In this document: piece by piece, positions 1 to 39,501 of the stretch
Position numbering within the stretch: the stretch's first letter is position 1
How the letters are laid out: each line of letters opens with the position of its first letter
Virus record (IMG/VR): IMGVR_UViG_2671180547_000005
Length of the DNA stretch: 39,501 bases
From: a virus
Lineage: Duplodnaviria > Heunggongvirae > Uroviricota > Caudoviricetes
Strand: one strand, 5' to 3'
Notes under the pieces: generated by a model
The model's input: only the letters and a program-made list of their open reading frames with translations
Databases searched by the model: none
What the model was told of the DNA's origin: nothing
Position numbers and translations under genes: made by a program

Positions 1-70
1 TCGGTTTACGGGAAACGGTAAACAGGGCGGCGAATGCTCTGCCATCGGACGGCACCGCCGTTGCCGCGAA
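1..70. repeat. Left inverted-repeat copy of the invertible tail-fibre segment; positions 1-14 are the inner half of a gix-like site
   Basis: Positions 1..70 match the reverse complement of 1250..1319 with one mismatch (position 38). Window starts at the core dinucleotide, so the outer half-site is off-window. Confidence 0.75.
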
Positions 71-362
71 TAGACTCGCCACCCCAAGAAATATTAATGG
101 GGTTCCCTTTGACGGGACGCAGGACATAAACATCACTTCTGGTATAACACAGCAGGATGCGGATTCCCGATATATCCAGGATATCAGGCTGGGAGCAGAG
201 AACAGGCAGGTAATGTACGGTGGGGCATATTACTCTGCGTACGGTAATGTTATGGCAGGCCTGCAGATTGACAGTAAAGTTGATGCTTCAAACGATTTTA
301 TAGCATTCAGACCCCTGCAAAAATTAGTCGGAGGTACATGGATTACGGTATCTCAGTTATAA
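3..362 (+). CDS. Tail fibre protein, variable C-terminal segment (5' partial; constant part off-window)
   Basis: Open frame from position 3 to TAA at 360..362; the first ~23 aa (GLRETVNRAANALPSDGTAVAAN) are shared with the inverted alternative segment, then diverge. Confidence 0.7.
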   Translation, partial: GLRETVNRAANALPSDGTAVAANRLATPRNINGVPFDGTQDINITSGITQQDADSRYIQDIRLGAENRQVMYGGAYYSAYGNVMAGLQIDSKVDASNDFIAFRPLQKLVGGTWITVSQL

Positions 363-413
363 ATAGTCAGTAAATAATATATTTTAAAACAGATTTATTT
401 CCAGGAGGATTTT

Positions 414-935
414 ATGGAACTAAAAAATATAACCCGTTATTATCCTGAAAATATGCCATATGGTAATAATGTTCAGTATTTCCAGAGTGAAGATGGTAAG
501 GATTTCTACGAATCCCTGCCATTATTCACCAAAAAATATAAACTTTGCATAACACCTGACAGCGGCGTTATCTGCTCAATATCACAGGACGCCTCGGCGC
601 TGTATCCTGCGGGGTTTTCTGTGGTTGAGGTCGATGAACTCCCTGAAGGCACGGATATTTCAGGAAACTGGAAGTTTGATAATGGCATAATCTCCCGTAT
701 TCCGGTTAACTACGCAAGAAAACTGGAAGCAATGCGCCAGTCATATCTTAATCAGGCATATGAAAAAATTAATGACTGGAGAACGGAGCTACAACTGGGC
801 ACCATCAGCGATGAAGACAGAGCAGCACTTACCCAATGGATGGCATACATCAGTCAGGTGAAGAAAATGGAACTACCCGCCATTAAAACAGAAGCTGAAT
901 TTAACGCCATTAAATGGCCTGAGCAGCCACAGTAA
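414..935 (+). CDS. Tail fibre assembly chaperone (Tfa / Mu U-like)
   Basis: 173 aa directly downstream of the fibre segment; C-terminus has the W-x-x-Y ... I-x-WP pattern typical of Tfa proteins. Confidence 0.7.
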   Translation: MELKNITRYYPENMPYGNNVQYFQSEDGKDFYESLPLFTKKYKLCITPDSGVICSISQDASALYPAGFSVVEVDELPEGTDISGNWKFDNGIISRIPVNYARKLEAMRQSYLNQAYEKINDWRTELQLGTISDEDRAALTQWMAYISQVKKMELPAIKTEAEFNAIKWPEQPQ

Positions 936-940
936 TAAAG

Positions 941-960
941 AAGGCCGGAAGGCCTTCTGA
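941..960. terminator. Hairpin between convergent tfa and alternative fibre segment
   Basis: Perfect 8-bp stem AGAAGGCC / GGCCTTCT with a 4-nt loop, AU-rich flanks, between two convergent stop codons. Confidence 0.4.
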
Positions 961-966
961 ATATCA

Positions 967-1319
967 TTATATACTTGCAGCCGTCACCCATGCTCCATTT
1001 AACAGATACTGCAACGGCCGGTAATACACGCCGCCGACGTTATCTGCCGTATTCTTACCGACATCCTGTACTTTAATTCCGGTAAGAACATTGCCGCCCC
1101 CCAGATTCAGATCCCAGCTTTCCCATGTTCCGGGCATATGTGCGGTCACCGACCCCAGTCTTATGGCGGTTACTGTTCCTGATGAGATAGTGATATCCTG
1201 CGTCCCGTCAAAGGGAACACCATTAATTGTGTGGGCATTTGCCAGCCTGTTCGCGGCAACGGCGGTGCCGTCCGATGGCAGGGCATTCGCCGCCCTGTTT
1301 ACCGTTTCCCGTAAACCGA
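967..1319 (-). CDS. Alternative tail fibre C-terminal segment (silent here; fused to the constant part after inversion)
   Basis: Minus-strand frame is open from the stop at 1351..1353 down to TAA at 967..969; begins with the same ~23 aa as the plus-strand segment and ends with a different ~95 aa tail. Confidence 0.6.
1250..1319. repeat. Right inverted-repeat copy of the invertible segment
   Basis: Reverse complement matches window 1..70 (69/70). Confidence 0.75.
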
Positions 1320-1331
1320 GGTTTTCAGGAA
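1306..1331. promoter_or_regulatory. gix/hix-like 26-bp recombination site (right copy)
   Basis: TTCCCGTAAACC-GA-GGTTTTCAGGAA: near-palindromic 12-2-12 layout, close to the Mu gix sequence as I recall it, immediately upstream of the invertase gene. Confidence 0.65.
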
Positions 1332-1396
1332 AGCCAGGATTAACTCTGTTTTATTCCTCATGCGACAATTCCGGCTTTTTATAATAAGGAAATCGT

Positions 1397-1969
1397 ATGC
1401 TGATTGGGTATATCAGGGTGTCAACAAATGACCAGAATACGGCGCTACAAAGAAATGCGCTGGAATGTGCAGGATGTGAGCTGTTTTTCGAAGACAGAAT
1501 AAGCGGTAAGACAAGGGAGCGTCCCGGACTTAAACGCGCATTAAAGCGACTCCGGCCAGGGGATACCCTGCTGGTCTGGAAACTGGATCGCCTTGGACGC
1601 AGTATGCAGCACCTTGTCCTTTTAACAGAAGAACTCCGGCAACGCGGCGTTAACTTCCGCAGCATTACGGACAATATTGATACATCCACTCCCATGGGAC
1701 GTTTCTTTTTCCATATAATGGGCGCGCTGGCGGAAATGGAGCGGGAACTCATTATTGAACGTACACGCGCGGGTCTTGCTGCTGCCCGTGCTCAGGGGCG
1801 TCATGGCGGCAGACCTCAGAAACTGACAGAGAAAGAGCGGGAGCAAATCGCCCGTTTGCTGGCTAATGGCGAGTCCCGTAAACAAATCGCACTGATATTT
1901 GATATTGGCCTTTCCACCCTTTATCGTTATTTTCCTGCCTCACCAGCTCCGTCACCAAAAGTACCGTGA
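1397..1969 (+). CDS. gin: Serine DNA invertase, Gin/Hin/Cin/Pin family
   Basis: 190 aa; N-terminal MLIGYIRVSTNDQ with catalytic Ser, resolvase core, C-terminal HTH; adjacent to the gix-like site. Symbol given by analogy to Mu. Confidence 0.9.
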   Translation: MLIGYIRVSTNDQNTALQRNALECAGCELFFEDRISGKTRERPGLKRALKRLRPGDTLLVWKLDRLGRSMQHLVLLTEELRQRGVNFRSITDNIDTSTPMGRFFFHIMGALAEMERELIIERTRAGLAAARAQGRHGGRPQKLTEKEREQIARLLANGESRKQIALIFDIGLSTLYRYFPASPAPSPKVP

Positions 1970-2054
1970 CGCTTTTTTGAATTTCCGCAAAACACATATT
2001 TTTCAGCGGTCGCTATTCTGACTCTGTTTAATTCAGAAACAGGCAGAAAAGACG

Positions 2055-4109
2055 ATGTCAGACTCCAAGTGGAAAATGCTCTCCGCCATGCCCGGAGAGT
2101 TTTCAGTCAAGGTTGCCGGTGGCACGGTGGCATTTATTGAAAGCCCTTTCCGCCCTTCGGGTAATAAAGGGGGGATCACCTTCGCAGACTGCGTGATCCG
2201 CTTCAGCACGAAAGAGCCATTATGGGTAATGCCGGTATCCGGTAATCCCAGTGCAGAAATCACCAGTTCAGGCGTGACTGGCATCATTCCAATCACATCT
2301 GACGTGGCCGGAACGCTCACGCCCTCCGACTGGAATGCACCGGATAACGCCGGGCCTTCCGGTAGCACGAATGGCAGCAGTTCAGAGCCGGAATATTACT
2401 TTGTTGTCATTCTCGCGGGTCAGTCAAATGGCATGGCCTACGGCGAGGGGCTGCCGTTACCGGATTCGTTTGACCGCCCGGACCCACGCATTAAGCAACT
2501 GGCACGCCGCAGTACGGTAACGCCCAACGGTACGTCGTGTACATACAACGACATCATTCCGGCAGACCACTGCCTGCATGATGTTCAGGATATGAGCGGG
2601 ATAAACCACCCGAAAGCTGATCTGGCAAAAGGCCAGTACGGGACTGTCGGTCAGGGGTTGCATATTGCCAAAAAACTGCTTCCCTATATCCCACAGAATG
2701 CCGGGATACTTCTGGTGCCCTGTTGTCGTGGCGGGTCAGCATTCACCACTGGAGCCGACGGCTCATTCAGTGAGGCCAGCGGTGCTTCCGCTGATTCTTC
2801 ACGCTGGGGGGCCGGTAAACCTCTGTATCAGGACCTGGTAAGCCGCACCAAAGTCGCGCTGGCGAAAAACCCGAAAAACAAACTTCTGGCTGTGGTCTGG
2901 ATGCAGGGAGAGGCAGACCTTGCCTCAGGAAGCCAGCAGCATAATAGTTTATTCACGGCCATGGTTCAGCAGTTCAGAACTGACCTGGCTCCGCTTGCTG
3001 CGCAGTGCGTGAGTGGAAATGCCACCACGGTGCCGTGGATTTGCGGTGATACCACGTATTACTGGAAAAACGCTGGCACCGATAAATATGAGGCAGTATA
3101 CGGTGGCTACAAAGGCAAGGAAGCACAGAAAATTTTCTTTGTACCGTTCCTGACGGATGAGAATGGACAGAGCACGCCAACGAATGCTCCGGCGGAAGAC
3201 CCGGATATTGTGGCTGTCGGGTATTACGGTGCAGCATCCCGAACCCAGGGCAGTTTTGTTTCGACACAGCGTGACAGCCATTTCAGCTCATGGGCACGCA
3301 GGGGCGTCATTTCAGACCGTCTGGCCTCAGCTATTATGCTCCATGCAGGGCGCACGGCTGAACTGATGCGTGGGCAGACCGTGACACCACCGGATGAGAA
3401 GCCGTCACCTGATACACCATCAAAACCGTCCACGCCACCCGCAGACACCACGACGATGAGTACGCTATTTGCTTACCGGGCATCTGAGTCTGAAGGACGG
3501 TTGACACCACAGGGTTGGGCTGCCGGAGGTGGCAAGGCTCAAATCGTGGATGATGCCGGAGCCAGCGGGGGTAAGGCAATGAAACTGACCAAGGAAACAG
3601 GAAGAGCCCCCTGGTACCTTGAGCATGATGCTGGTAATGGTGCGGACCTGCTGGGTAAAGGTGGTCTTGTCAGTTGTCGTTTTAAACTCGATGGCGCGCT
3701 TACGGCTAATCAGTACGCACTGGCGCTGTACTGGCCGGTTTCTGCCCTGCCGCAAGGGGTTACTCTGGAAGGAAATGCCGGTCATAACCTGCTGGCATCG
3801 TTCTACGTACAGAGCGATGCCACAGACCTTAACGTGATGTATCACAAAGGAAACACGGCGCAGAACACGAAGCTGGGGTCATTCGGCGCATTTAATAACG
3901 AATGGCATACGCTGGGCTTCCGTTTTGCCGGTAACAACAGTATTGAGGTGACGCCGGTCATTGATGGTAAGGACGGGACACCATTCATGCTGTCGCAGTC
4001 TCCGGTCGGCACGTTTACGGCAGACAAGTTGCGCGTGACCGATATCACTAAAAATGCGACTTACCCGGTACTGATTGACAGTATCGTGGTGGAAGTGAAT
4101 AACGCGTAA
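2055..4109 (+). CDS. NanS-p-like sialate O-acetylesterase (SASA/SGNH domain) with Pro/Thr linker and C-terminal lectin-like domain
   Basis: 684 aa; VVILAGQSNGMAYGEG matches the GQSN motif of the sialate O-acetylesterase family; size and modular layout resemble prophage NanS-p proteins. Confidence 0.6.
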   Translation: MSDSKWKMLSAMPGEFSVKVAGGTVAFIESPFRPSGNKGGITFADCVIRFSTKEPLWVMPVSGNPSAEITSSGVTGIIPITSDVAGTLTPSDWNAPDNAGPSGSTNGSSSEPEYYFVVILAGQSNGMAYGEGLPLPDSFDRPDPRIKQLARRSTVTPNGTSCTYNDIIPADHCLHDVQDMSGINHPKADLAKGQYGTVGQGLHIAKKLLPYIPQNAGILLVPCCRGGSAFTTGADGSFSEASGASADSSRWGAGKPLYQDLVSRTKVALAKNPKNKLLAVVWMQGEADLASGSQQHNSLFTAMVQQFRTDLAPLAAQCVSGNATTVPWICGDTTYYWKNAGTDKYEAVYGGYKGKEAQKIFFVPFLTDENGQSTPTNAPAEDPDIVAVGYYGAASRTQGSFVSTQRDSHFSSWARRGVISDRLASAIMLHAGRTAELMRGQTVTPPDEKPSPDTPSKPSTPPADTTTMSTLFAYRASESEGRLTPQGWAAGGGKAQIVDDAGASGGKAMKLTKETGRAPWYLEHDAGNGADLLGKGGLVSCRFKLDGALTANQYALALYWPVSALPQGVTLEGNAGHNLLASFYVQSDATDLNVMYHKGNTAQNTKLGSFGAFNNEWHTLGFRFAGNNSIEVTPVIDGKDGTPFMLSQSPVGTFTADKLRVTDITKNATYPVLIDSIVVEVNNA

Positions 4110-4110
4110 G

Positions 4111-4146
4111 CAGGATAAAAAAATGCCGCCGGTAAGGGAAAACAAG
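4111..4146 (-). terminator. Intrinsic terminator oriented for leftward transcription
   Basis: 10-bp stem TGCCGCCGGT / ACCGGCGGCA; the 7-nt T-run follows the hairpin only on the minus strand. Confidence 0.5.
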
Positions 4147-4253
4147 AAACCGGCGGCAAAAAGATCGTTATATCCAAAGCAAAAAATGCAGTGCACCTTT
4201 TTACCTAACAGATATTACCGGTGTCAACACCATGTCAATAATTGGGAGGGATA

Positions 4254-4436
4254 ATGACATTTTTACAGCTTATTTTATTGTATTTCTGCACGGCAGTATG
4301 TGCGTTATATCTGGTGAGTGGTGGTTATAAGGCCATCAGAAATTATGTTCGCCGCAAAATTGAGGACGCAGCAGCTGAAAAACTCAGTAAAACAGCGCAG
4401 GTAACTCCGCTCCCAAAAGACCCGACCCAGCCCTGA
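4254..4436 (+). CDS. Small hydrophobic (probably membrane) protein, unknown function
   Basis: ATG at 4254 preceded by GGGAGGG; 60 aa with a hydrophobic N-terminus followed by a charged tail. Confidence 0.45.
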   Translation: MTFLQLILLYFCTAVCALYLVSGGYKAIRNYVRRKIEDAAAEKLSKTAQVTPLPKDPTQP

Positions 4437-4471
4437 TTGCAGGGCTTTATTCCCGCATAAGGAGGATATAC

Positions 4472-4726
4472 ATGCCAGAAATTAAAGGCACCGTCACTGA
4501 AGACCTGGTAAAACAGGCACTGTATTCCGGTGAAGTAAATAAGTTGCTGAAAGCGCAGGTCCGCAAGGATTTTGAGGCACAAATCGACACTTACGTTGAT
4601 GAAGTGCTGGCAAAACTTATTGGGCCAGCAGTTGCGGCCAGTGATGCTGATAATGAGCCGAAAACCGACGCGCAGCCAGAGCAACCAGACCCGGCTCAGC
4701 CCGGAACTGACAGTACCATGATGTAA
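4472..4726 (+). CDS. Small acidic protein, unknown function
   Basis: Strong RBS AAGGAGG 6 nt upstream; 84 aa with an acidic Pro-rich C-terminus. Confidence 0.45.
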   Translation: MPEIKGTVTEDLVKQALYSGEVNKLLKAQVRKDFEAQIDTYVDEVLAKLIGPAVAASDADNEPKTDAQPEQPDPAQPGTDSTMM

Positions 4727-4783
4727 CAATACAAACCGGTGGTGTCCTCTGCCGGTTTGACACTAATGAAAACATCTTTGCCG

Positions 4784-4812
4784 CTATCCAGCCATATGTA
4801 ATCGCTGGATAG
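4784..4812 (+). terminator. Hairpin after the small two-gene cassette
   Basis: Perfect 9-bp inverted repeat CTATCCAGC / GCTGGATAG with an 11-nt loop, followed by a U-rich tract; a second hairpin lies at about 4732..4758. Confidence 0.4.
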
Positions 4813-4893
4813 TATTTCGTATTCAGAAATATAGCTGCTTATGGAGCAGTCAATCCTGCTTCCCCATCCGGGCAGGCAAATGAACCGGTATCA

Positions 4894-5187
4894 TTAGTCC
4901 GATTCACGCTTTTGTAGAATCGTTCCCAGAATGCTATACAGCTCATTAGCCTGTTGCTCCATCATTGAGACGGAGGCTATACGGTGCAAAGTGATTTCAG
5001 GAGGTGGCACACCTCCATCTTCTTGCTGTGGAGGAAAAACATAAGATTTAATAAAAAAGTTGAAGCATATGAACTCTCCCGCACTCGAACTGTATTTGCA
5101 GGCATCTGAATAATCGGAAAAATAATCATTATAGATTTCCGCATTTTCAATCATTTTTCGATTTCTCGTCGTTACATGATTGTCCAT
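4894..5187 (-). CDS. Hypothetical protein in an AT-rich segment (moron candidate)
   Basis: 97 aa; ATG preceded by AAGAGG; region is visibly AT-rich compared with the rest of the phage. Confidence 0.4.
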   Translation of the reverse strand: MDNHVTTRNRKMIENAEIYNDYFSDYSDACKYSSSAGEFICFNFFIKSYVFPPQQEDGGVPPPEITLHRIASVSMMEQQANELYSILGTILQKRESD

Positions 5188-5376
5188 AGCAGCCTCTTAC
5201 GCTGGCAATTAACCAATTGACTTCTATAAATTAGTTGATTTGTTTGCTTTGCGGTATTCAAATGTACAATCATTCAGCACTTATGCGTTACAGCACCGTT
5301 TAAAATTAGTGATCAAACTCATAAATTTTCGCTAATGACATTTCGTGTTATTTGTTGTATCAATTAAATAAATCAA

Positions 5377-5400
5377 ATCGATCGTTTTTGTCGATCGATT
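5377..5400. promoter_or_regulatory. GATC pair in a palindromic context upstream of com-mom
   Basis: GATC at 5380..5383 and 5393..5396 within TCGATCG ... TCGATCGA, about 45 bp upstream of the com start; Mu mom is controlled through GATC methylation. Confidence 0.4.
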
Positions 5401-5443
5401 GAGTGATAAAGATATCAACAACAAAGCAGGAGGTTATGCGGCC

Positions 5444-5644
5444 ATGTATCGAAACATACGGTGCCGACATTGTAACAAGCTACTGGCACGAGCCAGCTTC
5501 AGTTATCTGGAAGTTAAATGTCCGCGCTGTAAAACCCTCAATCAAATCACATCTCAGAGCGCCACAGAGCACCCCACATACACAAGGAAATCCTGTCGTG
5601 GGGAACAGAAAGCAAGTTACATCCCGTATCATCAGCACGCCTGA
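5444..5644 (+). CDS. com: Com-like zinc-finger translational activator of mom
   Basis: 66 aa from the internal ATG with an upstream AGGAGG; CxxC ... CPRC zinc-finger pattern as in Mu Com. Confidence 0.7.
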
Positions 5645-6335
5645 ACTTATTCACTATAACGACAATATCGTCGGTTATGGCTCCCGTGAGTTACGGGTTG
5701 AGACAATAAGTTGCTGGCTGGCCCGGCTGGTCGTCGTCAATAAACATTACAGCCATCGTTTCGTAAATAATTCCTACCTTCATCTGGGCATATTTTCAGA
5801 ACGGGAGCTGGTTGGCGTAATGCAATGGGGTTATGCCCTTAATCCAAACAATGGTGCACGCGTCGTAACTGGCACGCAGAACCGCGAATATATGGAGCTT
5901 AACCGGTTATGGCTGCATGACTGTATGCCGAGAAACTCCGAATCAAGGGCAATCAGTTACGCGCTCAAACTAATCAGACAACTTTATCCGCAGGTGCAGT
6001 GGGTTCAGTCGTTTGCAGATGAGCGTTGTGGCTGTCTTGGTGTCGTGTACCAGGCAAGCAATTTTGATTATGTAGGCAGTCATGAAACAACATTCTATGA
6101 ACTTGATGGCGAGTGGTATCACGAGATTTGCAAGAATGCAATCAAACGAGGAGGACAGCGAGGTGAACATCTGCGGGCTAATATCGACAGAGCCAGTGTT
6201 CATAAATTCCGTCAGTTTCGTTACATCCGGTTTCTGGACAAGAGAGCCAGAAAACGCCTTAACACAAAGCTATTCAAAGTCCAGCCTTACCCAAAACCAC
6301 AAACAGTTAAAACTGGTTTGAAAGAGAGTGAATGA
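5598..6335 (+). CDS. mom: Mom-like DNA modification protein
   Basis: Overlaps the 3' end of com in another frame; GTG at 5598 preceded by AAGGAAA; about 245 aa; last gene before the phage end, as in Mu. Start codon inferred. Confidence 0.55.
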
Positions 6336-6379
6336 ACGCTTAAAAACTCATTCTAAAACTCAAAAGAAAAGCGCCGATT

Positions 6380-6463
6380 TAGTATCAAATAAGTTGCGTA
6401 TCGGCGTTTTTCAGCGGTATCAAATGAAATGCAAATCGGTATCAAAAAAATCGCCGCGCTATA
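6380..6463. repeat. Phage right-end (attR-like) cluster of three closely spaced transposase-site repeats
   Basis: AGTATCAAATAAG (6381), CGGTATCAAATGA (6416), CGGTATCAAAAAAA (6437); inferred terminus about 6456..6463 (...GCGCTATA). Confidence 0.6.
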
Positions 6464-6465
6464 GA

Positions 6466-6504
6466 CAGCCTAAGCGGCTGCTGACCTCCCTGACCATGCT
6501 GTAA
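6466..6504 (+). pseudogene. Detached 3' end of IS66 tnpB (QPKRLLTSLTML-stop)
   Basis: Reads in frame as the continuation of the tnpB that ends at 38853 on the other phage flank (…LLEGIDWR + QPKRLLTSLTML). Confidence 0.5.
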
Positions 6505-6548
6505 ATCTCTTTATCCTGGTTGTCACAGAATAAGCCCGGTAAAATACG

Positions 6549-6853
6549 NNNNNNNNNNNNNNNNNNNNNNNNNNNNNNNNNNNNNNNNNNNNNNNNNNNN
6601 NNNNNNNNNNNNNNNNNNNNNNNNNNNNNNNNNNNNNNNNNNNNNNNNNNNNNNNNNNNNNNNNNNNNNNNNNNNNNNNNNNNNNNNNNNNNNNNNNNNN
6701 NNNNNNNNNNNNNNNNNNNNNNNNNNNNNNNNNNNNNNNNNNNNNNNNNNNNNNNNNNNNNNNNNNNNNNNNNNNNNNNNNNNNNNNNNNNNNNNNNNNN
6801 NNNNNNNNNNNNNNNNNNNNNNNNNNNNNNNNNNNNNNNNNNNNNNNNNNNNN
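6549..6853. other. Assembly gap (305 N)
   Basis: Run of n. Confidence 1.
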
Positions 6854-7221
6854 ACGTCAGCGGGACCAAGACTGTTTTTTGTGGCAAGCGTCCCCAGACC
6901 AAGATAACCACGGGCCAGACGCTGGGCCTCCGCACCGGCATCAGCAATTTCTTTCAGGTTATTTTTCCGGGAAAAGGCATTCGCAGCGATAATGGCTTTA
7001 ATGGACAGCGTAAGCTGGTTTAACTGCGCCTTATCCGGCTGAATACTGGCTTCAGCCAGAATATTCAGCAGTTCGGCCTGGAGAATATTCAGCCAGTCCT
7101 GACCAATCCAGCTGATACCTTTTTGTCCGTCACCTTCGGTAAACCAGGTGGTGGTATTACTCTGCGCCGGTGCCAGCGCAGGCATATTCGCCACGCCGGA
7201 ATTATTATCAACATGAAACAT
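6854..7221 (-). CDS. Tail fibre protein, N-terminal constant part (truncated by the gap)
   Basis: Minus ORF starting at 7221 runs into the N-gap; sits after the gp48-like gene in Mu order. Confidence 0.6.
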
Positions 7222-7781
7222 TAAATAGTCTCCTCTTCATGGCTGTTTGCATAAACGTAAATAAACGTCTGCCATGCAGGCTTATAACGGTTCAGAATAC
7301 ATTCCAGCGCACCGCCTTCATAAATACGCAGCGGCGTGAGAATATCATCCAGCACATTCATATTCCGGTAGCCGGTTTCACTGTTAATCGTGACAATACT
7401 GACCCACTGCGAATCCGGTGAGGGCTGAATGTCAATCTGATAACCAAACTCCGCCGCAAACCGGATATAAAATTCACGGTTCAGCGAGGGCTTCATCCGG
7501 TATTTATTTCCGGCATAACGCTGTCGCTCCGTGAGGGTGGCTCCGGCCATATCACACTCGGGAAGCCCGAGATAACGCTCCCAGTCTTCCAGCAGCAGGC
7601 GCGACGTGTCAGGGAAACGCTCGGCAAGCAGCTGTTTACCCGTCCAGGATACACGCGCTGTCGAATGACTGAGGCCCAGACATAATGATGCCAGTACGGA
7701 TGACGGACGCTTGTCCCATGCCAGCCCGTCAGGCAGTAACTGCAACAGGGCGCGCTGATGCGGGGTCAGGGTTACAGCCAT
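7221..7781 (-). CDS. Mu gp48-like tail protein
   Basis: 186 aa between the baseplate J-like gene and the fibre gene; start overlaps the upstream stop. Confidence 0.6.
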   Translation of the reverse strand: MAVTLTPHQRALLQLLPDGLAWDKRPSSVLASLCLGLSHSTARVSWTGKQLLAERFPDTSRLLLEDWERYLGLPECDMAGATLTERQRYAGNKYRMKPSLNREFYIRFAAEFGYQIDIQPSPDSQWVSIVTINSETGYRNMNVLDDILTPLRIYEGGALECILNRYKPAWQTFIYVYANSHEEETI

Positions 7782-8854
7782 GTGATTTCTCCTACCGTCA
7801 GCAGCTCACTGTCTCCCGCCTGAACTGACGTCAGCGGACTGCGCACTTCAAAATCCTCCAGATTTTTCACCCCTGCCACCGCCCGCCAGAAAGACGACGG
7901 CAGAACCAGACCGCCGGGCCGGGATTCGTTATACAACAGGTCGGTCAGCGCCTGTTTTACGGCCGCCTGATTCTCCGGTGTTTTCGGGATGATCCTGATG
8001 CTGAAGGGCACCGGCTTATTGGTCAGTTTAAACACGGTCACCGTCGGCCCCAGAGGCTGTCCGACAGGCTGGCCGGTCGCCGGATCATCATGACTGCGGA
8101 TATAATCCGCCACCCGCTGAACATCACCGTCACCGGGGAAAATATCCGGGTTATTATCCTGAACAAACGTTACCCCCACGCTGCCCGCCTGCGGCCATTC
8201 CGGGCGGCACCATGCCCGCGTCACGCCCGGCACTTCACGCGCCCAGCGTTCAAAATCATACTGCGTGCCGCCGGACGGTGGATTCTGCACCCGGAAAACC
8301 AGACGGGAAAGCAGCTCCGGCACGGTTTCCACATCCGCACCACCGGTGATCCCCGTTCCGGTCACCGTGGCCGTCTGGTTGATCCCCGCCTGCGGTGTGA
8401 TAAATGTCAGTTTTGTCCCTGCCGGGGCATTCCCCGCACGACCGGCACTTTCGGCTTCCACACTGACATTCAGCGTACCGGCCTTACCGGTCAGGGAGGT
8501 GGTGATACGGTAAACCACGCCATCACTTCGCTGGAGAAGCACACCTTCCTTGATCCCCGCATCCGTGGTCAGCATCAGCTGAACCGGCCCGTCCCCCCGA
8601 GAGGCAGGCTTACGCATGACGCCCCAGAATGCACAGTGTTTCAGCAGTTCGGCTTCATCGGCTTCGGTCGGGATGATCTGACGCGCAATCCAGGCCAGAT
8701 GCTCATGCTCCTGAGCAGATAACCCTGCCTGAGCGTAAGCAATGGCATTCAGGGTGGTTTCATTCACACCCGGCTGCGAGCCGGGCAGGCGCTGGCTGAT
8801 ATCCTGCTGTGTCTGCGTGATTAACTGTGCCAGCGGTAAAGGCTGATAAGGCAT
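7772..8854 (-). CDS. Baseplate J-like protein (Mu gp47)
   Basis: 360 aa; position and size. Confidence 0.7.
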   Translation of the reverse strand: MPYQPLPLAQLITQTQQDISQRLPGSQPGVNETTLNAIAYAQAGLSAQEHEHLAWIARQIIPTEADEAELLKHCAFWGVMRKPASRGDGPVQLMLTTDAGIKEGVLLQRSDGVVYRITTSLTGKAGTLNVSVEAESAGRAGNAPAGTKLTFITPQAGINQTATVTGTGITGGADVETVPELLSRLVFRVQNPPSGGTQYDFERWAREVPGVTRAWCRPEWPQAGSVGVTFVQDNNPDIFPGDGDVQRVADYIRSHDDPATGQPVGQPLGPTVTVFKLTNKPVPFSIRIIPKTPENQAAVKQALTDLLYNESRPGGLVLPSSFWRAVAGVKNLEDFEVRSPLTSVQAGDSELLTVGEITWL

Positions 8855-9291
8855 TACTCCCCCTTAAGATCAGCATAAAAAATCATGGGCCTCACTGAAC
8901 CATCAGGCAGGGTTATGCGCACCGAAAGCGCCAGCCGCGCGTGTCCCACACGTTCTGCATGACAGACCACGGATGACGCCACGCCATCCTGACTGAGCCA
9001 GCCCAGCGCCTCATCCGCGTAAGCACGGGCACGGCTTATCACCGAGGCCAGCGTTTTTTCCCGGCTGAGAAGCCACAGACGGGAGCCAATGGGGCGCGGG
9101 CGAAAACTGTCTCCCCACCATCCCCGGCGGTCGCGCGTACCGTCAGGGATTTCATCCGATGCCAGCGCCCGGCGGTCAGTAAACAGCGAAATCAGAACGG
9201 CCGTCAGCAGACTGTCATCCGTCAGCAAGTCGGCACCGTTCAGTTGCAGCGAACCGCACCCCTGATCCCATACAATTGCAATATCAGCCAT
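8854..9291 (-). CDS. Baseplate protein (Mu gp46-like)
   Basis: Start set at the ATG giving MADIAIVWDQ, overlapping the upstream stop by 8 nt. Confidence 0.6.
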   Translation of the reverse strand: MADIAIVWDQGCGSLQLNGADLLTDDSLLTAVLISLFTDRRALASDEIPDGTRDRRGWWGDSFRPRPIGSRLWLLSREKTLASVISRARAYADEALGWLSQDGVASSVVCHAERVGHARLALSVRITLPDGSVRPMIFYADLKGE

Positions 9292-9898
9292 TCTCCGGCG
9301 CTCCTGTCTTACTGCCTTTGCCGTTATCCTGATGCACATGGCCGGAATAGGTGATCCCGGCAATAACGGCATCAGACATCGTGAACAGCCCGTCTGATTT
9401 ACCTGTACCATCAAGCACGAAATTACCCTTAACATGCAGGTTTTTATCCACCGTCACATTGCCCGTAAAGGTGGCCTCCGGCGTATCCACCCGCATCCCC
9501 TCATCGGCGTAAATCTCCAGCATTTTGCATGTCACAATAATGCGACCATCCTTTGTTAACCGTATCCGGTGCCCCTCATGGTGATACACCCCCGTATCTC
9601 CGGCTGTGAGTCCGGTCGGGCGGCTGCGCCGGTCTTCCACCACAAGCACCACAGTCTGATCCCGCTGTCCGCCCAGACAGGCAAAAAAGGTTTCCGCACC
9701 CGGCAGGGGAACGCTGATCTGCCCGTACTGCTGGGGACGCTCCACATCATCAAAGGTTTCGCCGTCCATGCCGGTGAGCTGCACATTCTGCATTTTCAGT
9801 TCGTCATGTGTGCCGGTCAGAACGCCCCGGCCAAACAACAGGCGAATACCGCGCGTTACCGGGGCAATCAGGCGGCTGAACACTTCATCATTCATCAA
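9284..9898 (-). CDS. Baseplate spike/assembly protein (gpV-like, Mu gp45)
   Basis: 204 aa; position and size. Confidence 0.65.
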   Translation of the reverse strand: MMNDEVFSRLIAPVTRGIRLLFGRGVLTGTHDELKMQNVQLTGMDGETFDDVERPQQYGQISVPLPGAETFFACLGGQRDQTVVLVVEDRRSRPTGLTAGDTGVYHHEGHRIRLTKDGRIIVTCKMLEIYADEGMRVDTPEATFTGNVTVDKNLHVKGNFVLDGTGKSDGLFTMSDAVIAGITYSGHVHQDNGKGSKTGAPENG

Positions 9899-11012
9899 AG
9901 CTGATCCCCTGTTTTTTCATCTGCTGGCGAATAAAGGCATCAACATCGTCACCGGAACCACCCCGGCCCTTACTGTCCGGCTCTGCCGGAACGATAAAGC
10001 CGTCACGCGGTGCCAGTACCAGCCGGGTGACTTCCCCGTTATGTTCATCAAGTAAAAACTCCACCTGACAGACCAGCAGTTCAGTCTGTTCTATACCGAA
10101 ACGCAGGGCTGAAACACCGGTCAGCAGATTGACATCCCATAACCGGCCATCATCCCGGAACCAGCCACGCACGGTGGCAGAAAACCGTTCTGAACGGGCA
10201 ATCGCACGGCGCATTTCACGCAGGGCACGCTGCCGTGCACCGGTGGTGTCTGTCTGTTGATCGGCGAGGATGATTTTCGACCGGTAGCGGCCGATCTGCT
10301 CATCACTGATGACGCCCACAGGTGCTGCCAGACGGGCGGCGGATTCGCTGTCTCCCCGTTTGCCACCACCGCGCCCGTGTCCCCGGACACGGTATTCGCT
10401 GTATCGTCCTCGCCAGTCCGTGTTGTAATCGGCATCAAGCAGGTTATCTCCCAGCACCAGTCTGTCCGTCTGCTGGCTTCCTGCCTGGGTGAACACCAGA
10501 TCGCCGTCAGCATTACTGGTCACCAGCACCCCGCGATGCCGGGCAGCACGGGTCAGCGCATCCGCCACGGTTTCTGAGTTTTCCAGCGTAAAAGAGCTGA
10601 AGGGGCGTGCAGCCGTGTCGTCGTTAACCTGCCAGCGCACGGCTATCCCGAAGGGCGCACATAAATCTGCGGCAATCTGTGCCAGCGTCCGGTTGCGCCA
10701 CTGGCTGCCGGGATGGATGGCGGCACAGTCCACCAGGTCGCCGGTTTTATCCCGACCGCTGATGCTGATCTGATGACGGGTTGCACTGATCCGCTGACTG
10801 ACCTGATCCAGCCAGCCACTGATGACCGTCTGCCCGTTAATTCTGAGCGTCAGGGACTGACCGGTTCGCAGGGCTGAGGGGATGCGCTCACCGGGCAGCA
10901 TCAGCCCCAGTTCAAACGACCCGGCCAGATGCTCCAGCGAGCGACGGACGCTGACCGTCAGCCAGCCGGAAAAAATACTGCCACCGATATACAGTTCAAT
11001 CCTGCTGCTCAC
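9888..11012 (-). CDS. Tail/baseplate hub protein (P2 gpD-like, Mu gp44)
   Basis: 374 aa; position between the circularisation protein and the spike. Confidence 0.65.
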   Translation of the reverse strand: MSSRIELYIGGSIFSGWLTVSVRRSLEHLAGSFELGLMLPGERIPSALRTGQSLTLRINGQTVISGWLDQVSQRISATRHQISISGRDKTGDLVDCAAIHPGSQWRNRTLAQIAADLCAPFGIAVRWQVNDDTAARPFSSFTLENSETVADALTRAARHRGVLVTSNADGDLVFTQAGSQQTDRLVLGDNLLDADYNTDWRGRYSEYRVRGHGRGGGKRGDSESAARLAAPVGVISDEQIGRYRSKIILADQQTDTTGARQRALREMRRAIARSERFSATVRGWFRDDGRLWDVNLLTGVSALRFGIEQTELLVCQVEFLLDEHNGEVTRLVLAPRDGFIVPAEPDSKGRGGSGDDVDAFIRQQMKKQGISFDE

Positions 11013-12354
11013 TGATCACCTCCACGCTGCGGCCACCCGGAACAAAAACCGGATCGGGGATATTGTTTCTGCGGACAAAATACTGCCAGCGACTGCTGTT
11101 GCCGGTGGCACGGTACAGCGTGACCAGTGCCGGTTCGGTGGTGCGAACCATGACCTGAAAAGCACCGGGAAGATGCACGCTCCGTGTGGTTAAATCTTCT
11201 GTCAGCGCAAGCCCTGCATCACGTAATGCAAGGGCAGTCCCGGTATAGCCCTGTGCGGACAGATCCAGCACCTGTTGTTCCATGGCATCGCTCAAATCCC
11301 GGTTGATACGCTGCACATCAGCAGAACTTTCCAGCCAGGCCAGTCCGCCCGAACGGTCAGTATCCTGAACGTGCGTCGTATTCTGCCGGATGACCTGATC
11401 CAGCAGTTTTCCGAGCGTCTGTGCCTGCGACACCAGGGTTGCACTCTGCATCACGCTCCGCAGCAGACGGATATTTTTCTGTGCCGCAGGCGTCAGGCCA
11501 ATCAGGCGCTGTGGATCATCCTGTTCGCTGAGGGTGTAACGCAGGGAGGAAAGTGTGCGGTACAGCTGCGGCATGGCCTGCTCTGCCATGCTGTCACGGT
11601 TTGTGGTCAGGCTGCCGGACGGCGTTCCGGCTTTTCCGGTCAGAGACAGGGAAGGATCGCCGGGCAGCCCGGTCAGCACGGCAAACATTCCGGCCAGCGA
11701 TTCAGCCATGCGACGGGGCGCATTAATCAGGGCGGCGGCATTGCCTTTCAGGGCAGTAAAACTGGCCGTAAAGGCACTGATATCCTGCACAATCCCCATC
11801 CCCGAAACGGCATTCTCCAGTGCATCAATCTTATCGCTGATGGTGTCGGTCATGGCCTGTACATCATGCAGACCGTCTGAAATCACCGTCCAGCCGTCTG
11901 AAAGCGTGTTAAACAGCTGATTCATTGCTGAGCCGCTTTTCTGCTCCAGCGCAGCTGCCGTATCTTCTGCCACCGCAGGGGCGGTATCGTCACTGGCGGG
12001 GATCACGTTGATCGTGAACTCAACCGTTCCCTGCTCGCTGGCGTTATAACGGCTTTCAAAGCTGTTTATCAGCACGTTTAACGTGCCGTAATCCGGGTGC
12101 ATCAGTTCACCGGCACCGGGTGCACGCAGCGCATCACGCAGGCGGCTTCGCTGTGTCTGAAGATCGTCTCCGGTCACCAGAACCGTGAATGTGAACTCCG
12201 GGAGTTTTGGCCCCAGATCATCCGCACCGCCGCTTTCACGCAGTGGGTATTCACGGCGCACAATGTTACGTCCGCCCCGTTCCCGCTGCTCCTGATAAAC
12301 CAGGAACGGTACGCCACGAAAGGAGCCACGCCCCGGCGTGTCAGTAGAGGCCAT
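10996..12354 (-). CDS. DNA circularisation protein N-like (Mu gp43)
   Basis: 452 aa immediately after the tape measure gene. Confidence 0.65.
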   Translation of the reverse strand: MASTDTPGRGSFRGVPFLVYQEQRERGGRNIVRREYPLRESGGADDLGPKLPEFTFTVLVTGDDLQTQRSRLRDALRAPGAGELMHPDYGTLNVLINSFESRYNASEQGTVEFTINVIPASDDTAPAVAEDTAAALEQKSGSAMNQLFNTLSDGWTVISDGLHDVQAMTDTISDKIDALENAVSGMGIVQDISAFTASFTALKGNAAALINAPRRMAESLAGMFAVLTGLPGDPSLSLTGKAGTPSGSLTTNRDSMAEQAMPQLYRTLSSLRYTLSEQDDPQRLIGLTPAAQKNIRLLRSVMQSATLVSQAQTLGKLLDQVIRQNTTHVQDTDRSGGLAWLESSADVQRINRDLSDAMEQQVLDLSAQGYTGTALALRDAGLALTEDLTTRSVHLPGAFQVMVRTTEPALVTLYRATGNSSRWQYFVRRNNIPDPVFVPGGRSVEVISEQQD

Positions 12355-14398
12355 AGTTCCCTCCGTTCCAGACGTTCACATCCAGGCCATGCTGTGCGGT
12401 ATCATCCACATCAATACTGCGCGCCCGCCAGCCTTCAGGGGCAACAAGCTCCACCCGTGCGGCGGTTTTCGCGGTGGCCTGTCCGCCGTTTTCGTCACTG
12501 CCGCCACGCAGTTTCTGCCAGGCCTGCGTCAGCCAGCCCCCCAGATAATCACCGAGATAGCTGCCCACCGTGGAACCAATGGCAACCCCGACCGGACCGG
12601 CAGCCGCCCCCAGCGCGCCACCGGCGATACTTCCGGCAAGGGAACCCACGGCACCGGCTTTATCGGCTGCACTGGCGCTGCTGTCCAGCAGTACAGGAGC
12701 CGCCATGGCACCGGCCCACAGGGCACCACCACCCAGCCGACCGGCACCACGGAACAGCCCGGCAAAACGCCCCAGCCCCATGCGGTTTCCGGCCGCCGTT
12801 AGCAGACCACCGGCACGGCTCATCATACGACCGAAGAAGCCCTGTTTACCGGCACTCTCCGCCAGTTGCTCACCGGCAGTCACGACGGTCGTGACACCCC
12901 GTCCACGTCCGGGGCCGCGTTTTTTACGGCCGCGCACGGTTTTGCCGTCACCGCTGACCACCACATCCCCGCCACCTGAGGCCAGGCCACCCGCAGGCCA
13001 ATTGGTGACCAGCACGGGCTGAACGGCAGCCGGATTTACCCCGGTAAGGAAATTCAGGAACCGGCCAGCGCGTCCGGGCTGCGTTCCCGGTACAGTGGTC
13101 TGCGGTTTGCGGAAGGGCGACGTCAGCACGGAGGTCATCGCCATGCCATAGCGTAAGGGGGTTGCGCCGAGACGTAATGCCCCCGTCCCCGCAAACCTGA
13201 GCACCTTCAGCGCACGGGAGGCGAGATACATATACATCAGGTACTTTGCGGCGGTCTGCGCACCCTGACCAATGCGATCCAGCGCATCGCCATAACCGGC
13301 GTCGCGCAGTGCCTGAAGCGTTTCCCTGACTTTCTGAATGACCCGGTAAAAGCCGGTCGCAGCGTCTCTGGCATACTCAAATCCCTGATTCAGGGCTGAG
13401 GCCGTCTGTGTGGCCAGCTTATCCTGTAAGCCGCTTTTCTGTGCCGCATCAGCATAATCCAGAAAGCCTTTCAGGCTCTTTTTCAGGCTGTCAAACGGTC
13501 CCTTTGCCATCACCTCGCGGGCAAATCCGTCCCAGACATCGCCCATCATGGACGTCATTCCCGTCCAGGAATTCATGGCGTTTTTCTGGGCACCTTTTGC
13601 CTGTTCGGCCATCACCTGAAATAACAGGCGAATGCTGTCCGGTCCCAGTTTTCCTTTCTCGCCTTTCTCACGGATGATCTTCTGGTTTACACCCAGCTTA
13701 TCGGCCAGCAACTGGTAAACGTTAATCCCGTATCCGGTCAGAATATTGGCGTCCGCTGCCTGGATACTCTGGCGGGCAAACATCTGTTTGAGTTGCAGGG
13801 ACGCACCCTGTGCATCTGACAGTGACCAGCCGTGATAGCCGCCCTGATCCTGAAGCATGGTAATAAAGCGACGGGCTTCCCTGTCACTCATACCGAACCC
13901 GCGACTGGAGGCGTATTCCTGCATAACCCCCGCCAGCCCCCAGGTGGTGTCTTTGGCGTTCTGTACCGCCCAGGCTTTCACTGCTTCCGTTTTTGCCGTA
14001 TCGCCATGATTAATGGCGTTGAGACGCAGAATATAGTTCTCCATCTCTGCGGCCGGGCGGATAAAGGCTTTATTAAACCCGTAGACCGCAGCCCCTCCCG
14101 CCAGCATCCCGTAAAGGTTGCTTATCCGCCCGATGGTGCCGGTAATGCTGCCCTGAAGGCGGTCAAAATCTGACGTCACCGTGCGGATACTGCCACGAAC
14201 ACCGGCAAGCGTTCGCTGCATACGGGAGCCGACAAGTTCTGTCTCCTGACCGGCACGACGTGCTGCATTTCCAAGACCACCCAGCCCCGTCCTGCCGGAA
14301 CGGGAGAATGCCCCCAGCTCCTGTGACCACTGGCGGGATTTGGCAGAAATATTGCCGAGTAAATCGACAATCAGGGAGGCTTTCAGGTTTTTTGCCAT
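12341..14398 (-). CDS. Tail tape measure protein
   Basis: 685 aa; Gly/Ala-rich with repetitive C-terminal region; position after the chaperone. Confidence 0.8.
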   Translation of the reverse strand: MAKNLKASLIVDLLGNISAKSRQWSQELGAFSRSGRTGLGGLGNAARRAGQETELVGSRMQRTLAGVRGSIRTVTSDFDRLQGSITGTIGRISNLYGMLAGGAAVYGFNKAFIRPAAEMENYILRLNAINHGDTAKTEAVKAWAVQNAKDTTWGLAGVMQEYASSRGFGMSDREARRFITMLQDQGGYHGWSLSDAQGASLQLKQMFARQSIQAADANILTGYGINVYQLLADKLGVNQKIIREKGEKGKLGPDSIRLLFQVMAEQAKGAQKNAMNSWTGMTSMMGDVWDGFAREVMAKGPFDSLKKSLKGFLDYADAAQKSGLQDKLATQTASALNQGFEYARDAATGFYRVIQKVRETLQALRDAGYGDALDRIGQGAQTAAKYLMYMYLASRALKVLRFAGTGALRLGATPLRYGMAMTSVLTSPFRKPQTTVPGTQPGRAGRFLNFLTGVNPAAVQPVLVTNWPAGGLASGGGDVVVSGDGKTVRGRKKRGPGRGRGVTTVVTAGEQLAESAGKQGFFGRMMSRAGGLLTAAGNRMGLGRFAGLFRGAGRLGGGALWAGAMAAPVLLDSSASAADKAGAVGSLAGSIAGGALGAAAGPVGVAIGSTVGSYLGDYLGGWLTQAWQKLRGGSDENGGQATAKTAARVELVAPEGWRARSIDVDDTAQHGLDVNVWNGGNYGLY

Positions 14399-14401
14399 GG
14401 G

Positions 14402-14596
14402 TTACTGCTTCGTTCTGAGAATTTTTTCGGTCTGTCGGCAGTGCCGGTAAAGCTGCGATAAGGGGAGGTTAAGCGCCCACTCCGGGCCGCTTTTTGTCAC
14501 CATCCCCAGCACAATTGCGGCTTCTTCAATCTGATCCCGGCACTGCATCTGGTCGCCCCCGTTCAGCGACCAGCTTTCCGGCCATCGCGGAATCAA
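14402..14596 (-). CDS. Frameshift extension of the tail assembly chaperone
   Basis: Overlaps the 3' end of the chaperone ORF by 71 nt in the +1 frame and stops 4 nt before the tape measure start; a G5 run lies in the overlap. Confidence 0.45.
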   Translation of the reverse strand: MIPRWPESWSLNGGDQMQCRDQIEEAAIVLGMVTKSGPEWALNLPLSQLYRHCRQTEKILRTKQ

Positions 14597-15002
14597 GCAG
14601 GCTTACTGCCGCCATCAGTCGGGAGAGATCGCGCTCGCTGAGCTGTCCTATCTGACGCGGAGACAATGGCCCCTCAATCTGGCCGACAGCGGCAATCTGA
14701 CGGCGCAGCAGCGCAATGCCGCGCAGTGCCGGTGAGGCCACAAGAACCGGACCGTTTCGGGTTTCCATAAGACGCTCGGCCTCGCTCTCCGCATCAATGC
14801 TGTCTTTTGCCGTCAGTTCGCGGAAGGTGACGCGGTATTCACGGGATTCCCCGAACGGCAGACCGTCGAGCAGATCCACATAGCCGTTCGCCAGTTGTTC
14901 AGCCAGCCCGGCGGTGCGGGGATCGCCGTCTTCAAGTGCATCCCGGATAGCCTCCATCACGGCCTCGTCAGAAACCGCCGTTTTTTTCTTACGTGTGCTC
15001 AT
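14526..15002 (-). CDS. Tail assembly chaperone (Mu gp41-like)
   Basis: 158 aa acidic protein between the tube and tape measure genes. Confidence 0.65.
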   Translation of the reverse strand: MSTRKKKTAVSDEAVMEAIRDALEDGDPRTAGLAEQLANGYVDLLDGLPFGESREYRVTFRELTAKDSIDAESEAERLMETRNGPVLVASPALRGIALLRRQIAAVGQIEGPLSPRQIGQLSERDLSRLMAAVSLLDSAMAGKLVAERGRPDAVPGSD

Positions 15003-15016
15003 TACATTTTTCCTGA

Positions 15017-15382
15017 TTACTGGACACGGGTACTGGTGGCGCTGGCGAACTTCGCGGAGATATCACCACCACCGTCAAGCGAGGCCGGTTCACTGCTCCA
15101 GGCCTTCGTCATCATGTGGACTTCACCGGTATCGGCCACGAACTCAATCGTGACCGCAGTCCAGGTGTTGATTTCATCGGCAGCCGGTGAACCTTCTCCG
15201 CCCGCCGGGAATTTACAGTCCAGCGTCGCCTCACGGGGTTTCTCGCGATAGCCGTAAACTTTCGCGCCTTTCACCACTTCACGCTCAAAGCCGGACGGGG
15301 AGAACGTGGCCCCCTCAAGGGTGTCGTACTCCTGCCCGTTCACACGGATGGTGGCCGTGCCCTGATACTGTTTTCCGCTCAT
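15017..15382 (-). CDS. Tail tube protein (Mu M-like)
   Basis: 121 aa directly downstream of the sheath gene. Confidence 0.75.
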   Translation of the reverse strand: MSGKQYQGTATIRVNGQEYDTLEGATFSPSGFEREVVKGAKVYGYREKPREATLDCKFPAGGEGSPAADEINTWTAVTIEFVADTGEVHMMTKAWSSEPASLDGGGDISAKFASATSTRVQ

Positions 15383-15390
15383 GCCTTACC

Positions 15391-16893
15391 TCACAAAATG
15401 AAACGGATCTGCGCGGCCATGAAGCGGAACTGGTTAACCAGATCCGGTGTACACATCACATCCAGACGGTTACGGTCTTTTGTGTTGCGCTCCACGAGCA
15501 GATTCTTTTTAAAGGTGTCCAGATTTTCGACCAGTCCCAGATCCACCCATTCTTCCCCCAGCGAAATTAACTGAAGTTTCATGATCTCCGGTGTCACGAT
15601 ATTCTGACCGGCACGAACGGGCGTCCCGTCATCAGCCAGTTTATGGCGCGGAAAACGCTGCGTGATAAAGGTGCGCAGGGAATAACGCAGATATGACAGG
15701 GTGTAGATGGTTTCCACATCCAGATAGCTGGGATCGATTTCGCCGTATGCATTCTGACGGTACATCGTCACCTGACGTTCAATCTGCACCACATCCGCGG
15801 CCGCGACGGTCACCGTGGACATGCCGGTATAAAGCAGGCTGTTTCGCTCTTCCCGCGTCAGACGATCCGGTGCTTCAGGTGCCATACGGGCAGGCAGCGC
15901 CAGTGTCTGTAATGGTCGGGCCGGATCCGTTGACAGGGAGGGCGCACAGACCGCACAAATGGAGGCAGCCCAGACATAATCCGGCTCTGGTGCTTTAGGA
16001 ATAGAAGTGCAGGTAAACAGGAAGTCATTACGGGATTCACCAAAACTGGTTGCCGTACCGAAGGTGCCGGTATGCGCCATCCAGACCATACCGTCCGACA
16101 TTTTTACCGGTCCCCAGCGTTTCAGCAGTTCATCCGCCAGAATTTTGAGATTTGCCGCATCCTTATAGGGCATGACGATGTAGTTGTACTGACGATTCCC
16201 CATCCCTGAGACGCTACGGGTGATATCGGGGTTTGTTGCCTTCTGTGTTGGCGCGACGAGCTCCAGCGTAAGACCGGCCGGTGTAGTTTCACCGTCATAA
16301 TAGTTCACCCGTAAATCATGAGCTGAGCATTCACCGATAAAGCGGGCGTTAACCCCCATGCTGCCTTTAAGTCCTTCAGCATTATCACCACTGACTTCAG
16401 CTGCGATAGCAGTGAATGGCGCATCAGTGTCAGCGTTAATGACCTTAGCCAGCTCTTCCACAAGCTCTTTACCTTTTTTCCCCTTACTGACGGGCAGGAG
16501 GTAACGGCGACCGCCGATGTAAACACTTAACACCCCGTCTGCCAATGCTGTTCCAATGATATTCATCACGCATGCCCTGGACTGACCTGTTCCAGCCCCC
16601 TGTGCAATGGCATATAACTCTGTGTCAGGGTTAATGGCGATAAATTCCTCTACCATCAGTGCAATCATGGAACCTCGCCCCCAGAGTTCTCTTGCTTGTG
16701 AAGCTCGGGTAATACGTACTGGTACATCAAGCTGACCGCGCCCCTGAATGGTAGTGTCTTTCATTGCAGCCTGACCAAACAACAGTACCGCCTGACGCTG
16801 TGGTGGAGTGCCGGTCACGGCCATTGAATTATTGATTTCAATCTGTACCAGCGGAATGCGATTGTTATCGCCGATATAATCAAAGTTAATCAT
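15391..16893 (-). CDS. Contractile tail sheath protein (Mu L-like)
   Basis: 500 aa; position and size. Confidence 0.85.
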   Translation of the reverse strand: MINFDYIGDNNRIPLVQIEINNSMAVTGTPPQRQAVLLFGQAAMKDTTIQGRGQLDVPVRITRASQARELWGRGSMIALMVEEFIAINPDTELYAIAQGAGTGQSRACVMNIIGTALADGVLSVYIGGRRYLLPVSKGKKGKELVEELAKVINADTDAPFTAIAAEVSGDNAEGLKGSMGVNARFIGECSAHDLRVNYYDGETTPAGLTLELVAPTQKATNPDITRSVSGMGNRQYNYIVMPYKDAANLKILADELLKRWGPVKMSDGMVWMAHTGTFGTATSFGESRNDFLFTCTSIPKAPEPDYVWAASICAVCAPSLSTDPARPLQTLALPARMAPEAPDRLTREERNSLLYTGMSTVTVAAADVVQIERQVTMYRQNAYGEIDPSYLDVETIYTLSYLRYSLRTFITQRFPRHKLADDGTPVRAGQNIVTPEIMKLQLISLGEEWVDLGLVENLDTFKKNLLVERNTKDRNRLDVMCTPDLVNQFRFMAAQIRFIL

Positions 16894-17171
16894 CAGGACG
16901 TCCCCTTATCTGATGCTGCGGTTTTTTCAGCCACCGCCGCAGTTTTTTCTGCTACCGCTCCCGCTGGTTTTGCCGCCGCGCCGGTATTAGCAGTTGTGGC
17001 AGCCGGGGCAGGCTCCGCCGTTTTATCCACCACAATGACGTCGCCATCATTAAGACGGCGGCACCAGAACGGAGTGAAGGGTTTCTCTTCCCCGTCCTGA
17101 GAGAGCGGAGTCATCGTGTCGGGATCGCGGATCAGGCATCCCGGCGCAGGTTTAATAAAAATGGTTGTCAT
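16893..17171 (-). CDS. Mu gp38-like small protein
   Basis: 92 aa with an Ala/Thr-rich C-terminus; position. Confidence 0.5.
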   Translation of the reverse strand: MTTIFIKPAPGCLIRDPDTMTPLSQDGEEKPFTPFWCRRLNDGDVIVVDKTAEPAPAATTANTGAAAKPAGAVAEKTAAVAEKTAASDKGTS

Positions 17172-17174
17172 CTG

Positions 17175-17738
17175 TTATTCCTCTGACAGTCCGGCGTTTT
17201 CACCGGCGGCAGTTGCACCAGGCAGACGGATGTGTGCCTTAAATTCCGGCGTGCCTTCCGGTTCGGTAAAGGTTTCGTAATGGCGCAGGAAATCATCCAG
17301 CGAGCTGATATCCGTCAGCGGGTCGATCATTTCCTCGCATGAGAAATACAGGGCGTACATCACGGCACCGCTGCCTGCCTGCGTTTCGGTGTAACCGTTG
17401 ACCGCCTTTTCAAAGTAAAGCGGTGAGGTTTTTTCTGCTCTGAAGCCGTCCAGCACGGTAATCAGGCGGGCCACAATCTGATAAAGCCCGGGACGGCTGA
17501 CCTCACGGCCATTGAGCATGTCGCCGATGACGTAGAACACCCAGTGACTGACCAGACGCCCACGGGTACGCCCTTCACCGGCACCCAGCCAGGCAACATA
17601 GATAGCCGGGGCGTTAATCAGCATGGTGCGCAGTACGCTGTCGCTCCAGTCGCCGGGATGTGTGTCAACAGACACCAGTTCATTCCCGAAATACTCACGG
17701 ATACGGGCGATGTACGCCTGCTCGGTTTCCGTAATCAT
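17175..17738 (-). CDS. Mu gp37-like virion protein (possible tail terminator)
   Basis: 187 aa; position. Confidence 0.55.
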   Translation of the reverse strand: MITETEQAYIARIREYFGNELVSVDTHPGDWSDSVLRTMLINAPAIYVAWLGAGEGRTRGRLVSHWVFYVIGDMLNGREVSRPGLYQIVARLITVLDGFRAEKTSPLYFEKAVNGYTETQAGSGAVMYALYFSCEEMIDPLTDISSLDDFLRHYETFTEPEGTPEFKAHIRLPGATAAGENAGLSEE

Positions 17739-18154
17739 ATAAAGCCCTTCTGGTTGCGCCCGAACACCGCCGCATCAGACTGCACCTGCGGTAAATCCCC
17801 GGATTCAGGGGCCGCACCGTCTGTATCCACGCCGACCGGCACGTTACCGTTCATGACATCTTTCAGCCAGGCCAGCGCCTCACGGTAACGGTCACGCGCC
17901 TGATCGGATGCCCGCTGATCGCACAGGTAATAAAAGGCAATCGTGCAGCAATGCTGAACAAGGACCGCCGGAACCACCGCCAGCGGCAGCGTGTAACGGG
18001 AAGACAGATAGCTGTCGATAAGGGCAGACGCGTCCGTCAGTGCCCGGTTCAGCTTGCGCGTGTCCGGTTCATCCGAACGGGGCACGGCCAGTAATGGCCT
18101 GAGCAAATCCTCGCGGTAACGTGCCCGCATATCGGTTTCGGTGGCGTAATTCAT
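17735..18154 (-). CDS. Mu gp36-like head-tail connector protein
   Basis: 139 aa; position. Confidence 0.55.
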   Translation of the reverse strand: MNYATETDMRARYREDLLRPLLAVPRSDEPDTRKLNRALTDASALIDSYLSSRYTLPLAVVPAVLVQHCCTIAFYYLCDQRASDQARDRYREALAWLKDVMNGNVPVGVDTDGAAPESGDLPQVQSDAAVFGRNQKGFI

Positions 18155-18510
18155 GCGCGCGCCTTTTTCGCCTGTCTGGCGTTATTGCCGGTCTTTTTCC
18201 GGGGAGCATCCTGTACGGTTTCGGCTTCGGCTAAATCTGCACCGGTCTCTGCATGAACCACACCCGCCACGGCTCCCGCATCATCACCAGGCGTCTGTAG
18301 TATTCGTACAGTGAGGCATGGCTCCGCTTCCAGTCGGGCAAGCTGCTCCGGGGTGACGTCAACCTGCTGGCGTCCCCGCATGAACAGGAACCCCGCACGA
18401 CGAAAATGCGTACGACTGCAACGCACTTCTGCCAGTACCGTGACAGGACTGTCACCACTGACCTGAAGGCCTGAATCATCTGTTGCTGCCACAGTGTGAT
18501 GTTCATTCAT
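18151..18510 (-). CDS. Mu gp35-like hypothetical head protein
   Basis: 119 aa; position after the major capsid gene. Confidence 0.45.
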   Translation of the reverse strand: MNEHHTVAATDDSGLQVSGDSPVTVLAEVRCSRTHFRRAGFLFMRGRQQVDVTPEQLARLEAEPCLTVRILQTPGDDAGAVAGVVHAETGADLAEAETVQDAPRKKTGNNARQAKKARA

Positions 18511-18553
18511 ATTTGCCCTCCGCAGGGGCCGGGCCGTAAGCCCGGCTCACCGT

Positions 18554-19501
18554 TTACAGATAATCCGCGACAACCAGCTCCAGCTTGCCCTTCATCTCGT
18601 TAGAGACTGTGGCGTTACCGTCTGCGAACAGCTCGCGCTCCAGCAGCTGCACCGCCTGTTTTTCCAGCGAGGTGGGGACAACAATATGGGTGGGTTTGAT
18701 GCCGAGTTTGCGGCCACCGTCAGCCTTAAAGTCACGCATGGCTGACCAGCCGTGCCACAGCGCATCCAGCGTCAGCGGTGACTGCATCATGTAGGCCATC
18801 TGCCAGAAGCCGTAGCCCACATTGCGACGGGCGGAAGCACCGAACACAAACTCGTTATCAGTAAACGCACGGCCTTCATCGACTTTTGTCTGGGCAACCA
18901 GTTCGGCTTTGCGGCGATCCTGATAAATCAGCGGTTTTACCGCGCGGGAGCAGTCAAGCAGATACCAGGCCGGGCCGCTGTAATCCGCCTGTGCACCGAC
19001 AGAGCCGGTTTTTGCCACAAACATATTGCTGACCATCTGTGCATCACCGGAGCCATCCACTTTGGGGTAAACAGGGTGTTCGGTATCAAAGAAGTTCTGG
19101 CCGTCATAGCAGGCCGCATTCAGACCATCACGCAGTGCAGCAAAGACCAGTTCATCCGGTTGTGCCGCAGCGGCACGACCCATTTCCTGGAATAACGGGG
19201 AGTAGATGCCGAGATTGTCGTCTTCAAAGTCATCGCGGCTAATGGCAACGGTGCCTTCAAAGGTTTTGTTCACGATGGCGTAGCCATAGGCTTTCATCTT
19301 CTCGATGACGCGGGAGCCGATCCACTCACGGAACTGCGGGAACTGCCCCAGCCAGCCGTAGGTGTTGGATTTCGAGGTGGACGGCACGGTCATCGCAATT
19401 TTCTGGTACTGCGACGGAGCCATGGACATCCCGGCCTGAAAATCAGAACGGTAGCCCGTCATCAGGGCGGTGATCATCGCCGGTGTAATCGGGGTAGGCA
19501 T
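18554..19501 (-). CDS. Major capsid protein (Mu T-like)
   Basis: 315 aa following the protease/scaffold gene. Confidence 0.8.
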   Translation of the reverse strand: MPTPITPAMITALMTGYRSDFQAGMSMAPSQYQKIAMTVPSTSKSNTYGWLGQFPQFREWIGSRVIEKMKAYGYAIVNKTFEGTVAISRDDFEDDNLGIYSPLFQEMGRAAAAQPDELVFAALRDGLNAACYDGQNFFDTEHPVYPKVDGSGDAQMVSNMFVAKTGSVGAQADYSGPAWYLLDCSRAVKPLIYQDRRKAELVAQTKVDEGRAFTDNEFVFGASARRNVGYGFWQMAYMMQSPLTLDALWHGWSAMRDFKADGGRKLGIKPTHIVVPTSLEKQAVQLLERELFADGNATVSNEMKGKLELVVADYL

Positions 19502-20634
19502 TATTGCATTTCCTCTTTCATTTTCAGGAACTCGGCTTCGGTTTTACCCAACAGACGTGCGGCGGCGATATCTTCAGCCGACAGCACAGCGGTGGCGGTC
19601 TTTTTATCCGGCACGGTTACGGTGTCGGTCTGAAGAGTGGTCAGAGCCGCAACCGGCTGGCGGGCGTCAAGCTGTGCAGAAAGTGCCGCGACGCCAATCT
19701 GTTGTCCGAGTCCTTCCATGTATCCGCGTTCGCTTTTGAAAATGCGTCCTTCGGACTCGGCCTTATCCAGCAACTGCTCCAGCGTGGTGCTGCCGTGTTG
19801 TGCCGACAGCGCGGCATATTCGGTACGCAGGGCGTTATACGTCTCAACGGGCACATATTTCGTCAGATCAATAGTGCCGCCAGTTGGTGTGCCTTTTGCG
19901 GTTTCCAGTTCTGCCGACAGGCTGGCAACCTGCGTTTTCAGGGTGTCGTGCGCATCCGCACGGGTTTTGATCCCGGTAAGGGCAGACAGCGCCGCCGTGC
20001 CCAGTTCCGGTGTAAATTCGTCACCGTCAGCCACGGTCAGACCGAGCGCCGTCAGCAACTGGCGTAATTGCTCATTCATGGGGGATTGCTCCTGAGAAGG
20101 GGAAACGACATAGAGATCATCAGCACTGAGTGCCGCGACAGGGTTCATACCCGTAATACCCGGATCATTCGTCAGGGAAGCCATGCGCAACAGGTAGGGT
20201 TCCCCGGTGTCAGCGAAATAATGCATATATGCAGACAGATAGGCATATTCACGGTCATCAATATGTTTTTGTGCCTGTGGTGTCCATTCAGGTTTAATGA
20301 AAATCCCCTGACCCTCACGCCATTCGATGTTTTCCGGCTTAACCCATCCTGCAGCAATAGCCTTGAATCCGTTTTTCTGCGCATTCACGGAGTGATGGTC
20401 ATAATCAATCAGTAACGGCTGATGCAGGGCGGAAAGCCCGGCTTTCATCCGGTTACAGGCGGATTCGTTAATCAGCCAGCCTTCAGTCGGTTTTTCCGGG
20501 CGACCGTCACGGGCCTTTACCCGACCGGCTGGCAGTAACTGACACCATCCGTCGCCGGATGCAGTCAGCGAAGCTGAAAGCACGGCTAAACCGGAGGGGC
20601 GATTTGCGTCTTTTGGGTGATTTTCTGTCTTCAT
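19501..20634 (-). CDS. Head maturation protease / scaffold (Mu I/Z-like)
   Basis: 377 aa; position and size. Confidence 0.75.
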   Translation of the reverse strand: MKTENHPKDANRPSGLAVLSASLTASGDGWCQLLPAGRVKARDGRPEKPTEGWLINESACNRMKAGLSALHQPLLIDYDHHSVNAQKNGFKAIAAGWVKPENIEWREGQGIFIKPEWTPQAQKHIDDREYAYLSAYMHYFADTGEPYLLRMASLTNDPGITGMNPVAALSADDLYVVSPSQEQSPMNEQLRQLLTALGLTVADGDEFTPELGTAALSALTGIKTRADAHDTLKTQVASLSAELETAKGTPTGGTIDLTKYVPVETYNALRTEYAALSAQHGSTTLEQLLDKAESEGRIFKSERGYMEGLGQQIGVAALSAQLDARQPVAALTTLQTDTVTVPDKKTATAVLSAEDIAAARLLGKTEAEFLKMKEEMQ

Positions 20635-20811
20635 ACCGGCAGCATAAGCCGGGTATTTTTGGGGCTGGTTTTGCGGGACTTCAGAAAGTGCTGACAGGGG
20701 GGGAATGAGAAAGGCGCTTCACGCAGATTTTAAAGCCCGTTAAATACAGGTTAGAAAATCACGACACGCGCCTGAAGGGGGTAAGGTAATACGTTTGCAT
20801 ACCTTAAACCA

Positions 20812-21285
20812 TTACGGCGTTTCTGTGGCCTTTTTAAAGCGTTTTCTGATTTCGTCCATGATCTCCTGTTCTGCCACCTGATCAAAGCCCATATACGGAC
20901 GTGCGCCAATGGCCGCCGGTCCCGGTGGCATACCAGGCAGGCCACCCCACTGATGAATGGCTGCATAAGGTTCATTTGATCCAATCAGCGCCCAGGTATC
21001 GCCATAATCCGTGGTCAGGCGGCGGGCCAGATCGCCGTTCAGCGTCAGGATTTTGCCGGGCGTGTATCCCTTACGGGTACGCCACTCACGGTAAGGATCT
21101 GACCAGTCATGCCAGCGTTCACCATCCGGCTCTTTTTCCTGCTCAAACGCCATTTCTGACGATGACAGAAGACTCGCCGCCACACTGCGGGCCAGGTCTT
21201 TTCCGCCGCCCACAAACTGAAGCCGGGCAAACACTCGCTGGAGACGCGTAACGTCAACAACGACAGCTGCATCAATGGATGACAT
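20812..21285 (-). CDS. Virion morphogenesis protein (Mu G-like)
   Basis: 157 aa; position. Confidence 0.6.
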   Translation of the reverse strand: MSSIDAAVVVDVTRLQRVFARLQFVGGGKDLARSVAASLLSSSEMAFEQEKEPDGERWHDWSDPYREWRTRKGYTPGKILTLNGDLARRLTTDYGDTWALIGSNEPYAAIHQWGGLPGMPPGPAAIGARPYMGFDQVAEQEIMDEIRKRFKKATETP

Positions 21286-21406
21286 ATTGCCTCCGCATAA
21301 AGGATGAATATAAAATAAACAGGCGGTCAGTGTACGCTTAACTGGTAAAGTCGGTGCCTGCCTCCGGGTGGATCATGTATGCGGGTTCGACCCCCGCCAC
21401 TGACCG

Positions 21407-22738
21407 TTAATCAATTTGTCCTTCCAGCACCTCAAGCATTCCGCCCCGGATATCCGATTTCAGCTTATCCATATTGATAACCCGGTAAGCATTCACAATC
21501 ACATCCAGTTTGTCGGGCTGACGTTTCAGACTGTACGGTGCATTAACGGCAATCTGCACACTGCCATCCTGATTTTCCACGATATACATCAGATTGTTGT
21601 GCCGTTTGTCCCACAGTACCGCTTTTGGCCTTGCCAGCATTGCCGGTAAGCGCCCGAAGTCCTCCGGCGTCAGAGCGATGCCGTCATTCTGATGTTTCAC
21701 ACTGTCCGCATGGAGCACATTTTTACCGCTCATCGCCAGCAGGCGGGCCGGTGGCGTTCCCGTCCGGCTTTCCACTGCCTGCGCAATGCTTTCAGTCATA
21801 AAGCCCAGCGTGCGGATATCGTTACCACCTCGCCGGGTCTGCATGATGTTTTTTGCCCAGATGCGGAACGCCAGCTGCCGCTCCGGGCTGTTGTTCATCT
21901 CCTGAACCACCATTTCCCGTAACGCCGGGCTTTTCACCTCGATCAGTTTGCGGATCAGCGCCTGGTCTGTGCCGAACGCTGCCGAGCCGGGGTTATATGA
22001 CCAGCCCACATCCGGTGTCATGGTTCTGGCGCCATCTGAATATGTGGTCACCGGCATTTCTCTGACTTCTCCGGTCTGTTTATCCACGCCAGCCTCAACA
22101 TTGCGGGTGGAGAGATGATCCTCACCGGATGAAACGGATAACCCCATTGCATCCAGACGGGCCTGAGACAATGGCCGCACACGGCAGCGGCAGTTCCAGC
22201 CATTGGGCGGGTAGTGTGTTTTCCAGAACGGATCGTCATAGCGGAATACCAGACCGTTAAGGGCGGAATGCGACGGGCGGGTACGGCTGTCCATGACCGC
22301 CACATACTGCCAGAACGGATGCGTGTCCGTGTTGTTCATCATCTGCGTGTAACGCCCGGCATTGTAAGCCACACGGGTGTTCACGTTGTAAATCAGCGCC
22401 AGACGACGGGGACTGCCCTGCTGCACTTCTTCCGCGTTACCGTCGCTGTCCACCACAATCTGCTTTCCCCACCATCCCAGCTTTTGCAGGCGTGGCGTCA
22501 GTGTGCGGATAAATTCTTTCTGTGAAATCCCCTCATCAATGGCCCGCTGCACTTCGGCCTGTAATGTGGTTACCACATCCAGCCGTGCCGTTTTTGCTGC
22601 CGTGAATGAGCGGGCATGAACATCCGCGTCTGTTTCGAACCAGTTCCAGCTGATATGCGCCCCTTTGGCGCGGAAGTATGCCACCGTCTCTTTTGAGGGA
22701 AGCGTGGCGGCATAACCTAAATCAATCCCCTGAGCCAT
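21407..22738 (-). CDS. Head morphogenesis protein (Mu F-like)
   Basis: 443 aa downstream of the portal gene. Confidence 0.75.
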   Translation of the reverse strand: MAQGIDLGYAATLPSKETVAYFRAKGAHISWNWFETDADVHARSFTAAKTARLDVVTTLQAEVQRAIDEGISQKEFIRTLTPRLQKLGWWGKQIVVDSDGNAEEVQQGSPRRLALIYNVNTRVAYNAGRYTQMMNNTDTHPFWQYVAVMDSRTRPSHSALNGLVFRYDDPFWKTHYPPNGWNCRCRVRPLSQARLDAMGLSVSSGEDHLSTRNVEAGVDKQTGEVREMPVTTYSDGARTMTPDVGWSYNPGSAAFGTDQALIRKLIEVKSPALREMVVQEMNNSPERQLAFRIWAKNIMQTRRGGNDIRTLGFMTESIAQAVESRTGTPPARLLAMSGKNVLHADSVKHQNDGIALTPEDFGRLPAMLARPKAVLWDKRHNNLMYIVENQDGSVQIAVNAPYSLKRQPDKLDVIVNAYRVINMDKLKSDIRGGMLEVLEGQID

Positions 22739-24311
22739 CCAGCATCCCCTTCATTTCCGCAGCAAACATGGCATCACTGAGCAGCGTCATCAGGCGGGAA
22801 TCATCCATTTCACGGTAAAGGGCAGGCAGGTCTGCCAGTGCCTCCGCCAGCCCCCGCGTTCTGATGACATCAATGACCGGCTCCAGCACCGGATCGATGG
22901 CCTCCTGTAAGCGGCGGGCAGGCACCGCGTCCCCCATGTCGTCCAGTTCATCACGCGGCGTGTTTTTCGCTTCCGGCAGTCGGGCTGAAAGCGCCGTCTG
23001 TTCTGTCTTTTCCTGTTTTTCCGGTAGCGTTTCCCTGTCAGGCATGGCCGGTTCATTACTGCTCTGACGGACACGGAATATGGCTTCACCGGGCGTGGGC
23101 TGTGGAATACCGGTCTGATCCCGTACCCAGGGATCAGGAATATCCATCCCCGCACTGAGTTGCATCACCGCACTGGCTATTTTGGTGATATCCCCCGGTT
23201 CTTTGGTCTGGAAACAGATACGCGGCAGGCGACGGATATCAATGGCGTGGGCGGTGTTCAGGGCATACAGCGGATACACCAGATCGCGGTTCAGGGTTGC
23301 AGCCAGCTGGCGTAAATCAGAATCCCTGATTTCCCGGCGCACCTCGTTATGCACCTCACCCAGCGAGCGCGCGCCTTTGTCTCCGGCTTCTGTGGTCAGC
23401 GTGCCGCCGAGTATTGCTTTGGAGATGGAACGCTCACCCCACGAAATCATGGTTTCAAACGGATCGGCCTGACCGTTCGCTGCCGCCTGAAACTCCAGCG
23501 ACATCCCGGCCGGGATGATCCCGCCTGTACGTCGCCCGATATCCATCACCGCCCGCATCAGGGCACTTTTCTGCTCCGGTGTTGCCCCGGACGGGTATTT
23601 CCCGACCTTCATTGGCAGGCCGTACACCTCCAGAAATTCCGCCAGATCGCGCACGGAATAGTTTTTGAAAATGAACGGCCAGATAAGCGTTCTGACAAGC
23701 CCCGTCGCACCACCGTAGCCGGTGCGTGAACGCGACTGATGCACTATCCAGCCAAAGGGCTGAAACGCCACCCCGGCATGGCTGCCGTCACGCAGCCGCA
23801 GTTCGCTCAAATCATCCGGGTTAAGGCAGAAATGCCCGCTGTCACGCCAGCGGATGGCGCGGATGATGTGCATTTTACCGAGCATCCCGTGCTCAATTTC
23901 CATGCAGGAATAGCCCTTCAGGATGGCATCCGTGGCGTCAAACAGCATGGCATCAAACCAGTCTGCGGAATGCAGATATTCGTCGAGCATTTCCGCGTCC
24001 TTTTTCTCATTCGCGCTGGCGTTCGGTGGCGGCTCAATACTCCATGGCACCCCCTGAATGGCAAGACGTCGCTTGCCCAGCTCCGCAAAAAGGTGGGTGT
24101 CCTTTTCTTCAATATCAGCGGCCAGATCGGACTGGGCAATCAGATCGCCACGTTCAGCCCCGCGAAGGCACTGCGCCGCCCGGTTCGGGGTGATACCCGA
24201 AGCCGGATGTTCAATATAACGGCTGGCAATCTGCGGAATATCCAGCGCGGCACTCTGCATCTCCGGGTCAAAGGAGAAAGGTTTTCCGTCAGTATCAATG
24301 ATGCGTCCCAC
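22722..24311 (-). CDS. Portal protein (Mu H-like)
   Basis: 529 aa following the terminase. Confidence 0.8.
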   Translation of the reverse strand: MGRIIDTDGKPFSFDPEMQSAALDIPQIASRYIEHPASGITPNRAAQCLRGAERGDLIAQSDLAADIEEKDTHLFAELGKRRLAIQGVPWSIEPPPNASANEKKDAEMLDEYLHSADWFDAMLFDATDAILKGYSCMEIEHGMLGKMHIIRAIRWRDSGHFCLNPDDLSELRLRDGSHAGVAFQPFGWIVHQSRSRTGYGGATGLVRTLIWPFIFKNYSVRDLAEFLEVYGLPMKVGKYPSGATPEQKSALMRAVMDIGRRTGGIIPAGMSLEFQAAANGQADPFETMISWGERSISKAILGGTLTTEAGDKGARSLGEVHNEVRREIRDSDLRQLAATLNRDLVYPLYALNTAHAIDIRRLPRICFQTKEPGDITKIASAVMQLSAGMDIPDPWVRDQTGIPQPTPGEAIFRVRQSSNEPAMPDRETLPEKQEKTEQTALSARLPEAKNTPRDELDDMGDAVPARRLQEAIDPVLEPVIDVIRTRGLAEALADLPALYREMDDSRLMTLLSDAMFAAEMKGMLDGSGD

Positions 24312-25978
24312 TACCAGCCCCCCCGATCAAATTCATGATATGCCTCATCGTCATCACGATAACCGCCCTCCATTGCCCGCGACCGCTCCTGTAGCGCCTG
24401 ACAGGCTGATTCATCCAGGATGAAGCCCTCCATGTATGACGCCCGGTTTGCCATACAGAGCGCCACGGCAAAATCACCATGGCGGCGGGCGTTCGCAGCC
24501 GTTGCGTTCTGGTCCTTCGTGCGCCCCTTGTCGATTTGCGGGATACCATTCACTACCTTCACATGGCGCAAATCATCAAGCGTGGTCTGATGGCGGGCGA
24601 CGAGGATATTCTGATCTTCAAACTCGGCTTTCAGTTTTGGCATCCACTCGCCGTACCACTTCGGCGACAACATCACGCAGTCGATGATGTCCGGGCCAAA
24701 GGCCAGCAGTGCGGCCTCTGCCAGATAGCCGCCGTTACCGGTGGCGTCGAACGCCGCACCGACCAGCGCCGGAACGCGGGTCAGGATGTACATCATCACC
24801 TGTTCCTGCTGGGCATACGGCAGGTTGCGCAGCTCCACGCGAAACACCTCGCGCTTTGCCAGGGATTCGGTGATTTCCAGCAGCACAAAGCAGGACAGGT
24901 CACCGGTGCGGGCAAAGTCTTCCCCGAAGCTGAAGCGGGAACGGGGATTTAATTTCTCTAAAAGCGGTTTTAAATGTTCTTCACACCAGGTTAAAACTTC
25001 CGATTCACGCAGCCATGCGGCACGGCTGATGAAGTTGTCCGGGGCTTCAAACGTCAGAATCGGGATGTCGCGGATCATCGCCATTTCAATAAGCGCGTGG
25101 GGGATATAGGCACCGCCGGATTTTTTCGGGATACAGCCGTATTCCTCGTCGGCATCCTCACGGGTCGGGGCGTTTTTGTAGAGATCATCACGCCATTTCT
25201 GCTCGCTTTCCGGTGACCATTCCTGATCGGTGACGTAACAGATACGACGGTACAGCCCGTCCGCAATGGCATCATCCAGGGTTATGCGGTGGACGCTGTA
25301 ATCCTTGCGCCCCTCGCGGGCTTCCTGAATGTACTGATTAAACAGATTATCGACGCCGTTATGCGTGGAGATAATACGCACGCGCGCGCCCCACATAGTG
25401 AGCGCCATTGCCGCCTTGAGAAGCTCATCCAGTGACTCGTGGAACGCGGCTTCATCAATCACCACATCCCCCTGAAGGCCGCGCAGGTTTGACGGACGGG
25501 AAGACAATGCCTGAATTTTGAATCCACTGTTCGGAAAGCGGATCATGTAGGTCAAAATTTCTTCTTTTTTATCCCGATCCCAGAATGTCTGCTCATACAC
25601 ATCAGCATCTGCCAGCTGGTTAAAGGCACGGGAGAACAGCGCGCAGGCAGAAATATATTCCAGCGCCATCTCCTGCTTTGATCCCACATAAAACACATTG
25701 CGGCCACCACGACGCTTCGGTTTTGCAGCAGTAATGACGTTACGCCCGGCTTCCGCCCAGGTAAGACCGGTGCGGCGGGATTTCTCCGCGATGCAGACCT
25801 GACTTTCATCTGCAAACCAGCGGGCCTGATAATCCAGAAACACCGGCATATCACCGGGCAAATCAAGGCTGTCCGGCACATCCACGCCCAGCAGGGCTTT
25901 TTCACCTGACAGATCAATTTTGCGGGGAGGCGTCATTTGCATCAGTGAAGGCGACGTTTCTCTGGCTTTGTTCATCAT
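24311..25978 (-). CDS. Terminase large subunit (Mu gp28-like)
   Basis: 555 aa; position and size. Confidence 0.8.
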   Translation of the reverse strand: MMNKARETSPSLMQMTPPRKIDLSGEKALLGVDVPDSLDLPGDMPVFLDYQARWFADESQVCIAEKSRRTGLTWAEAGRNVITAAKPKRRGGRNVFYVGSKQEMALEYISACALFSRAFNQLADADVYEQTFWDRDKKEEILTYMIRFPNSGFKIQALSSRPSNLRGLQGDVVIDEAAFHESLDELLKAAMALTMWGARVRIISTHNGVDNLFNQYIQEAREGRKDYSVHRITLDDAIADGLYRRICYVTDQEWSPESEQKWRDDLYKNAPTREDADEEYGCIPKKSGGAYIPHALIEMAMIRDIPILTFEAPDNFISRAAWLRESEVLTWCEEHLKPLLEKLNPRSRFSFGEDFARTGDLSCFVLLEITESLAKREVFRVELRNLPYAQQEQVMMYILTRVPALVGAAFDATGNGGYLAEAALLAFGPDIIDCVMLSPKWYGEWMPKLKAEFEDQNILVARHQTTLDDLRHVKVVNGIPQIDKGRTKDQNATAANARRHGDFAVALCMANRASYMEGFILDESACQALQERSRAMEGGYRDDDEAYHEFDRGGW

Positions 25979-26223
25979 GCTTTACCTGTCAGAATGCTTT
26001 TGATTCGGGACTCAAGCTCTTCAGTCATCACGTCCACGCCGCTCAACTCATCAGTGGCAGCCTCTGCCAGCAGCGAATGCAGTTGTTCCAGGGATATTTC
26101 CCCGGCAATGCTGAGTTCAGTCAACTCACGACATACCTTTATGGTTTCAGGAGGTAACTGTGTTGCAAGACTGAATGCTTTCTGATGGGCACTGCTCATC
26201 AGTGAGCGGTTATCTGTTGCCAT
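25975..26223 (-). CDS. Small protein sharing a C-terminal domain with the upstream gp27-like protein
   Basis: 82 aa; C-terminus AATDELSGVDVMTEELESRIKSILTGKA versus AVTDELRGVDGMSEQIEFRIRQMLLGKA in the neighbour. Confidence 0.5.
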   Translation of the reverse strand: MATDNRSLMSSAHQKAFSLATQLPPETIKVCRELTELSIAGEISLEQLHSLLAEAATDELSGVDVMTEELESRIKSILTGKA

Positions 26224-26233
26224 GATTCACCTC

Positions 26234-26815
26234 CTACGCCTTACCCAGCAGCATCTGCCTGATACGGAATTCGATCTGCTCGCTCATGCCATCCACGCCG
26301 CGCAACTCATCGGTGACCGCATTCGCCATCTCTTCAGCAAATGCGGCCCGGATTTCTTTTTCACGCTTAATGCTGCGCTCGGCGGCACTTTCTGCACGCT
26401 GTGCCGACAGGAGGATGTCCTTAATAAGGCGCATATCCACATCGCTGTCGCTGTTCAGGGATTCGGTGGCGGCACGCAGACGGCGGTACATCAGGGCACG
26501 GGACATCTCCAGAATCAGTGCCGTGGTTTCACCGGTCGGCTTATCCCCCAGTTCGGCCATCATGGCTTTTGTCTGCTCGCGTAAATCACGCAGATTACGG
26601 GCAATCAGCTCATTACGGGAGGCTTCCCGGCTGATGGCCGCCGGTGAGAGCTGCTGCTCTTCCGGCAGACCTGCTTCACGGATCAGACGGTTGATTTCCT
26701 CGCGGATCTGGACCTGCGTCAGACGTTTTTCACGCAGCATTTCCAGCAGCGGCTTACGGATGCTGTCGGGGAGCAAATCCACCTTGCGTACACGGCCACG
26801 CGCTGGCTTATCCAT
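26234..26815 (-). CDS. Mu gp27-like protein (putative terminase small subunit)
   Basis: 193 aa immediately upstream of the terminase large subunit. Confidence 0.6.
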   Translation of the reverse strand: MDKPARGRVRKVDLLPDSIRKPLLEMLREKRLTQVQIREEINRLIREAGLPEEQQLSPAAISREASRNELIARNLRDLREQTKAMMAELGDKPTGETTALILEMSRALMYRRLRAATESLNSDSDVDMRLIKDILLSAQRAESAAERSIKREKEIRAAFAEEMANAVTDELRGVDGMSEQIEFRIRQMLLGKA

Positions 26816-26817
26816 CG

Positions 26818-27108
26818 TTACCCCCTTGCGCGTGGTTTCTTCACACCCGGAACGGTGGCGCGGCCTTCCGCCACATCCTGACCCCGGCCGGTCAGTTCAG
26901 CGATGAAATAACCGTTAACAAGCGTGCGCTTACGCACCAGTCCCTGCTCGGCAAGCCAGGCAATGTGGGTATGAACGGTGTCGCGGGACACGCGGTGACC
27001 GTAATCATCCAGGCAGTCCTGAAGCACGGATTCGCCCAGTTCGCCGTTGTAATCCGCCAGCGACCGCAGAATGACAAGACGCTGATCTTCAGTAATGAAA
27101 TCACTCAT
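26818..27108 (-). CDS. Small putative winged-helix DNA-binding protein
   Basis: 96 aa; position. Confidence 0.4.
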   Translation of the reverse strand: MSDFITEDQRLVILRSLADYNGELGESVLQDCLDDYGHRVSRDTVHTHIAWLAEQGLVRKRTLVNGYFIAELTGRGQDVAEGRATVPGVKKPRARG

Positions 27109-27412
27109 TGTGTTTTTTCCTTACAGCCTGCTCCAGCAGCAGTTCGTTCTGATGGGAGACGGATTTCAGGGTGGCATTGGTGGCCTTAAGCTCACCGCGC
27201 AGGGTGGTGATTTCGATATTGAGTCTGTTCACCTCCTGCTGCGTGGGCAGGCCGGAAATCCGGCTCTCCACCCGCTCAACCCGGTCGGAGAGTTTTTCAA
27301 AGGCCTCGCGGGGGACAAAGGTTTTGCGCATCAGCGCCATGAAGATCCCCCCGGCTGTGGCCGTTGCCGACAGGATCGGCACGACATAATCTTTAACGAT
27401 GCTGACCCACAT
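27101..27412 (-). CDS. Membrane protein with coiled coil (holin/releasin candidate)
   Basis: 103 aa; N-terminal hydrophobic segment VPILSATATAGGIFMALM then a coiled coil; lies in the lysis region. Confidence 0.4.
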   Translation of the reverse strand: MWVSIVKDYVVPILSATATAGGIFMALMRKTFVPREAFEKLSDRVERVESRISGLPTQQEVNRLNIEITTLRGELKATNATLKSVSHQNELLLEQAVRKKHNE

Positions 27413-27620
27413 GACCGGCCTCCATGATGTTCTGGCAGTTCACACAACGGATGGCATCCGGCACGGCAACCAGACGGGCAGCCGGAATGTCACCCCCGCA
27501 GTCCGCGCATACACGCCTGCCCGGTGTCTCCGCCACCCGGCGCTTACGTGTCAGCCGGTCACAAAGGGCGCGTTCTGTTGCACGCTCCATGACTGCCTGA
27601 GCACAATCTGAATCATCCAT
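27393..27620 (-). CDS. TraR/DksA-family C4 zinc-finger protein
   Basis: CADCGG ... CVNCQ motif; start taken at the internal Met giving MDDSDCAQAV. Confidence 0.65.
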   Translation of the reverse strand: MDDSDCAQAVMERATERALCDRLTRKRRVAETPGRRVCADCGGDIPAARLVAVPDAIRCVNCQNIMEAGHVGQHR

Positions 27621-27630
27621 ACCTTTTTCC

Positions 27631-28002
27631 TTACTTCGTCTTTCCTGCCGGAACAGCAGTCGTTCCGGCCATATCAGTAAATTCATGCTGTCGCTGTGTC
27701 TCCAGACGGCGGATGCTGGCCTTGTCCACGTTGCAGTTTTTAATCACCGCCAGCAGTTGCAGGTTGTAAGTGACCGATGCACCAAACGTGAACGGCTGCG
27801 GCGCGGGAGGGACCAGGCAGTCAGCCAGCCATTCAGCGGGGATCGGCACCGGCTTCACCGGCACGTATTTCACAGACGGCCCGCCGCACCCGGTCAGCCA
27901 CATCATCAGGCACAGGCACAGCGGCAGCAGGCACCGTTGCCAGTGACCGGCGGACAATGCTCTGCTGTTCCTCGCTGTGCTGCATGTTCTGCTGTTTTTC
28001 AT
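27631..28002 (-). CDS. o-spanin (Rz1-like lipoprotein), overlapping the i-spanin
   Basis: Lipobox LTGC after a hydrophobic stretch; Pro-rich; start is approximate. Confidence 0.55.
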   Translation of the reverse strand: MKNSRTCSTARNSRALSAGHWQRCLLPLCLCLMMWLTGCGGPSVKYVPVKPVPIPAEWLADCLVPPAPQPFTFGASVTYNLQLLAVIKNCNVDKASIRRLETQRQHEFTDMAGTTAVPAGKTK

Positions 28003-28231
28003 TCGTGGCCGCCTTGCTGATTTGTGAAATGAGTTGCAGGGTGCGTTGCTGGTTTGCCAGCACCAGACGGGCTTCGTCCCGTTCACGCACAAGCACATGA
28101 TTATTGTCCTCAAGGCGCTGCGTCTTCTGGTGCATTCCCCATACCACGGCAGCCAGCACGCTCATCACCCCCAGCGCCGCCATACAGCCTCCGGCAATCA
28201 GGGCCGGTAAGGGATTGTTCACCGCAGACAC
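27833..28231 (-). CDS. i-spanin (Rz-like)
   Basis: N-terminal transmembrane segment then a coiled coil; directly downstream of the endolysin; start is approximate. Confidence 0.5.
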   Translation of the reverse strand: MSAVNNPLPALIAGGCMAALGVMSVLAAVVWGMHQKTQRLEDNNHVLVRERDEARLVLANQQRTLQLISQISKAATNEKQQNMQHSEEQQSIVRRSLATVPAAAVPVPDDVADRVRRAVCEIRAGEAGADPR

Positions 28232-28295
28232 AGCACACCCCGCAGCAGCACAACGGCACACAGCAGCGCAATCATGAGCGGTCGCCAGAAGCGGT

Positions 28296-28796
28296 TCAGA
28301 CTTTCGGCAAATCGTAACGACATAACCATTCATCCGCCGAACGGCGGGCCTCAAGACCGGGGAGTTTTACCCCCTTTGAATAAATCCAGCGGATATACTG
28401 CTTACAGGACGCGGGCATCTGCCCGGCATTGATAAGGCGCAGGAGCGTGGAGTTGCGAAAGTTCGTTTCACCGGCCCAGAAAATCCAGGAGGCCAGCGCC
28501 ACCGTCTGACCACGGGTAAGCGGCACCTGAACATGACGATCGATAGCCGCAAAGGCCCATTTCATGTCCTTTTCCAGCAGCTCCAGACACTCTTCATCAG
28601 TTTTTGTCATCCCCGGTTTCACATCCGGGCCGGTATGGCCGTAACAGATGGTGGGGGTGCCGGTGGGATCAATGTACGTGGTGTTTTCTTTCCCTTCCCA
28701 GTAGCCGGTGTAGTGCGTGGCAATGGTGAACGTCCCGGCTCCGGCCAGAACAAGGGCAATCAGCTTTTTACGCAGGGGTGCGGGGAGTTTTGGCAT
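28296..28796 (-). CDS. SAR endolysin (GH24 lysozyme, P21 R-like)
   Basis: 166 aa; hydrophobic N-terminal signal-anchor; motifs TICYGHTG and FRNSTLLRLINAGQ resemble SAR lysozymes. Confidence 0.8.
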   Translation of the reverse strand: MPKLPAPLRKKLIALVLAGAGTFTIATHYTGYWEGKENTTYIDPTGTPTICYGHTGPDVKPGMTKTDEECLELLEKDMKWAFAAIDRHVQVPLTRGQTVALASWIFWAGETNFRNSTLLRLINAGQMPASCKQYIRWIYSKGVKLPGLEARRSADEWLCRYDLPKV

Positions 28797-28867
28797 TGTT
28801 ACGCTGTCTCATGGTGTTCTCTGAGTCAGCGTAACCGTGAGGAAAAGGGGGCAGGATTTGCGGAATA

Positions 28868-29290
28868 TCAGAAAAGCCGTGGCTGCGTGCGTTCCTGATG
28901 CAGGCGACGCTGGTTGCGGATAACGGAGTAAATCTGCGTCTCTGACATCTGGTAGTGGCGGCGCAGGGTTTCAATTTTTTCGCCCTGGCTCCAGCGGGAA
29001 AAAATTTCATTATTGCGCAGTTCGGTGAAAAGGGATTCACCGACCGGGAGATAATAACCACGCCCGCCCATGTACCCGGCCTGTGCGGCTGCAACCTTAC
29101 GGGCAAGCATTCCCGCCTGAGCAGGTTCAATCCCCTGACGGTGCAGTTCAGCACTGATCACATCAACCAGGTCCCGCAGCGTGCCGGGCCAGTTCTTTTT
29201 CAGCTCATCATCAGGAATATCATCCAGACGGTCAATCAGCGCGTGCAGCTGTTCGCTGTCACCAAACATGCTCATCTGTGTTTCAGCCAT
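28868..29290 (-). CDS. mor: Mor/C-family transcriptional activator
   Basis: 140 aa with a C-terminal HTH; positioned upstream of the lysis and late genes. Confidence 0.65.
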   Translation of the reverse strand: MAETQMSMFGDSEQLHALIDRLDDIPDDELKKNWPGTLRDLVDVISAELHRQGIEPAQAGMLARKVAAAQAGYMGGRGYYLPVGESLFTELRNNEIFSRWSQGEKIETLRRHYQMSETQIYSVIRNQRRLHQERTQPRLF

Positions 29291-29360
29291 ACCCGCCTCC
29301 GGTCATCATTACACAGGGCAAGTTTAAAATAAAAATCCCGCGCTGTGGCGGGATTTGGGG

Positions 29361-29873
29361 TTAACGGGGGAATGATTTTTCATACAGCCTGCAAACACGC
29401 TCATAACTCATCACTGCACGTTCCGACATATCCAGGGCTGCCAGCATTTTGCGGCGGTGCCAGCGTTTGAGACGCTCCAGCACATCAGAGGCCAGCGCGG
29501 GTTGTTGCTCCAGCCACTGCCAGTTAGCCACACCTTCGCCGTCGTTCTGCGCGGCCGTCTGCGATTTCACCCAGCGGTTAAGGGCCGTTTCCCCGCCATC
29601 AGAGATAAATCCCTGCCGGTGCATCACTTTCCAGATGGCGCGAATTTTGGCGGTCACCGTACCCGGTTTTAAGGCCCGGTTAACCGGCTTCTGACGCACT
29701 TTAAAACCGCGTTTTTTGAAAACATCCAGCACGCGGGATAACTCACCGGGTGACATATCACGGCAACTGGATTTGCCGGTGGCTGCCAGCAGCGCGGATG
29801 TATAGGTATCATGGTCAAGCTGTAGATCGCGTTTTGCGACATGTATTAAGGTAATCAGGGAAGCGCGATTCAT
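29361..29873 (-). CDS. GemA-like protein (Mu gp16 family)
   Basis: 170 aa immediately upstream of mor. Confidence 0.5.
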   Translation of the reverse strand: MNRASLITLIHVAKRDLQLDHDTYTSALLAATGKSSCRDMSPGELSRVLDVFKKRGFKVRQKPVNRALKPGTVTAKIRAIWKVMHRQGFISDGGETALNRWVKSQTAAQNDGEGVANWQWLEQQPALASDVLERLKRWHRRKMLAALDMSERAVMSYERVCRLYEKSFPR

Positions 29874-29943
29874 TATCGTGGCTCCATAAAAAATGGGCGG
29901 TGTTACCGCACCGCCATGTCAATTAACATAAAAGGAAAAATCT

Positions 29944-30183
29944 ATGTCAGATATAAAAAATGCACTTGATGTTGCCGCATTCACAATGGCTGGAAATCTT
30001 ATGGTAACCCTGTTCGATAAGGGGCTGATTTCCCGTGAGGAGGCAATACATATTATCAATCTCGCTCAAAAAAACTCTACCCCGGAAAATGCAGAAGATA
30101 TCCAGGATGGCTCATATATTAATACCGACTGGCATTTCGACAATCTCCGGGCCTGTATGGGGATTACCGCTGAAAAAGATTAA
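29944..30183 (+). CDS. Hypothetical protein, opposite strand to the early operon (moron)
   Basis: 79 aa; AAGGA RBS; AT-rich; 3' end overlaps the convergent gene by 20 nt. Confidence 0.4.
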   Translation: MSDIKNALDVAAFTMAGNLMVTLFDKGLISREEAIHIINLAQKNSTPENAEDIQDGSYINTDWHFDNLRACMGITAEKD

Positions 30184-30451
30184 AAATTTTTGCATAATGT
30201 TCAGATGTAAGAATTGCTGAACCATCAACACCGAGCCTACGGCGAACGTATTCCTCGCGGGCTATTTTATTATCCAGAGATACAGCATCCTTAATCAGGT
30301 TAATCTCCCGCTCCATTATCAAAAGGGCTTCTCTGGCTGCAAGATTTTCTTTTATCGCATATTCGATAATGTCCCGCATACGTTCAAGCATGCCGATTTT
30401 AGCCAGTTCTTCGTCGATAGATTTAGGCGCAAATTTGATTTCTTTTTCCAT
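30164..30451 (-). CDS. Hypothetical coiled-coil protein in the AT-rich moron
   Basis: Start taken at ATG giving MEKEIKF with an upstream GAGGA; about 95 aa. Confidence 0.45.
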   Translation of the reverse strand: MEKEIKFAPKSIDEELAKIGMLERMRDIIEYAIKENLAAREALLIMEREINLIKDAVSLDNKIAREEYVRRRLGVDGSAILTSEHYAKIFNLFQR

Positions 30452-30452
30452 A

Positions 30453-30596
30453 TTATTCATCCTCACAATTTATACATGCAGTGTCGTCGCCCATATCGCA
30501 GTGGTTACATTTTATCTCACCACAATGTGGGCACTCTTTCAGATACTCCGGGTCCTCATTTCCACAGGTGGGACATTCAACAATTTGCTCATCCAT
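30453..30596 (-). CDS. Small zinc-ribbon protein (four CxxC pairs)
   Basis: Unlisted 47-aa ORF MDEQIVECPTCGNEDPEYLKECPHCGEIKCNHCDMGDDTACINCEDE. Confidence 0.45.
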   Translation of the reverse strand: MDEQIVECPTCGNEDPEYLKECPHCGEIKCNHCDMGDDTACINCEDE

Positions 30597-30921
30597 TATG
30601 TATCCCCTGTAATTCCGGCAAGGCCGAAAGATGGCACCAGTGCGTCACCTGTCCGTCCTCATCTTCAAGGCAGGCTCCGGTTTCTTCATCAATAAAAAAG
30701 CCTTCATACCCCATATGGCCGATGCGCAGTTCCTGTTGGTCACCATACTGAACAATCAGCACGACAGCCTCCATATCAGGCGGAAATGCGTCATCCAGTG
30801 AATGCCAGGGATAACCGCGCAAATCCCCGAAATAAACGCCGGTCAGCGTTCCGCCACAGAGCGGCATTCCGGCGGCACACACAAGAGGTTCATCTGATTC
30901 AACAAATAAGGTCGTTATCAT
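30589..30921 (-). CDS. Hypothetical early protein
   Basis: 110 aa; operon position. Confidence 0.4.
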   Translation of the reverse strand: MITTLFVESDEPLVCAAGMPLCGGTLTGVYFGDLRGYPWHSLDDAFPPDMEAVVLIVQYGDQQELRIGHMGYEGFFIDEETGACLEDEDGQVTHWCHLSALPELQGIHNG

Positions 30922-31469
30922 GGCGTTAACTCCCGTAATACAGCGTCCTCGGCAGTCCGGCGACGGTAATAAACTGCGTGAGCAGAATGTTCAGATATTC
31001 CAAACTTTTCGCCAATTTCCCGGAATGACAGACGGCGTGGGTAATCGGAATCACGCAGCTCACGTATAAGACGTACATCATCATCAGATATGCGCGTGCC
31101 GGGGCGTAACTCTCCGCACTTTGTTAATCCAGCACCAATCATTCCTGCCCGACATCTGACAGAATCTTTATTACGTCCGAGATATTCTCCCATTTGCTGG
31201 CAGGTCATTGTTCTGGCATTTTTTCGAATAAACTTATCTTCATCAGGTGTAAATCTTGGGTGTTTATATTTCAGTAACTCCGGGTATGAACTGCGCAATA
31301 CACCAGTCCGGTTATATACAGCCCAGACAGTTCTTTTTATTCTGGCAGCAATATCCTTAACCGGGGTGGATGAATAAAGCGCAATCAGCAGCGCATCTTC
31401 TTCAGGTGTCCACGGACGGACATGAGCGGGGGCGCGACCTTTTAGTCCCATGGGTTGTAATTTCATCAT
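30918..31469 (-). CDS. Putative DNA-binding regulator with Myb/SANT-like repeats
   Basis: 183 aa; repeated W-x-x-EED and FTPDED motifs and a C-terminal HTH-like segment. Confidence 0.4.
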   Translation of the reverse strand: MMKLQPMGLKGRAPAHVRPWTPEEDALLIALYSSTPVKDIAARIKRTVWAVYNRTGVLRSSYPELLKYKHPRFTPDEDKFIRKNARTMTCQQMGEYLGRNKDSVRCRAGMIGAGLTKCGELRPGTRISDDDVRLIRELRDSDYPRRLSFREIGEKFGISEHSAHAVYYRRRTAEDAVLRELTP

Positions 31470-31472
31470 GCA

Positions 31473-31988
31473 TCACCCCCTGACTCGCTTTTCAGCAGCA
31501 TAAAACTCATCAGACAGTATTTCGGTCATTTTCTGTTTTGCGGGTTTTACGCCGCACTGAAGGTAAATCACATCGTCAACGCAGAACCACTTCACAGGGC
31601 CAAACAGGATTGCCGAGAAATCAATACCCAACCAGAACAACAGCGCATCGGTTCTGGCATACGTGACGGGCGAATATTCACGCCACAGACTGTTCAGTTC
31701 ATCAGAGGCAACACGCAGGGTTTTAGGGATACGTGATGTGCGCGGTGTGCAGCTCCAGCCATTCGACGCAGTCGGTTTTCGCCATAAGTCGCGATGAAAA
31801 GGATATTTGTCCTCCGTAAAACGCAGTCCCTTAAAGTAAAATCCACTGATACCGGATACAAATACCGACCGGCACGCAACATTCAGCACGGCCTCAAGGC
31901 GTTTTGCCTCATCCTTAACTTTCTGGCAGTCCTGCTGGTATTTTTGCCACGCAGCCAGCGCGGAAGGGTTTGATGTTTTAAAGAACAT
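31473..31988 (-). CDS. Hypothetical early protein
   Basis: 171 aa; operon position. Confidence 0.4.
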   Translation of the reverse strand: MFFKTSNPSALAAWQKYQQDCQKVKDEAKRLEAVLNVACRSVFVSGISGFYFKGLRFTEDKYPFHRDLWRKPTASNGWSCTPRTSRIPKTLRVASDELNSLWREYSPVTYARTDALLFWLGIDFSAILFGPVKWFCVDDVIYLQCGVKPAKQKMTEILSDEFYAAEKRVRG

Positions 31989-32521
31989 TACGCCACCTCC
32001 GCAGATATCCCGGCAGGCGCTGCTGTCCGGTCAACAATCAGGTAGCGCAGAACATGTTCAGTGATATTCCAGCCGCTTAAACCGCAGATAATGACGCCCA
32101 GGCGTATGTCGATATACGCCATCACAAACTGGGGCACGCCTTCTTTCATGGCCTGCTCATCAACTTCAGCCACCACATAAACGGTTTCACAGGTCAGAAC
32201 GCCCTGAGCAAATTCCCACGCCATCGACGGAATATCATGCCCCTCAATCCATGGCAGGGATTTTCTGAAGCCGCACCACTGAACATCATCAGCCGCAGAT
32301 TCCTGGCTGCATTTGCGACGAACCGGCTGCACCGGGCGGGGACGCGGAATATCATAAAAACCGTTACATTCCGTCAGCACGCCTGCATCAACCGCATCAC
32401 GCAGAAAATAAACCATGGAGGATGGCGGCATATTCATTTTTTCAGCCAGTACACCGCAGGTCAGGCGGCCATAAATACACAGCCAGTTTTTAACCCCTTC
32501 AAGCACTTTTGCATCAATCAT
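31988..32521 (-). CDS. Hypothetical early protein
   Basis: 177 aa; operon position. Confidence 0.4.
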   Translation of the reverse strand: MIDAKVLEGVKNWLCIYGRLTCGVLAEKMNMPPSSMVYFLRDAVDAGVLTECNGFYDIPRPRPVQPVRRKCSQESAADDVQWCGFRKSLPWIEGHDIPSMAWEFAQGVLTCETVYVVAEVDEQAMKEGVPQFVMAYIDIRLGVIICGLSGWNITEHVLRYLIVDRTAAPAGISAEVA

Positions 32522-32666
32522 GATTTATTTCCCCACCACATTATTAATGACGATATAAACGTATTTCATATTTCTTAACCCTTATTTTCTGTTTTCAGGC
32601 GCAAGCAGTCCCCTGACGCGAGCGCCATAATTAAAATGAAGTGATATTTAATTGATTAATGCGGTG

Positions 32667-33197
32667 TTATTTATTCAGTCCGGCGTCCTGTTCAAAAGGC
32701 TCGACATAAAAACTTTCAGCGCCTTTATTCACCTTGATACCGGCAATGCCTTTCACAGCATCCGGCTCCGCCAGGACGGCTTCCTTGTTCACTTCCTCTT
32801 TCGTGCGGATGAAACGCTCAAGCCCCATACGGCGCAGCATTTCAATCACACCTTCCACATCACGGCTGACGCTGCATGATGGCGTTCCCAGCCGCCATGA
32901 CACCGTTCCGGTGGTCAGATTGGCTGTTTTGGTTTTGCCGCCGTTCGTCAGCTCATCACGGTTGGTTTTGCACCAGTCCTGAATCCCTTTAAAAAGCACT
33001 TTGATTTGCTTTTTAAGATTTTCAATCTGCGGCGTATAACGGGCGGTGATTTCTGCCACTTCGTCATTCATCGCCGTTTCCAGGCGCAGCGCCTCTCGCT
33101 GAATATCTCCCAGGGTGCGGATATCACGGCTGACTTCTTCCCGGGTCTGCGGTGCCGCCTCGGCTGCGGCCTTTAATTTTGTAACGCGTTTAGCCAT
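32667..33197 (-). CDS. gam: Gam-like host-nuclease inhibitor (DNA-end binding)
   Basis: 176 aa; recognisably similar to Mu Gam (RLETAMNDEVAEI, DELTNGGKTKTANLTTG, FIRTKEEVNKEA). Confidence 0.8.
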   Translation of the reverse strand: MAKRVTKLKAAAEAAPQTREEVSRDIRTLGDIQREALRLETAMNDEVAEITARYTPQIENLKKQIKVLFKGIQDWCKTNRDELTNGGKTKTANLTTGTVSWRLGTPSCSVSRDVEGVIEMLRRMGLERFIRTKEEVNKEAVLAEPDAVKGIAGIKVNKGAESFYVEPFEQDAGLNK

Positions 33198-33208
33198 TTT
33201 GTTTTTCC

Positions 33209-33502
33209 TTATTGCAGTGTGCCTGATGCTTTATGCACGCGGTGGCGTTTAATGATGGCATCCGCTCCAAAAGACTGTGCAGATGCCTGAAATTCCGCTG
33301 AGAGAAACTGAATAATTGCAGGACTGTGATACTGGAGAATACTTGCATAAACGTCACAGAGTGACGTCGGCCTGTTATCCGTATCACGTTCTGTTTTCAC
33401 ATCCACTCCAATCTTTTCATGCACTTCAACACAGTCATTGCCTGCCAACTTTTCGTCATGCGAAACATGATTAAATTCAAAAATAACGCGTACTTTGCTC
33501 AT
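33209..33502 (-). CDS. Small early protein, paralogue A
   Basis: Start at the internal Met giving MSKVRVIFEF; N-terminus parallels the adjacent gene. Confidence 0.45.
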   Translation of the reverse strand: MSKVRVIFEFNHVSHDEKLAGNDCVEVHEKIGVDVKTERDTDNRPTSLCDVYASILQYHSPAIIQFLSAEFQASAQSFGADAIIKRHRVHKASGTLQ

Positions 33503-33506
33503 GGAA

Positions 33507-33779
33507 TTACCCCTGTTGATTAAATTCATTACCGTTAATAACCCCGGAAGCCATGCCTCTGTCTTTCATGAATGCACTGGCTTTCATTGCCACAAACTCT
33601 GCGAAGTTTCTGCTTTCTGCCAGCATAACCACCCCAAAAATCATGGCGGGTCCATTATCTTTCTTCTTTATTCCGGTTGAACGTATATCCAGACTTACCC
33701 CTCTGTGCGTGCTGCCATCAGAGTTTTTGCAGATAACATCTTCCTTGTATTCGAAAATAATGCGTACGACTTTACTCAT
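33507..33779 (-). CDS. Small early protein, paralogue B
   Basis: 90 aa beginning MSKVVRIIFEY. Confidence 0.45.
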   Translation of the reverse strand: MSKVVRIIFEYKEDVICKNSDGSTHRGVSLDIRSTGIKKKDNGPAMIFGVVMLAESRNFAEFVAMKASAFMKDRGMASGVINGNEFNQQG

Positions 33780-34057
33780 CCTCTGGTCCTCGTTCTGTTT
33801 GGATAACTGACCCGGCGTCTAACCTCACGGCAGAACCGAATCATGGCATTAAAGGCTTCTTCCTCCGTCACCGCTTCCGGTATCCCCGGAACCAGTAACT
33901 GCTCCTGTTCATCACGTCCATGACGCGCCATAACCTCAATCACATGCCGTACCGTGGCAGGCTTTCCGGCAACTATCGGCAATGCACCTTCCGGCAGGAC
34001 GTAACCAAACTCAATAAGACCACTCGACCACGCCCATGCAATGAGATTTTTTTTCAC
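33776..34057 (-). CDS. Hypothetical early protein
   Basis: 93 aa; operon position. Confidence 0.4.
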   Translation of the reverse strand: MKKNLIAWAWSSGLIEFGYVLPEGALPIVAGKPATVRHVIEVMARHGRDEQEQLLVPGIPEAVTEEEAFNAMIRFCREVRRRVSYPNRTRTRG

Positions 34058-34058
34058 C

Positions 34059-34325
34059 TCACACCTCCCAGTAAACCGTGCAGCCGCTGATGCGGGTGGC
34101 CTTCACACGGCGGCGCAGGCCGTTGGTCTGTATGGTGATTTCAATTTCACCGGTTCCCTGCACGTTGCCTACCGGCGGCGTGGTTTTCAGTGCAAAACGT
34201 TGCGGATAGCGCTTACTGCGTTCCAGTACCGCACCGGCAAGTTCGGTCAGACGGCGCGCGCTGTTCAGGGAGTCGAATAAATTCATTTTGTTACCGCAGG
34301 ATTGCATATTCATATAACACCTCAT
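34059..34325 (-). CDS. Hypothetical early protein
   Basis: 88 aa; operon position. Confidence 0.4.
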   Translation of the reverse strand: MRCYMNMQSCGNKMNLFDSLNSARRLTELAGAVLERSKRYPQRFALKTTPPVGNVQGTGEIEITIQTNGLRRRVKATRISGCTVYWEV

Positions 34326-34553
34326 TTAGCTGACTTGTTTCGCACCAACAGAACGGCATATTCCGCTGTAAACTTCTGTCGCACCTTCGCGATCAAGTCC
34401 GGCAGATATCACCATTCGTGTGCGGTCATTAAATTCAAAAAGTAAATCGCCACATTCTTTATTTTCGGCCAGTGAAATCACCTTCACGTTATCGAAATTA
34501 ACCAGGTAAAAGCGTCCGTAAATATCAGGAATATTAAATACCGCCATAATCAC
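34326..34553 (-). CDS. Hypothetical early protein in the position of Mu kil
   Basis: 75 aa directly downstream of the B-like gene; positional analogy only. Confidence 0.35.
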   Translation of the reverse strand: MIMAVFNIPDIYGRFYLVNFDNVKVISLAENKECGDLLFEFNDRTRMVISAGLDREGATEVYSGICRSVGAKQVS

Positions 34554-35491
34554 ACCTGTGAGAGTAATTCAGGGTTGGTATAAACCTCTTTAAAGGCCGC
34601 ATTAATATGTTTTTCTGTCAGCGCCGCGCCTTCACCGCTGGCGGTGAGCCACGCCTGGTTAAGCGTATGTGTCAGAACGCGTAACGCTCCCGGCTTTTCA
34701 GCGATAGCCTGCATGACGGCCAGCTCGGCCTCACCACTGATCCCCCACGCCATGGCAATGGCCAGCACATCCGCCTTTTTGGCCTTGCGAAGTTGTTTTG
34801 TACGGGCAAGACGGCTGAACAGGCGCGATAAATCATCAAAGGCGCGGCGTCCACCTTTAAACAATCCGCGCGGGTTACCAATAAGCACCATCCCGATCCC
34901 CGTGGCGTCCTGAATTGCCCGGAGTTGCTCCAGACCGTCAATACCAAGATGATCCGCCTCATCCACAATCACCAGTCCACGCGTTCCCATCAGGCGACGG
35001 CGGATGGCGCGGGATAATGCCCCTTTGTTCGCGCGGGTGTAATCAATCCCCAGCGCATCGGCCAGCTCCAGCAGACACTCCGTGACGCTGGAGTGCGCGG
35101 GTGACAGGGTGATCATCCAGGTGTTTGGTTGCTCCTGGCAGTAATTACGGGCAGTGGCCGTTTTACCCACACCCGGTACGCCCACAATAACGTTAATACA
35201 GCCCATCAGGCGAACCGCCTGAAACAGTGCGCGCAGCTCCTGGACTGTCTGAGTTTCCACAAACTGCGGCGGTTCCGGCAGTGCGCTTTGTTTATTCCAG
35301 TTCTCATACCAGGAGCGCAGGGAAGCAGCCACAGCAGCGTTATCGCCTTTATATTTTCCCTTACGGAAAGCCGATAATGTGCCGTCGGAAATTCCCGCCT
35401 CTCTGGCGATGGCATACTGCGTCAGTACGCCGCCATCAATAAGTTCATCAATGGTCTTGATTACATCGTTAATATCGGTCATATTATTCAC
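34550..35491 (-). CDS. MuB-type AAA+ ATPase (transposition target DNA activator)
   Basis: 313 aa; Walker A GVPGVGKT; clear similarity to Mu B. Confidence 0.85.
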   Translation of the reverse strand: MNNMTDINDVIKTIDELIDGGVLTQYAIAREAGISDGTLSAFRKGKYKGDNAAVAASLRSWYENWNKQSALPEPPQFVETQTVQELRALFQAVRLMGCINVIVGVPGVGKTATARNYCQEQPNTWMITLSPAHSSVTECLLELADALGIDYTRANKGALSRAIRRRLMGTRGLVIVDEADHLGIDGLEQLRAIQDATGIGMVLIGNPRGLFKGGRRAFDDLSRLFSRLARTKQLRKAKKADVLAIAMAWGISGEAELAVMQAIAEKPGALRVLTHTLNQAWLTASGEGAALTEKHINAAFKEVYTNPELLSQV

Positions 35492-35564
35492 CTCGCTTGA
35501 GACAGCATTCTCCGAGACTGAAACCTCAAATAACCTGAGTCACCCCTCGGGTTATTTTTTTATT

Positions 35565-37652
35565 TCAGGCCAGCGGATCACTTTCTTTTAATTTCGCTTC
35601 GAGCAGTTGCAATCCCCGCTGGAAATTACGCTCGTATTCTTCATCAGGTTCATCGTCAGCGACCGGTTGCTGAACGGTCACCGTATTACCCACAGGGCGG
35701 TATATGTTTTCCAGCCAGGGCTCCTGCGGCTTGTGCTCCAGCACGTTGACAACCTCATCCTCGGCATCACGGATTTTTTCCTCTGCGCGTTTACGCATGC
35801 CTTTAAGGCGCTGCTGCTGTTTGTAGTATTCCGCGCTGACAGGGAAGGCTTCGCGTTTATTGCCGTCCCATACCGCCTCGCAAATCACGCTGCCATCCGG
35901 GCGGCGCACGGTAATTCGTTCGGCATCATGAATGTCATAGCTGATAAGTACCTTACGGCCATGCTCGTCACGCAGCTCGGGCGCGTAGTAAATATTATTC
36001 AGCCAGCGTATTTCACAGCGTCTTACAGGGCGCTCCACCATCGGCCGGAACATATCCCGCAGTTCAACATCGGACAGCCATTCAATTTCCGTGTCCTCTT
36101 CCGCCAGGCGTTTTTTTCTGAACTCCGCCGGGCTGTAATGTTTACCGTTCGGCTTCATGGGTAATTCATCGTGCGGCCGGTTGTTGTACCACTCAACACC
36201 GTCACGAATGGCATCAATCAGTTCAGACCAGGACGGTAAATCACGCATCGCTGACTGCTGCCGGGCGTTCAGCCGTTTGCCCTGTTGCAGGGCACTGAAT
36301 GCCGAGCGTAAATCGCGGTTGGTTTTACGTAACGTCTCGCGATCTGCTCCTTTCCCGAAATAGGTGCGGTATTTACGGGCTATGCGCATCGGTAATGTGC
36401 GGTTAAGCCGTTCGATAATGCCCCGTCCCTGCGGATTACCGGCAATCCCTGTCGGGTGATTAATCCCCAGTCGTGGCAGTATCCCCACAATCTCCTTATC
36501 CAGGACGTCGGCGGTTTCCCCGGAGCCATTATCCGAGTAATACAGAAACGGTTTGCCATGATGGCGAATACCGTGCTGTATGGCACCGGCTACGGCGAAA
36601 ACATTTTCAGCCAGGTCAAGGCTCCAGCCCACCACAAAGCGCGTGCCACCGTCGATAACAAAGGTCACTTCCGGTGCGAATGGCCGCCCGTGAACCGGGT
36701 GCGCGCATTTCAGCTTCATGCCGTGACCGTCACCAATCCAGACATAATTCACCGGCATTCTGGACCAGTCGCGGCGCGTGAATCCCTCAAGCTGACGGTA
36801 TTCACTGCCAGTTACCCGGCCTTTTTGTTTCACCACTTCCGGCAGTTTCTTCATTGCGCGGCGAATGGTGTCATAAGAGGGCATGATATCGAGCATATAA
36901 GGCTCATCAGCGTGCCGGTGCTGCCATTCAGCAACAAAATCCTCGTAAGCCTCGGTCATTGGTCGGCCGTTTGACTGGCGATACTGCGCCAGAAATTCGG
37001 GCAGCCAGTTAATATCTTCGGCTTTTATTTCCTGGCGTTTACCCGGTGCCAGTAAAAGCAGGCGTTCAGCGGCGTTCTGTGCCTTGTTAAAGGCCGCAAT
37101 CCAGCGTTTCAGCGTGATTTCACTCAACGCGCGGCTGTTTCCCTTTTTGGCGTTCGCCGTCTCAACCATTGCCACAATGCGCTCGTCCAGTTGTGATCGT
37201 GCCAGGCTGTTAACGAGGAACCGGATAGCTTTAGCGCAGCTGAAACCGGGTTGTTGCGTGAATTTCAGCACCTCACTGACGATCGCAATGCGTGCGTCTG
37301 CCACCTGGCGCTGGTTTTCAGTCAGGGCATTGAGGCGTTCGACCATCAGTTGTGGTGATCCGCGATATGCCTCCACCGCATCAACCACGGCAGACGAGCG
37401 TCTGGCCTTTGTCACCACCGGAGCCGGTGATTCATCGGCTTTTTGCGTCATCAGTTGCAGGGCATAACGTTCGCGTAATGCCTGCTGTGTCACTTCAGGT
37501 AAACAGTCAATGCTGTATTCAAAACCTTTAGCGCCTTTCTTGCGGCGTCTGCTGGTTTCGCTGGTTGCATACTTCCTGATTGAATAGCGAACGCCTTGCT
37601 CCGTTCCCGGCATCCCCGGTAATCCAACCAGTTCTTTAACTGAAGCAAACAT
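35565..37652 (-). CDS. Mu-type DDE transposase (MuA-like)
   Basis: 695 aa; follows ner and precedes B as in Mu. Confidence 0.85.
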   Translation of the reverse strand: MFASVKELVGLPGMPGTEQGVRYSIRKYATSETSRRRKKGAKGFEYSIDCLPEVTQQALRERYALQLMTQKADESPAPVVTKARRSSAVVDAVEAYRGSPQLMVERLNALTENQRQVADARIAIVSEVLKFTQQPGFSCAKAIRFLVNSLARSQLDERIVAMVETANAKKGNSRALSEITLKRWIAAFNKAQNAAERLLLLAPGKRQEIKAEDINWLPEFLAQYRQSNGRPMTEAYEDFVAEWQHRHADEPYMLDIMPSYDTIRRAMKKLPEVVKQKGRVTGSEYRQLEGFTRRDWSRMPVNYVWIGDGHGMKLKCAHPVHGRPFAPEVTFVIDGGTRFVVGWSLDLAENVFAVAGAIQHGIRHHGKPFLYYSDNGSGETADVLDKEIVGILPRLGINHPTGIAGNPQGRGIIERLNRTLPMRIARKYRTYFGKGADRETLRKTNRDLRSAFSALQQGKRLNARQQSAMRDLPSWSELIDAIRDGVEWYNNRPHDELPMKPNGKHYSPAEFRKKRLAEEDTEIEWLSDVELRDMFRPMVERPVRRCEIRWLNNIYYAPELRDEHGRKVLISYDIHDAERITVRRPDGSVICEAVWDGNKREAFPVSAEYYKQQQRLKGMRKRAEEKIRDAEDEVVNVLEHKPQEPWLENIYRPVGNTVTVQQPVADDEPDEEYERNFQRGLQLLEAKLKESDPLA

Positions 37653-37654
37653 AA

Positions 37655-37885
37655 TTACGCGACCTTACGAATGTAGCGGCTGGGCCAAATCTCCTCGGGC
37701 GGCACCCCCAGGCATTCCGCGATAATCCCCTCATACTTGGGAACATGGCGGTATACCGCGTTGTACAGATTGTTCTGACCCACGCCAGCTTTACGGGCCA
37801 GCGCCCTCATGCTTCCTTCTCTGGCTCTGACTTCCCCCAAAATTCTTTGAGGATGCCAATCAGGCTTAACTTCATTTCTCGCCAT
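37655..37885 (-). CDS. ner: Ner-like DNA-binding regulator
   Basis: 76 aa; DWH ... IIAECLGVPPEEIWPSRY resembles Mu Ner. Confidence 0.8.
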   Translation of the reverse strand: MARNEVKPDWHPQRILGEVRAREGSMRALARKAGVGQNNLYNAVYRHVPKYEGIIAECLGVPPEEIWPSRYIRKVA

Positions 37886-37914
37886 GATTCATCTATCCTA
37901 AAAAGTTACGAAAT

Positions 37915-37938
37915 TTGATAACTAAACTTAGTTATCAA
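37915..37938. promoter_or_regulatory. Perfect 24-bp palindrome in the ner / repressor divergent region (operator candidate)
   Basis: TTGATAACTAA-AC-TTAGTTATCAA; further TTGATA-type half-sites and a 9-bp inverted pair with GATC (TTGATCCAC at 37953, GTGGATCAA at 38008). Confidence 0.55.
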
Positions 37939-38070
37939 GTTTGATATAAGTATTGATCCACTTCTGCTTCATGTAAAGCAAAAAAAACATCTTTCTTTTG
38001 TCTATTGTGGATCAATGGTTGCTGACAACACTAAAAGTTAATAATTTCAAATTGATAGGAAGAAAAGAAA

Positions 38071-38616
38071 ATGAACAAGCAAACAACAACATCTCTTTCT
38101 TTTCCTGGTGGTAGAAAAGAAAGCATTGCTGAGCGTCTGAAAAGGCTGATTGGCTCCCGCAGCGTCAGAGCTGCAGCAAGAGATTGGGGGCTTTCATTTT
38201 CAACACTAAACAATTATCTGTCTCGTGGCACTGAGCCATCCTTAAGTGTCGCCCTTCAGATTGCGTCTATCGAAGGAGTAAGTGTTGAGTGGCTATGTGG
38301 ATTCAGTGATGCATCACAAGTGAATCGGTGTGAGATCAAGGAAAATCAAGATGAAAGCAAGAAGATAATTATGACGATTATCAGCGCACTTGATGAAAAA
38401 GACTTAGAGCAGCTATCGAAAAATTTGGTTCTGAATGGAGCCAAGTACTTAGCTCGGTTGTTAGAGCCTGAAAATCAAGATCTAATCCGCTTAGAAGGAA
38501 GGAAAAGAATAGCTGCATTACAGCTTGAAGGTATGTCTGACGAACGCGTCAGAGAGATTTTGGAAGAAACTGAGAGAAGTCGCAAATCTAACGCGGTAGA
38601 ACCAAAAGCGGGTTAA
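38071..38616 (+). CDS. Phage repressor, XRE/CI-type HTH
   Basis: 181 aa with an N-terminal HTH; divergent from ner at the phage left end. Confidence 0.7.
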   Translation: MNKQTTTSLSFPGGRKESIAERLKRLIGSRSVRAAARDWGLSFSTLNNYLSRGTEPSLSVALQIASIEGVSVEWLCGFSDASQVNRCEIKENQDESKKIIMTIISALDEKDLEQLSKNLVLNGAKYLARLLEPENQDLIRLEGRKRIAALQLEGMSDERVREILEETERSRKSNAVEPKAG

Positions 38617-38689
38617 TAGCATTAGCCCGCATTTTGCACTATATCGAGTATTTCGCATTGTTTGGAACGCCTTAAAAGACTAAAACCAC

Positions 38690-38862
38690 AGTATCAAATG
38701 AGTTGCCGATTTTATAATAAATGACTAATTATTGCACAATCGGTATCAAATAGACCTTATCCGCACATCTAGCCATCACCTGTTTTATTTCAGTATCTTA
38801 CAGGTGATTTCACCTCCTTTCACTAAACCCCTTGTCGGTATCAAATGATTCACCTGGTTATA
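38690..38862. repeat. Phage left-end (attL-like) cluster of three spaced transposase-site repeats
   Basis: CAGTATCAAATGAG (38690), CGGTATCAAATAG (38742), CGGTATCAAATGATTCA (38835); inferred terminus at 38862. Confidence 0.6.
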
Positions 38863-39173
38863 TGTCGCCAGTCGATACCTTCCAGCAGCATCGCCAGCTG
38901 CGCCTGTGTAAGGAACACTTTGCCATCACGGGCTGACGGCCAGGCGAAGCGCCCACGCTCCAGCCGTTTGGTCAGGAGGCACAGTCCGTCACTGGTGGAC
39001 CACAGCAGTTTAACCTGACTGCCGCTGCGGCCCCGGAAAATGAAAACATGGCCGGACATGGGATCGTCTTTCAGCGCCGTCTGTACTTTCGCAGCCAGGC
39101 CGTTGAAGCCATTTCTCATATCGGTGATACCGGCAACCAGCCAAATTTTGATCCCGGAAGGTAACGGGATCAT
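38853..39173 (-). CDS. tnpB: IS66-family TnpB (orf2), 3' end interrupted at the phage junction
   Basis: 107 aa with the characteristic IWLVAGITDMR ... LLEGIDWR; the stop codon coincides with the first bases of the phage end. Confidence 0.75.
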
Positions 39174-39400
39174 CGCTTCAGTTCCTGTATCAGCAGAGTC
39201 AGGAGCTTTTCGCTGACATTGCCATTGAAGCGGAGCGTCCCGTGCCGGAACGTTACCTCACAGCTGATACTGAGGGTTTTCGGGTCCTCTGCGAGCGATT
39301 CTGGCTGTTCGGCAGCTGCATCGAGAGTCACAGGAAGTAGCTGGGGGCTCTCTGAAGAAGGTAATAGCTGAGGTGTACTGGCAATAGCGGACACTACCAT
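39170..39400 (-). CDS. Probable IS66-family orf1 (TnpA) C-terminal part
   Basis: Stop overlaps the tnpB start in an ATGA arrangement; frame stays open to the window edge. Confidence 0.4.
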   Translation of the reverse strand: MVVSAIASTPQLLPSSESPQLLPVTLDAAAEQPESLAEDPKTLSISCEVTFRHGTLRFNGNVSEKLLTLLIQELKR

Positions 39401-39411
39401 TTGTTCTTTTT

Positions 39412-39501
39412 TTAAGCAGCCATCTGATGATATTTTTCCCTGAAGGCTGCCGGGGAGATATTCCCCAGACGAGAGTGACGACGCTGACGATTGTAGAAAA
39501 T
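39412..39501 (-). CDS. IS3-family transposase (orfB), 3' end only
   Basis: Minus frame reads IFYNRQRRHSRLGNISPAAFREKYHQMAA-stop, the conserved C-terminal signature of IS3-family transposases. Confidence 0.55.
   Translation of the reverse strand: MFYNRQRRHSRLGNISPAAFREKYHQMAA

Follow-up and report, generated by a model that had tools for sequence, protein, structure and literature searches.

The GC-poor segment in the early operon of the prophage studied here is the Mu-type module with which the early (semi-essential) region ends. It consists of gp13, gp14, a reverse-oriented gp15, a hairpin and gemA, and in E. coli Mu-like prophages recombination exchanges it with alternatives. The main outcome of the analysis is a correction, in that an apparent foreign insert is the standard Mu gp13-gp15 module, and the segment therefore does not belong among the candidate defence or toxin-antitoxin islands. 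The DNA analysed (39,501 nucleotides, referred to as the window) comes from an E. coli Mu-like prophage.

Extent and gene content of the module

Relative to sister E. coli Mu-like prophages, the exchangeable Mu-type module covers 29893..30605 and contains the zinc-ribbon core, gp14, gp15 and the hairpin. Its edges are sharp, with blastn breakpoints against the loci L003 and L004 at 29892/29893 and 30605/30606, and the DNA homologous to Mu runs from 30578 to 30231 and from 29915 to 29758. An initial sequence-only reading had described the segment as visibly lower in GC, and the values agree: 41.8% over 29893-30605, while the window has 53.3% and gemA 54.6%. Segments of this size that are equally GC-poor make up only 5.5%, none of them between ~7,000 and 29,700, and the Mu counterpart of the module is GC-poor too (45-47% vs 55% for gemA). 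All early genes around the module, Gam through Mor, are encoded on the minus strand, and a repressor-like HTH gene (38071-38616) shares the plus strand with the 79-aa gene of the module. No direct or inverted repeats that would mark a mobile insertion were found flanking the module, and an Rfam scan over 29200-30800 returned nothing relevant.

The order and orientation of gp13, gp14, reverse gp15 and gemA are the same in Mu, SfMu, D108 and many other Mu-like phages, and in this part of RefSeq Mu no gene other than gp15 is reversed. Convergent gp14 and gp15 were found in RefSeq Mu (Mup15, with a 62-nt overlap on gp14), SfMu, D108, Mu_3F6 and at least 11 further loci. In L032, L033 and L035-L043 the convergent gp15 abuts gp14 upstream of gemA, and in L044-L046 gp15 adjoins the gp14 homolog and gemA is not adjacent; in every case the gp15-like gene is convergent with the gp14 homolog and abuts or overlaps it, the overlap varying from 4 to 98 nt, and the C-terminal subtypes of gp14 co-occur with the subtypes of gp15. 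The sequence-only reading had named the same genes in the same context in Mu-like phages as the observation that would count against an insertion, and this is essentially what was found, with homologs in Mu, SfMu and D108. Given this shared arrangement in Mu-like phages, the zinc-ribbon and 95-aa genes are ordinary, translationally coupled members of the early operon and not moron cargo.

The 47-aa ORF with four CxxC pairs that the earlier reading had mentioned as missing from the gene list lies at 30453..30596 on the minus strand and encodes a double zinc-ribbon protein homologous to phage Mu gp13 (formerly E14). The cysteine pairs are C8xxC11, C22xxC25, C30xxC33 and C41xxC44. At its 5' end the ORF overlaps the stop of the gene upstream (ATGGATGA), and its own stop sits 1 nt ahead of the ATG of the 95-aa gene; RefSeq carries no annotation for it. 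Residues 7-47 are 88% identical to the proteins of Mu, D108, SfMu and Yersinia Mu-like phages by tblastn, all 8 cysteines align with Mu gp13 over 41 aa (BLASTP, E 3e-26), phrog_5584 is matched with E 3e-26, and the frame has a pN/pS of 0.18 among 6 variants. Compared with Mu gp13, the window homolog is cut to 47 aa and is without the 19 N-terminal residues of Mu, and it is preceded by a 110-aa phrog_6925 gene instead of gp12, both because of a mosaic junction at the 5' end of gp13.

The 95-aa helical protein (30164..30451, minus strand) is the homolog of phage Mu gp14 (formerly E15). The minus-strand ORF spans 30164-30466, but the real start is the ATG at 30451, according to RefSeq and to the match with phrog_6075 (E 6e-44), which fixes the start at MEKEI. 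Identity to Mu gp14 is 49% over 94 of 95 aa (E 1e-29), and a word-indexed search with the protein returned only close E. coli relatives. The frame has a pN/pS of 0.23, the motif N..AR[DE]..[VI]RR[ER]LG is kept in 13 loci, and AREEY[VI]RRRLG is common to Mu gp14 and the window homolog. The gene order, the translational coupling and the place ahead of gp15 and gemA are likewise shared by gp13 and gp14 of Mu and of the window.

Several alternatives occur at this mosaic site, and the module is one of them; about 14-20 of the 233 matching E. coli records carry it. The majority of E. coli Mu-like prophages have neither the hairpin nor the reverse gene, and a 98-aa gene is coupled directly to gemA; sister prophages have another reverse-oriented gene (DUF2513) in the same slot. 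The plaque-forming phage vB_YpM_3 has lost gp15 through a ~220-bp deletion relative to Mu and SfMu and has kept gp14 (PMC10434027). Further reverse genes were observed in relatives between gemA and mor. In enterobacterial Mu-like prophages the surroundings of gemA form a mosaic site where reverse-oriented genes are gained and lost, and may be a reasonable place to seek accessory prophage functions.

The reverse gene and its flanking hairpins

The reverse gene (29944..30183, plus strand) encodes an acidic protein of 79 aa (p79, pI 4.5, three predicted helices), which belongs to the Mu gp15 family as a divergent member. No other gene runs convergently to the early operon, and the 20-nt overlap that the sequence-only reading had pointed out is present at 30164-30183, where the last 20 nt of the 95-aa gene overlap the 3' end of the reverse gene. 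The gene starts with ATG, has an AAGGA Shine-Dalgarno 7 nt upstream and shows a consistent Shine-Dalgarno across relatives. Purifying selection acts on the 79-aa frame (pN/pS 0.29, vs 0.55-1.56 in the other five frames), which is open in relatives down to ~25% identity with the N-terminal and DWHLDNL motifs kept. Judged by these comparative data, the 79-aa ORF is shown to be a genuine protein-coding gene and not an antisense artefact.

Pairwise BLASTP between p79 and Mu gp15 gave no match, and profiles were needed to establish homology: profile-profile comparison of the p79 type (10 sequences) with the Mu gp15 type (6 sequences) gave 97.4% with an E of 1.4e-11 over 58 columns (hhalign). The Smith-Waterman score of p79 against Mu gp15 is 45, a value reached by 5 of 5000 shuffles. 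An exhaustive profile search yielded 28 small relatives of the 79-aa protein. A Pirellula DUF-type protein in L023 was a false positive of the p79 profile scan of genome contigs, and P0038, a borderline match (E 6e-4), has an unrelated context in L034 and was left out of the family. The analysis defines a small gp15 family, characterised by two motifs and absent from Pfam; phrog_32893 covers the p79 subtype, and the PHROGs matches of the cassette proteins are all to families of 'unknown function'. C-terminal frameshifts were seen in several database alleles of the 79-aa gene and could reflect relaxed constraint on the C-terminal helix, or decay. The A7 run (30068-30074) was rejected as a programmed frameshift or phase-variation site, as the frameshifts fall at several positions and mostly in draft assemblies.

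The AF2 model of the 79-aa protein (pLDDT 76.5) has helices at residues 2-25, 31-44 and 61-71. Over 19-aa stretches the Kyte-Doolittle mean peaks at 1.27 in p79 and at 0.78 in the 95-aa protein (p95), with no stretch of p79 above 1.6. Fold searches gave only generic helical matches, which are uninformative, and a profile search of PDB sequences gave only non-significant ones, e.g. T4 MotA with an E of 0.13. Weak matches to SHOCT (PF20612 / PF22746) were obtained for 3 plus 2 of 24 family members, with best E values of 0.0014-0.046; all of these fall short of the curated Pfam thresholds, and p79 gave no such match.

Two opposed hairpin-plus-T-run elements flank gp15, one in the codons of gp14 and in the direction of gp15, the other before gemA and in the direction of the early operon. 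The one in gp14 (30234..30273, plus strand) is an imperfect hairpin at 30234-30263 followed by ATTTTATTAT, which RNA folding places within the codons for AREEYVRRRLG in the gp14 homolog, 50 nt downstream of where the 79-aa gene ends. At the homologous place, the Mu record annotates a TransTermHP terminator (7839-7873). Hairpin and T-run are present in 16 of 17 distinct sequences; 88.7% of the cells in the alignment are paired, with compensatory changes in 5 of 12 pairs, a result that none of 500 shuffles reached and that compares with 38-53% in slid controls. The sequences behind this covariation are related and also constrained by coding. D108 has other amino acids here (AHNNIVCRELG) and retains the stem. 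On these sequence comparisons, the element is probably the intrinsic terminator of the reverse gene.

The sequence-only reading had placed a minus-strand terminator-like hairpin at 29886..29912; the hairpin is there, its coordinates were a few bases off. The element (29886..29915, minus strand) comprises a GC hairpin at 29896-29915 and a T6 tail at 29889-29894, directly before the gemA Shine-Dalgarno, and reads GGCGGTG-N6-CACCGCC, then CATTTTTT, on the minus strand. The stem has 7 bp, 6 of them GC pairs, the loop has 6 nt, the fold energy is -13.2 kcal/mol (z = -2.3), and a scan classes it as terminator-like. This hairpin recurs at the equivalent place in Mu, SfMu, D108, vB_YpM_3 and L032-L043, and L037, L003, L045 and L046 have a hairpin with other stem sequences. 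By sequence, it is a conserved terminator- or attenuator-like element. A T-rich stretch follows it in all of these, the T-tails vary, and a good (canonical T6) tail is found in this window only; the Mu tail is CCCCTTTCC, and termination there may therefore be weak or absent. In the Mu record, a separate 'semi-early promoter' is annotated at this place (8151-8217) and contains the hairpin, and early Mu transcription has been described as continuing through to C (PMC3820752).

The divergent control region (29850..29943) includes the first 24 nt of gemA and extends between the gemA start at 29873 and the 79-aa start at 29944. In six otherwise diverged copies, 0 of its 94 columns are variable, as compared with 70 of 801 overall, and the distance from the gemA start to the reverse-gene start is constant at 70-72 nt in L035-L042. 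A scan with the sigma-70 consensus revealed no convincing promoter for the reverse gene or gemA; the sole plus-strand match lies inside gemA (29783-29812, 9/12), and the count of matches is not above that in shuffled sequence. The conserved hairpins in the gp14 coding sequence and before gemA provide testable landmarks for the end of the Mu early operon.

Proposed working of the gp14-gp15 unit

With its own Shine-Dalgarno and its own downstream T-run hairpin, the reverse gene has features of a separate unit, and the data support the view that it behaves as an independent, dispensable one. We consider it reasonably likely that a Mu terminal module with gp15 as a separate, lysogen-expressed accessory unit is the best explanation of the locus, expression in the lysogen being our best guess. 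According to this proposal, gp15 would form its own transcription unit, oriented like the repressor gene, and would be transcribed while the early promoter is repressed, i.e. in the lysogen, with its transcript ending at the hairpin inside gp14. Overlapping convergent transcripts at gp14/gp15 are plausible, and after induction head-on early transcription would silence gp15, whereas the gemA-proximal hairpin would attenuate early transcripts ahead of gemA-mor. The protein, small and acidic, predicted to be soluble and to have three helices with a helical hairpin like that of SHOCT, would most likely act by binding another protein or by oligomerisation; it would be an accessory, dispensable factor with a function in the prophage state or in fine-tuning the early-to-middle switch, and not an enzyme or toxin. 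Published work describes little of what the semi-essential region does and reports gem to be active in lysogens (PMC3325207, PMC3820752); our literature search turned up nothing on the function of Mu gp13, gp14 or gp15.

The sequence-only reading had instead regarded the segment as a moron, and part of that reading is supported by the low GC, the sharp recombinational borders and the independent, dispensable behaviour of the reverse gene, but not its extension to the zinc-ribbon and 95-aa genes, which both belong to the early operon. A horizontally acquired moron, in which the reverse gene, alone or together with the 95-aa gene, serves in toxin-antitoxin, superinfection exclusion, defence or anti-defence, would also suit the presence of the module in a minority of E. 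coli Mu-like prophages with mosaic borders, the orientation of the gene, like that of the repressor gene, and the DUF2513 gene in the same slot together with the other reverse genes between gemA and mor in relatives. However, all three genes are syntenic homologs of Mu gp13-15 and widespread in Mu-like phages, with the zinc-ribbon and 95-aa genes translationally coupled, and the suggested toxin-antitoxin, exclusion or anti-defence role found no backing in the searches: PADLOC-DB v2 at E ≤ 1 gave no matches for four window proteins or the alternative reverse genes of related loci, and Pfam and NCBIfam scans of the cassette proteins gave nothing above the cut-offs. The layout differs from that of a type II toxin-antitoxin system in that the genes are convergent, not co-directional or co-transcribed, and gave no recognised domain in these searches, and from type I in that neither p79 nor p95 has a transmembrane-like segment or resembles a hydrophobic toxin-like peptide, both being conserved proteins. 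We therefore regard such an island as unlikely; a defence or exclusion role of gp15 by itself simply finds no support in the data. That the 79-aa ORF is spurious antisense, with the real information on the early strand as a forward 55-aa 'Mu_54', is very improbable indeed: GenBank AF083977 has the forward Mu_54 (7960-8127) in place of gp15 and the D108 record annotates nothing there, but no forward ORF of at least 60 aa crosses 29874-30163 in the window, the plus frame has the lowest pN/pS, and the open frame, its kept motifs, the consistent Shine-Dalgarno and the predicted downstream terminator all argue for the reverse gene. The comparative data favour the reverse-strand gp15 of RefSeq over the forward 'Mu_54' in the updated GenBank Mu record.

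Two further explanations keep gp15 as a gene and differ in what it would do. In one, gp15 and gp14 would form a cognate pair, gp15 being the antagonist, partner or regulator of gp14 through its protein or the antisense 3' overlap, with gp14 activity kept off in the lysogen and released after induction. The constant convergent neighbourhood of the two genes, even in the distant L044-L046, a predicted gp15 transcript that would run on for ~50-80 nt in antisense to gp14, as far as the embedded hairpin, and gp14 C-terminal subtypes that travel with gp15 subtypes are consistent with such a pair, yet the viable vB_YpM_3 has gp14 without gp15, the overlap length is not conserved, and the co-variation of gp14 tail and gp15 type may be no more than a consequence of the physical overlap and linkage, so that we find a cognate pair improbable. 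In the other, to which we give little credence, the unit would work in cis, convergent transcription from a gp15 promoter and the gemA-proximal hairpin forming a barrier to early read-through into gemA-mor that sets the timing of the early-to-middle switch, with the protein secondary. The bracketing of the gene by two opposed terminator-like hairpins, the invariant 94-bp control region, the fixed spacing to gemA, the 'semi-early' promoter of the Mu record and the low-level Pe transcription reported in lysogens (PMC3820752) point in this direction; against it, the protein frame is under purifying selection, motifs are kept across relatives of ~25% identity, which a purely cis role would not require, and most E. 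coli Mu-like prophages do without hairpin and reverse gene, their 98-aa gene being coupled to gemA.

Beyond the preferred reading of gp15 as a lysogen-expressed accessory unit, a bolder and rather doubtful extension is that convergent gp14/gp15 would be a conserved two-state switch of transposable phages, with gp15 transcribed in the lysogen, antisense to the 3' end of gp14, and its SHOCT-like protein acting on a host or phage partner, until induction flips the state through head-on Pe transcription. Possible roles would be exclusion or immunity, such as the unassigned 'cim' phenotype of Mu, or antagonism of gp14. If this holds, the terminator hairpin in the gp14 codons would be a case of an RNA structure and a protein motif co-selected on opposite strands.

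Comparison with known systems

The closest counterpart of the 79-aa gene is Mu gp15 (NC_000929 Mup15, NP_050619.1; SfMu_16), which also lies between the gp14 homolog and gemA, against the early operon, and overlaps gp14 at its 3' end. The two are of similar size (79 aa vs 88 aa in Mu), share the N-terminal core [FY]D[IV]A[AG][FY]..[AS]..L...L..K[GA].I[ST]..E[EA], and are each followed by a T-run hairpin within gp14, with a GC hairpin ahead of gemA in both. They differ in that pairwise identity is only ~20%, the C-terminal helix of p79 bears a DWH[FL]DNL motif that sets it apart as a separate subtype, and the overlap on gp14 is 20 nt as compared with 62 nt in Mu. The SHOCT domain is a short helical-hairpin oligomerisation domain, and the family is like it in the pattern L..L...G.I[ST]..E[AF]...I[IL] and in a helix-turn-helix hairpin, a resemblance only.

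Morons are independent transcription units inserted between the genes of phage operons and were defined for lambdoid phages. The reverse gene is moron-like in its GC below that of its neighbours, its own Shine-Dalgarno and predicted terminator, its patchy presence and the DUF2513 alternative in its slot. Unlike morons, gp15 is an ancestral gene of the Mu lineage that stays linked to gp14, not a sporadic recent insertion, and the neighbouring zinc-ribbon and 95-aa genes are outside the unit.

In the Pseudomonas Mu-like phage Fc02, overlapping opposite-strand exclusion genes lie beside the lysis-lysogeny control region, with the lysogen expressing one strand and induced cells the other, and an exclusion phenotype has been demonstrated (PMC9936078). 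The genes of Fc02 lie beside the repressor and ner and not beside gemA, and the proteins are unrelated to those described here. Both are transposable phages with an opposite-strand overlap.

The early-operon module and its Mu counterparts

The early and late genes of this E. coli Mu-like prophage, as identified by Pfam, lie on the minus strand of the window, with GemA at 29361-29873, Mor at 28868-29290 and Gam at 32667-33197, together with a Gp11_C protein and the A and B transposition proteins, and a repressor-like HTH gene lies on the plus strand at 38071-38616. Several complete E. coli chromosomes contain DNA identical to the window. Within the early operon we could confirm the features that the sequence-only reading had described, here with measured values: a plus-strand gene at 29944-30183 (p79, 79 aa, with an AAGGA Shine-Dalgarno sequence) that overlaps the 3' end of a minus-strand 95-aa gene by 20 nt, a GC content of 41.8% in 29893-30605 versus 53.3% in the window, a minus-strand terminator-like GC hairpin at 29896-29915 that is followed in the early-operon direction by CATTTTTT, and an unlisted 47-aa ORF with four CxxC pairs at 30453-30596 (minus).

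This zinc-ribbon ORF, which was left out of the PGAP annotation, lies between the 95-aa gene (30164-30451, minus; start MEKEI set by RefSeq and PHROG alignments) and an upstream 110-aa gene, whose stop it overlaps at ATGGATGA, and a single nucleotide separates its own stop from the ATG of the 95-aa gene. In tblastn searches against phage genomes, its residues 7-47 were 88% identical to Mu gp13 (formerly E14), and the 95-aa protein was 49% identical to Mu gp14 (formerly E15) over its entire length. The two are neighbours in Mu, in the same order and just ahead of gemA, and both genes show purifying selection in a comparison of six diverged E. coli copies (pN/pS of 0.18 and 0.23, respectively). 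They are therefore members of the Mu semi-essential early region, the ORFs of which are mostly uncharacterised (PMC3325207, PMC3820752), and not the inserted cargo that had been proposed. The low GC is a property of the module, Mu included (45-47%). In one related locus, L038, a 231-aa protein (3010-3705, minus) takes the place of gp12-gp13 and, judged by size, probably corresponds to phrog_6418, which matches the zinc ribbon over its final 41 positions; should that hold, the mini-protein can also occur as a C-terminal domain.

Relationship of the plus-strand gene to Mu gp15

In RefSeq Mu, gp14 is followed by Mup15 (gp15), an 88-aa gene on the opposite strand with a 62-nt overlap with gp14; the annotation of SfMu_16 matches it, and D108 and Mu_3F6 carry a 119-aa reverse ORF at this place. 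Pairwise BLASTP gave no match between p79 and gp15, and a Smith-Waterman alignment, beginning at residue 8 of each, scored 45, which was equalled in 5 of 5000 shuffles. An exhaustive HMMER search with the family profile returned 28 clusters, nearly all of 60-119 aa, that link the subtypes, and hhalign of the p79-type against the Mu-gp15-type profile gave a probability of 97.4% (E 1.4e-11). The subtypes have in common the core [FY]D[IV]A[AG]F.[LM]AGN.[LM]..L..KG[VIL][IL][ST]..[ED]A..I[IL], and p79-subtype proteins also have DWH[LF]DNL.A as a C-terminal motif. As judged by these profile comparisons, the plus-strand gene is a homolog of Mu gp15.

The pN/pS of 0.29 in the p79 plus frame is the lowest of the six frames (0.55-1.56 in the others), which argues that p79 is a real gene. 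The same result speaks against 'Mu_54', the forward 55-aa ORF that replaces gp15 in the updated GenBank record AF083977 at Mu 7896-8162, where RefSeq NC_000929 has the reverse Mup15; the D108 record annotates nothing at this place, though its reverse ORF belongs to the gp15 family. Several database alleles of the p79 gene (P0005, P0007-P0010) have frameshifts in the C-terminal half, at differing positions and some at an A7 run (window 30068-30074), retain the N-terminal 43-47 residues and then read through to 88-92 aa; decay, relaxed constraint or errors of assembly may account for them.

Across one IMG/VR contig and ten Logan, NCBI or JGI loci, the gp15-family gene is convergent with a gp14 homolog of ~90-120 aa, abutting or overlapping it, in every locus with retrievable context. 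The overlap ranges from 4 to 98 nt and so is not itself a conserved feature. The distance to the gemA start is 70-72 nt in most loci; three distant phages have other early genes between the gp15-type gene and gemA, and retain the gp14 partner. In the distant relatives L044 (~1590-1650) and L045 and L046 (~2440-2500), the Shine-Dalgarno sequence of the gp15-like gene is framed by an inverted repeat of 8-10 bp, CCTGTTAG...CTAACAGG, which the window lacks and which could act as an operator or as a translation-sequestering stem.

Hairpins on either side of the plus-strand gene

RNA folding places an imperfect hairpin followed by ATTTTATTAT at 30234-30263 (plus, the gp15 direction), 50 nt beyond the p79 stop and within the gp14 codons for AREEYVRRRLG; TransTermHP predicts a terminator at the homologous site of Mu. 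Of 17 distinct sequences, 16 retain a stem of 10-13 bp and a T-rich tail, and D108 keeps the stem despite changed amino acids (AHNNIVCRELG). For the 12-pair structure 88.7% of cells pair, with both-side changes in 5 pairs, in sequences that share ancestry and are subject to coding constraint as well; these pairing values were reached by none of 500 shuffles, and slid controls pair at 38-53%.

The gemA Shine-Dalgarno sequence directly follows the early-direction hairpin, whose GGCGGTG/CACCGCC stem is common to Mu, SfMu, D108, L032-L043 and vB_YpM_3; other stems occur at the same place in L037, L003, L045 and L046, and a T-rich run follows in all these loci. A clean T6 is found only in the window and the Mu tail is CCCCTTTCC, so termination strength probably varies among loci. 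The Mu record annotates this region as 'semi-early promoter'. The six copies, which differ at 70 of 801 positions overall, are identical throughout the 94 bp between gemA codon 8 and the p79 start codon.

Exchange at the module site and a proposed role of gp15

Comparison with sister prophages that share the gemA, mor and SANT/Myb flanks sets the module borders at 29892/29893 and 30605/30606. Two of these, L003 and L004, have phrog_6158 and phrog_1988 genes there, with a reverse 136-aa DUF2513 gene in the gp15 slot (3089-3499, plus, in both), which overlaps the truncated 3' end of the phrog_1988 gene by 39 nt and has GC hairpins of its own on either side. In most E. coli Mu-like prophages the genes here (116, 110, 65 and 98 aa) are all on the minus strand and directly coupled to gemA, and the hairpin is absent. 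A second slot, between gemA and mor, holds mutually unrelated plus-strand reverse genes of 111-142 aa in other Mu-like prophages (L006 632-1054, L007 631-972, L039 1450-1878, L040 1481-1885, L041/L042 1552-1887) and only a terminator-like hairpin (29333-29356) in the window. L047-L049 (1501-2020) share the backbone and the gp14 N-terminal half with the window, and a 92-aa Mu-gp15-type allele replaces the gp14 C-terminal third and the reverse gene, which places a recombination breakpoint inside gp14. What the prophage carries here is the Mu gp13-gp14-gp15 module, as one of the alleles found at a mosaic site. The finding is real yet largely ordinary; what it adds, modestly, is a definition of the gp15 family, a resolved coding strand for it and the conservation of both hairpins.

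Other parts of the window also stand out. An IS66 Orf2 (TnpB_IS66)-like ORF (38850-39173, minus) lies just past the repressor-like gene, at or beyond the prophage left end. The stretch 5900-6750 is very AT-rich (GC 25-30%); next to it a Mom-family ORF (5403-6335, plus) lies on the strand opposite to the late genes, and a 232-aa ORF (6523-7221, minus) without Pfam or PADLOC match directly follows a Gp48-like gene. Plus-strand genes in 414-4109, namely a tail-fibre-assembly gene (414-935), a Gin-like resolvase (1397-1969) and a 684-aa SASA esterase/DUF6645 protein (2055-4109), could mark a tail-fibre region subject to inversion or exchange, or else belong to an adjacent element at the prophage right end.

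The plaque-forming phage vB_YpM_3 (PMC10434027) lacks ~220 bp with gp15 and retains gp14, the hairpin and gemA, so the gp15 gene is dispensable for lytic growth. The reverse gene is real, conserved, dispensable and tied to gp14, lies between opposed hairpin-plus-T-run elements and is oriented as the repressor gene. We propose that it would form an independent transcription unit, active while the early promoter Pe is repressed and silenced after induction by head-on early transcription. Its transcript would end at the gp14-embedded hairpin, and the gemA-proximal hairpin would attenuate early transcripts upstream of a gemA-mor unit with a promoter of its own.

The toxin-antitoxin or anti-defence role raised by the sequence-only reading finds no support: PADLOC gave no match for any cassette gene, nor for the alternative reverse genes, those between gemA and mor included, and the cassette proteins had no Pfam or NCBIfam matches above cut-offs. 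Despite the exchange of reverse genes at both slots, and in view of these searches, we regard an exclusion or defence moron as unlikely. We find it just as doubtful that gp14 and gp15 form a cognate pair, a reading to be set beside both their constant synteny and the loss of gp15 alone from vB_YpM_3. A transcriptional barrier acting mainly in cis, to be set beside the paired hairpins and the selection on the p79 frame, seems less probable still.

We favour instead a gp15 protein that would be an accessory factor, working by binding or oligomerisation. p79 is acidic (pI 4.5), has no transmembrane-like stretch and is modelled by AlphaFold2 from a 24-sequence alignment as three helices (2-25, 31-44 and 61-71; pLDDT 76.5, pTM 0.64). 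A few of its relatives have sub-threshold matches to SHOCT, the short helical-hairpin oligomerisation domain, and the conserved core fits the SHOCT pattern, as a resemblance rather than membership.

Follow-up and report, generated by a model that had tools for sequence, protein, structure and literature searches.

Orthologues of Mu gp11 and gp12, and a predicted three-repeat Myb-like helix-turn-helix protein, in the early operon of an Escherichia coli Mu-like prophage

The window analyzed here—the whole 39,501-nucleotide stretch deposited as IMG/VR record IMGVR_UViG_2671180547_000005—is an E. coli Mu-like prophage, whose early operon lies on the minus strand; some 250 E. coli genomes carry this prophage. 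Over positions 28000-38000 the window shows 100% identity to part of the chromosome of E. coli strain 600029, annotated there with a Mu-type transposase, an AAA ATPase (B), Gam, gp16/GemA, Mor and a lysozyme. Read along the minus strand, the operon runs A, B, five small ORFs, gam, a trio consisting of gp11, gp12 and a gene that we call ORF-c, four more small ORFs, gemA and mor. A first-pass annotation, made from the sequence alone, had drawn attention to the trio as three consecutive early genes of 171–183 aa. The genes are indeed there, on the minus strand, and the place given to them in the early region is right as well: they sit between gam and gemA/mor, downstream of A and B. The features that matter for what follows are these:

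35565-37652, minus strand: A, Mu-type transposase
34550-35491, minus strand: B, AAA ATPase
32667-33197, minus strand: Gam, host-nuclease inhibitor (Pfam Phage_Mu_Gam, 5.5e-42), the upstream neighbor of gp11
31988-32521, minus strand: orthologue of Mu gp11, 177 aa (identity to Mu, Pfam, PHROG)
31473-31988, minus strand: orthologue of Mu gp12, 171 aa (identity to Mu, phrog_2314)
30918-31469, minus strand: ORF-c, 183 aa (RefSeq WP_000977059.1)
30589-30921, minus strand: orf110, 110 aa (phrog_6925, unknown function, 2e-51)
30453-30596, minus strand: homologue of Mu gp13, 47 aa, Cys-rich and zinc-finger-like (88% identity over 41 aa to Mu gp13)
30164-30466, minus strand: homologue of Mu gp14, 100 aa (49% identity over 94 aa; phrog_6075)
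29361-29873, minus strand: gemA
28868-29290, minus strand: mor

The stop codon of gp11 and the start codon of gp12 share one base (TAATG), 3 nt separate gp12 from ORF-c, and the stop of ORF-c overlaps the start of orf110 (ATGA). Compared with a related prophage, all three members of the trio are under purifying selection—dN/dS is 0.08 for gp11, 0.17 for gp12 and 0.26 for ORF-c—and so they are real, constrained genes rather than chance ORFs. Set against Mu, the order of genes is gam-gp11-gp12-[ORF-c-orf110]-gp13-gp14-gemA-mor; ORF-c and orf110 are therefore a pair of genes inserted together after gp12 and before gp13. The downstream edge of this insertion is marked by the gp13 homologue. The product of orf110 is very acidic (pI 4.05, charge -17), and its match to DUF551 is sub-threshold. 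Promoter-like and terminator-like sites number no more than, and sometimes fewer than, shuffled sequence would lead one to expect; Rfam returned zero matches across the whole window, as did the PADLOC defense-system HMMs when applied to gp11, gp12, ORF-c and orf110. The functions encoded by the semi-essential early region of Mu are mostly unknown (PMC3820752, PMC4553209), and several that have been defined genetically—arm, cim and sot—have yet to be assigned to genes (PMC4553209). We located no paper that gives a function to gp9, gp11, gp12 or ORF-c.

The first two genes of the trio are familiar ones. The first aligns collinearly and over its full length with Mu gp11 (Mup11, formerly E10-E12), at 68% identity over 177 aa (177 aa versus 176 aa), and occupies the same position, after gam and in one-base overlap with gp12. 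Residues 90–167 match the whole of the Pfam profile PF25754 (Gp11_C) with 139.2 bits against a cut-off of 27 (5.7e-41), as do all 20 of the homologues that we aligned, and the protein belongs with equal clarity to phrog_1949 (4e-105). No structural difference separates it from Mu gp11, although in some related prophages an additional gene lies between gam and gp11. The protein consists of a very conserved N-terminal stretch of about 60 aa, a variable linker (residues ~61–80) and the Gp11_C domain (90–167). Matches of the N-terminal part to winged helices were faint (HTH_20 in three of 20 homologues, E 0.017), and we do not claim one. The second gene, likewise, stands where Mu has gp12 (Mup12, formerly E13; PF26885/phrog_2314). 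Its product is 55% identical to Mu gp12 over 169 aa and matches phrog_2314 at 1.2e-84 over residues 1–170; in precomputed annotation, PF26885 is present on 46 of 46 database homologues, some of them 94% identical to it. Searches of the sequences in the PDB with gp11 and gp12, both as single sequences and as profiles, found nothing significant. ORF-c matches a catalogued family too (phrog_323, 5.3e-53), and the first-pass view that the trio belongs to no recognizable family thus falls for each gene in turn. Two of the three, at 68% and 55% identity, are clearly assigned to known Mu early proteins, the very outcome that the first-pass annotation had named as its own refutation.

Nor is the block poorly conserved. 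Identity to Mu is 68% for gp11, 57% for Gam and 55% for gp12, compared with 48% for B, 46% for GemA, 28% for Mor and 23% for A; among early proteins longer than 100 aa, gp11 is the best conserved of all. The margin by which gam, gp11 and gp12 exceed the transposase and the regulators in conservation is an argument for an important role of gp11 and gp12. They form a conserved pair, coupled in translation, one member acidic (gp11, pI 4.9, charge -6) and the other basic (gp12, pI 9.3, charge +8), and opposite charge together with conserved coupling makes it plausible that the two proteins are partners.

ORF-c is the third member. RefSeq names it a 'SANT/Myb-like DNA-binding domain-containing protein', and its homologues go by various names in the databases, 'AsnC family protein' among them. 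It is basic (pI 9.9, net charge +12). The motifs picked out at first reading, W-x-x-EED and FTPDED together with an HTH-like C-terminus, are present in it as WTPEED (residues 20–25) and FTPDED (73–78), followed by a degenerate version, ISDDDV (127–132), and a C-terminal HTH. An AlphaFold2 model built with 19 homologues (pLDDT 84) is all-helical: a disordered arm, three-helix bundles at residues 22–59, 75–110 and 129–169, and a terminal helix. The parts map to the DNA as follows:

31422-31469, minus strand: N-terminal arm, aa 1–16 (pLDDT below 50 for residues 1–15)
31290-31421, minus strand: repeat 1, aa 17–60 (helices 22–31, 37–43 and 48–59; WTPEED)
31134-31262, minus strand: repeat 2, aa 70–112 (helices 75–84, 90–97 and 101–110; FTPDED)
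30921-31100, minus strand: repeat 3, aa 124–183 (helices 129–140, 149–156 and 160–169, with an extra helix at 173–181)

The model thus depicts ORF-c as three HTH repeats in tandem, two of them Myb/GcrA-like and the third AsnC/sigma-r4-like, which bears out the earlier description of a Myb/SANT-like protein with an additional HTH at its C-terminus. Although disordered in the model, the arm is not featureless: L4, G11 and H16 are invariant in the alignment of homologues, P6 is nearly so, and even P2-like relatives at no more than 38–45% identity to ORF-c have kept the motif PMGxxGxxPxH.

Evidence for the repeats comes from profiles and structure. ORF-c itself scores below the Pfam gathering thresholds for PF00249 (19.7 versus 24.4 bits) and PF13921 (16.5 versus 22.9), but PF00249, Myb_DNA-binding, is matched by 16 of 19 close homologues (E <0.01; best 6.3e-9), and a profile of the 19 aligns with the R2R3 region of c-Myb, two repeats in register over residues 19–109 (E 3.5e-6). 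When ORF-c is compared with itself, pairwise similarity between the repeats is marginal (p about 0.014 and 0.02), and between repeats 1 and 3 it is not significant; what supports the repeats is the structure and the profiles, and not their likeness to one another. Searching with the whole model in Foldseek gives weak matches, as is to be expected when three small domains take arbitrary orientations with respect to one another; the best fold match is the DNA-binding domain of GcrA.

How far does the likeness to Myb go? Tandem three-helix HTH repeats of ~50 aa, in register with R2R3, are present, but the three regularly spaced tryptophans that each Myb repeat should possess are not. W20 is the only invariant Trp; repeat 2 has F73 instead (W in the Salmonella clade), and the second and third positions of the triad are taken by other hydrophobic residues. 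ORF-c differs, then, from the eukaryotic R2R3 proteins (c-Myb, B-Myb, WER) in that it keeps only the first Trp of the triad, that its third repeat is another type of HTH, and that it is a bacterial/phage protein whose 183 aa include no further domain.

The third repeat is an HTH of the AsnC type, similar to region 4 of sigma-70. The HTH_AsnC-type match in ORF-c itself (residues 130–164) is sub-threshold, at 18.8 bits versus 27, and HTH_AsnC is matched by 15 of the 19 homologues and Sigma70_r4 by 14. This does not make ORF-c a member of the AsnC/Lrp family, since the AsnC_trans_reg (RAM) domain is found in none of the 19 homologues and the model is all-helical; 'AsnC', as a name for these proteins, is a misnomer. 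Membership of the GcrA family can be set aside in the same way. GcrA, the cell-cycle regulator of Caulobacter, has a single N-terminal DNA-binding domain, a C-terminal domain that interacts with sigma-70, and m6A-dependent binding; ORF-c does not fit this description, the sigma-70-binding domain being absent from it, and Pfam GcrA (PF07750) is matched by none of the 19 close homologues.

Mu, it turns out, has a relative. When a profile of the ORF-c family was compared with the 16 proteins of the Mu early region, from ner to mor, gp9 alone responded (33 bits, E 3.5e-11); the two sequences are 27% identical (E 2e-7). Both are early-operon genes, and both belong to phrog_323 ('transcriptional regulator, D5-like'). 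Repeats 1 and 2 of Mu gp9 (Mup09, formerly E8) are homologous to repeats 2 and 3 of ORF-c, respectively; ORF-c is thus related to the Mu protein but has three repeats where the latter has two. The architecture is therefore less exceptional for a Mu-like early protein than was first thought. It is not the architecture of gp9, all the same. Mu gp9, with 99 aa and two repeats, is encoded upstream of gam, whereas ORF-c, with 183 aa, adds an N-terminal arm and a further Myb-like repeat and is encoded on the downstream side of gp12; at the position that gp9 would occupy, the prophage has no gp9 homologue. Viewed more broadly, the repeat unit belongs to a very large prokaryotic superfamily: an exhaustive profile search with it gathered 11,538 cluster representatives, many with 3–10 tandem copies and some fused to helicase domains. 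These prokaryotic SANT/Myb-like proteins share their repeat unit with ORF-c, but they are arrays of near-identical units, 300–1500 aa long, whereas ORF-c has three differentiated repeats and, unlike them, a fixed context in phage early operons.

In IMG/VR, 67 loci encode relatives of ORF-c. The order gp11-gp12-ORF-c is found in all 41 of the Mu-like loci that extend upstream; orf110 comes after ORF-c in 29 of these 41, and is absent from the other 12 and from every P2-like locus. P2-like prophages and Citrobacter phage Shae_phiSM carry relatives that are 38–46% identical. In all P2-like loci with enough flank (L054-L063 and L066-L074), and also in L006-L009, the ORF-c relative is preceded, directly or with one gene in between, by a gene for a D12-class adenine methylase, which in many cases abuts it. 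Downstream of the relative, gpA, for replication, is found in all of these methylase loci other than the short contig L006, and in some P2-like loci its start is overlapped by the ORF-c relative. Being present in Mu-like and P2-like prophages alike, ORF-c is a mobile, accessory early gene rather than one specific to Mu.

It is also a variable gene. Where two prophages agree at 91–99% in gp11, gp12, Gam and B, their ORF-c proteins can be only 71–72% identical; the 72%-identical counterpart of the ORF-c described here is an O157-type allele. Synonymous divergence is raised in step (dS 0.67 for ORF-c versus 0.18–0.25 for its neighbors), which indicates that old alleles have been exchanged rather than that the gene has evolved fast of late. 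Within each repeat, the differences are concentrated in the third helix: dN/dS is 0.69 for the third helices, which are the ones predicted to make the recognition contacts, 0.05 for the first and 0.09 for the second, and column entropy peaks in the third helix of each repeat. This pattern, while no proof of changed specificity, is the one to be expected if alleles retained the fold and differed in what they recognize. Relaxed constraint, rather than a change of specificity, could also make the third helices vary.

We infer that ORF-c binds DNA and regulates, and consider it most likely that it is an allele-specific, DNA-binding early regulator; for the explanation as a whole, spelled out below, we would put the probability at about 60%. 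The early promoter would drive the block on one transcript with A, B and gam, and translation of the genes in the block would be coupled. Each ORF-c repeat would insert its third helix into the major groove, and a monomer would read an extended, asymmetric site by means of its three recognition helices. Because the third helices differ between alleles, different variants of the prophage would recognize different sites. During early lytic growth, ORF-c would regulate transcription, or some other DNA transaction, in a sequence-specific way, or stand in its path as a roadblock, and the candidate targets are the DNA of the phage itself, of the host or of a competitor. When binding sites or repeats for ORF-c were sought in the early region, short repeats turned up only at chance level. 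It also counts against DNA binding that domains of the SANT type can bind proteins in place of DNA.

Other explanations have to be weighed against this one. ORF-c might be linked to methylation, either by reading m6A sites as GcrA does or by working with, or controlling, a Dam-type methylase, in which case early gene expression or replication would be tied to the methylation state of the DNA. The D12-class methylase that adjoins ORF-c relatives in the P2-like loci and in L006-L009 speaks for this, as does the fold match to GcrA, and larger repeat proteins of the ORF-c superfamily do match Pfam GcrA. The close homologues do not, however, and the Mu-like loci have no methylase beside ORF-c. The P2-like loci, moreover, are related prophages, and their constant order of genes could be a legacy of common descent and need not reflect a link in function. 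A further apparent connection to methylases, through matches in mycobacteriophages, we rejected: the repeats there are situated inside a split C5-methylase gene, and probably represent an insertion of the homing-endonuclease type. On balance we judge a methylation-linked role to be unlikely.

We are just as doubtful that ORF-c is an accessory factor for replication or transposition—the Mu 'arm' function, for example—that binds phage or host DNA and stimulates replication. It is always found in an operon with replication machinery, be it A and B in Mu-like prophages or gpA, downstream, in P2-like ones, and arm, cim and sot still want for genes. But Mu replicates by transposition and P2 by rolling circle, and since these processes are unrelated, a cofactor common to both is improbable. 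The three-repeat protein is absent from Mu itself, and recognition helices that vary are a poor fit to a replication site that is conserved.

Perhaps, instead, ORF-c is an agent of host takeover or anti-defense that silences genes of the host or of rival prophages by binding at specific sites in them and so blocking their transcription, its recognition helices engaged in an arms race. DNA-binding anti-defense repressors have a precedent in the phage CasPR proteins, which silence cas genes (bioRxiv 10.64898/2026.02.23.707548). Diversification of the recognition helices on a strongly conserved scaffold would suit such a role, as would the swapping of alleles between prophages that are otherwise near-identical, and the fact that two groups of temperate phages, unrelated to each other, have ORF-c as an accessory gene that not all their members carry. 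Yet ORF-c bears no similarity to the CasPR domains (CapR/AP2), and these proteins serve as an analogy only; PADLOC found no matches, and dN/dS in the third helices, though high, is still below 1. So specific a role seems to us improbable. That the repeats are SANT-like modules for interaction with proteins—orf110, gp11 or a protein of the host—is more improbable still for, inviting as it is that orf110 (-17) and gp11 (-6) are acidic where ORF-c is basic (+12), and that ORF-c and orf110 are translationally coupled, orf110 is missing from 12 of 41 Mu-like loci and from all P2-like ones, repeats 1 and 2 have a strongly basic character like that of DNA-binding Myb repeats, and the profile aligns with precisely the part of c-Myb, R2R3, that binds DNA.

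Most of the block is unremarkable. Two of its genes fall in named families of Mu early proteins, the third encodes an HTH protein that the databases already list, none of them lies outside known kinds, and little is gained beyond a tidy annotation. The residual interest lies in ORF-c, gp11, gp12 and Mu gp9 as families without an assigned function. A bolder proposal, and one that we consider rather unlikely, is that the ORF-c family, in moving between Mu-like and P2-like phages, employs its three differentiated Myb/GcrA-like repeats, whose recognition helices diversify rapidly, to read long, allele-specific sites and so reprograms transcription of the host, or of rival prophages, early in lytic growth. 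The sites might even be marked by methylation, in view of the GcrA-like fold and of the Dam gene that is a constant neighbor in P2-like prophages. Were this so, bacterial viruses would have in ORF-c a counterpart to the R2R3-Myb factors of eukaryotes, one that plays a new part in the conflict between phage and host. The conserved scaffold and variable recognition helices of ORF-c offer an easy experimental handle on whether temperate phages target specific host DNA with it.

One other place in the operon varies. The spacer between gam and gp11, 145 nt long in this prophage, is a polymorphic slot in which related prophages carry an extra gene; in two loci (L003 and L004) it is filled by DUF5420 or by a hypothetical gene, and the spacing differs from locus to locus.

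Relative to phage Mu, this prophage is a mosaic. Transposase A (35565-37652, minus strand) is only 23% identical to its Mu counterpart, and Mor only 28%, whereas identities across the gam-gp11-gp12-gp13 block (gam to gp12, 31473-33197, minus strand) run from 55 to 88%. By this measure the semi-essential segment lies far closer to Mu than do the transposition and regulatory modules. Three features of that neighborhood concern us here:

30453-30596, minus strand: Mu gp13 homolog, 47 aa, Cys-rich (CPTCG...CPHCG...CNHC...CINC), 88% identical to Mu gp13
30589-30921, minus strand: orf110, 110 aa, extremely acidic (pI 4.05, charge -17)
32522-32666: gam-gp11 spacer, 145 nt in this prophage

The acidic orf110 is translationally coupled to basic ORF-c, the 183-aa protein with three Myb/GcrA-like HTH repeats. 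It matches phrog_6925, and DUF551 below threshold. It may act as a DNA mimic or as ORF-c's partner, although 12 of the 41 Mu-like loci lack it. The gp13 homolog is probably a zinc-ribbon mini-protein; the PGAP annotation of the reference prophage, a segment of E. coli strain 600029 that is 100% identical to window 28000-38000, omits its ORF. The gam-gp11 spacer is a polymorphic slot, in which related prophages carry an additional gene of ~180-190 aa, whose product belongs to the DUF5420 family in some cases and is a hypothetical protein in others.

Both ends of the window have features of their own:

1-6464: right end of the Mu-like prophage, with a tail-fiber assembly gene, gin-type recombinase, com and mom
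1-79 and 1241-1319: inverted repeat, 79 nt, 95% complementary
1397-1969: recombinase gene, beside the ~1.2-kb segment
2055-4109, plus strand: DUF6645 protein, 684 aa, between the invertase and com/mom
38900-39501: IS66-family TnpB-like product, in the flank past the prophage left end

The inverted repeat bounds a segment of ~1.2 kb that adjoins the recombinase gene; the arrangement looks like an invertible tail-fiber switch of the Mu G-segment type. The DUF6645 gene is a large cargo gene at this end of the prophage. The right end is oriented opposite to the rest of the prophage (1-6548 against 6854-39501), and a run of 305 N occupies 6549-6853. Collinearity across this junction was found in none of 5,426 complete E. 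coli genomes, and the junction probably has no biological meaning and comes from a gap in the scaffold or a join between contigs. At the left end, the flank encodes the IS66 TnpB-like product here, whereas in the reference prophage the corresponding flank is a disrupted sgrR gene; the insertion site of the window copy is therefore different.

The Myb-like module also occurs outside Mu-like phages:

L079 (a locus with an ORF-c relative), 2004-3431: Mycobacterium phage Bombitas gene 109, with a two-repeat Myb-like module

This module, which shares 35% identity with residues 12-118 of ORF-c, lies inside a C5-cytosine methylase ORF that is apparently split into genes 109 and 110; in sister phages of Bombitas the corresponding region bears the annotation HNH endonuclease. 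The arrangement suggests an insertion of the homing-endonuclease type that bears an ORF-c-like DNA-binding module. A metagenomic protein of 807 aa, P0077, has nine near-identical Myb-like repeats of the ORF-c type fused to an N-terminal ResIII/Helicase_C helicase domain; long Myb-repeat arrays of this kind number in the thousands in prokaryotes, and P0077 is one example.

Follow-up and report, generated by a model that had tools for sequence, protein, structure and literature searches.

Within the 39,501-nucleotide stretch of phage DNA analyzed here (the window), two adjacent small genes lie directly upstream of gam and begin with almost the same peptide. Are these genes relatives or unrelated proteins sharing a short leader, how did they come to stand side by side, and what might they do? 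A preliminary description had taken them for a tandem duplication with divergence, shaped by diversifying selection, and had proposed an anti-restriction or other anti-defence role. We examined the locus by open reading frame and operon analysis, profile comparison, structure prediction, rate analysis and comparison with related loci.

A pair of small early genes in a Mu-like prophage

The window derives from a Mu-like (transposable) prophage of Escherichia coli, and its features are collected in Table 1. The region carrying the two genes, hereafter wA and wB, is 100% identical to a prophage in E. coli JE86-ST05, and similar DNA is present in 232 of 5426 complete E. coli genomes (~4%), including O157:H7, O111 and O121 strains. 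The early operon is tightly packed and runs from repressor/ner through A, B and a set of small genes to gam, which is followed by a Mu gp11-like gene. The wB start codon shares bases with the stop codon of the preceding gene (ATGA), and the gaps that follow are short, 4 nt between wB and wA and 11 nt between wA and gam. A consensus scan of the B-to-gam interval found no promoter or terminator on the minus strand, and no Rfam families are present. Thus, wA and wB are co-expressed from the early operon.

Table 1. Features of the window, with positions counted from its first letter
Feature	Positions	Strand	Description	Basis
wB	33507-33779	minus	upstream copy; 90 aa, phrog_4107, start MSKVVRIIFEY, MSKVVRIIFEYKEDV...	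ORF and translation
wA	33209-33502	minus	gam-proximal copy; 97 aa, phrog_2230, start MSKVRVIFEF, MSKVRVIFEFNHV...	ORF and translation
Shine-Dalgarno-like GAGGA	33787-33791	minus	7 nt 5' of wB ATG	read from sequence
Shine-Dalgarno-like AGGGG	33510-33514	minus	7 nt 5' of wA ATG, within the end of wB	read from sequence
5' repeat copy in wB	33749-33767	minus	about codons 5-10, N-terminal beta-strand	
5' repeat copy in wA	33475-33493	minus	about codons 4-9, N-terminal beta-strand	
gam, host-nuclease inhibitor	32667-33197	minus	57% identity to Mu Gam	PF07352, E=5.5e-42
93-aa upstream gene	33776-34057	minus	presence/absence cassette in related prophages	phrog_1518
Kil-like small gene	34059-34325	minus	early operon	phrog_2679
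Small gene, first after B	34326-34553	minus	75 aa	phrog_3375
AAA+ B protein	34550-35491	minus	early operon	
Transposase A	35565-37652	minus	early operon	
ner-like gene	37655-37885	minus	early operon	
XRE-type repressor	38071-38616	plus		
Tail-fibre assembly gene	414-935	plus		
Gin-type invertase	1397-1969	plus		
SASA/DUF6645 (sialate O-acetylesterase-like) protein	2055-4109	plus	684 aa	
Mom-family protein	5403-6335	plus	310 aa	

An alternative start of wA, an in-frame ATG at 33529 (minus strand; 33503-33529), would add nine codons (MNLINRGNS-) and overlap the end of wB. It was rejected, because a start at 33502 agrees better with the position of the ribosome-binding site, with RefSeq and with the family alignments. 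RefSeq annotates both coding sequences identically in the JE86-ST05 prophage. Since the reading frames, packing, ribosome-binding sites and RefSeq coding sequences agree, the two adjacent small genes with near-identical N-termini were correctly described, and their coordinates are exact.

At the other end of the prophage, four genes lie opposite to the late-gene strand (the plus-strand genes at 414-6335 in Table 1), and this end differs from the gin-com-mom end of Mu. Just past the repressor end, positions 38850-39400 (minus strand) carry IS66 orf2 (TnpB_IS66) and a small ORF; the annotation of the identical genome has an RHS-repeat pseudogene across it (record 846624-848000, about window position 38863 onward).

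Relatedness of wA and wB and their wider superfamily

The pairwise similarity of the two proteins is low. BLASTP aligned them at 22% identity over 76 residues (E=6e-4), and identity between the two is 17-22%. Their local alignment score of 50, compared with 23.7+/-4.1 for shuffled sequences, was reached in one of 3000 shuffles. After removal of the first 11-12 residues, the corresponding score was reached in 121 of 3000 shuffles (p ~0.04), so the pairwise evidence beyond the N-terminus is marginal.

Profile comparisons proved decisive. An hhalign comparison of the two E. coli family alignments gave 86.7% probability (P=4.4e-6) over 43 columns. When the wA side was broadened to alignment A6 (17 sequences, comprising wA types, the L111 type, D108 gp7, the L139 type and the L119 type) and compared with the wB family (A2), the probability was 93.6% (P=2.1e-7) over 75 columns. 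As controls, six further small early proteins, two reversed sequences and Gnarl3 were compared, and all remained at or below 1.6%. We also gathered ~165 related loci via Gam and the upstream phrog_1518 gene, and searched their 2547 ORFs iteratively by HMM. The wA profile reached an 85-aa protein of the L119/L125 type (MAKVIFEFK...) at E=5e-4 along its full length; all wB variants were found next, at E=6e-7 to 2e-4 over residues 5-78.

A rival reading holds that the shared N-terminus is no more than a signal, for a boundary or for the start of translation, or a linker for recombination, placed on two unrelated proteins. The similarity is indeed strongest in the first 11 residues, where it coincides with a 19-nt direct repeat at the 5' ends of the two genes (17 of 19 positions identical, spaced by 274 nt, about one gene unit), and the weak pairwise score without the N-terminus would fit, as would an indel junction at the start codons described below. 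However, when the first 12 residues were deleted from the wA-side profile, 22 of the 23 wB variants were still found at E=3e-4 to 0.04 and the remaining one at 0.15. All 23 ranked directly below the profile's own family and above every unrelated ORF, aligned at residues 21-78, and the best full-length unrelated ORF reached only E=4. The 75-column hhalign match and the bridging sequences, which align along their full length, argue in the same direction. Moreover, the two repeat copies differ at synonymous positions only, and codons 1-4 of wB show pN=0 with pS=0.27 across alleles; since the N-terminal codons differ at synonymous sites, the shared N-terminus is selected as a peptide. Recent gene conversion was considered as the source of the shared 5' end and set aside: two of seven comparable synonymous positions differ, which is unremarkable. 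The linker reading is therefore largely refuted already, and we consider it quite improbable.

Judged from these comparisons, wA and wB are true, very old paralogues whose similarity extends beyond the first residues. The paralogy proposed in the preliminary description thus stands, and the alignment it had suggested as a check does not confine the similarity to a few N-terminal residues. As for tandem duplication with divergence, the paralogous relationship was upheld and a recent duplication was not, since the event is ancient (17-22% identity) or may have been the tandem capture of two alleles.

A full-length core common to both proteins is predicted, in which a long N-terminal beta-hairpin packs on two helices. 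The AF2 model of wA, built from the superfamily alignment, has a pLDDT of 72.5 and contains a hairpin (residues 4-18/25-39) and helices at 48-58 and 60-77. The wB model, built from a shallow family alignment, reached a pLDDT of 48 and is unreliable, so a common fold is suggested by the profile alignment and not by two independent models. No structural analogue of the predicted beta-beta-alpha-alpha fold is known, a sequence-profile search of the PDB gave no match, and no DNA-binding fold or motif was detected. The proteins contain no hydrophobic stretch of transmembrane length (GRAVY -0.32 and -0.20) and differ in charge (wA: pI 6.3, net charge -2; wB: pI 9.25, net charge +2.6).

In the PHROGs collection, wA matches phrog_2230 (E=1.8e-38) and wB matches phrog_4107 (E=1.7e-54), and neither family carries a function label. 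Neither protein matched Pfam, NCBIfam or PADLOC, and 11 diverse superfamily members searched against Pfam at E<=10 yielded zero families. Word-indexed and exhaustive searches with wB alone returned only E. coli relatives at >=57% identity, and an exhaustive HMMER search of the wB family against 1.84e9 representatives returned close relatives and fragments only. Three large proteins matched by the wB profile (P0063, P0065 and P0068; 710-2963 aa) are artefacts, in which 12-20 tandem repeats contribute ~2 bits each to a summed score.

Two classical phage genes connect with these families. D108 gp7 (ACV50266.1, 89 aa) falls in phrog_2230 (E=4.5e-40), and BLASTP aligns it with wA over 82 aa at 29% identity (E=5e-8). 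Mu gp7 (E6, Mup07, NP_050611.1; 87 aa) corresponds to phrog_10252 and occupies the same slot as the wA/wB family. It matches the L119-type protein by phmmer at E=6e-4 over the full length and phrog_2230 at E=0.009, and hhalign aligned it with A6 at 82.9% probability (P=9.2e-6) over 76 columns. The L119-type protein itself matches phrog_2230 (3e-15), phrog_10252 (1e-3) and phrog_4107 (2.7e-3) along its full length. These profile links and the bridging L119-type protein join the three PHROGs into one superfamily. Its members are soluble proteins of 85-97 aa that begin with M-[SAP]-K followed by a V/I-x-V/I-x-F/I-E strand motif, which both genes fit; F8, E9 and G79 are nearly invariant (alignments A4, A5 and A6). 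The location of wA and wB, in the early operon between B/kil and gam (or the replacement of gam), also fits the superfamily, which has so far been found in Enterobacterales Mu-like phages only. Further types come from genomes of Mangrovibacter (P0072) and Serratia marcescens (P0077) and from metagenome viral contigs. By sequence relationship, then, wA and wB are additional members of the known, barely characterized Mu gene 7/Gnarl2 kind.

Several other candidates were excluded from the superfamily, because none was significant by hhalign (P from 5e-4 over 27 columns to 0.67): the L054 pair, L153, Pseudomonas-type MAHYTITISD...CxCxxC proteins, L067 and Brenneria L165. In L054, also a Mu-like phage, two small genes stand in tandem in the interval from the phrog_1518 gene to gam (L054:3515-3960). 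The encoded proteins (MSKIVIELKD..., 71 aa, and MAKQVITITLDD..., 76 aa) have N-termini that look alike, and comparison with the superfamily was not significant for either (hhalign P=0.013 and 0.044). In high-GC transposable-phage loci (L155-L163, ~3990-4259, and L067:5274-5522), small proteins of phrog_3652 start with MA(H/V)YTITISDTEGGV... and end in a C-terminal CxCxxC. Their beta-strand start is superficially alike, but no relationship to the superfamily was detectable.

Evolutionary rate and copy number at the gene 7 locus

Evolutionary rates were estimated as dN/dS by the Nei-Gojobori method, gene-wide and by region or sliding window, using 19-26 distinct alleles per gene. The values were 0.385 for wA and 0.29 for wB, compared with 0.10 for gam, 0.05 for B, 0.13 for the phrog_1518 gene and 0.085-0.22 for the other small genes, so that wA and wB evolve at 3-4 times the rate of gam. 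Constraint is strongest in the first strand and first helix (pN/pS 0.05-0.2), and variation is concentrated in the hairpin tip, the loop between strand and helix, and the C-terminal tail (0.75-0.94). No dN/dS above 1 was found in either gene, gene-wide, by region or by sliding window. Diversifying selection, which the preliminary description had suggested, is therefore not demonstrated, the gene-wide values being 0.29-0.39 and the regional maximum ~0.9. The phrog_3375 gene (34326-34553, minus strand) is also rich in alleles (22 alleles, dN/dS 0.22, maximum dN 0.15) and is a second fast-evolving accessory gene of the same operon.

These values also bear on whether the two frames are non-functional or decaying, as could be supposed from the lack of an annotated function and from their absence in some related prophages. 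Against such decay stand dN/dS values of 0.29-0.39 with strongly constrained segments at 0.05-0.2, frames that are intact in ~20 alleles each, ribosome-binding sites in a tightly packed operon, and the occurrence of the region in 232 of 5426 complete E. coli genomes. Decay is thus hardly credible: wA and wB are real genes under purifying selection that evolve faster than their neighbours.

Copy number at the "gene 7" locus varies from zero to two among related phages. In a comparison of ~100 related loci, the tandem pair was confined to the E. coli Sp18-like group. A single copy is found in Mu, in D108, in the prophage of E. coli CI5 (L083), which carries wA only, in L013, and in the L111-113, L117, L119, L125 and L139 types, and many other transposable phages have none. 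Across ~100 loci, every family member is located after B/kil and before gam or a DUF3164-like gene, with a variable place inside this interval. Alignment of the one-copy locus L013 (3540-4000) with the two-copy locus L012 (2050-2790) revealed that exactly one unit is missing, reaching from the wB start codon to that of wA, with the junction at the start codons beside the 19-nt repeat. Because the indel is unit-precise and adjoins a repeat, recombination at the conserved starts can add whole units to the array or remove them. Such exchange at the 5' ends probably gave rise to the tandem array and sometimes removes it, and the second copy could equally stem from the capture of another allele as from duplication in place. 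ORF7 of SfMu is identical to gene 7 of Mu and <50% identical to that of D108 (PMC4406740), which fits a hypervariable locus.

Neighbouring genes of the interval vary as well. The phrog_1518 gene (33776-34057, minus strand; loci L111-L166) is conserved in many transposable phages and encodes the motif AWAxxGxIEFG...LVPGxPEA. PHROGs labels the family "host nuclease inhibitor", and Pfam and NCBIfam gave no match. Some E. coli prophages have the gene and others that are otherwise nearly identical lack it, and a scan of genome contigs with it as the query returned two Brenneria loci only. In L111-L129 and others (~3260-4210), a DUF3164-like protein of ~205-214 aa (MQAQRDNS...IPDGYR...) stands at the place of gam, and the two genes look like alternative occupants of one slot.

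Candidate functions and comparison with known systems

The experimental lead on function comes from Mu. In the accessory-gene screens of Silas et al., NP_050611.1 (E6/Mup07) is orf63 and was named gnarl2 (bioRxiv 10.1101/2023.04.06.535777; Nat Commun 2025, PMC12373910); it is the same sequence that was used in our comparisons. Expressed alone in the wild E. coli strains ECOR1 and ECOR22, Gnarl2 raised T5 infection 10^5-10^6-fold and caused a subtle downshift of the O-antigen ladder (LPS gel, n=1), and transposon hits in genes for making the O-antigen had a like effect (10.1101/2023.04.06.535777; PMC12373910). The protein was conditionally lethal in some hosts, and affinity purification-mass spectrometry gave no clear pattern or target (10.1101/2023.04.06.535777; PMC12373910). 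The phenotype is one of heterologous expression, and the name was given only tentatively by the authors, who deem Gnarl proteins too small to have enzymatic activity and suggest the O-antigen enzymes of the host as their point of action (10.1101/2023.04.06.535777; PMC12373910). The gene set of that study represented the superfamily by Mu gp7 only, and was without D108-, wA- or wB-type sequences.

Because they are paralogues of Mu gene 7 (Gnarl2), wA and wB are probably host-envelope-modifying. That they act in the manner of Gnarl2, binding host factors of envelope biosynthesis and so altering O-antigen or LPS during lytic growth, is a tentative reading to which we give close to an even chance. 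The homology is remote (16-25% identity to Gnarl2), and the targets may differ from that of Gnarl2, because identity is ~20% and divergence is the hallmark of the family. Under the Gnarl2-like reading, wA and wB would be small, non-enzymatic effectors made early in lytic growth. They would bind a host factor and thereby alter O-antigen or LPS biosynthesis, and the changed cell surface might, for example, make superinfection or the re-adsorption of progeny less frequent, given that LPS is the structure to which Mu-type phages adsorb. With two divergent copies, more host variants or targets would be covered. Since the early operon is repressed in lysogens, seroconversion of the classical lysogenic kind is unlikely.

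A more specific version treats the "gene 7" slot as a hypervariable effector cassette, in which the conserved N-terminal strand and first helix would serve as a scaffold or oligomerization handle, the hairpin tip and tail would be diversified to match the serotype-variable O-antigen/LPS machinery, and Sp18-like prophages would hold two effectors. We regard this version as speculative and unlikely. If it were true, Sp18-like prophages, which are common in EHEC lineages, would carry two such effectors, and a heterodimer or two host targets would provide dual-specificity envelope remodelling in lytic growth.

The preliminary description had favoured anti-defence proteins, that is, proteins acting against intracellular immunity (restriction or nuclease-based) as a module with Gam. 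Early expression next to Gam, a RecBCD inhibitor, the accessory, variable and fast-evolving nature of the genes, and the PHROG label of the upstream gene are in keeping with such a role. However, neither protein matched an anti-defence or other family in Pfam, PHROGs (function labels), NCBIfam or PADLOC, and no sequence or structural match to a described anti-restriction or anti-defence family (Ocr, ArdA, ArdB/KlcA, Ral, Acr and others) was found. The strongly acidic composition of Ocr/ArdA-type DNA mimics is seen in neither wA nor wB, given pI values of 6.3 and 9.25. The effect of Gnarl2 did not follow any particular immune system, and disrupting the O-antigen reproduced it. Nor do family members regularly adjoin gam: in Mu two genes intervene, and in other phages the gene precedes the phrog_1518 gene or stands beside a DUF3164-like gene. 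Action against intracellular immunity is therefore an improbable explanation. Of the counter-defence role proposed earlier, the broad idea survives through remote homology, in that the superfamily includes Gnarl2, which acts on the O-antigen barrier, and the anti-restriction part does not.

It is also conceivable that wA and wB are phage-intrinsic helpers of Mu replication or transposition, such as the "arm" (amplified replication of Mu) function. The classical "arm" function maps between B and C, and the site of the genes, between B and the middle/late regulators, is the interval of mapped non-essential replication-stimulating functions (review PMC10052514); co-transcription with A and B would suit this role. 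On the other hand, many transposable phages have retained A, B and gam or DUF3164 but lack the family, Mu gp7 has a strong phenotype in cells without Mu, and neither a DNA-binding fold nor a DNA-binding motif was detected. A replication helper thus seems doubtful, slightly more so than a partner of Gam in anti-defence.

With the Gnarl2-like reading as the preferred one, the present comparison places Gnarl2, reported as an isolated Mu gene, in a wider superfamily of three PHROGs and supplies several new candidates for envelope-modifying or other counter-defence activity. A conserved core with defined variable segments makes the superfamily a comparative series for mapping target-specificity residues, and a natural two-copy array can occur in its prophages, which are present in ~4% of the complete genomes of E. 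coli, strains of O157, O111 and O121 among them. If wA and wB were inactive on O-antigen, the family would illustrate fast target change in accessory proteins.

Among known systems, anti-CRISPR-style loci of Mu-like Pseudomonas phages provide a parallel in organization: a fixed slot holds interchangeable small proteins, unrelated or highly diverged and sometimes in tandem. Unlike wA and wB in the early operon, these loci sit in the late region; the wA/wB locus has no associated aca-like regulator, and we know of no sequence or structural similarity between their proteins and wA or wB.

Gnarl1 and Gnarl3 resemble wA and wB in their proposed mode, in which a small, non-enzymatic phage protein binds a host enzyme and perturbs O-antigen/LPS synthesis; Gnarl3 binds GalU (10.1101/2023.04.06.535777; PMC12373910). 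In our comparisons, they share no sequence relationship with wA and wB (Gnarl3 scored 0.1% probability against the superfamily profile, and the 40-aa sequence of Gnarl1 is helical-looking by eye), and "Gnarl" is thus a functional label and not a family.

D108 gp7 is closer: it shares the PHROG of wA (both match phrog_2230, E ~1e-38 to 1e-40) and occupies the Mu gene 7 locus. In contrast to the pair studied here, it is a single, uncharacterized copy, with no detectable pairwise similarity to wB.

Mu gp7/Gnarl2 remains the reference. It differs from wA and wB in sequence (16-25% identity; phrog_10252 versus phrog_2230 and phrog_4107) and in arrangement, Mu having one copy followed by gp8 and gp9 before gam and the present prophage two copies directly before gam, and it is the sole member with a measured O-antigen and T5-sensitization phenotype. 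The proteins are alike in small size (87 versus 90 and 97 aa), in an early-operon position between B/kil and gam, in the N-terminal M-[SA]-K and beta-strand motif with profile similarity over the full length, and in being accessory genes that vary between close relatives.

Follow-up and report, generated by a model that had tools for sequence, protein, structure and literature searches.

The stretch of DNA analysed here (39,501 nucleotides, hereafter the window) contains a Mu-like prophage on its minus strand. Four genes near the left end of the prophage encode a repressor, Ner, a transposase and a MuB homologue, the last recognised by a match to the Pfam family Phage-MuB_C. The first three are placed as follows.

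38071..38616, plus strand: repressor gene, 181 aa (PHROG 3037 'transcriptional repressor', E 4.5e-60)
37655..37885, minus strand: ner gene, encoding a Cro-like early regulator of 76 aa (PF13693 HTH_35, E 1e-21)
35565..37652, minus-strand prophage: Mu-type transposase gene, 695 aa (PF02316 and Mu-transpos_C)

The repressor gene diverges from the ner-transposase-MuB genes and the whole adjoins attL (terminus at 38862), which by open reading frames and Pfam matches is the Mu-type arrangement. The preliminary description of this DNA had proposed a divergent ner/repressor operator region, and the identity of the flanking genes as a Ner homologue (PF13693) and an HTH repressor (PHROG 3037) bore this out. 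Ner of the window is 41% identical to Ner of phage D108. Of 5,426 complete E. coli genomes, 233 contained a match to the control region, and an assembly collection lists the identical Ner protein in 5,393 blocks, O157 strains and copies inside Stx phages included. The 185-bp gap between the two genes is the early (lysis/lysogeny) control region of a common, uncharacterised Mu-like prophage of E. coli; it is a genuine regulatory region on solid statistical grounds, of ordinary kind, in a prophage that is widespread. No description of the control region or operators of this prophage family was found in the literature searched, which included papers on SfMu and on the Mu-like phages of Yersinia.

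For comparison with relatives, viral contigs were scanned with a Ner alignment, giving 80 loci from which 55 distinct operator regions were compared. A word-indexed protein search with Ner had returned only two proteins, hence the use of the alignment scan.

Repeats and promoters of the 185-bp gap

The following features were located in the gap, with Pe denoting the predicted early promoter and Pc a candidate promoter for the repressor gene.

37904..37909, plus strand: AGTTAC, a degenerate fourth element beside the ner ribosome-binding site
37915..37938, palindromic: sites a and b, TTGATAACTAA-AC-TTAGTTATCAA, at about +5 to +28 of Pe
37941..37946, plus strand: site c, the third TTGATA, over the predicted Pe start
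37949..37977, minus strand: predicted Pe, with -35 TTTACA (37977-72), a 17-bp spacer and -10 AATACT (37954-49)
37952..37961, plus strand: site d, proximal arm ATTGATCCAC, containing GATC and overlapping the Pe spacer and -10
38007..38016, plus strand: site e, distal arm GTGGATCAAT, containing GATC, about 30 bp upstream of the Pe -35
38019..38047, plus strand: weak candidate Pc, with -35 TTGCTG, 17 bp and -10 TAATTT
38052..38057, plus strand: site f, the fourth TTGATA, in the repressor leader

Most of these repeats had been noted in the preliminary description, with two corrections to be made. The palindrome, reported as a perfect one of 24 bp, does consist of two perfect 11-bp arms, but the AC at its centre cannot pair, which leaves 22 of the 24 positions paired; it can be extended imperfectly to 15-nt arms (37911-37942, 93%) and occupies the stretch 30-53 bp ahead of the ner ATG. 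The GATC-bearing inverted pair is present and 100% complementary, with arms of 10 bp (37952-61 and 38007-16) rather than the 9 bp given. The TTGATA copies at 37941-46 and 38052-57 are both present as described.

TTGATA occurs 25 times in the whole window against 14.8 +/- 3.7 expected. Within the gap it occurs four times against 0.29 expected from dinucleotide-preserving shuffles of the 185-bp gap itself (28% G+C), a count reached in none of 20,000 shuffles, and the shorter word TTGAT occurs six times against 1.17 expected (P 5e-4). Nowhere else in the window are there four copies of TTGATA per 185 bp, although other stretches with three exist. The hexamer is thus more frequent in the gap than elsewhere, contrary to the outcome that the preliminary description named as its refutation, and by the excess of both words in the shuffle test the repeats of the operator region are non-random.

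Pe was the sole promoter-like site in a consensus scan and stood at the top of a weighted scan (score 9.4), with a predicted start near 37942 on the minus strand; its layout is the same as that of the annotated Mu Pe, GCTTTACA-N17-TATCTT. The candidate Pc had the best plus-strand score (7.7 vs 9.4 for Pe), is kept in the close variant CI5 and would start near 38054, which would place site e at about -42. If Pc lies far from the predicted Ner sites, Ner would be unable to repress it as it does in Mu. Copies of TTGATA were also considered as plus-strand -35 hexamers (at 37915 or 37941) and rejected, as they scored below the 38019 candidate and had no credible -10.

The Ner-linked array

At the positions of the palindrome most relatives carry GGATAAC-N8-GTTATCC, with (C/T)GGATA at the start site and a further GGATAAC ahead of the ner ribosome-binding site. 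Site c aligns with the (C/T)GGATA of L086, L096, L112 and L152, and AGTTAC at 37904..37909 aligns with a GTTATC/GTTACC conserved in the relatives of alignment A3 and in the matching block of StxMu and L005. Judged by these alignments, sites a, b and c are the lineage version of a family-wide GATAAC-N8-GTTATC array that reads CGGATAAC in relatives, and CG has been exchanged for TT in concert at all three elements. Site c has been lost in CI5 (TTTAATAC) and beside repressor type C (TTTAGTA).

The array is inherited with Ner. An identical Ner is found beside repressor type A, that of the window, and beside three further repressor alleles (A', B and C), of which type C has about 44% identity; the outer TTGATAAC-N8-GTTATCAA is invariant across all four types, and the inner eight bases of the palindrome and everything past about 37960 diverge between them. 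In a set of about 55 distinct regions, the ner-proximal motif changes with the recognition helix of Ner, as listed here.

Ner helix TLANAL (Mu-like Ner): ner-proximal motif TTACTAAGT, a Mu-type site
Ner helix S/TLKNAL: ner-proximal motif GGATAAC
Ner helix NLYNAV (window): ner-proximal motif TTGATAAC

A natural recombinant, L086, separates the two regulators. It combines a repressor 64% identical to that of the window, with the same helix (GLSFSTLNNY), with a Yp5-type Ner (54.5% identical), and where the window has the palindrome and site c, L086 carries CGGATA three times in direct orientation (CGGATAAC, CGGATAAT and CGGATA), with no TTGATAAC palindrome. This combination points to Ner, and not to the repressor or (probably) the transposase, as the cause of the CG/TT difference. 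The transposase is disfavoured as its reader because the N-termini of the L086 and Yp5 transposases are nearly the same as that of the window, with 24 of the first 27 residues shared, a few residues of the presumed recognition helix and wing still being different. As Ner and transposase residues 1 to about 45 share a module, it is by the L086/Yp5 comparison alone that binding of the transposase to the GATAAC array is disfavoured. Variation within repressor types allowed no constraint to be read, since type A copies are about one base apart and CI5 differs by about 11%, which is too little or too uniform.

The position of the palindrome corresponds to that of known Ner operators. The D108 operator (CCGTGAGCTAC-N8-GTAGCTCACGG) lies 25-54 bp upstream of the D108 ner ATG, and that of Mu (CTAAGT-N6-ACTTAG) lies 47-64 bp upstream of ner, within the Ner-binding region annotated in GenBank; both, like the palindrome of the window, are inverted repeats that follow the Pe -10 and precede the ner ribosome-binding site. 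In length the perfect arms of the window, 11 bp, equal those of D108, and the conserved 8-N8-8 arrangement of the window, with an A/T-rich spacer, mirrors the 11-N8-11 of D108. The sequences themselves differ (TTGATAAC in the window, CCGTGAGCTAC in D108 and TA(A/G)CTAAGT in Mu), and on its flanks the predicted Ner operator of the window has further elements, namely site c and a degenerate GTTAC. In the solved complex of EnrR, a member of the Ner family, a closely packed pair of molecules sits on a short palindrome (PMC9023278), and the short repeated elements of the array would fit a pair of this type. From position and co-inheritance we infer that the palindrome at 37915-38, together with the 37941 site, is the operator of Ner.

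The palindrome could instead be a repressor operator located downstream of Pe in the manner of Mu O3, a reading that we consider unlikely. It would accord with the STLNNY recognition helix of every adjacent repressor type, and with the GATAAC-like words that recur, in the half nearer the repressor, in type B and in one type C variant. Against it, L086 has the same repressor helix and no such palindrome, the palindrome is invariant even though the repressor diverges to about 44% identity, and its position is that of the Ner sites of Mu and D108.

A scan of IMG/VR for TTGATAACN8GTTATCAA gave 40 loci, with a ner gene at only four, all of them already-known copies of the prophage; the other 36, lacking a ner gene, are chance matches in unrelated viruses. 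A Fur-box reading of GATAAC..GTTATC was likewise rejected, as about 10 of 19 positions matched by eye and the spacers of relatives are G+C-rich.

Transposase, repressor and the GATC-bearing pair

The transposase of the window retains the N-terminal domain by which MuA binds the Mu enhancer.

37467..37652, minus strand: transposase residues 1-62, MuA I-alpha-type winged-helix domain (PF02316, E 1.3e-8)

Residues 2-62 matched both the I-alpha enhancer-binding domain of MuA (PDB 1TNS, E 7.6e-7) and the DNA-binding domain of the Mu c repressor (PDB 1G4D, E 2e-3). The repressor of the window is of a different build. Its N-terminus gave HTH_3 at E 2e-4 (21.8 bits vs a Pfam cut-off of 23) and Phage_CI_repr at 17.1 bits vs 22, its closest PDB match had an E value of 0.37, its residues 94-178 matched phrog_7148 (E 1.2e-4), and a match to the C-terminus of the D108 c repressor had E 0.006. 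These scores weakly suggest an XRE/CI-type HTH N-terminus joined to a C-terminal part that resembles the C-terminus of Mu/D108 c.

In the preliminary description it was suggested, by analogy with Mu, that repressor and transposase share a DNA-binding domain. This does not apply here: BLASTP of the repressor against the transposase N-terminus gave E 2.5, a second BLASTP gave no hit, and PF02316 was matched only by the transposase. The comparison did find the shared domain in a positive control: in the sister lineages L117, L125 and L139, the first 50 transposase residues and the repressor of the same lineage have 49-54% identity (E 1e-13 to 6e-17). On these homologies, the shared-domain arrangement exists in the wider family and has been lost in the window through replacement of the DNA-binding domain of the repressor. 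The StxMu transposase is 96-99% identical to that of the window from residue 46 and 40% identical over residues 1-45, and in this comparison residues 1-45 swap as a block with ner, the operator and the repressor. Mu and D108 show the same exchange of a transposase N-terminal block with the immunity module, the boundary of the module lying inside the transposase gene in Mu as in the window.

The region also resembles Mu O1-O3 and the enhancer (IAS) in having the repressor divergent from ner-A-B beside attL and an I-alpha-type domain in the transposase. It differs in that the repressor has a predicted XRE-type HTH unrelated to the transposase and that the IHF consensus is missing (WATCAANNNNTTR had no match in the whole window, hence none in the operator). 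The transpositional enhancer of Mu has been described, and lies upstream of Pe (PMC3145075). With the domain of the repressor replaced by a predicted XRE HTH and I-alpha kept, the transposase might read an enhancer of its own here, with Ner and not the repressor as its competitor, and that enhancer could possibly be the GATAAC/TTGATA array, whether or not Ner also binds it. In favour are the retention of I-alpha, the sharp recombination boundary at about transposase residue 45, which places the N-terminal part of the domain in the module of the array, and a repressor no longer able to share transposase sites by homology. We nevertheless judge it decidedly unlikely that the array serves in this way: the Yp5 and L086 transposases have N-termini nearly identical to that of the window, yet their arrays read CGGATA and not TTGATA, and the enhancer of Mu is upstream of Pe, not downstream. 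If it were true, the coupling of immunity and transposition known from Mu would have been rewired through Ner.

Sites d and e form a 10-bp perfect inverted repeat around the Pe -35, with centres 55 bp apart and site e at about -66 to -75 relative to the Pe start. Only the distal arm is informative, because the proximal arm overlaps a -10 promoter block (GGATCAATACT) that is widely conserved whatever the repressor. A distal arm with the same core was found, at similar spacing, in the relatives with the repressor HTH WGLSFSTLNNY (L086, L145 and L152), which like the window have arms of the TGATC(C/T)CA type; in L086 these read TGATCCACAT..ATGTGGATCA, 50 bp apart, around the Pe -35. In L112, with a repressor helix that differs by one residue (WNLSVSTLNNY), the pair reads ATTGAACCCA..TGGGTTCAAT at 56 bp. 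Inverted-repeat sites that overlap the lytic promoter and change with the repressor HTH are as expected of an XRE/CI-type system. Two natural type A variants carry a mutated proximal arm (L023, ATTGATTCAC; L026, ATTGTTCCAC). Repressor types A, B, C and Yp5 all have an STLNNY helix, and their specificities may overlap.

We infer that the 10-bp pair is a repressor operator pair whose arms are about five helical turns apart. Looping between them by the repressor would be plausible because the C-terminal part of this protein weakly resembles that of Mu/D108 c. As in lambda CI/Cro, a predicted XRE/CI-type repressor is divergent from a small Cro-like protein, its predicted sites overlap the lytic promoter, and relative to a weakly predicted maintenance promoter one of them would be at about -42. 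Unlike lambda, in which 17-bp dyads are adjacent, the window has single 10-mers as arms, its Cro analogue Ner has separate predicted sites of its own, and the phage replicates by transposition.

The GATC-bearing 10-mers might alternatively be sites for a host factor or for methylation, either as DnaA-box-like words (TGATCCACA) or through Dam control of Pe, and not repressor operators. On its minus strand site e matches TTATCCACA at 8 of 9 positions, and a -10 block with GATC just upstream (GATCAATACT or a close variant) recurs in 28 of the 55 distinct operator regions compared, with any type of repressor or Ner. The transposase promoters of IS10 and Tn5 are Dam-controlled, and the window likewise has a GATC at the -10 of a transposase-operon promoter, conserved in many relatives. 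This reading is very improbable given that the distal arm follows the repressor HTH. Dam control and repressor binding can coexist. DnaA boxes were rejected for these 10-mers, as the window contains 21 such words with a single mismatch, which makes one in the gap unspecific.

Site f is conserved only in CI5, the aligned words of L086, L096 and L112 being TTAGATAA, ATAGATTG and ATGGTTAT, and is probably incidental. TTGATA had been treated in the preliminary description as one class of half-site. The comparisons divide the copies instead: a to c change with Ner, d and e (TTGATCC) go with the repressor and with the Pe -10, and f is not conserved.

Phage ends and the overall reading

The end repeats of the prophage lie in two clusters.

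38688..38862, minus strand: attL, with three TTTGATAC repeats (38688-99, 38740-51 and 38835-46) and its terminus at 38862
6379..6463, minus strand: attR, with three TTTGATAC repeats (6379-90, 6414-25 and 6436-47) and its terminus at 6463

The attL terminus was fixed by aligning five copies at different chromosomal insertion sites. The segment of the window that contains attR is inverted with respect to the prophage body; comparison with the complete genome of strain HH35 served to check its orientation and junctions. TTGATA is indeed part of the end repeats, with three copies in each att cluster, and TTTGATAC, flanked by YGA, is the invariant core of all six att sites (L1-L3 and R1-R3). The further proposal, that operator and ends share a functional core, found no support in covariation across lineages. 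TTTGATAC itself is absent from the operator (37886-38070), and with an att weight matrix the highest-scoring operator site ranked 37th in the window.

Five lineages have the same TTTGATAC ends, and the operators of the Yp5-type, L086, L127 and StxMu contain none or one TTGATA. Conversely, where the end core is ATTCTGGGCG, ATTCTGCAC or ATTCTGGAC, the GGATAAC operators recur in most lineages (L096, L098, L112 and L152, with a degenerate array in L131), the operator of L145 being without GGATAAC; in all lineages with these three cores, L145 included, the end core is absent from their own operator. The shared core is best read as coincidence because four of the five same-end lineages have at most one TTGATA in their operators, and the likeness of TTGATA to the end repeats appears to be specific to this lineage and to reflect no shared binding specificity. 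The chance that the top hexamer of the operator falls in the 8-bp att core is low, at a rough estimate of 0.5-2%. The coincidence is therefore not trivial, although the comparisons do not support it as a link.

Least probable of all, in our view, is that every TTGATA and TTGATC is a half-site of one repressor operator and that the transposase reads the same core there and at the ends, as part of a Mu-type enhancer: the excess of TTGAT (six against 1.17 expected), the ATTTGATA that site a has in common with the att sites, the I-alpha-type domain of the transposase and the third element of type B, which is exactly TTTGATAC, would all agree with it, but the repressor has no I-alpha domain, the elements sort into groups that go with different partners, four same-end lineages have one TTGATA at most in their operators, the operator sites are without the invariant C of TTTGATAC and come no higher than 37th on the att matrix, and the ends and enhancer of Mu are bound by different transposase domains.

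The explanation that best accounts for these observations, to which we assign a probability of roughly 0.6, is that the 185-bp gap has two operator systems and that TTGAT happens to be part of both, the systems being an array for Ner and a pair of sites for the repressor, with site f incidental and the resemblance to the ends coincidental. The assignment of proteins to sites draws on position and co-inheritance, and the scheme that follows is phrased accordingly. Ner made from Pe would bind the palindrome at 37915-38, aided by the 37941 site, immediately downstream of the Pe start, and its binding would throttle early transcription of ner-A-B, as in Mu and D108. The XRE-type repressor, bound to both the ATTGATCCAC and GTGGATCAAT arms, would shut Pe, the bound repressors probably looping through their Mu-c-like C-terminal domain, and the distal arm could also aid the repressor's own promoter.

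Three testable assignments emerge: a Ner operator TTGATAAC-N8-GTTATCAA, a repressor pair of ATTGATCCAC arms 55 bp apart, and Pe at 37977-37949. A more general lesson is that a short core common to two regulatory elements calls for a check of covariation in relatives before a mechanism is assigned. For the family itself, the textbook arrangement of Mu, with one domain and its sites common to repressor and transposase, does not transfer to the branch represented by the window, and the point of interest left over is the binding place of the orphaned I-alpha domain of its transposase.

Orientation of the terminal segment and its gene content

The first 6.5 kb of the window (1-6548) is reversed in orientation relative to the prophage body, from which it is separated by a run of 305 N (6549-6853). 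Strain HH35, whose complete genome carries a prophage of 38,626 bp, has the two parts in the opposite relative orientation to that of the window, and the inversion of the window segment appears to be an artefact of scaffolding across repeats. The segment carries the following features:

1-45 and ~1275-1320, inverted repeat of the G segment
1397-1969, gin-type invertase
2055-4109, 684-aa cargo gene, between the invertase and com/mom
overlapping the start of mom, Com-like zinc-finger ORF (read by eye)
5403-6335, mom (Pfam Mom)
6463, attR terminus

Two domains were matched in the cargo product, SASA carbohydrate-esterase (E 1.5e-13) and DUF6645 (E 7e-68); a PADLOC search gave no match for the gene, and its product may be a surface-polysaccharide deacetylase.

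Insertion site and prophage termini

At 38850-39400 the prophage of the window is seen to be inserted in an IS66-family element, where it interrupts the TnpB (orfB) gene. The apparent stop codon of the TnpB ORF (38850-38852) falls within the phage end, and joining the two flanks renders the TnpB C-terminus uninterrupted again (...DWRQPKR...). The flanking duplication is GACA in the window (6464-6467 and 38863-38866) and CGTA in HH35 (L155/L001), while the annotation of the LC727881 copy records a 4-bp target duplication. Judged from these flanking sequences, target duplications of this prophage look like 4 bp, whereas Mu duplicates 5 bp of its target. TA is found at both window termini (38859-38862, 5'-TATAACC..., and 6460-6463, 5'-TATAGCG...) and also at those of HH35, CI5 (a close variant) and M18; in contrast, the termini of O157 Z1825 and of the related lineage StxMu are the canonical TG/CA (5'-TGTAACC). 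The insertion sites of the TA-ended copies, including that of the window, are all different, and this form has evidently transposed.

Conserved motifs around the predicted early promoter

Pe, the early promoter predicted at 37949-37977 (minus strand) for the ner-transposase-MuB operon, has a GATC immediately upstream of its -10 element, within the block GGATCAATACT (37949-37958). Of 55 distinct operator regions from relatives, 28 keep this GATC, whatever their repressor or Ner type, whereas Mu and D108 are without GATC at this position. The transposase promoters of IS10 and Tn5 are Dam-sensitive, and by analogy the conserved GATC may confer Dam sensitivity on early transcription. Two natural copies with the repressor allele of the window (type A), L023 and L026, each have one change in the GATC of the proximal 10-mer, a putative repressor operator (ATTGATTCAC and ATTGTTCCAC, equivalent to 37952-37961). 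The prophages concerned could be decaying or de-repressed, with the changes being mutations of the operator or of the promoter.

The same region holds four copies of a purine motif, GAAAAGAAAG / CTTTCTTTTC:

37990-37999, purine motif
38060-38069, purine motif
38095-38104, purine motif
38114-38123, purine motif

Across the window as a whole, the 7-nt core of the motif (AAAGAAA/TTTCTTT) is found only 14 times. Of the four copies, two fall within repressor coding sequence (codons for FSF and GKES), one forms the repressor ribosome-binding site and another is directly upstream of the Pe -35. In many lineages whose regulators differ, the spacing between the copies and the Pe -10 is nearly constant. 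The motif may serve as an UP-like element or be bound by a conserved factor.

Separately, one-mismatch DnaA-box-like words (TTATCCACA) were over-represented across the whole window (21 against 7.5 +/- 2.7 expected), a count reached in no shuffle.

Apparent domain swap in the repressor and mosaic boundary in the transposase

The repressor (38071-38616) looks like a domain swap in which an XRE-type HTH has been fused to a C-terminal region that weakly resembles the C-terminus of the Mu/D108 c repressor. Three sister lineages (L117, L125 and L139) have kept a Mu-type repressor, the N-terminus of which matches their own transposase. Compared with StxMu, residues 1-45 of the transposase (37518-37652) are 40% identical and the remainder 96-99%, a sharp mosaic boundary within the gene. 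Given this break in identity after residue 45, the exchangeable immunity module takes in the N-terminal part of the I-alpha domain, the MuA-type enhancer-binding domain of the transposase.
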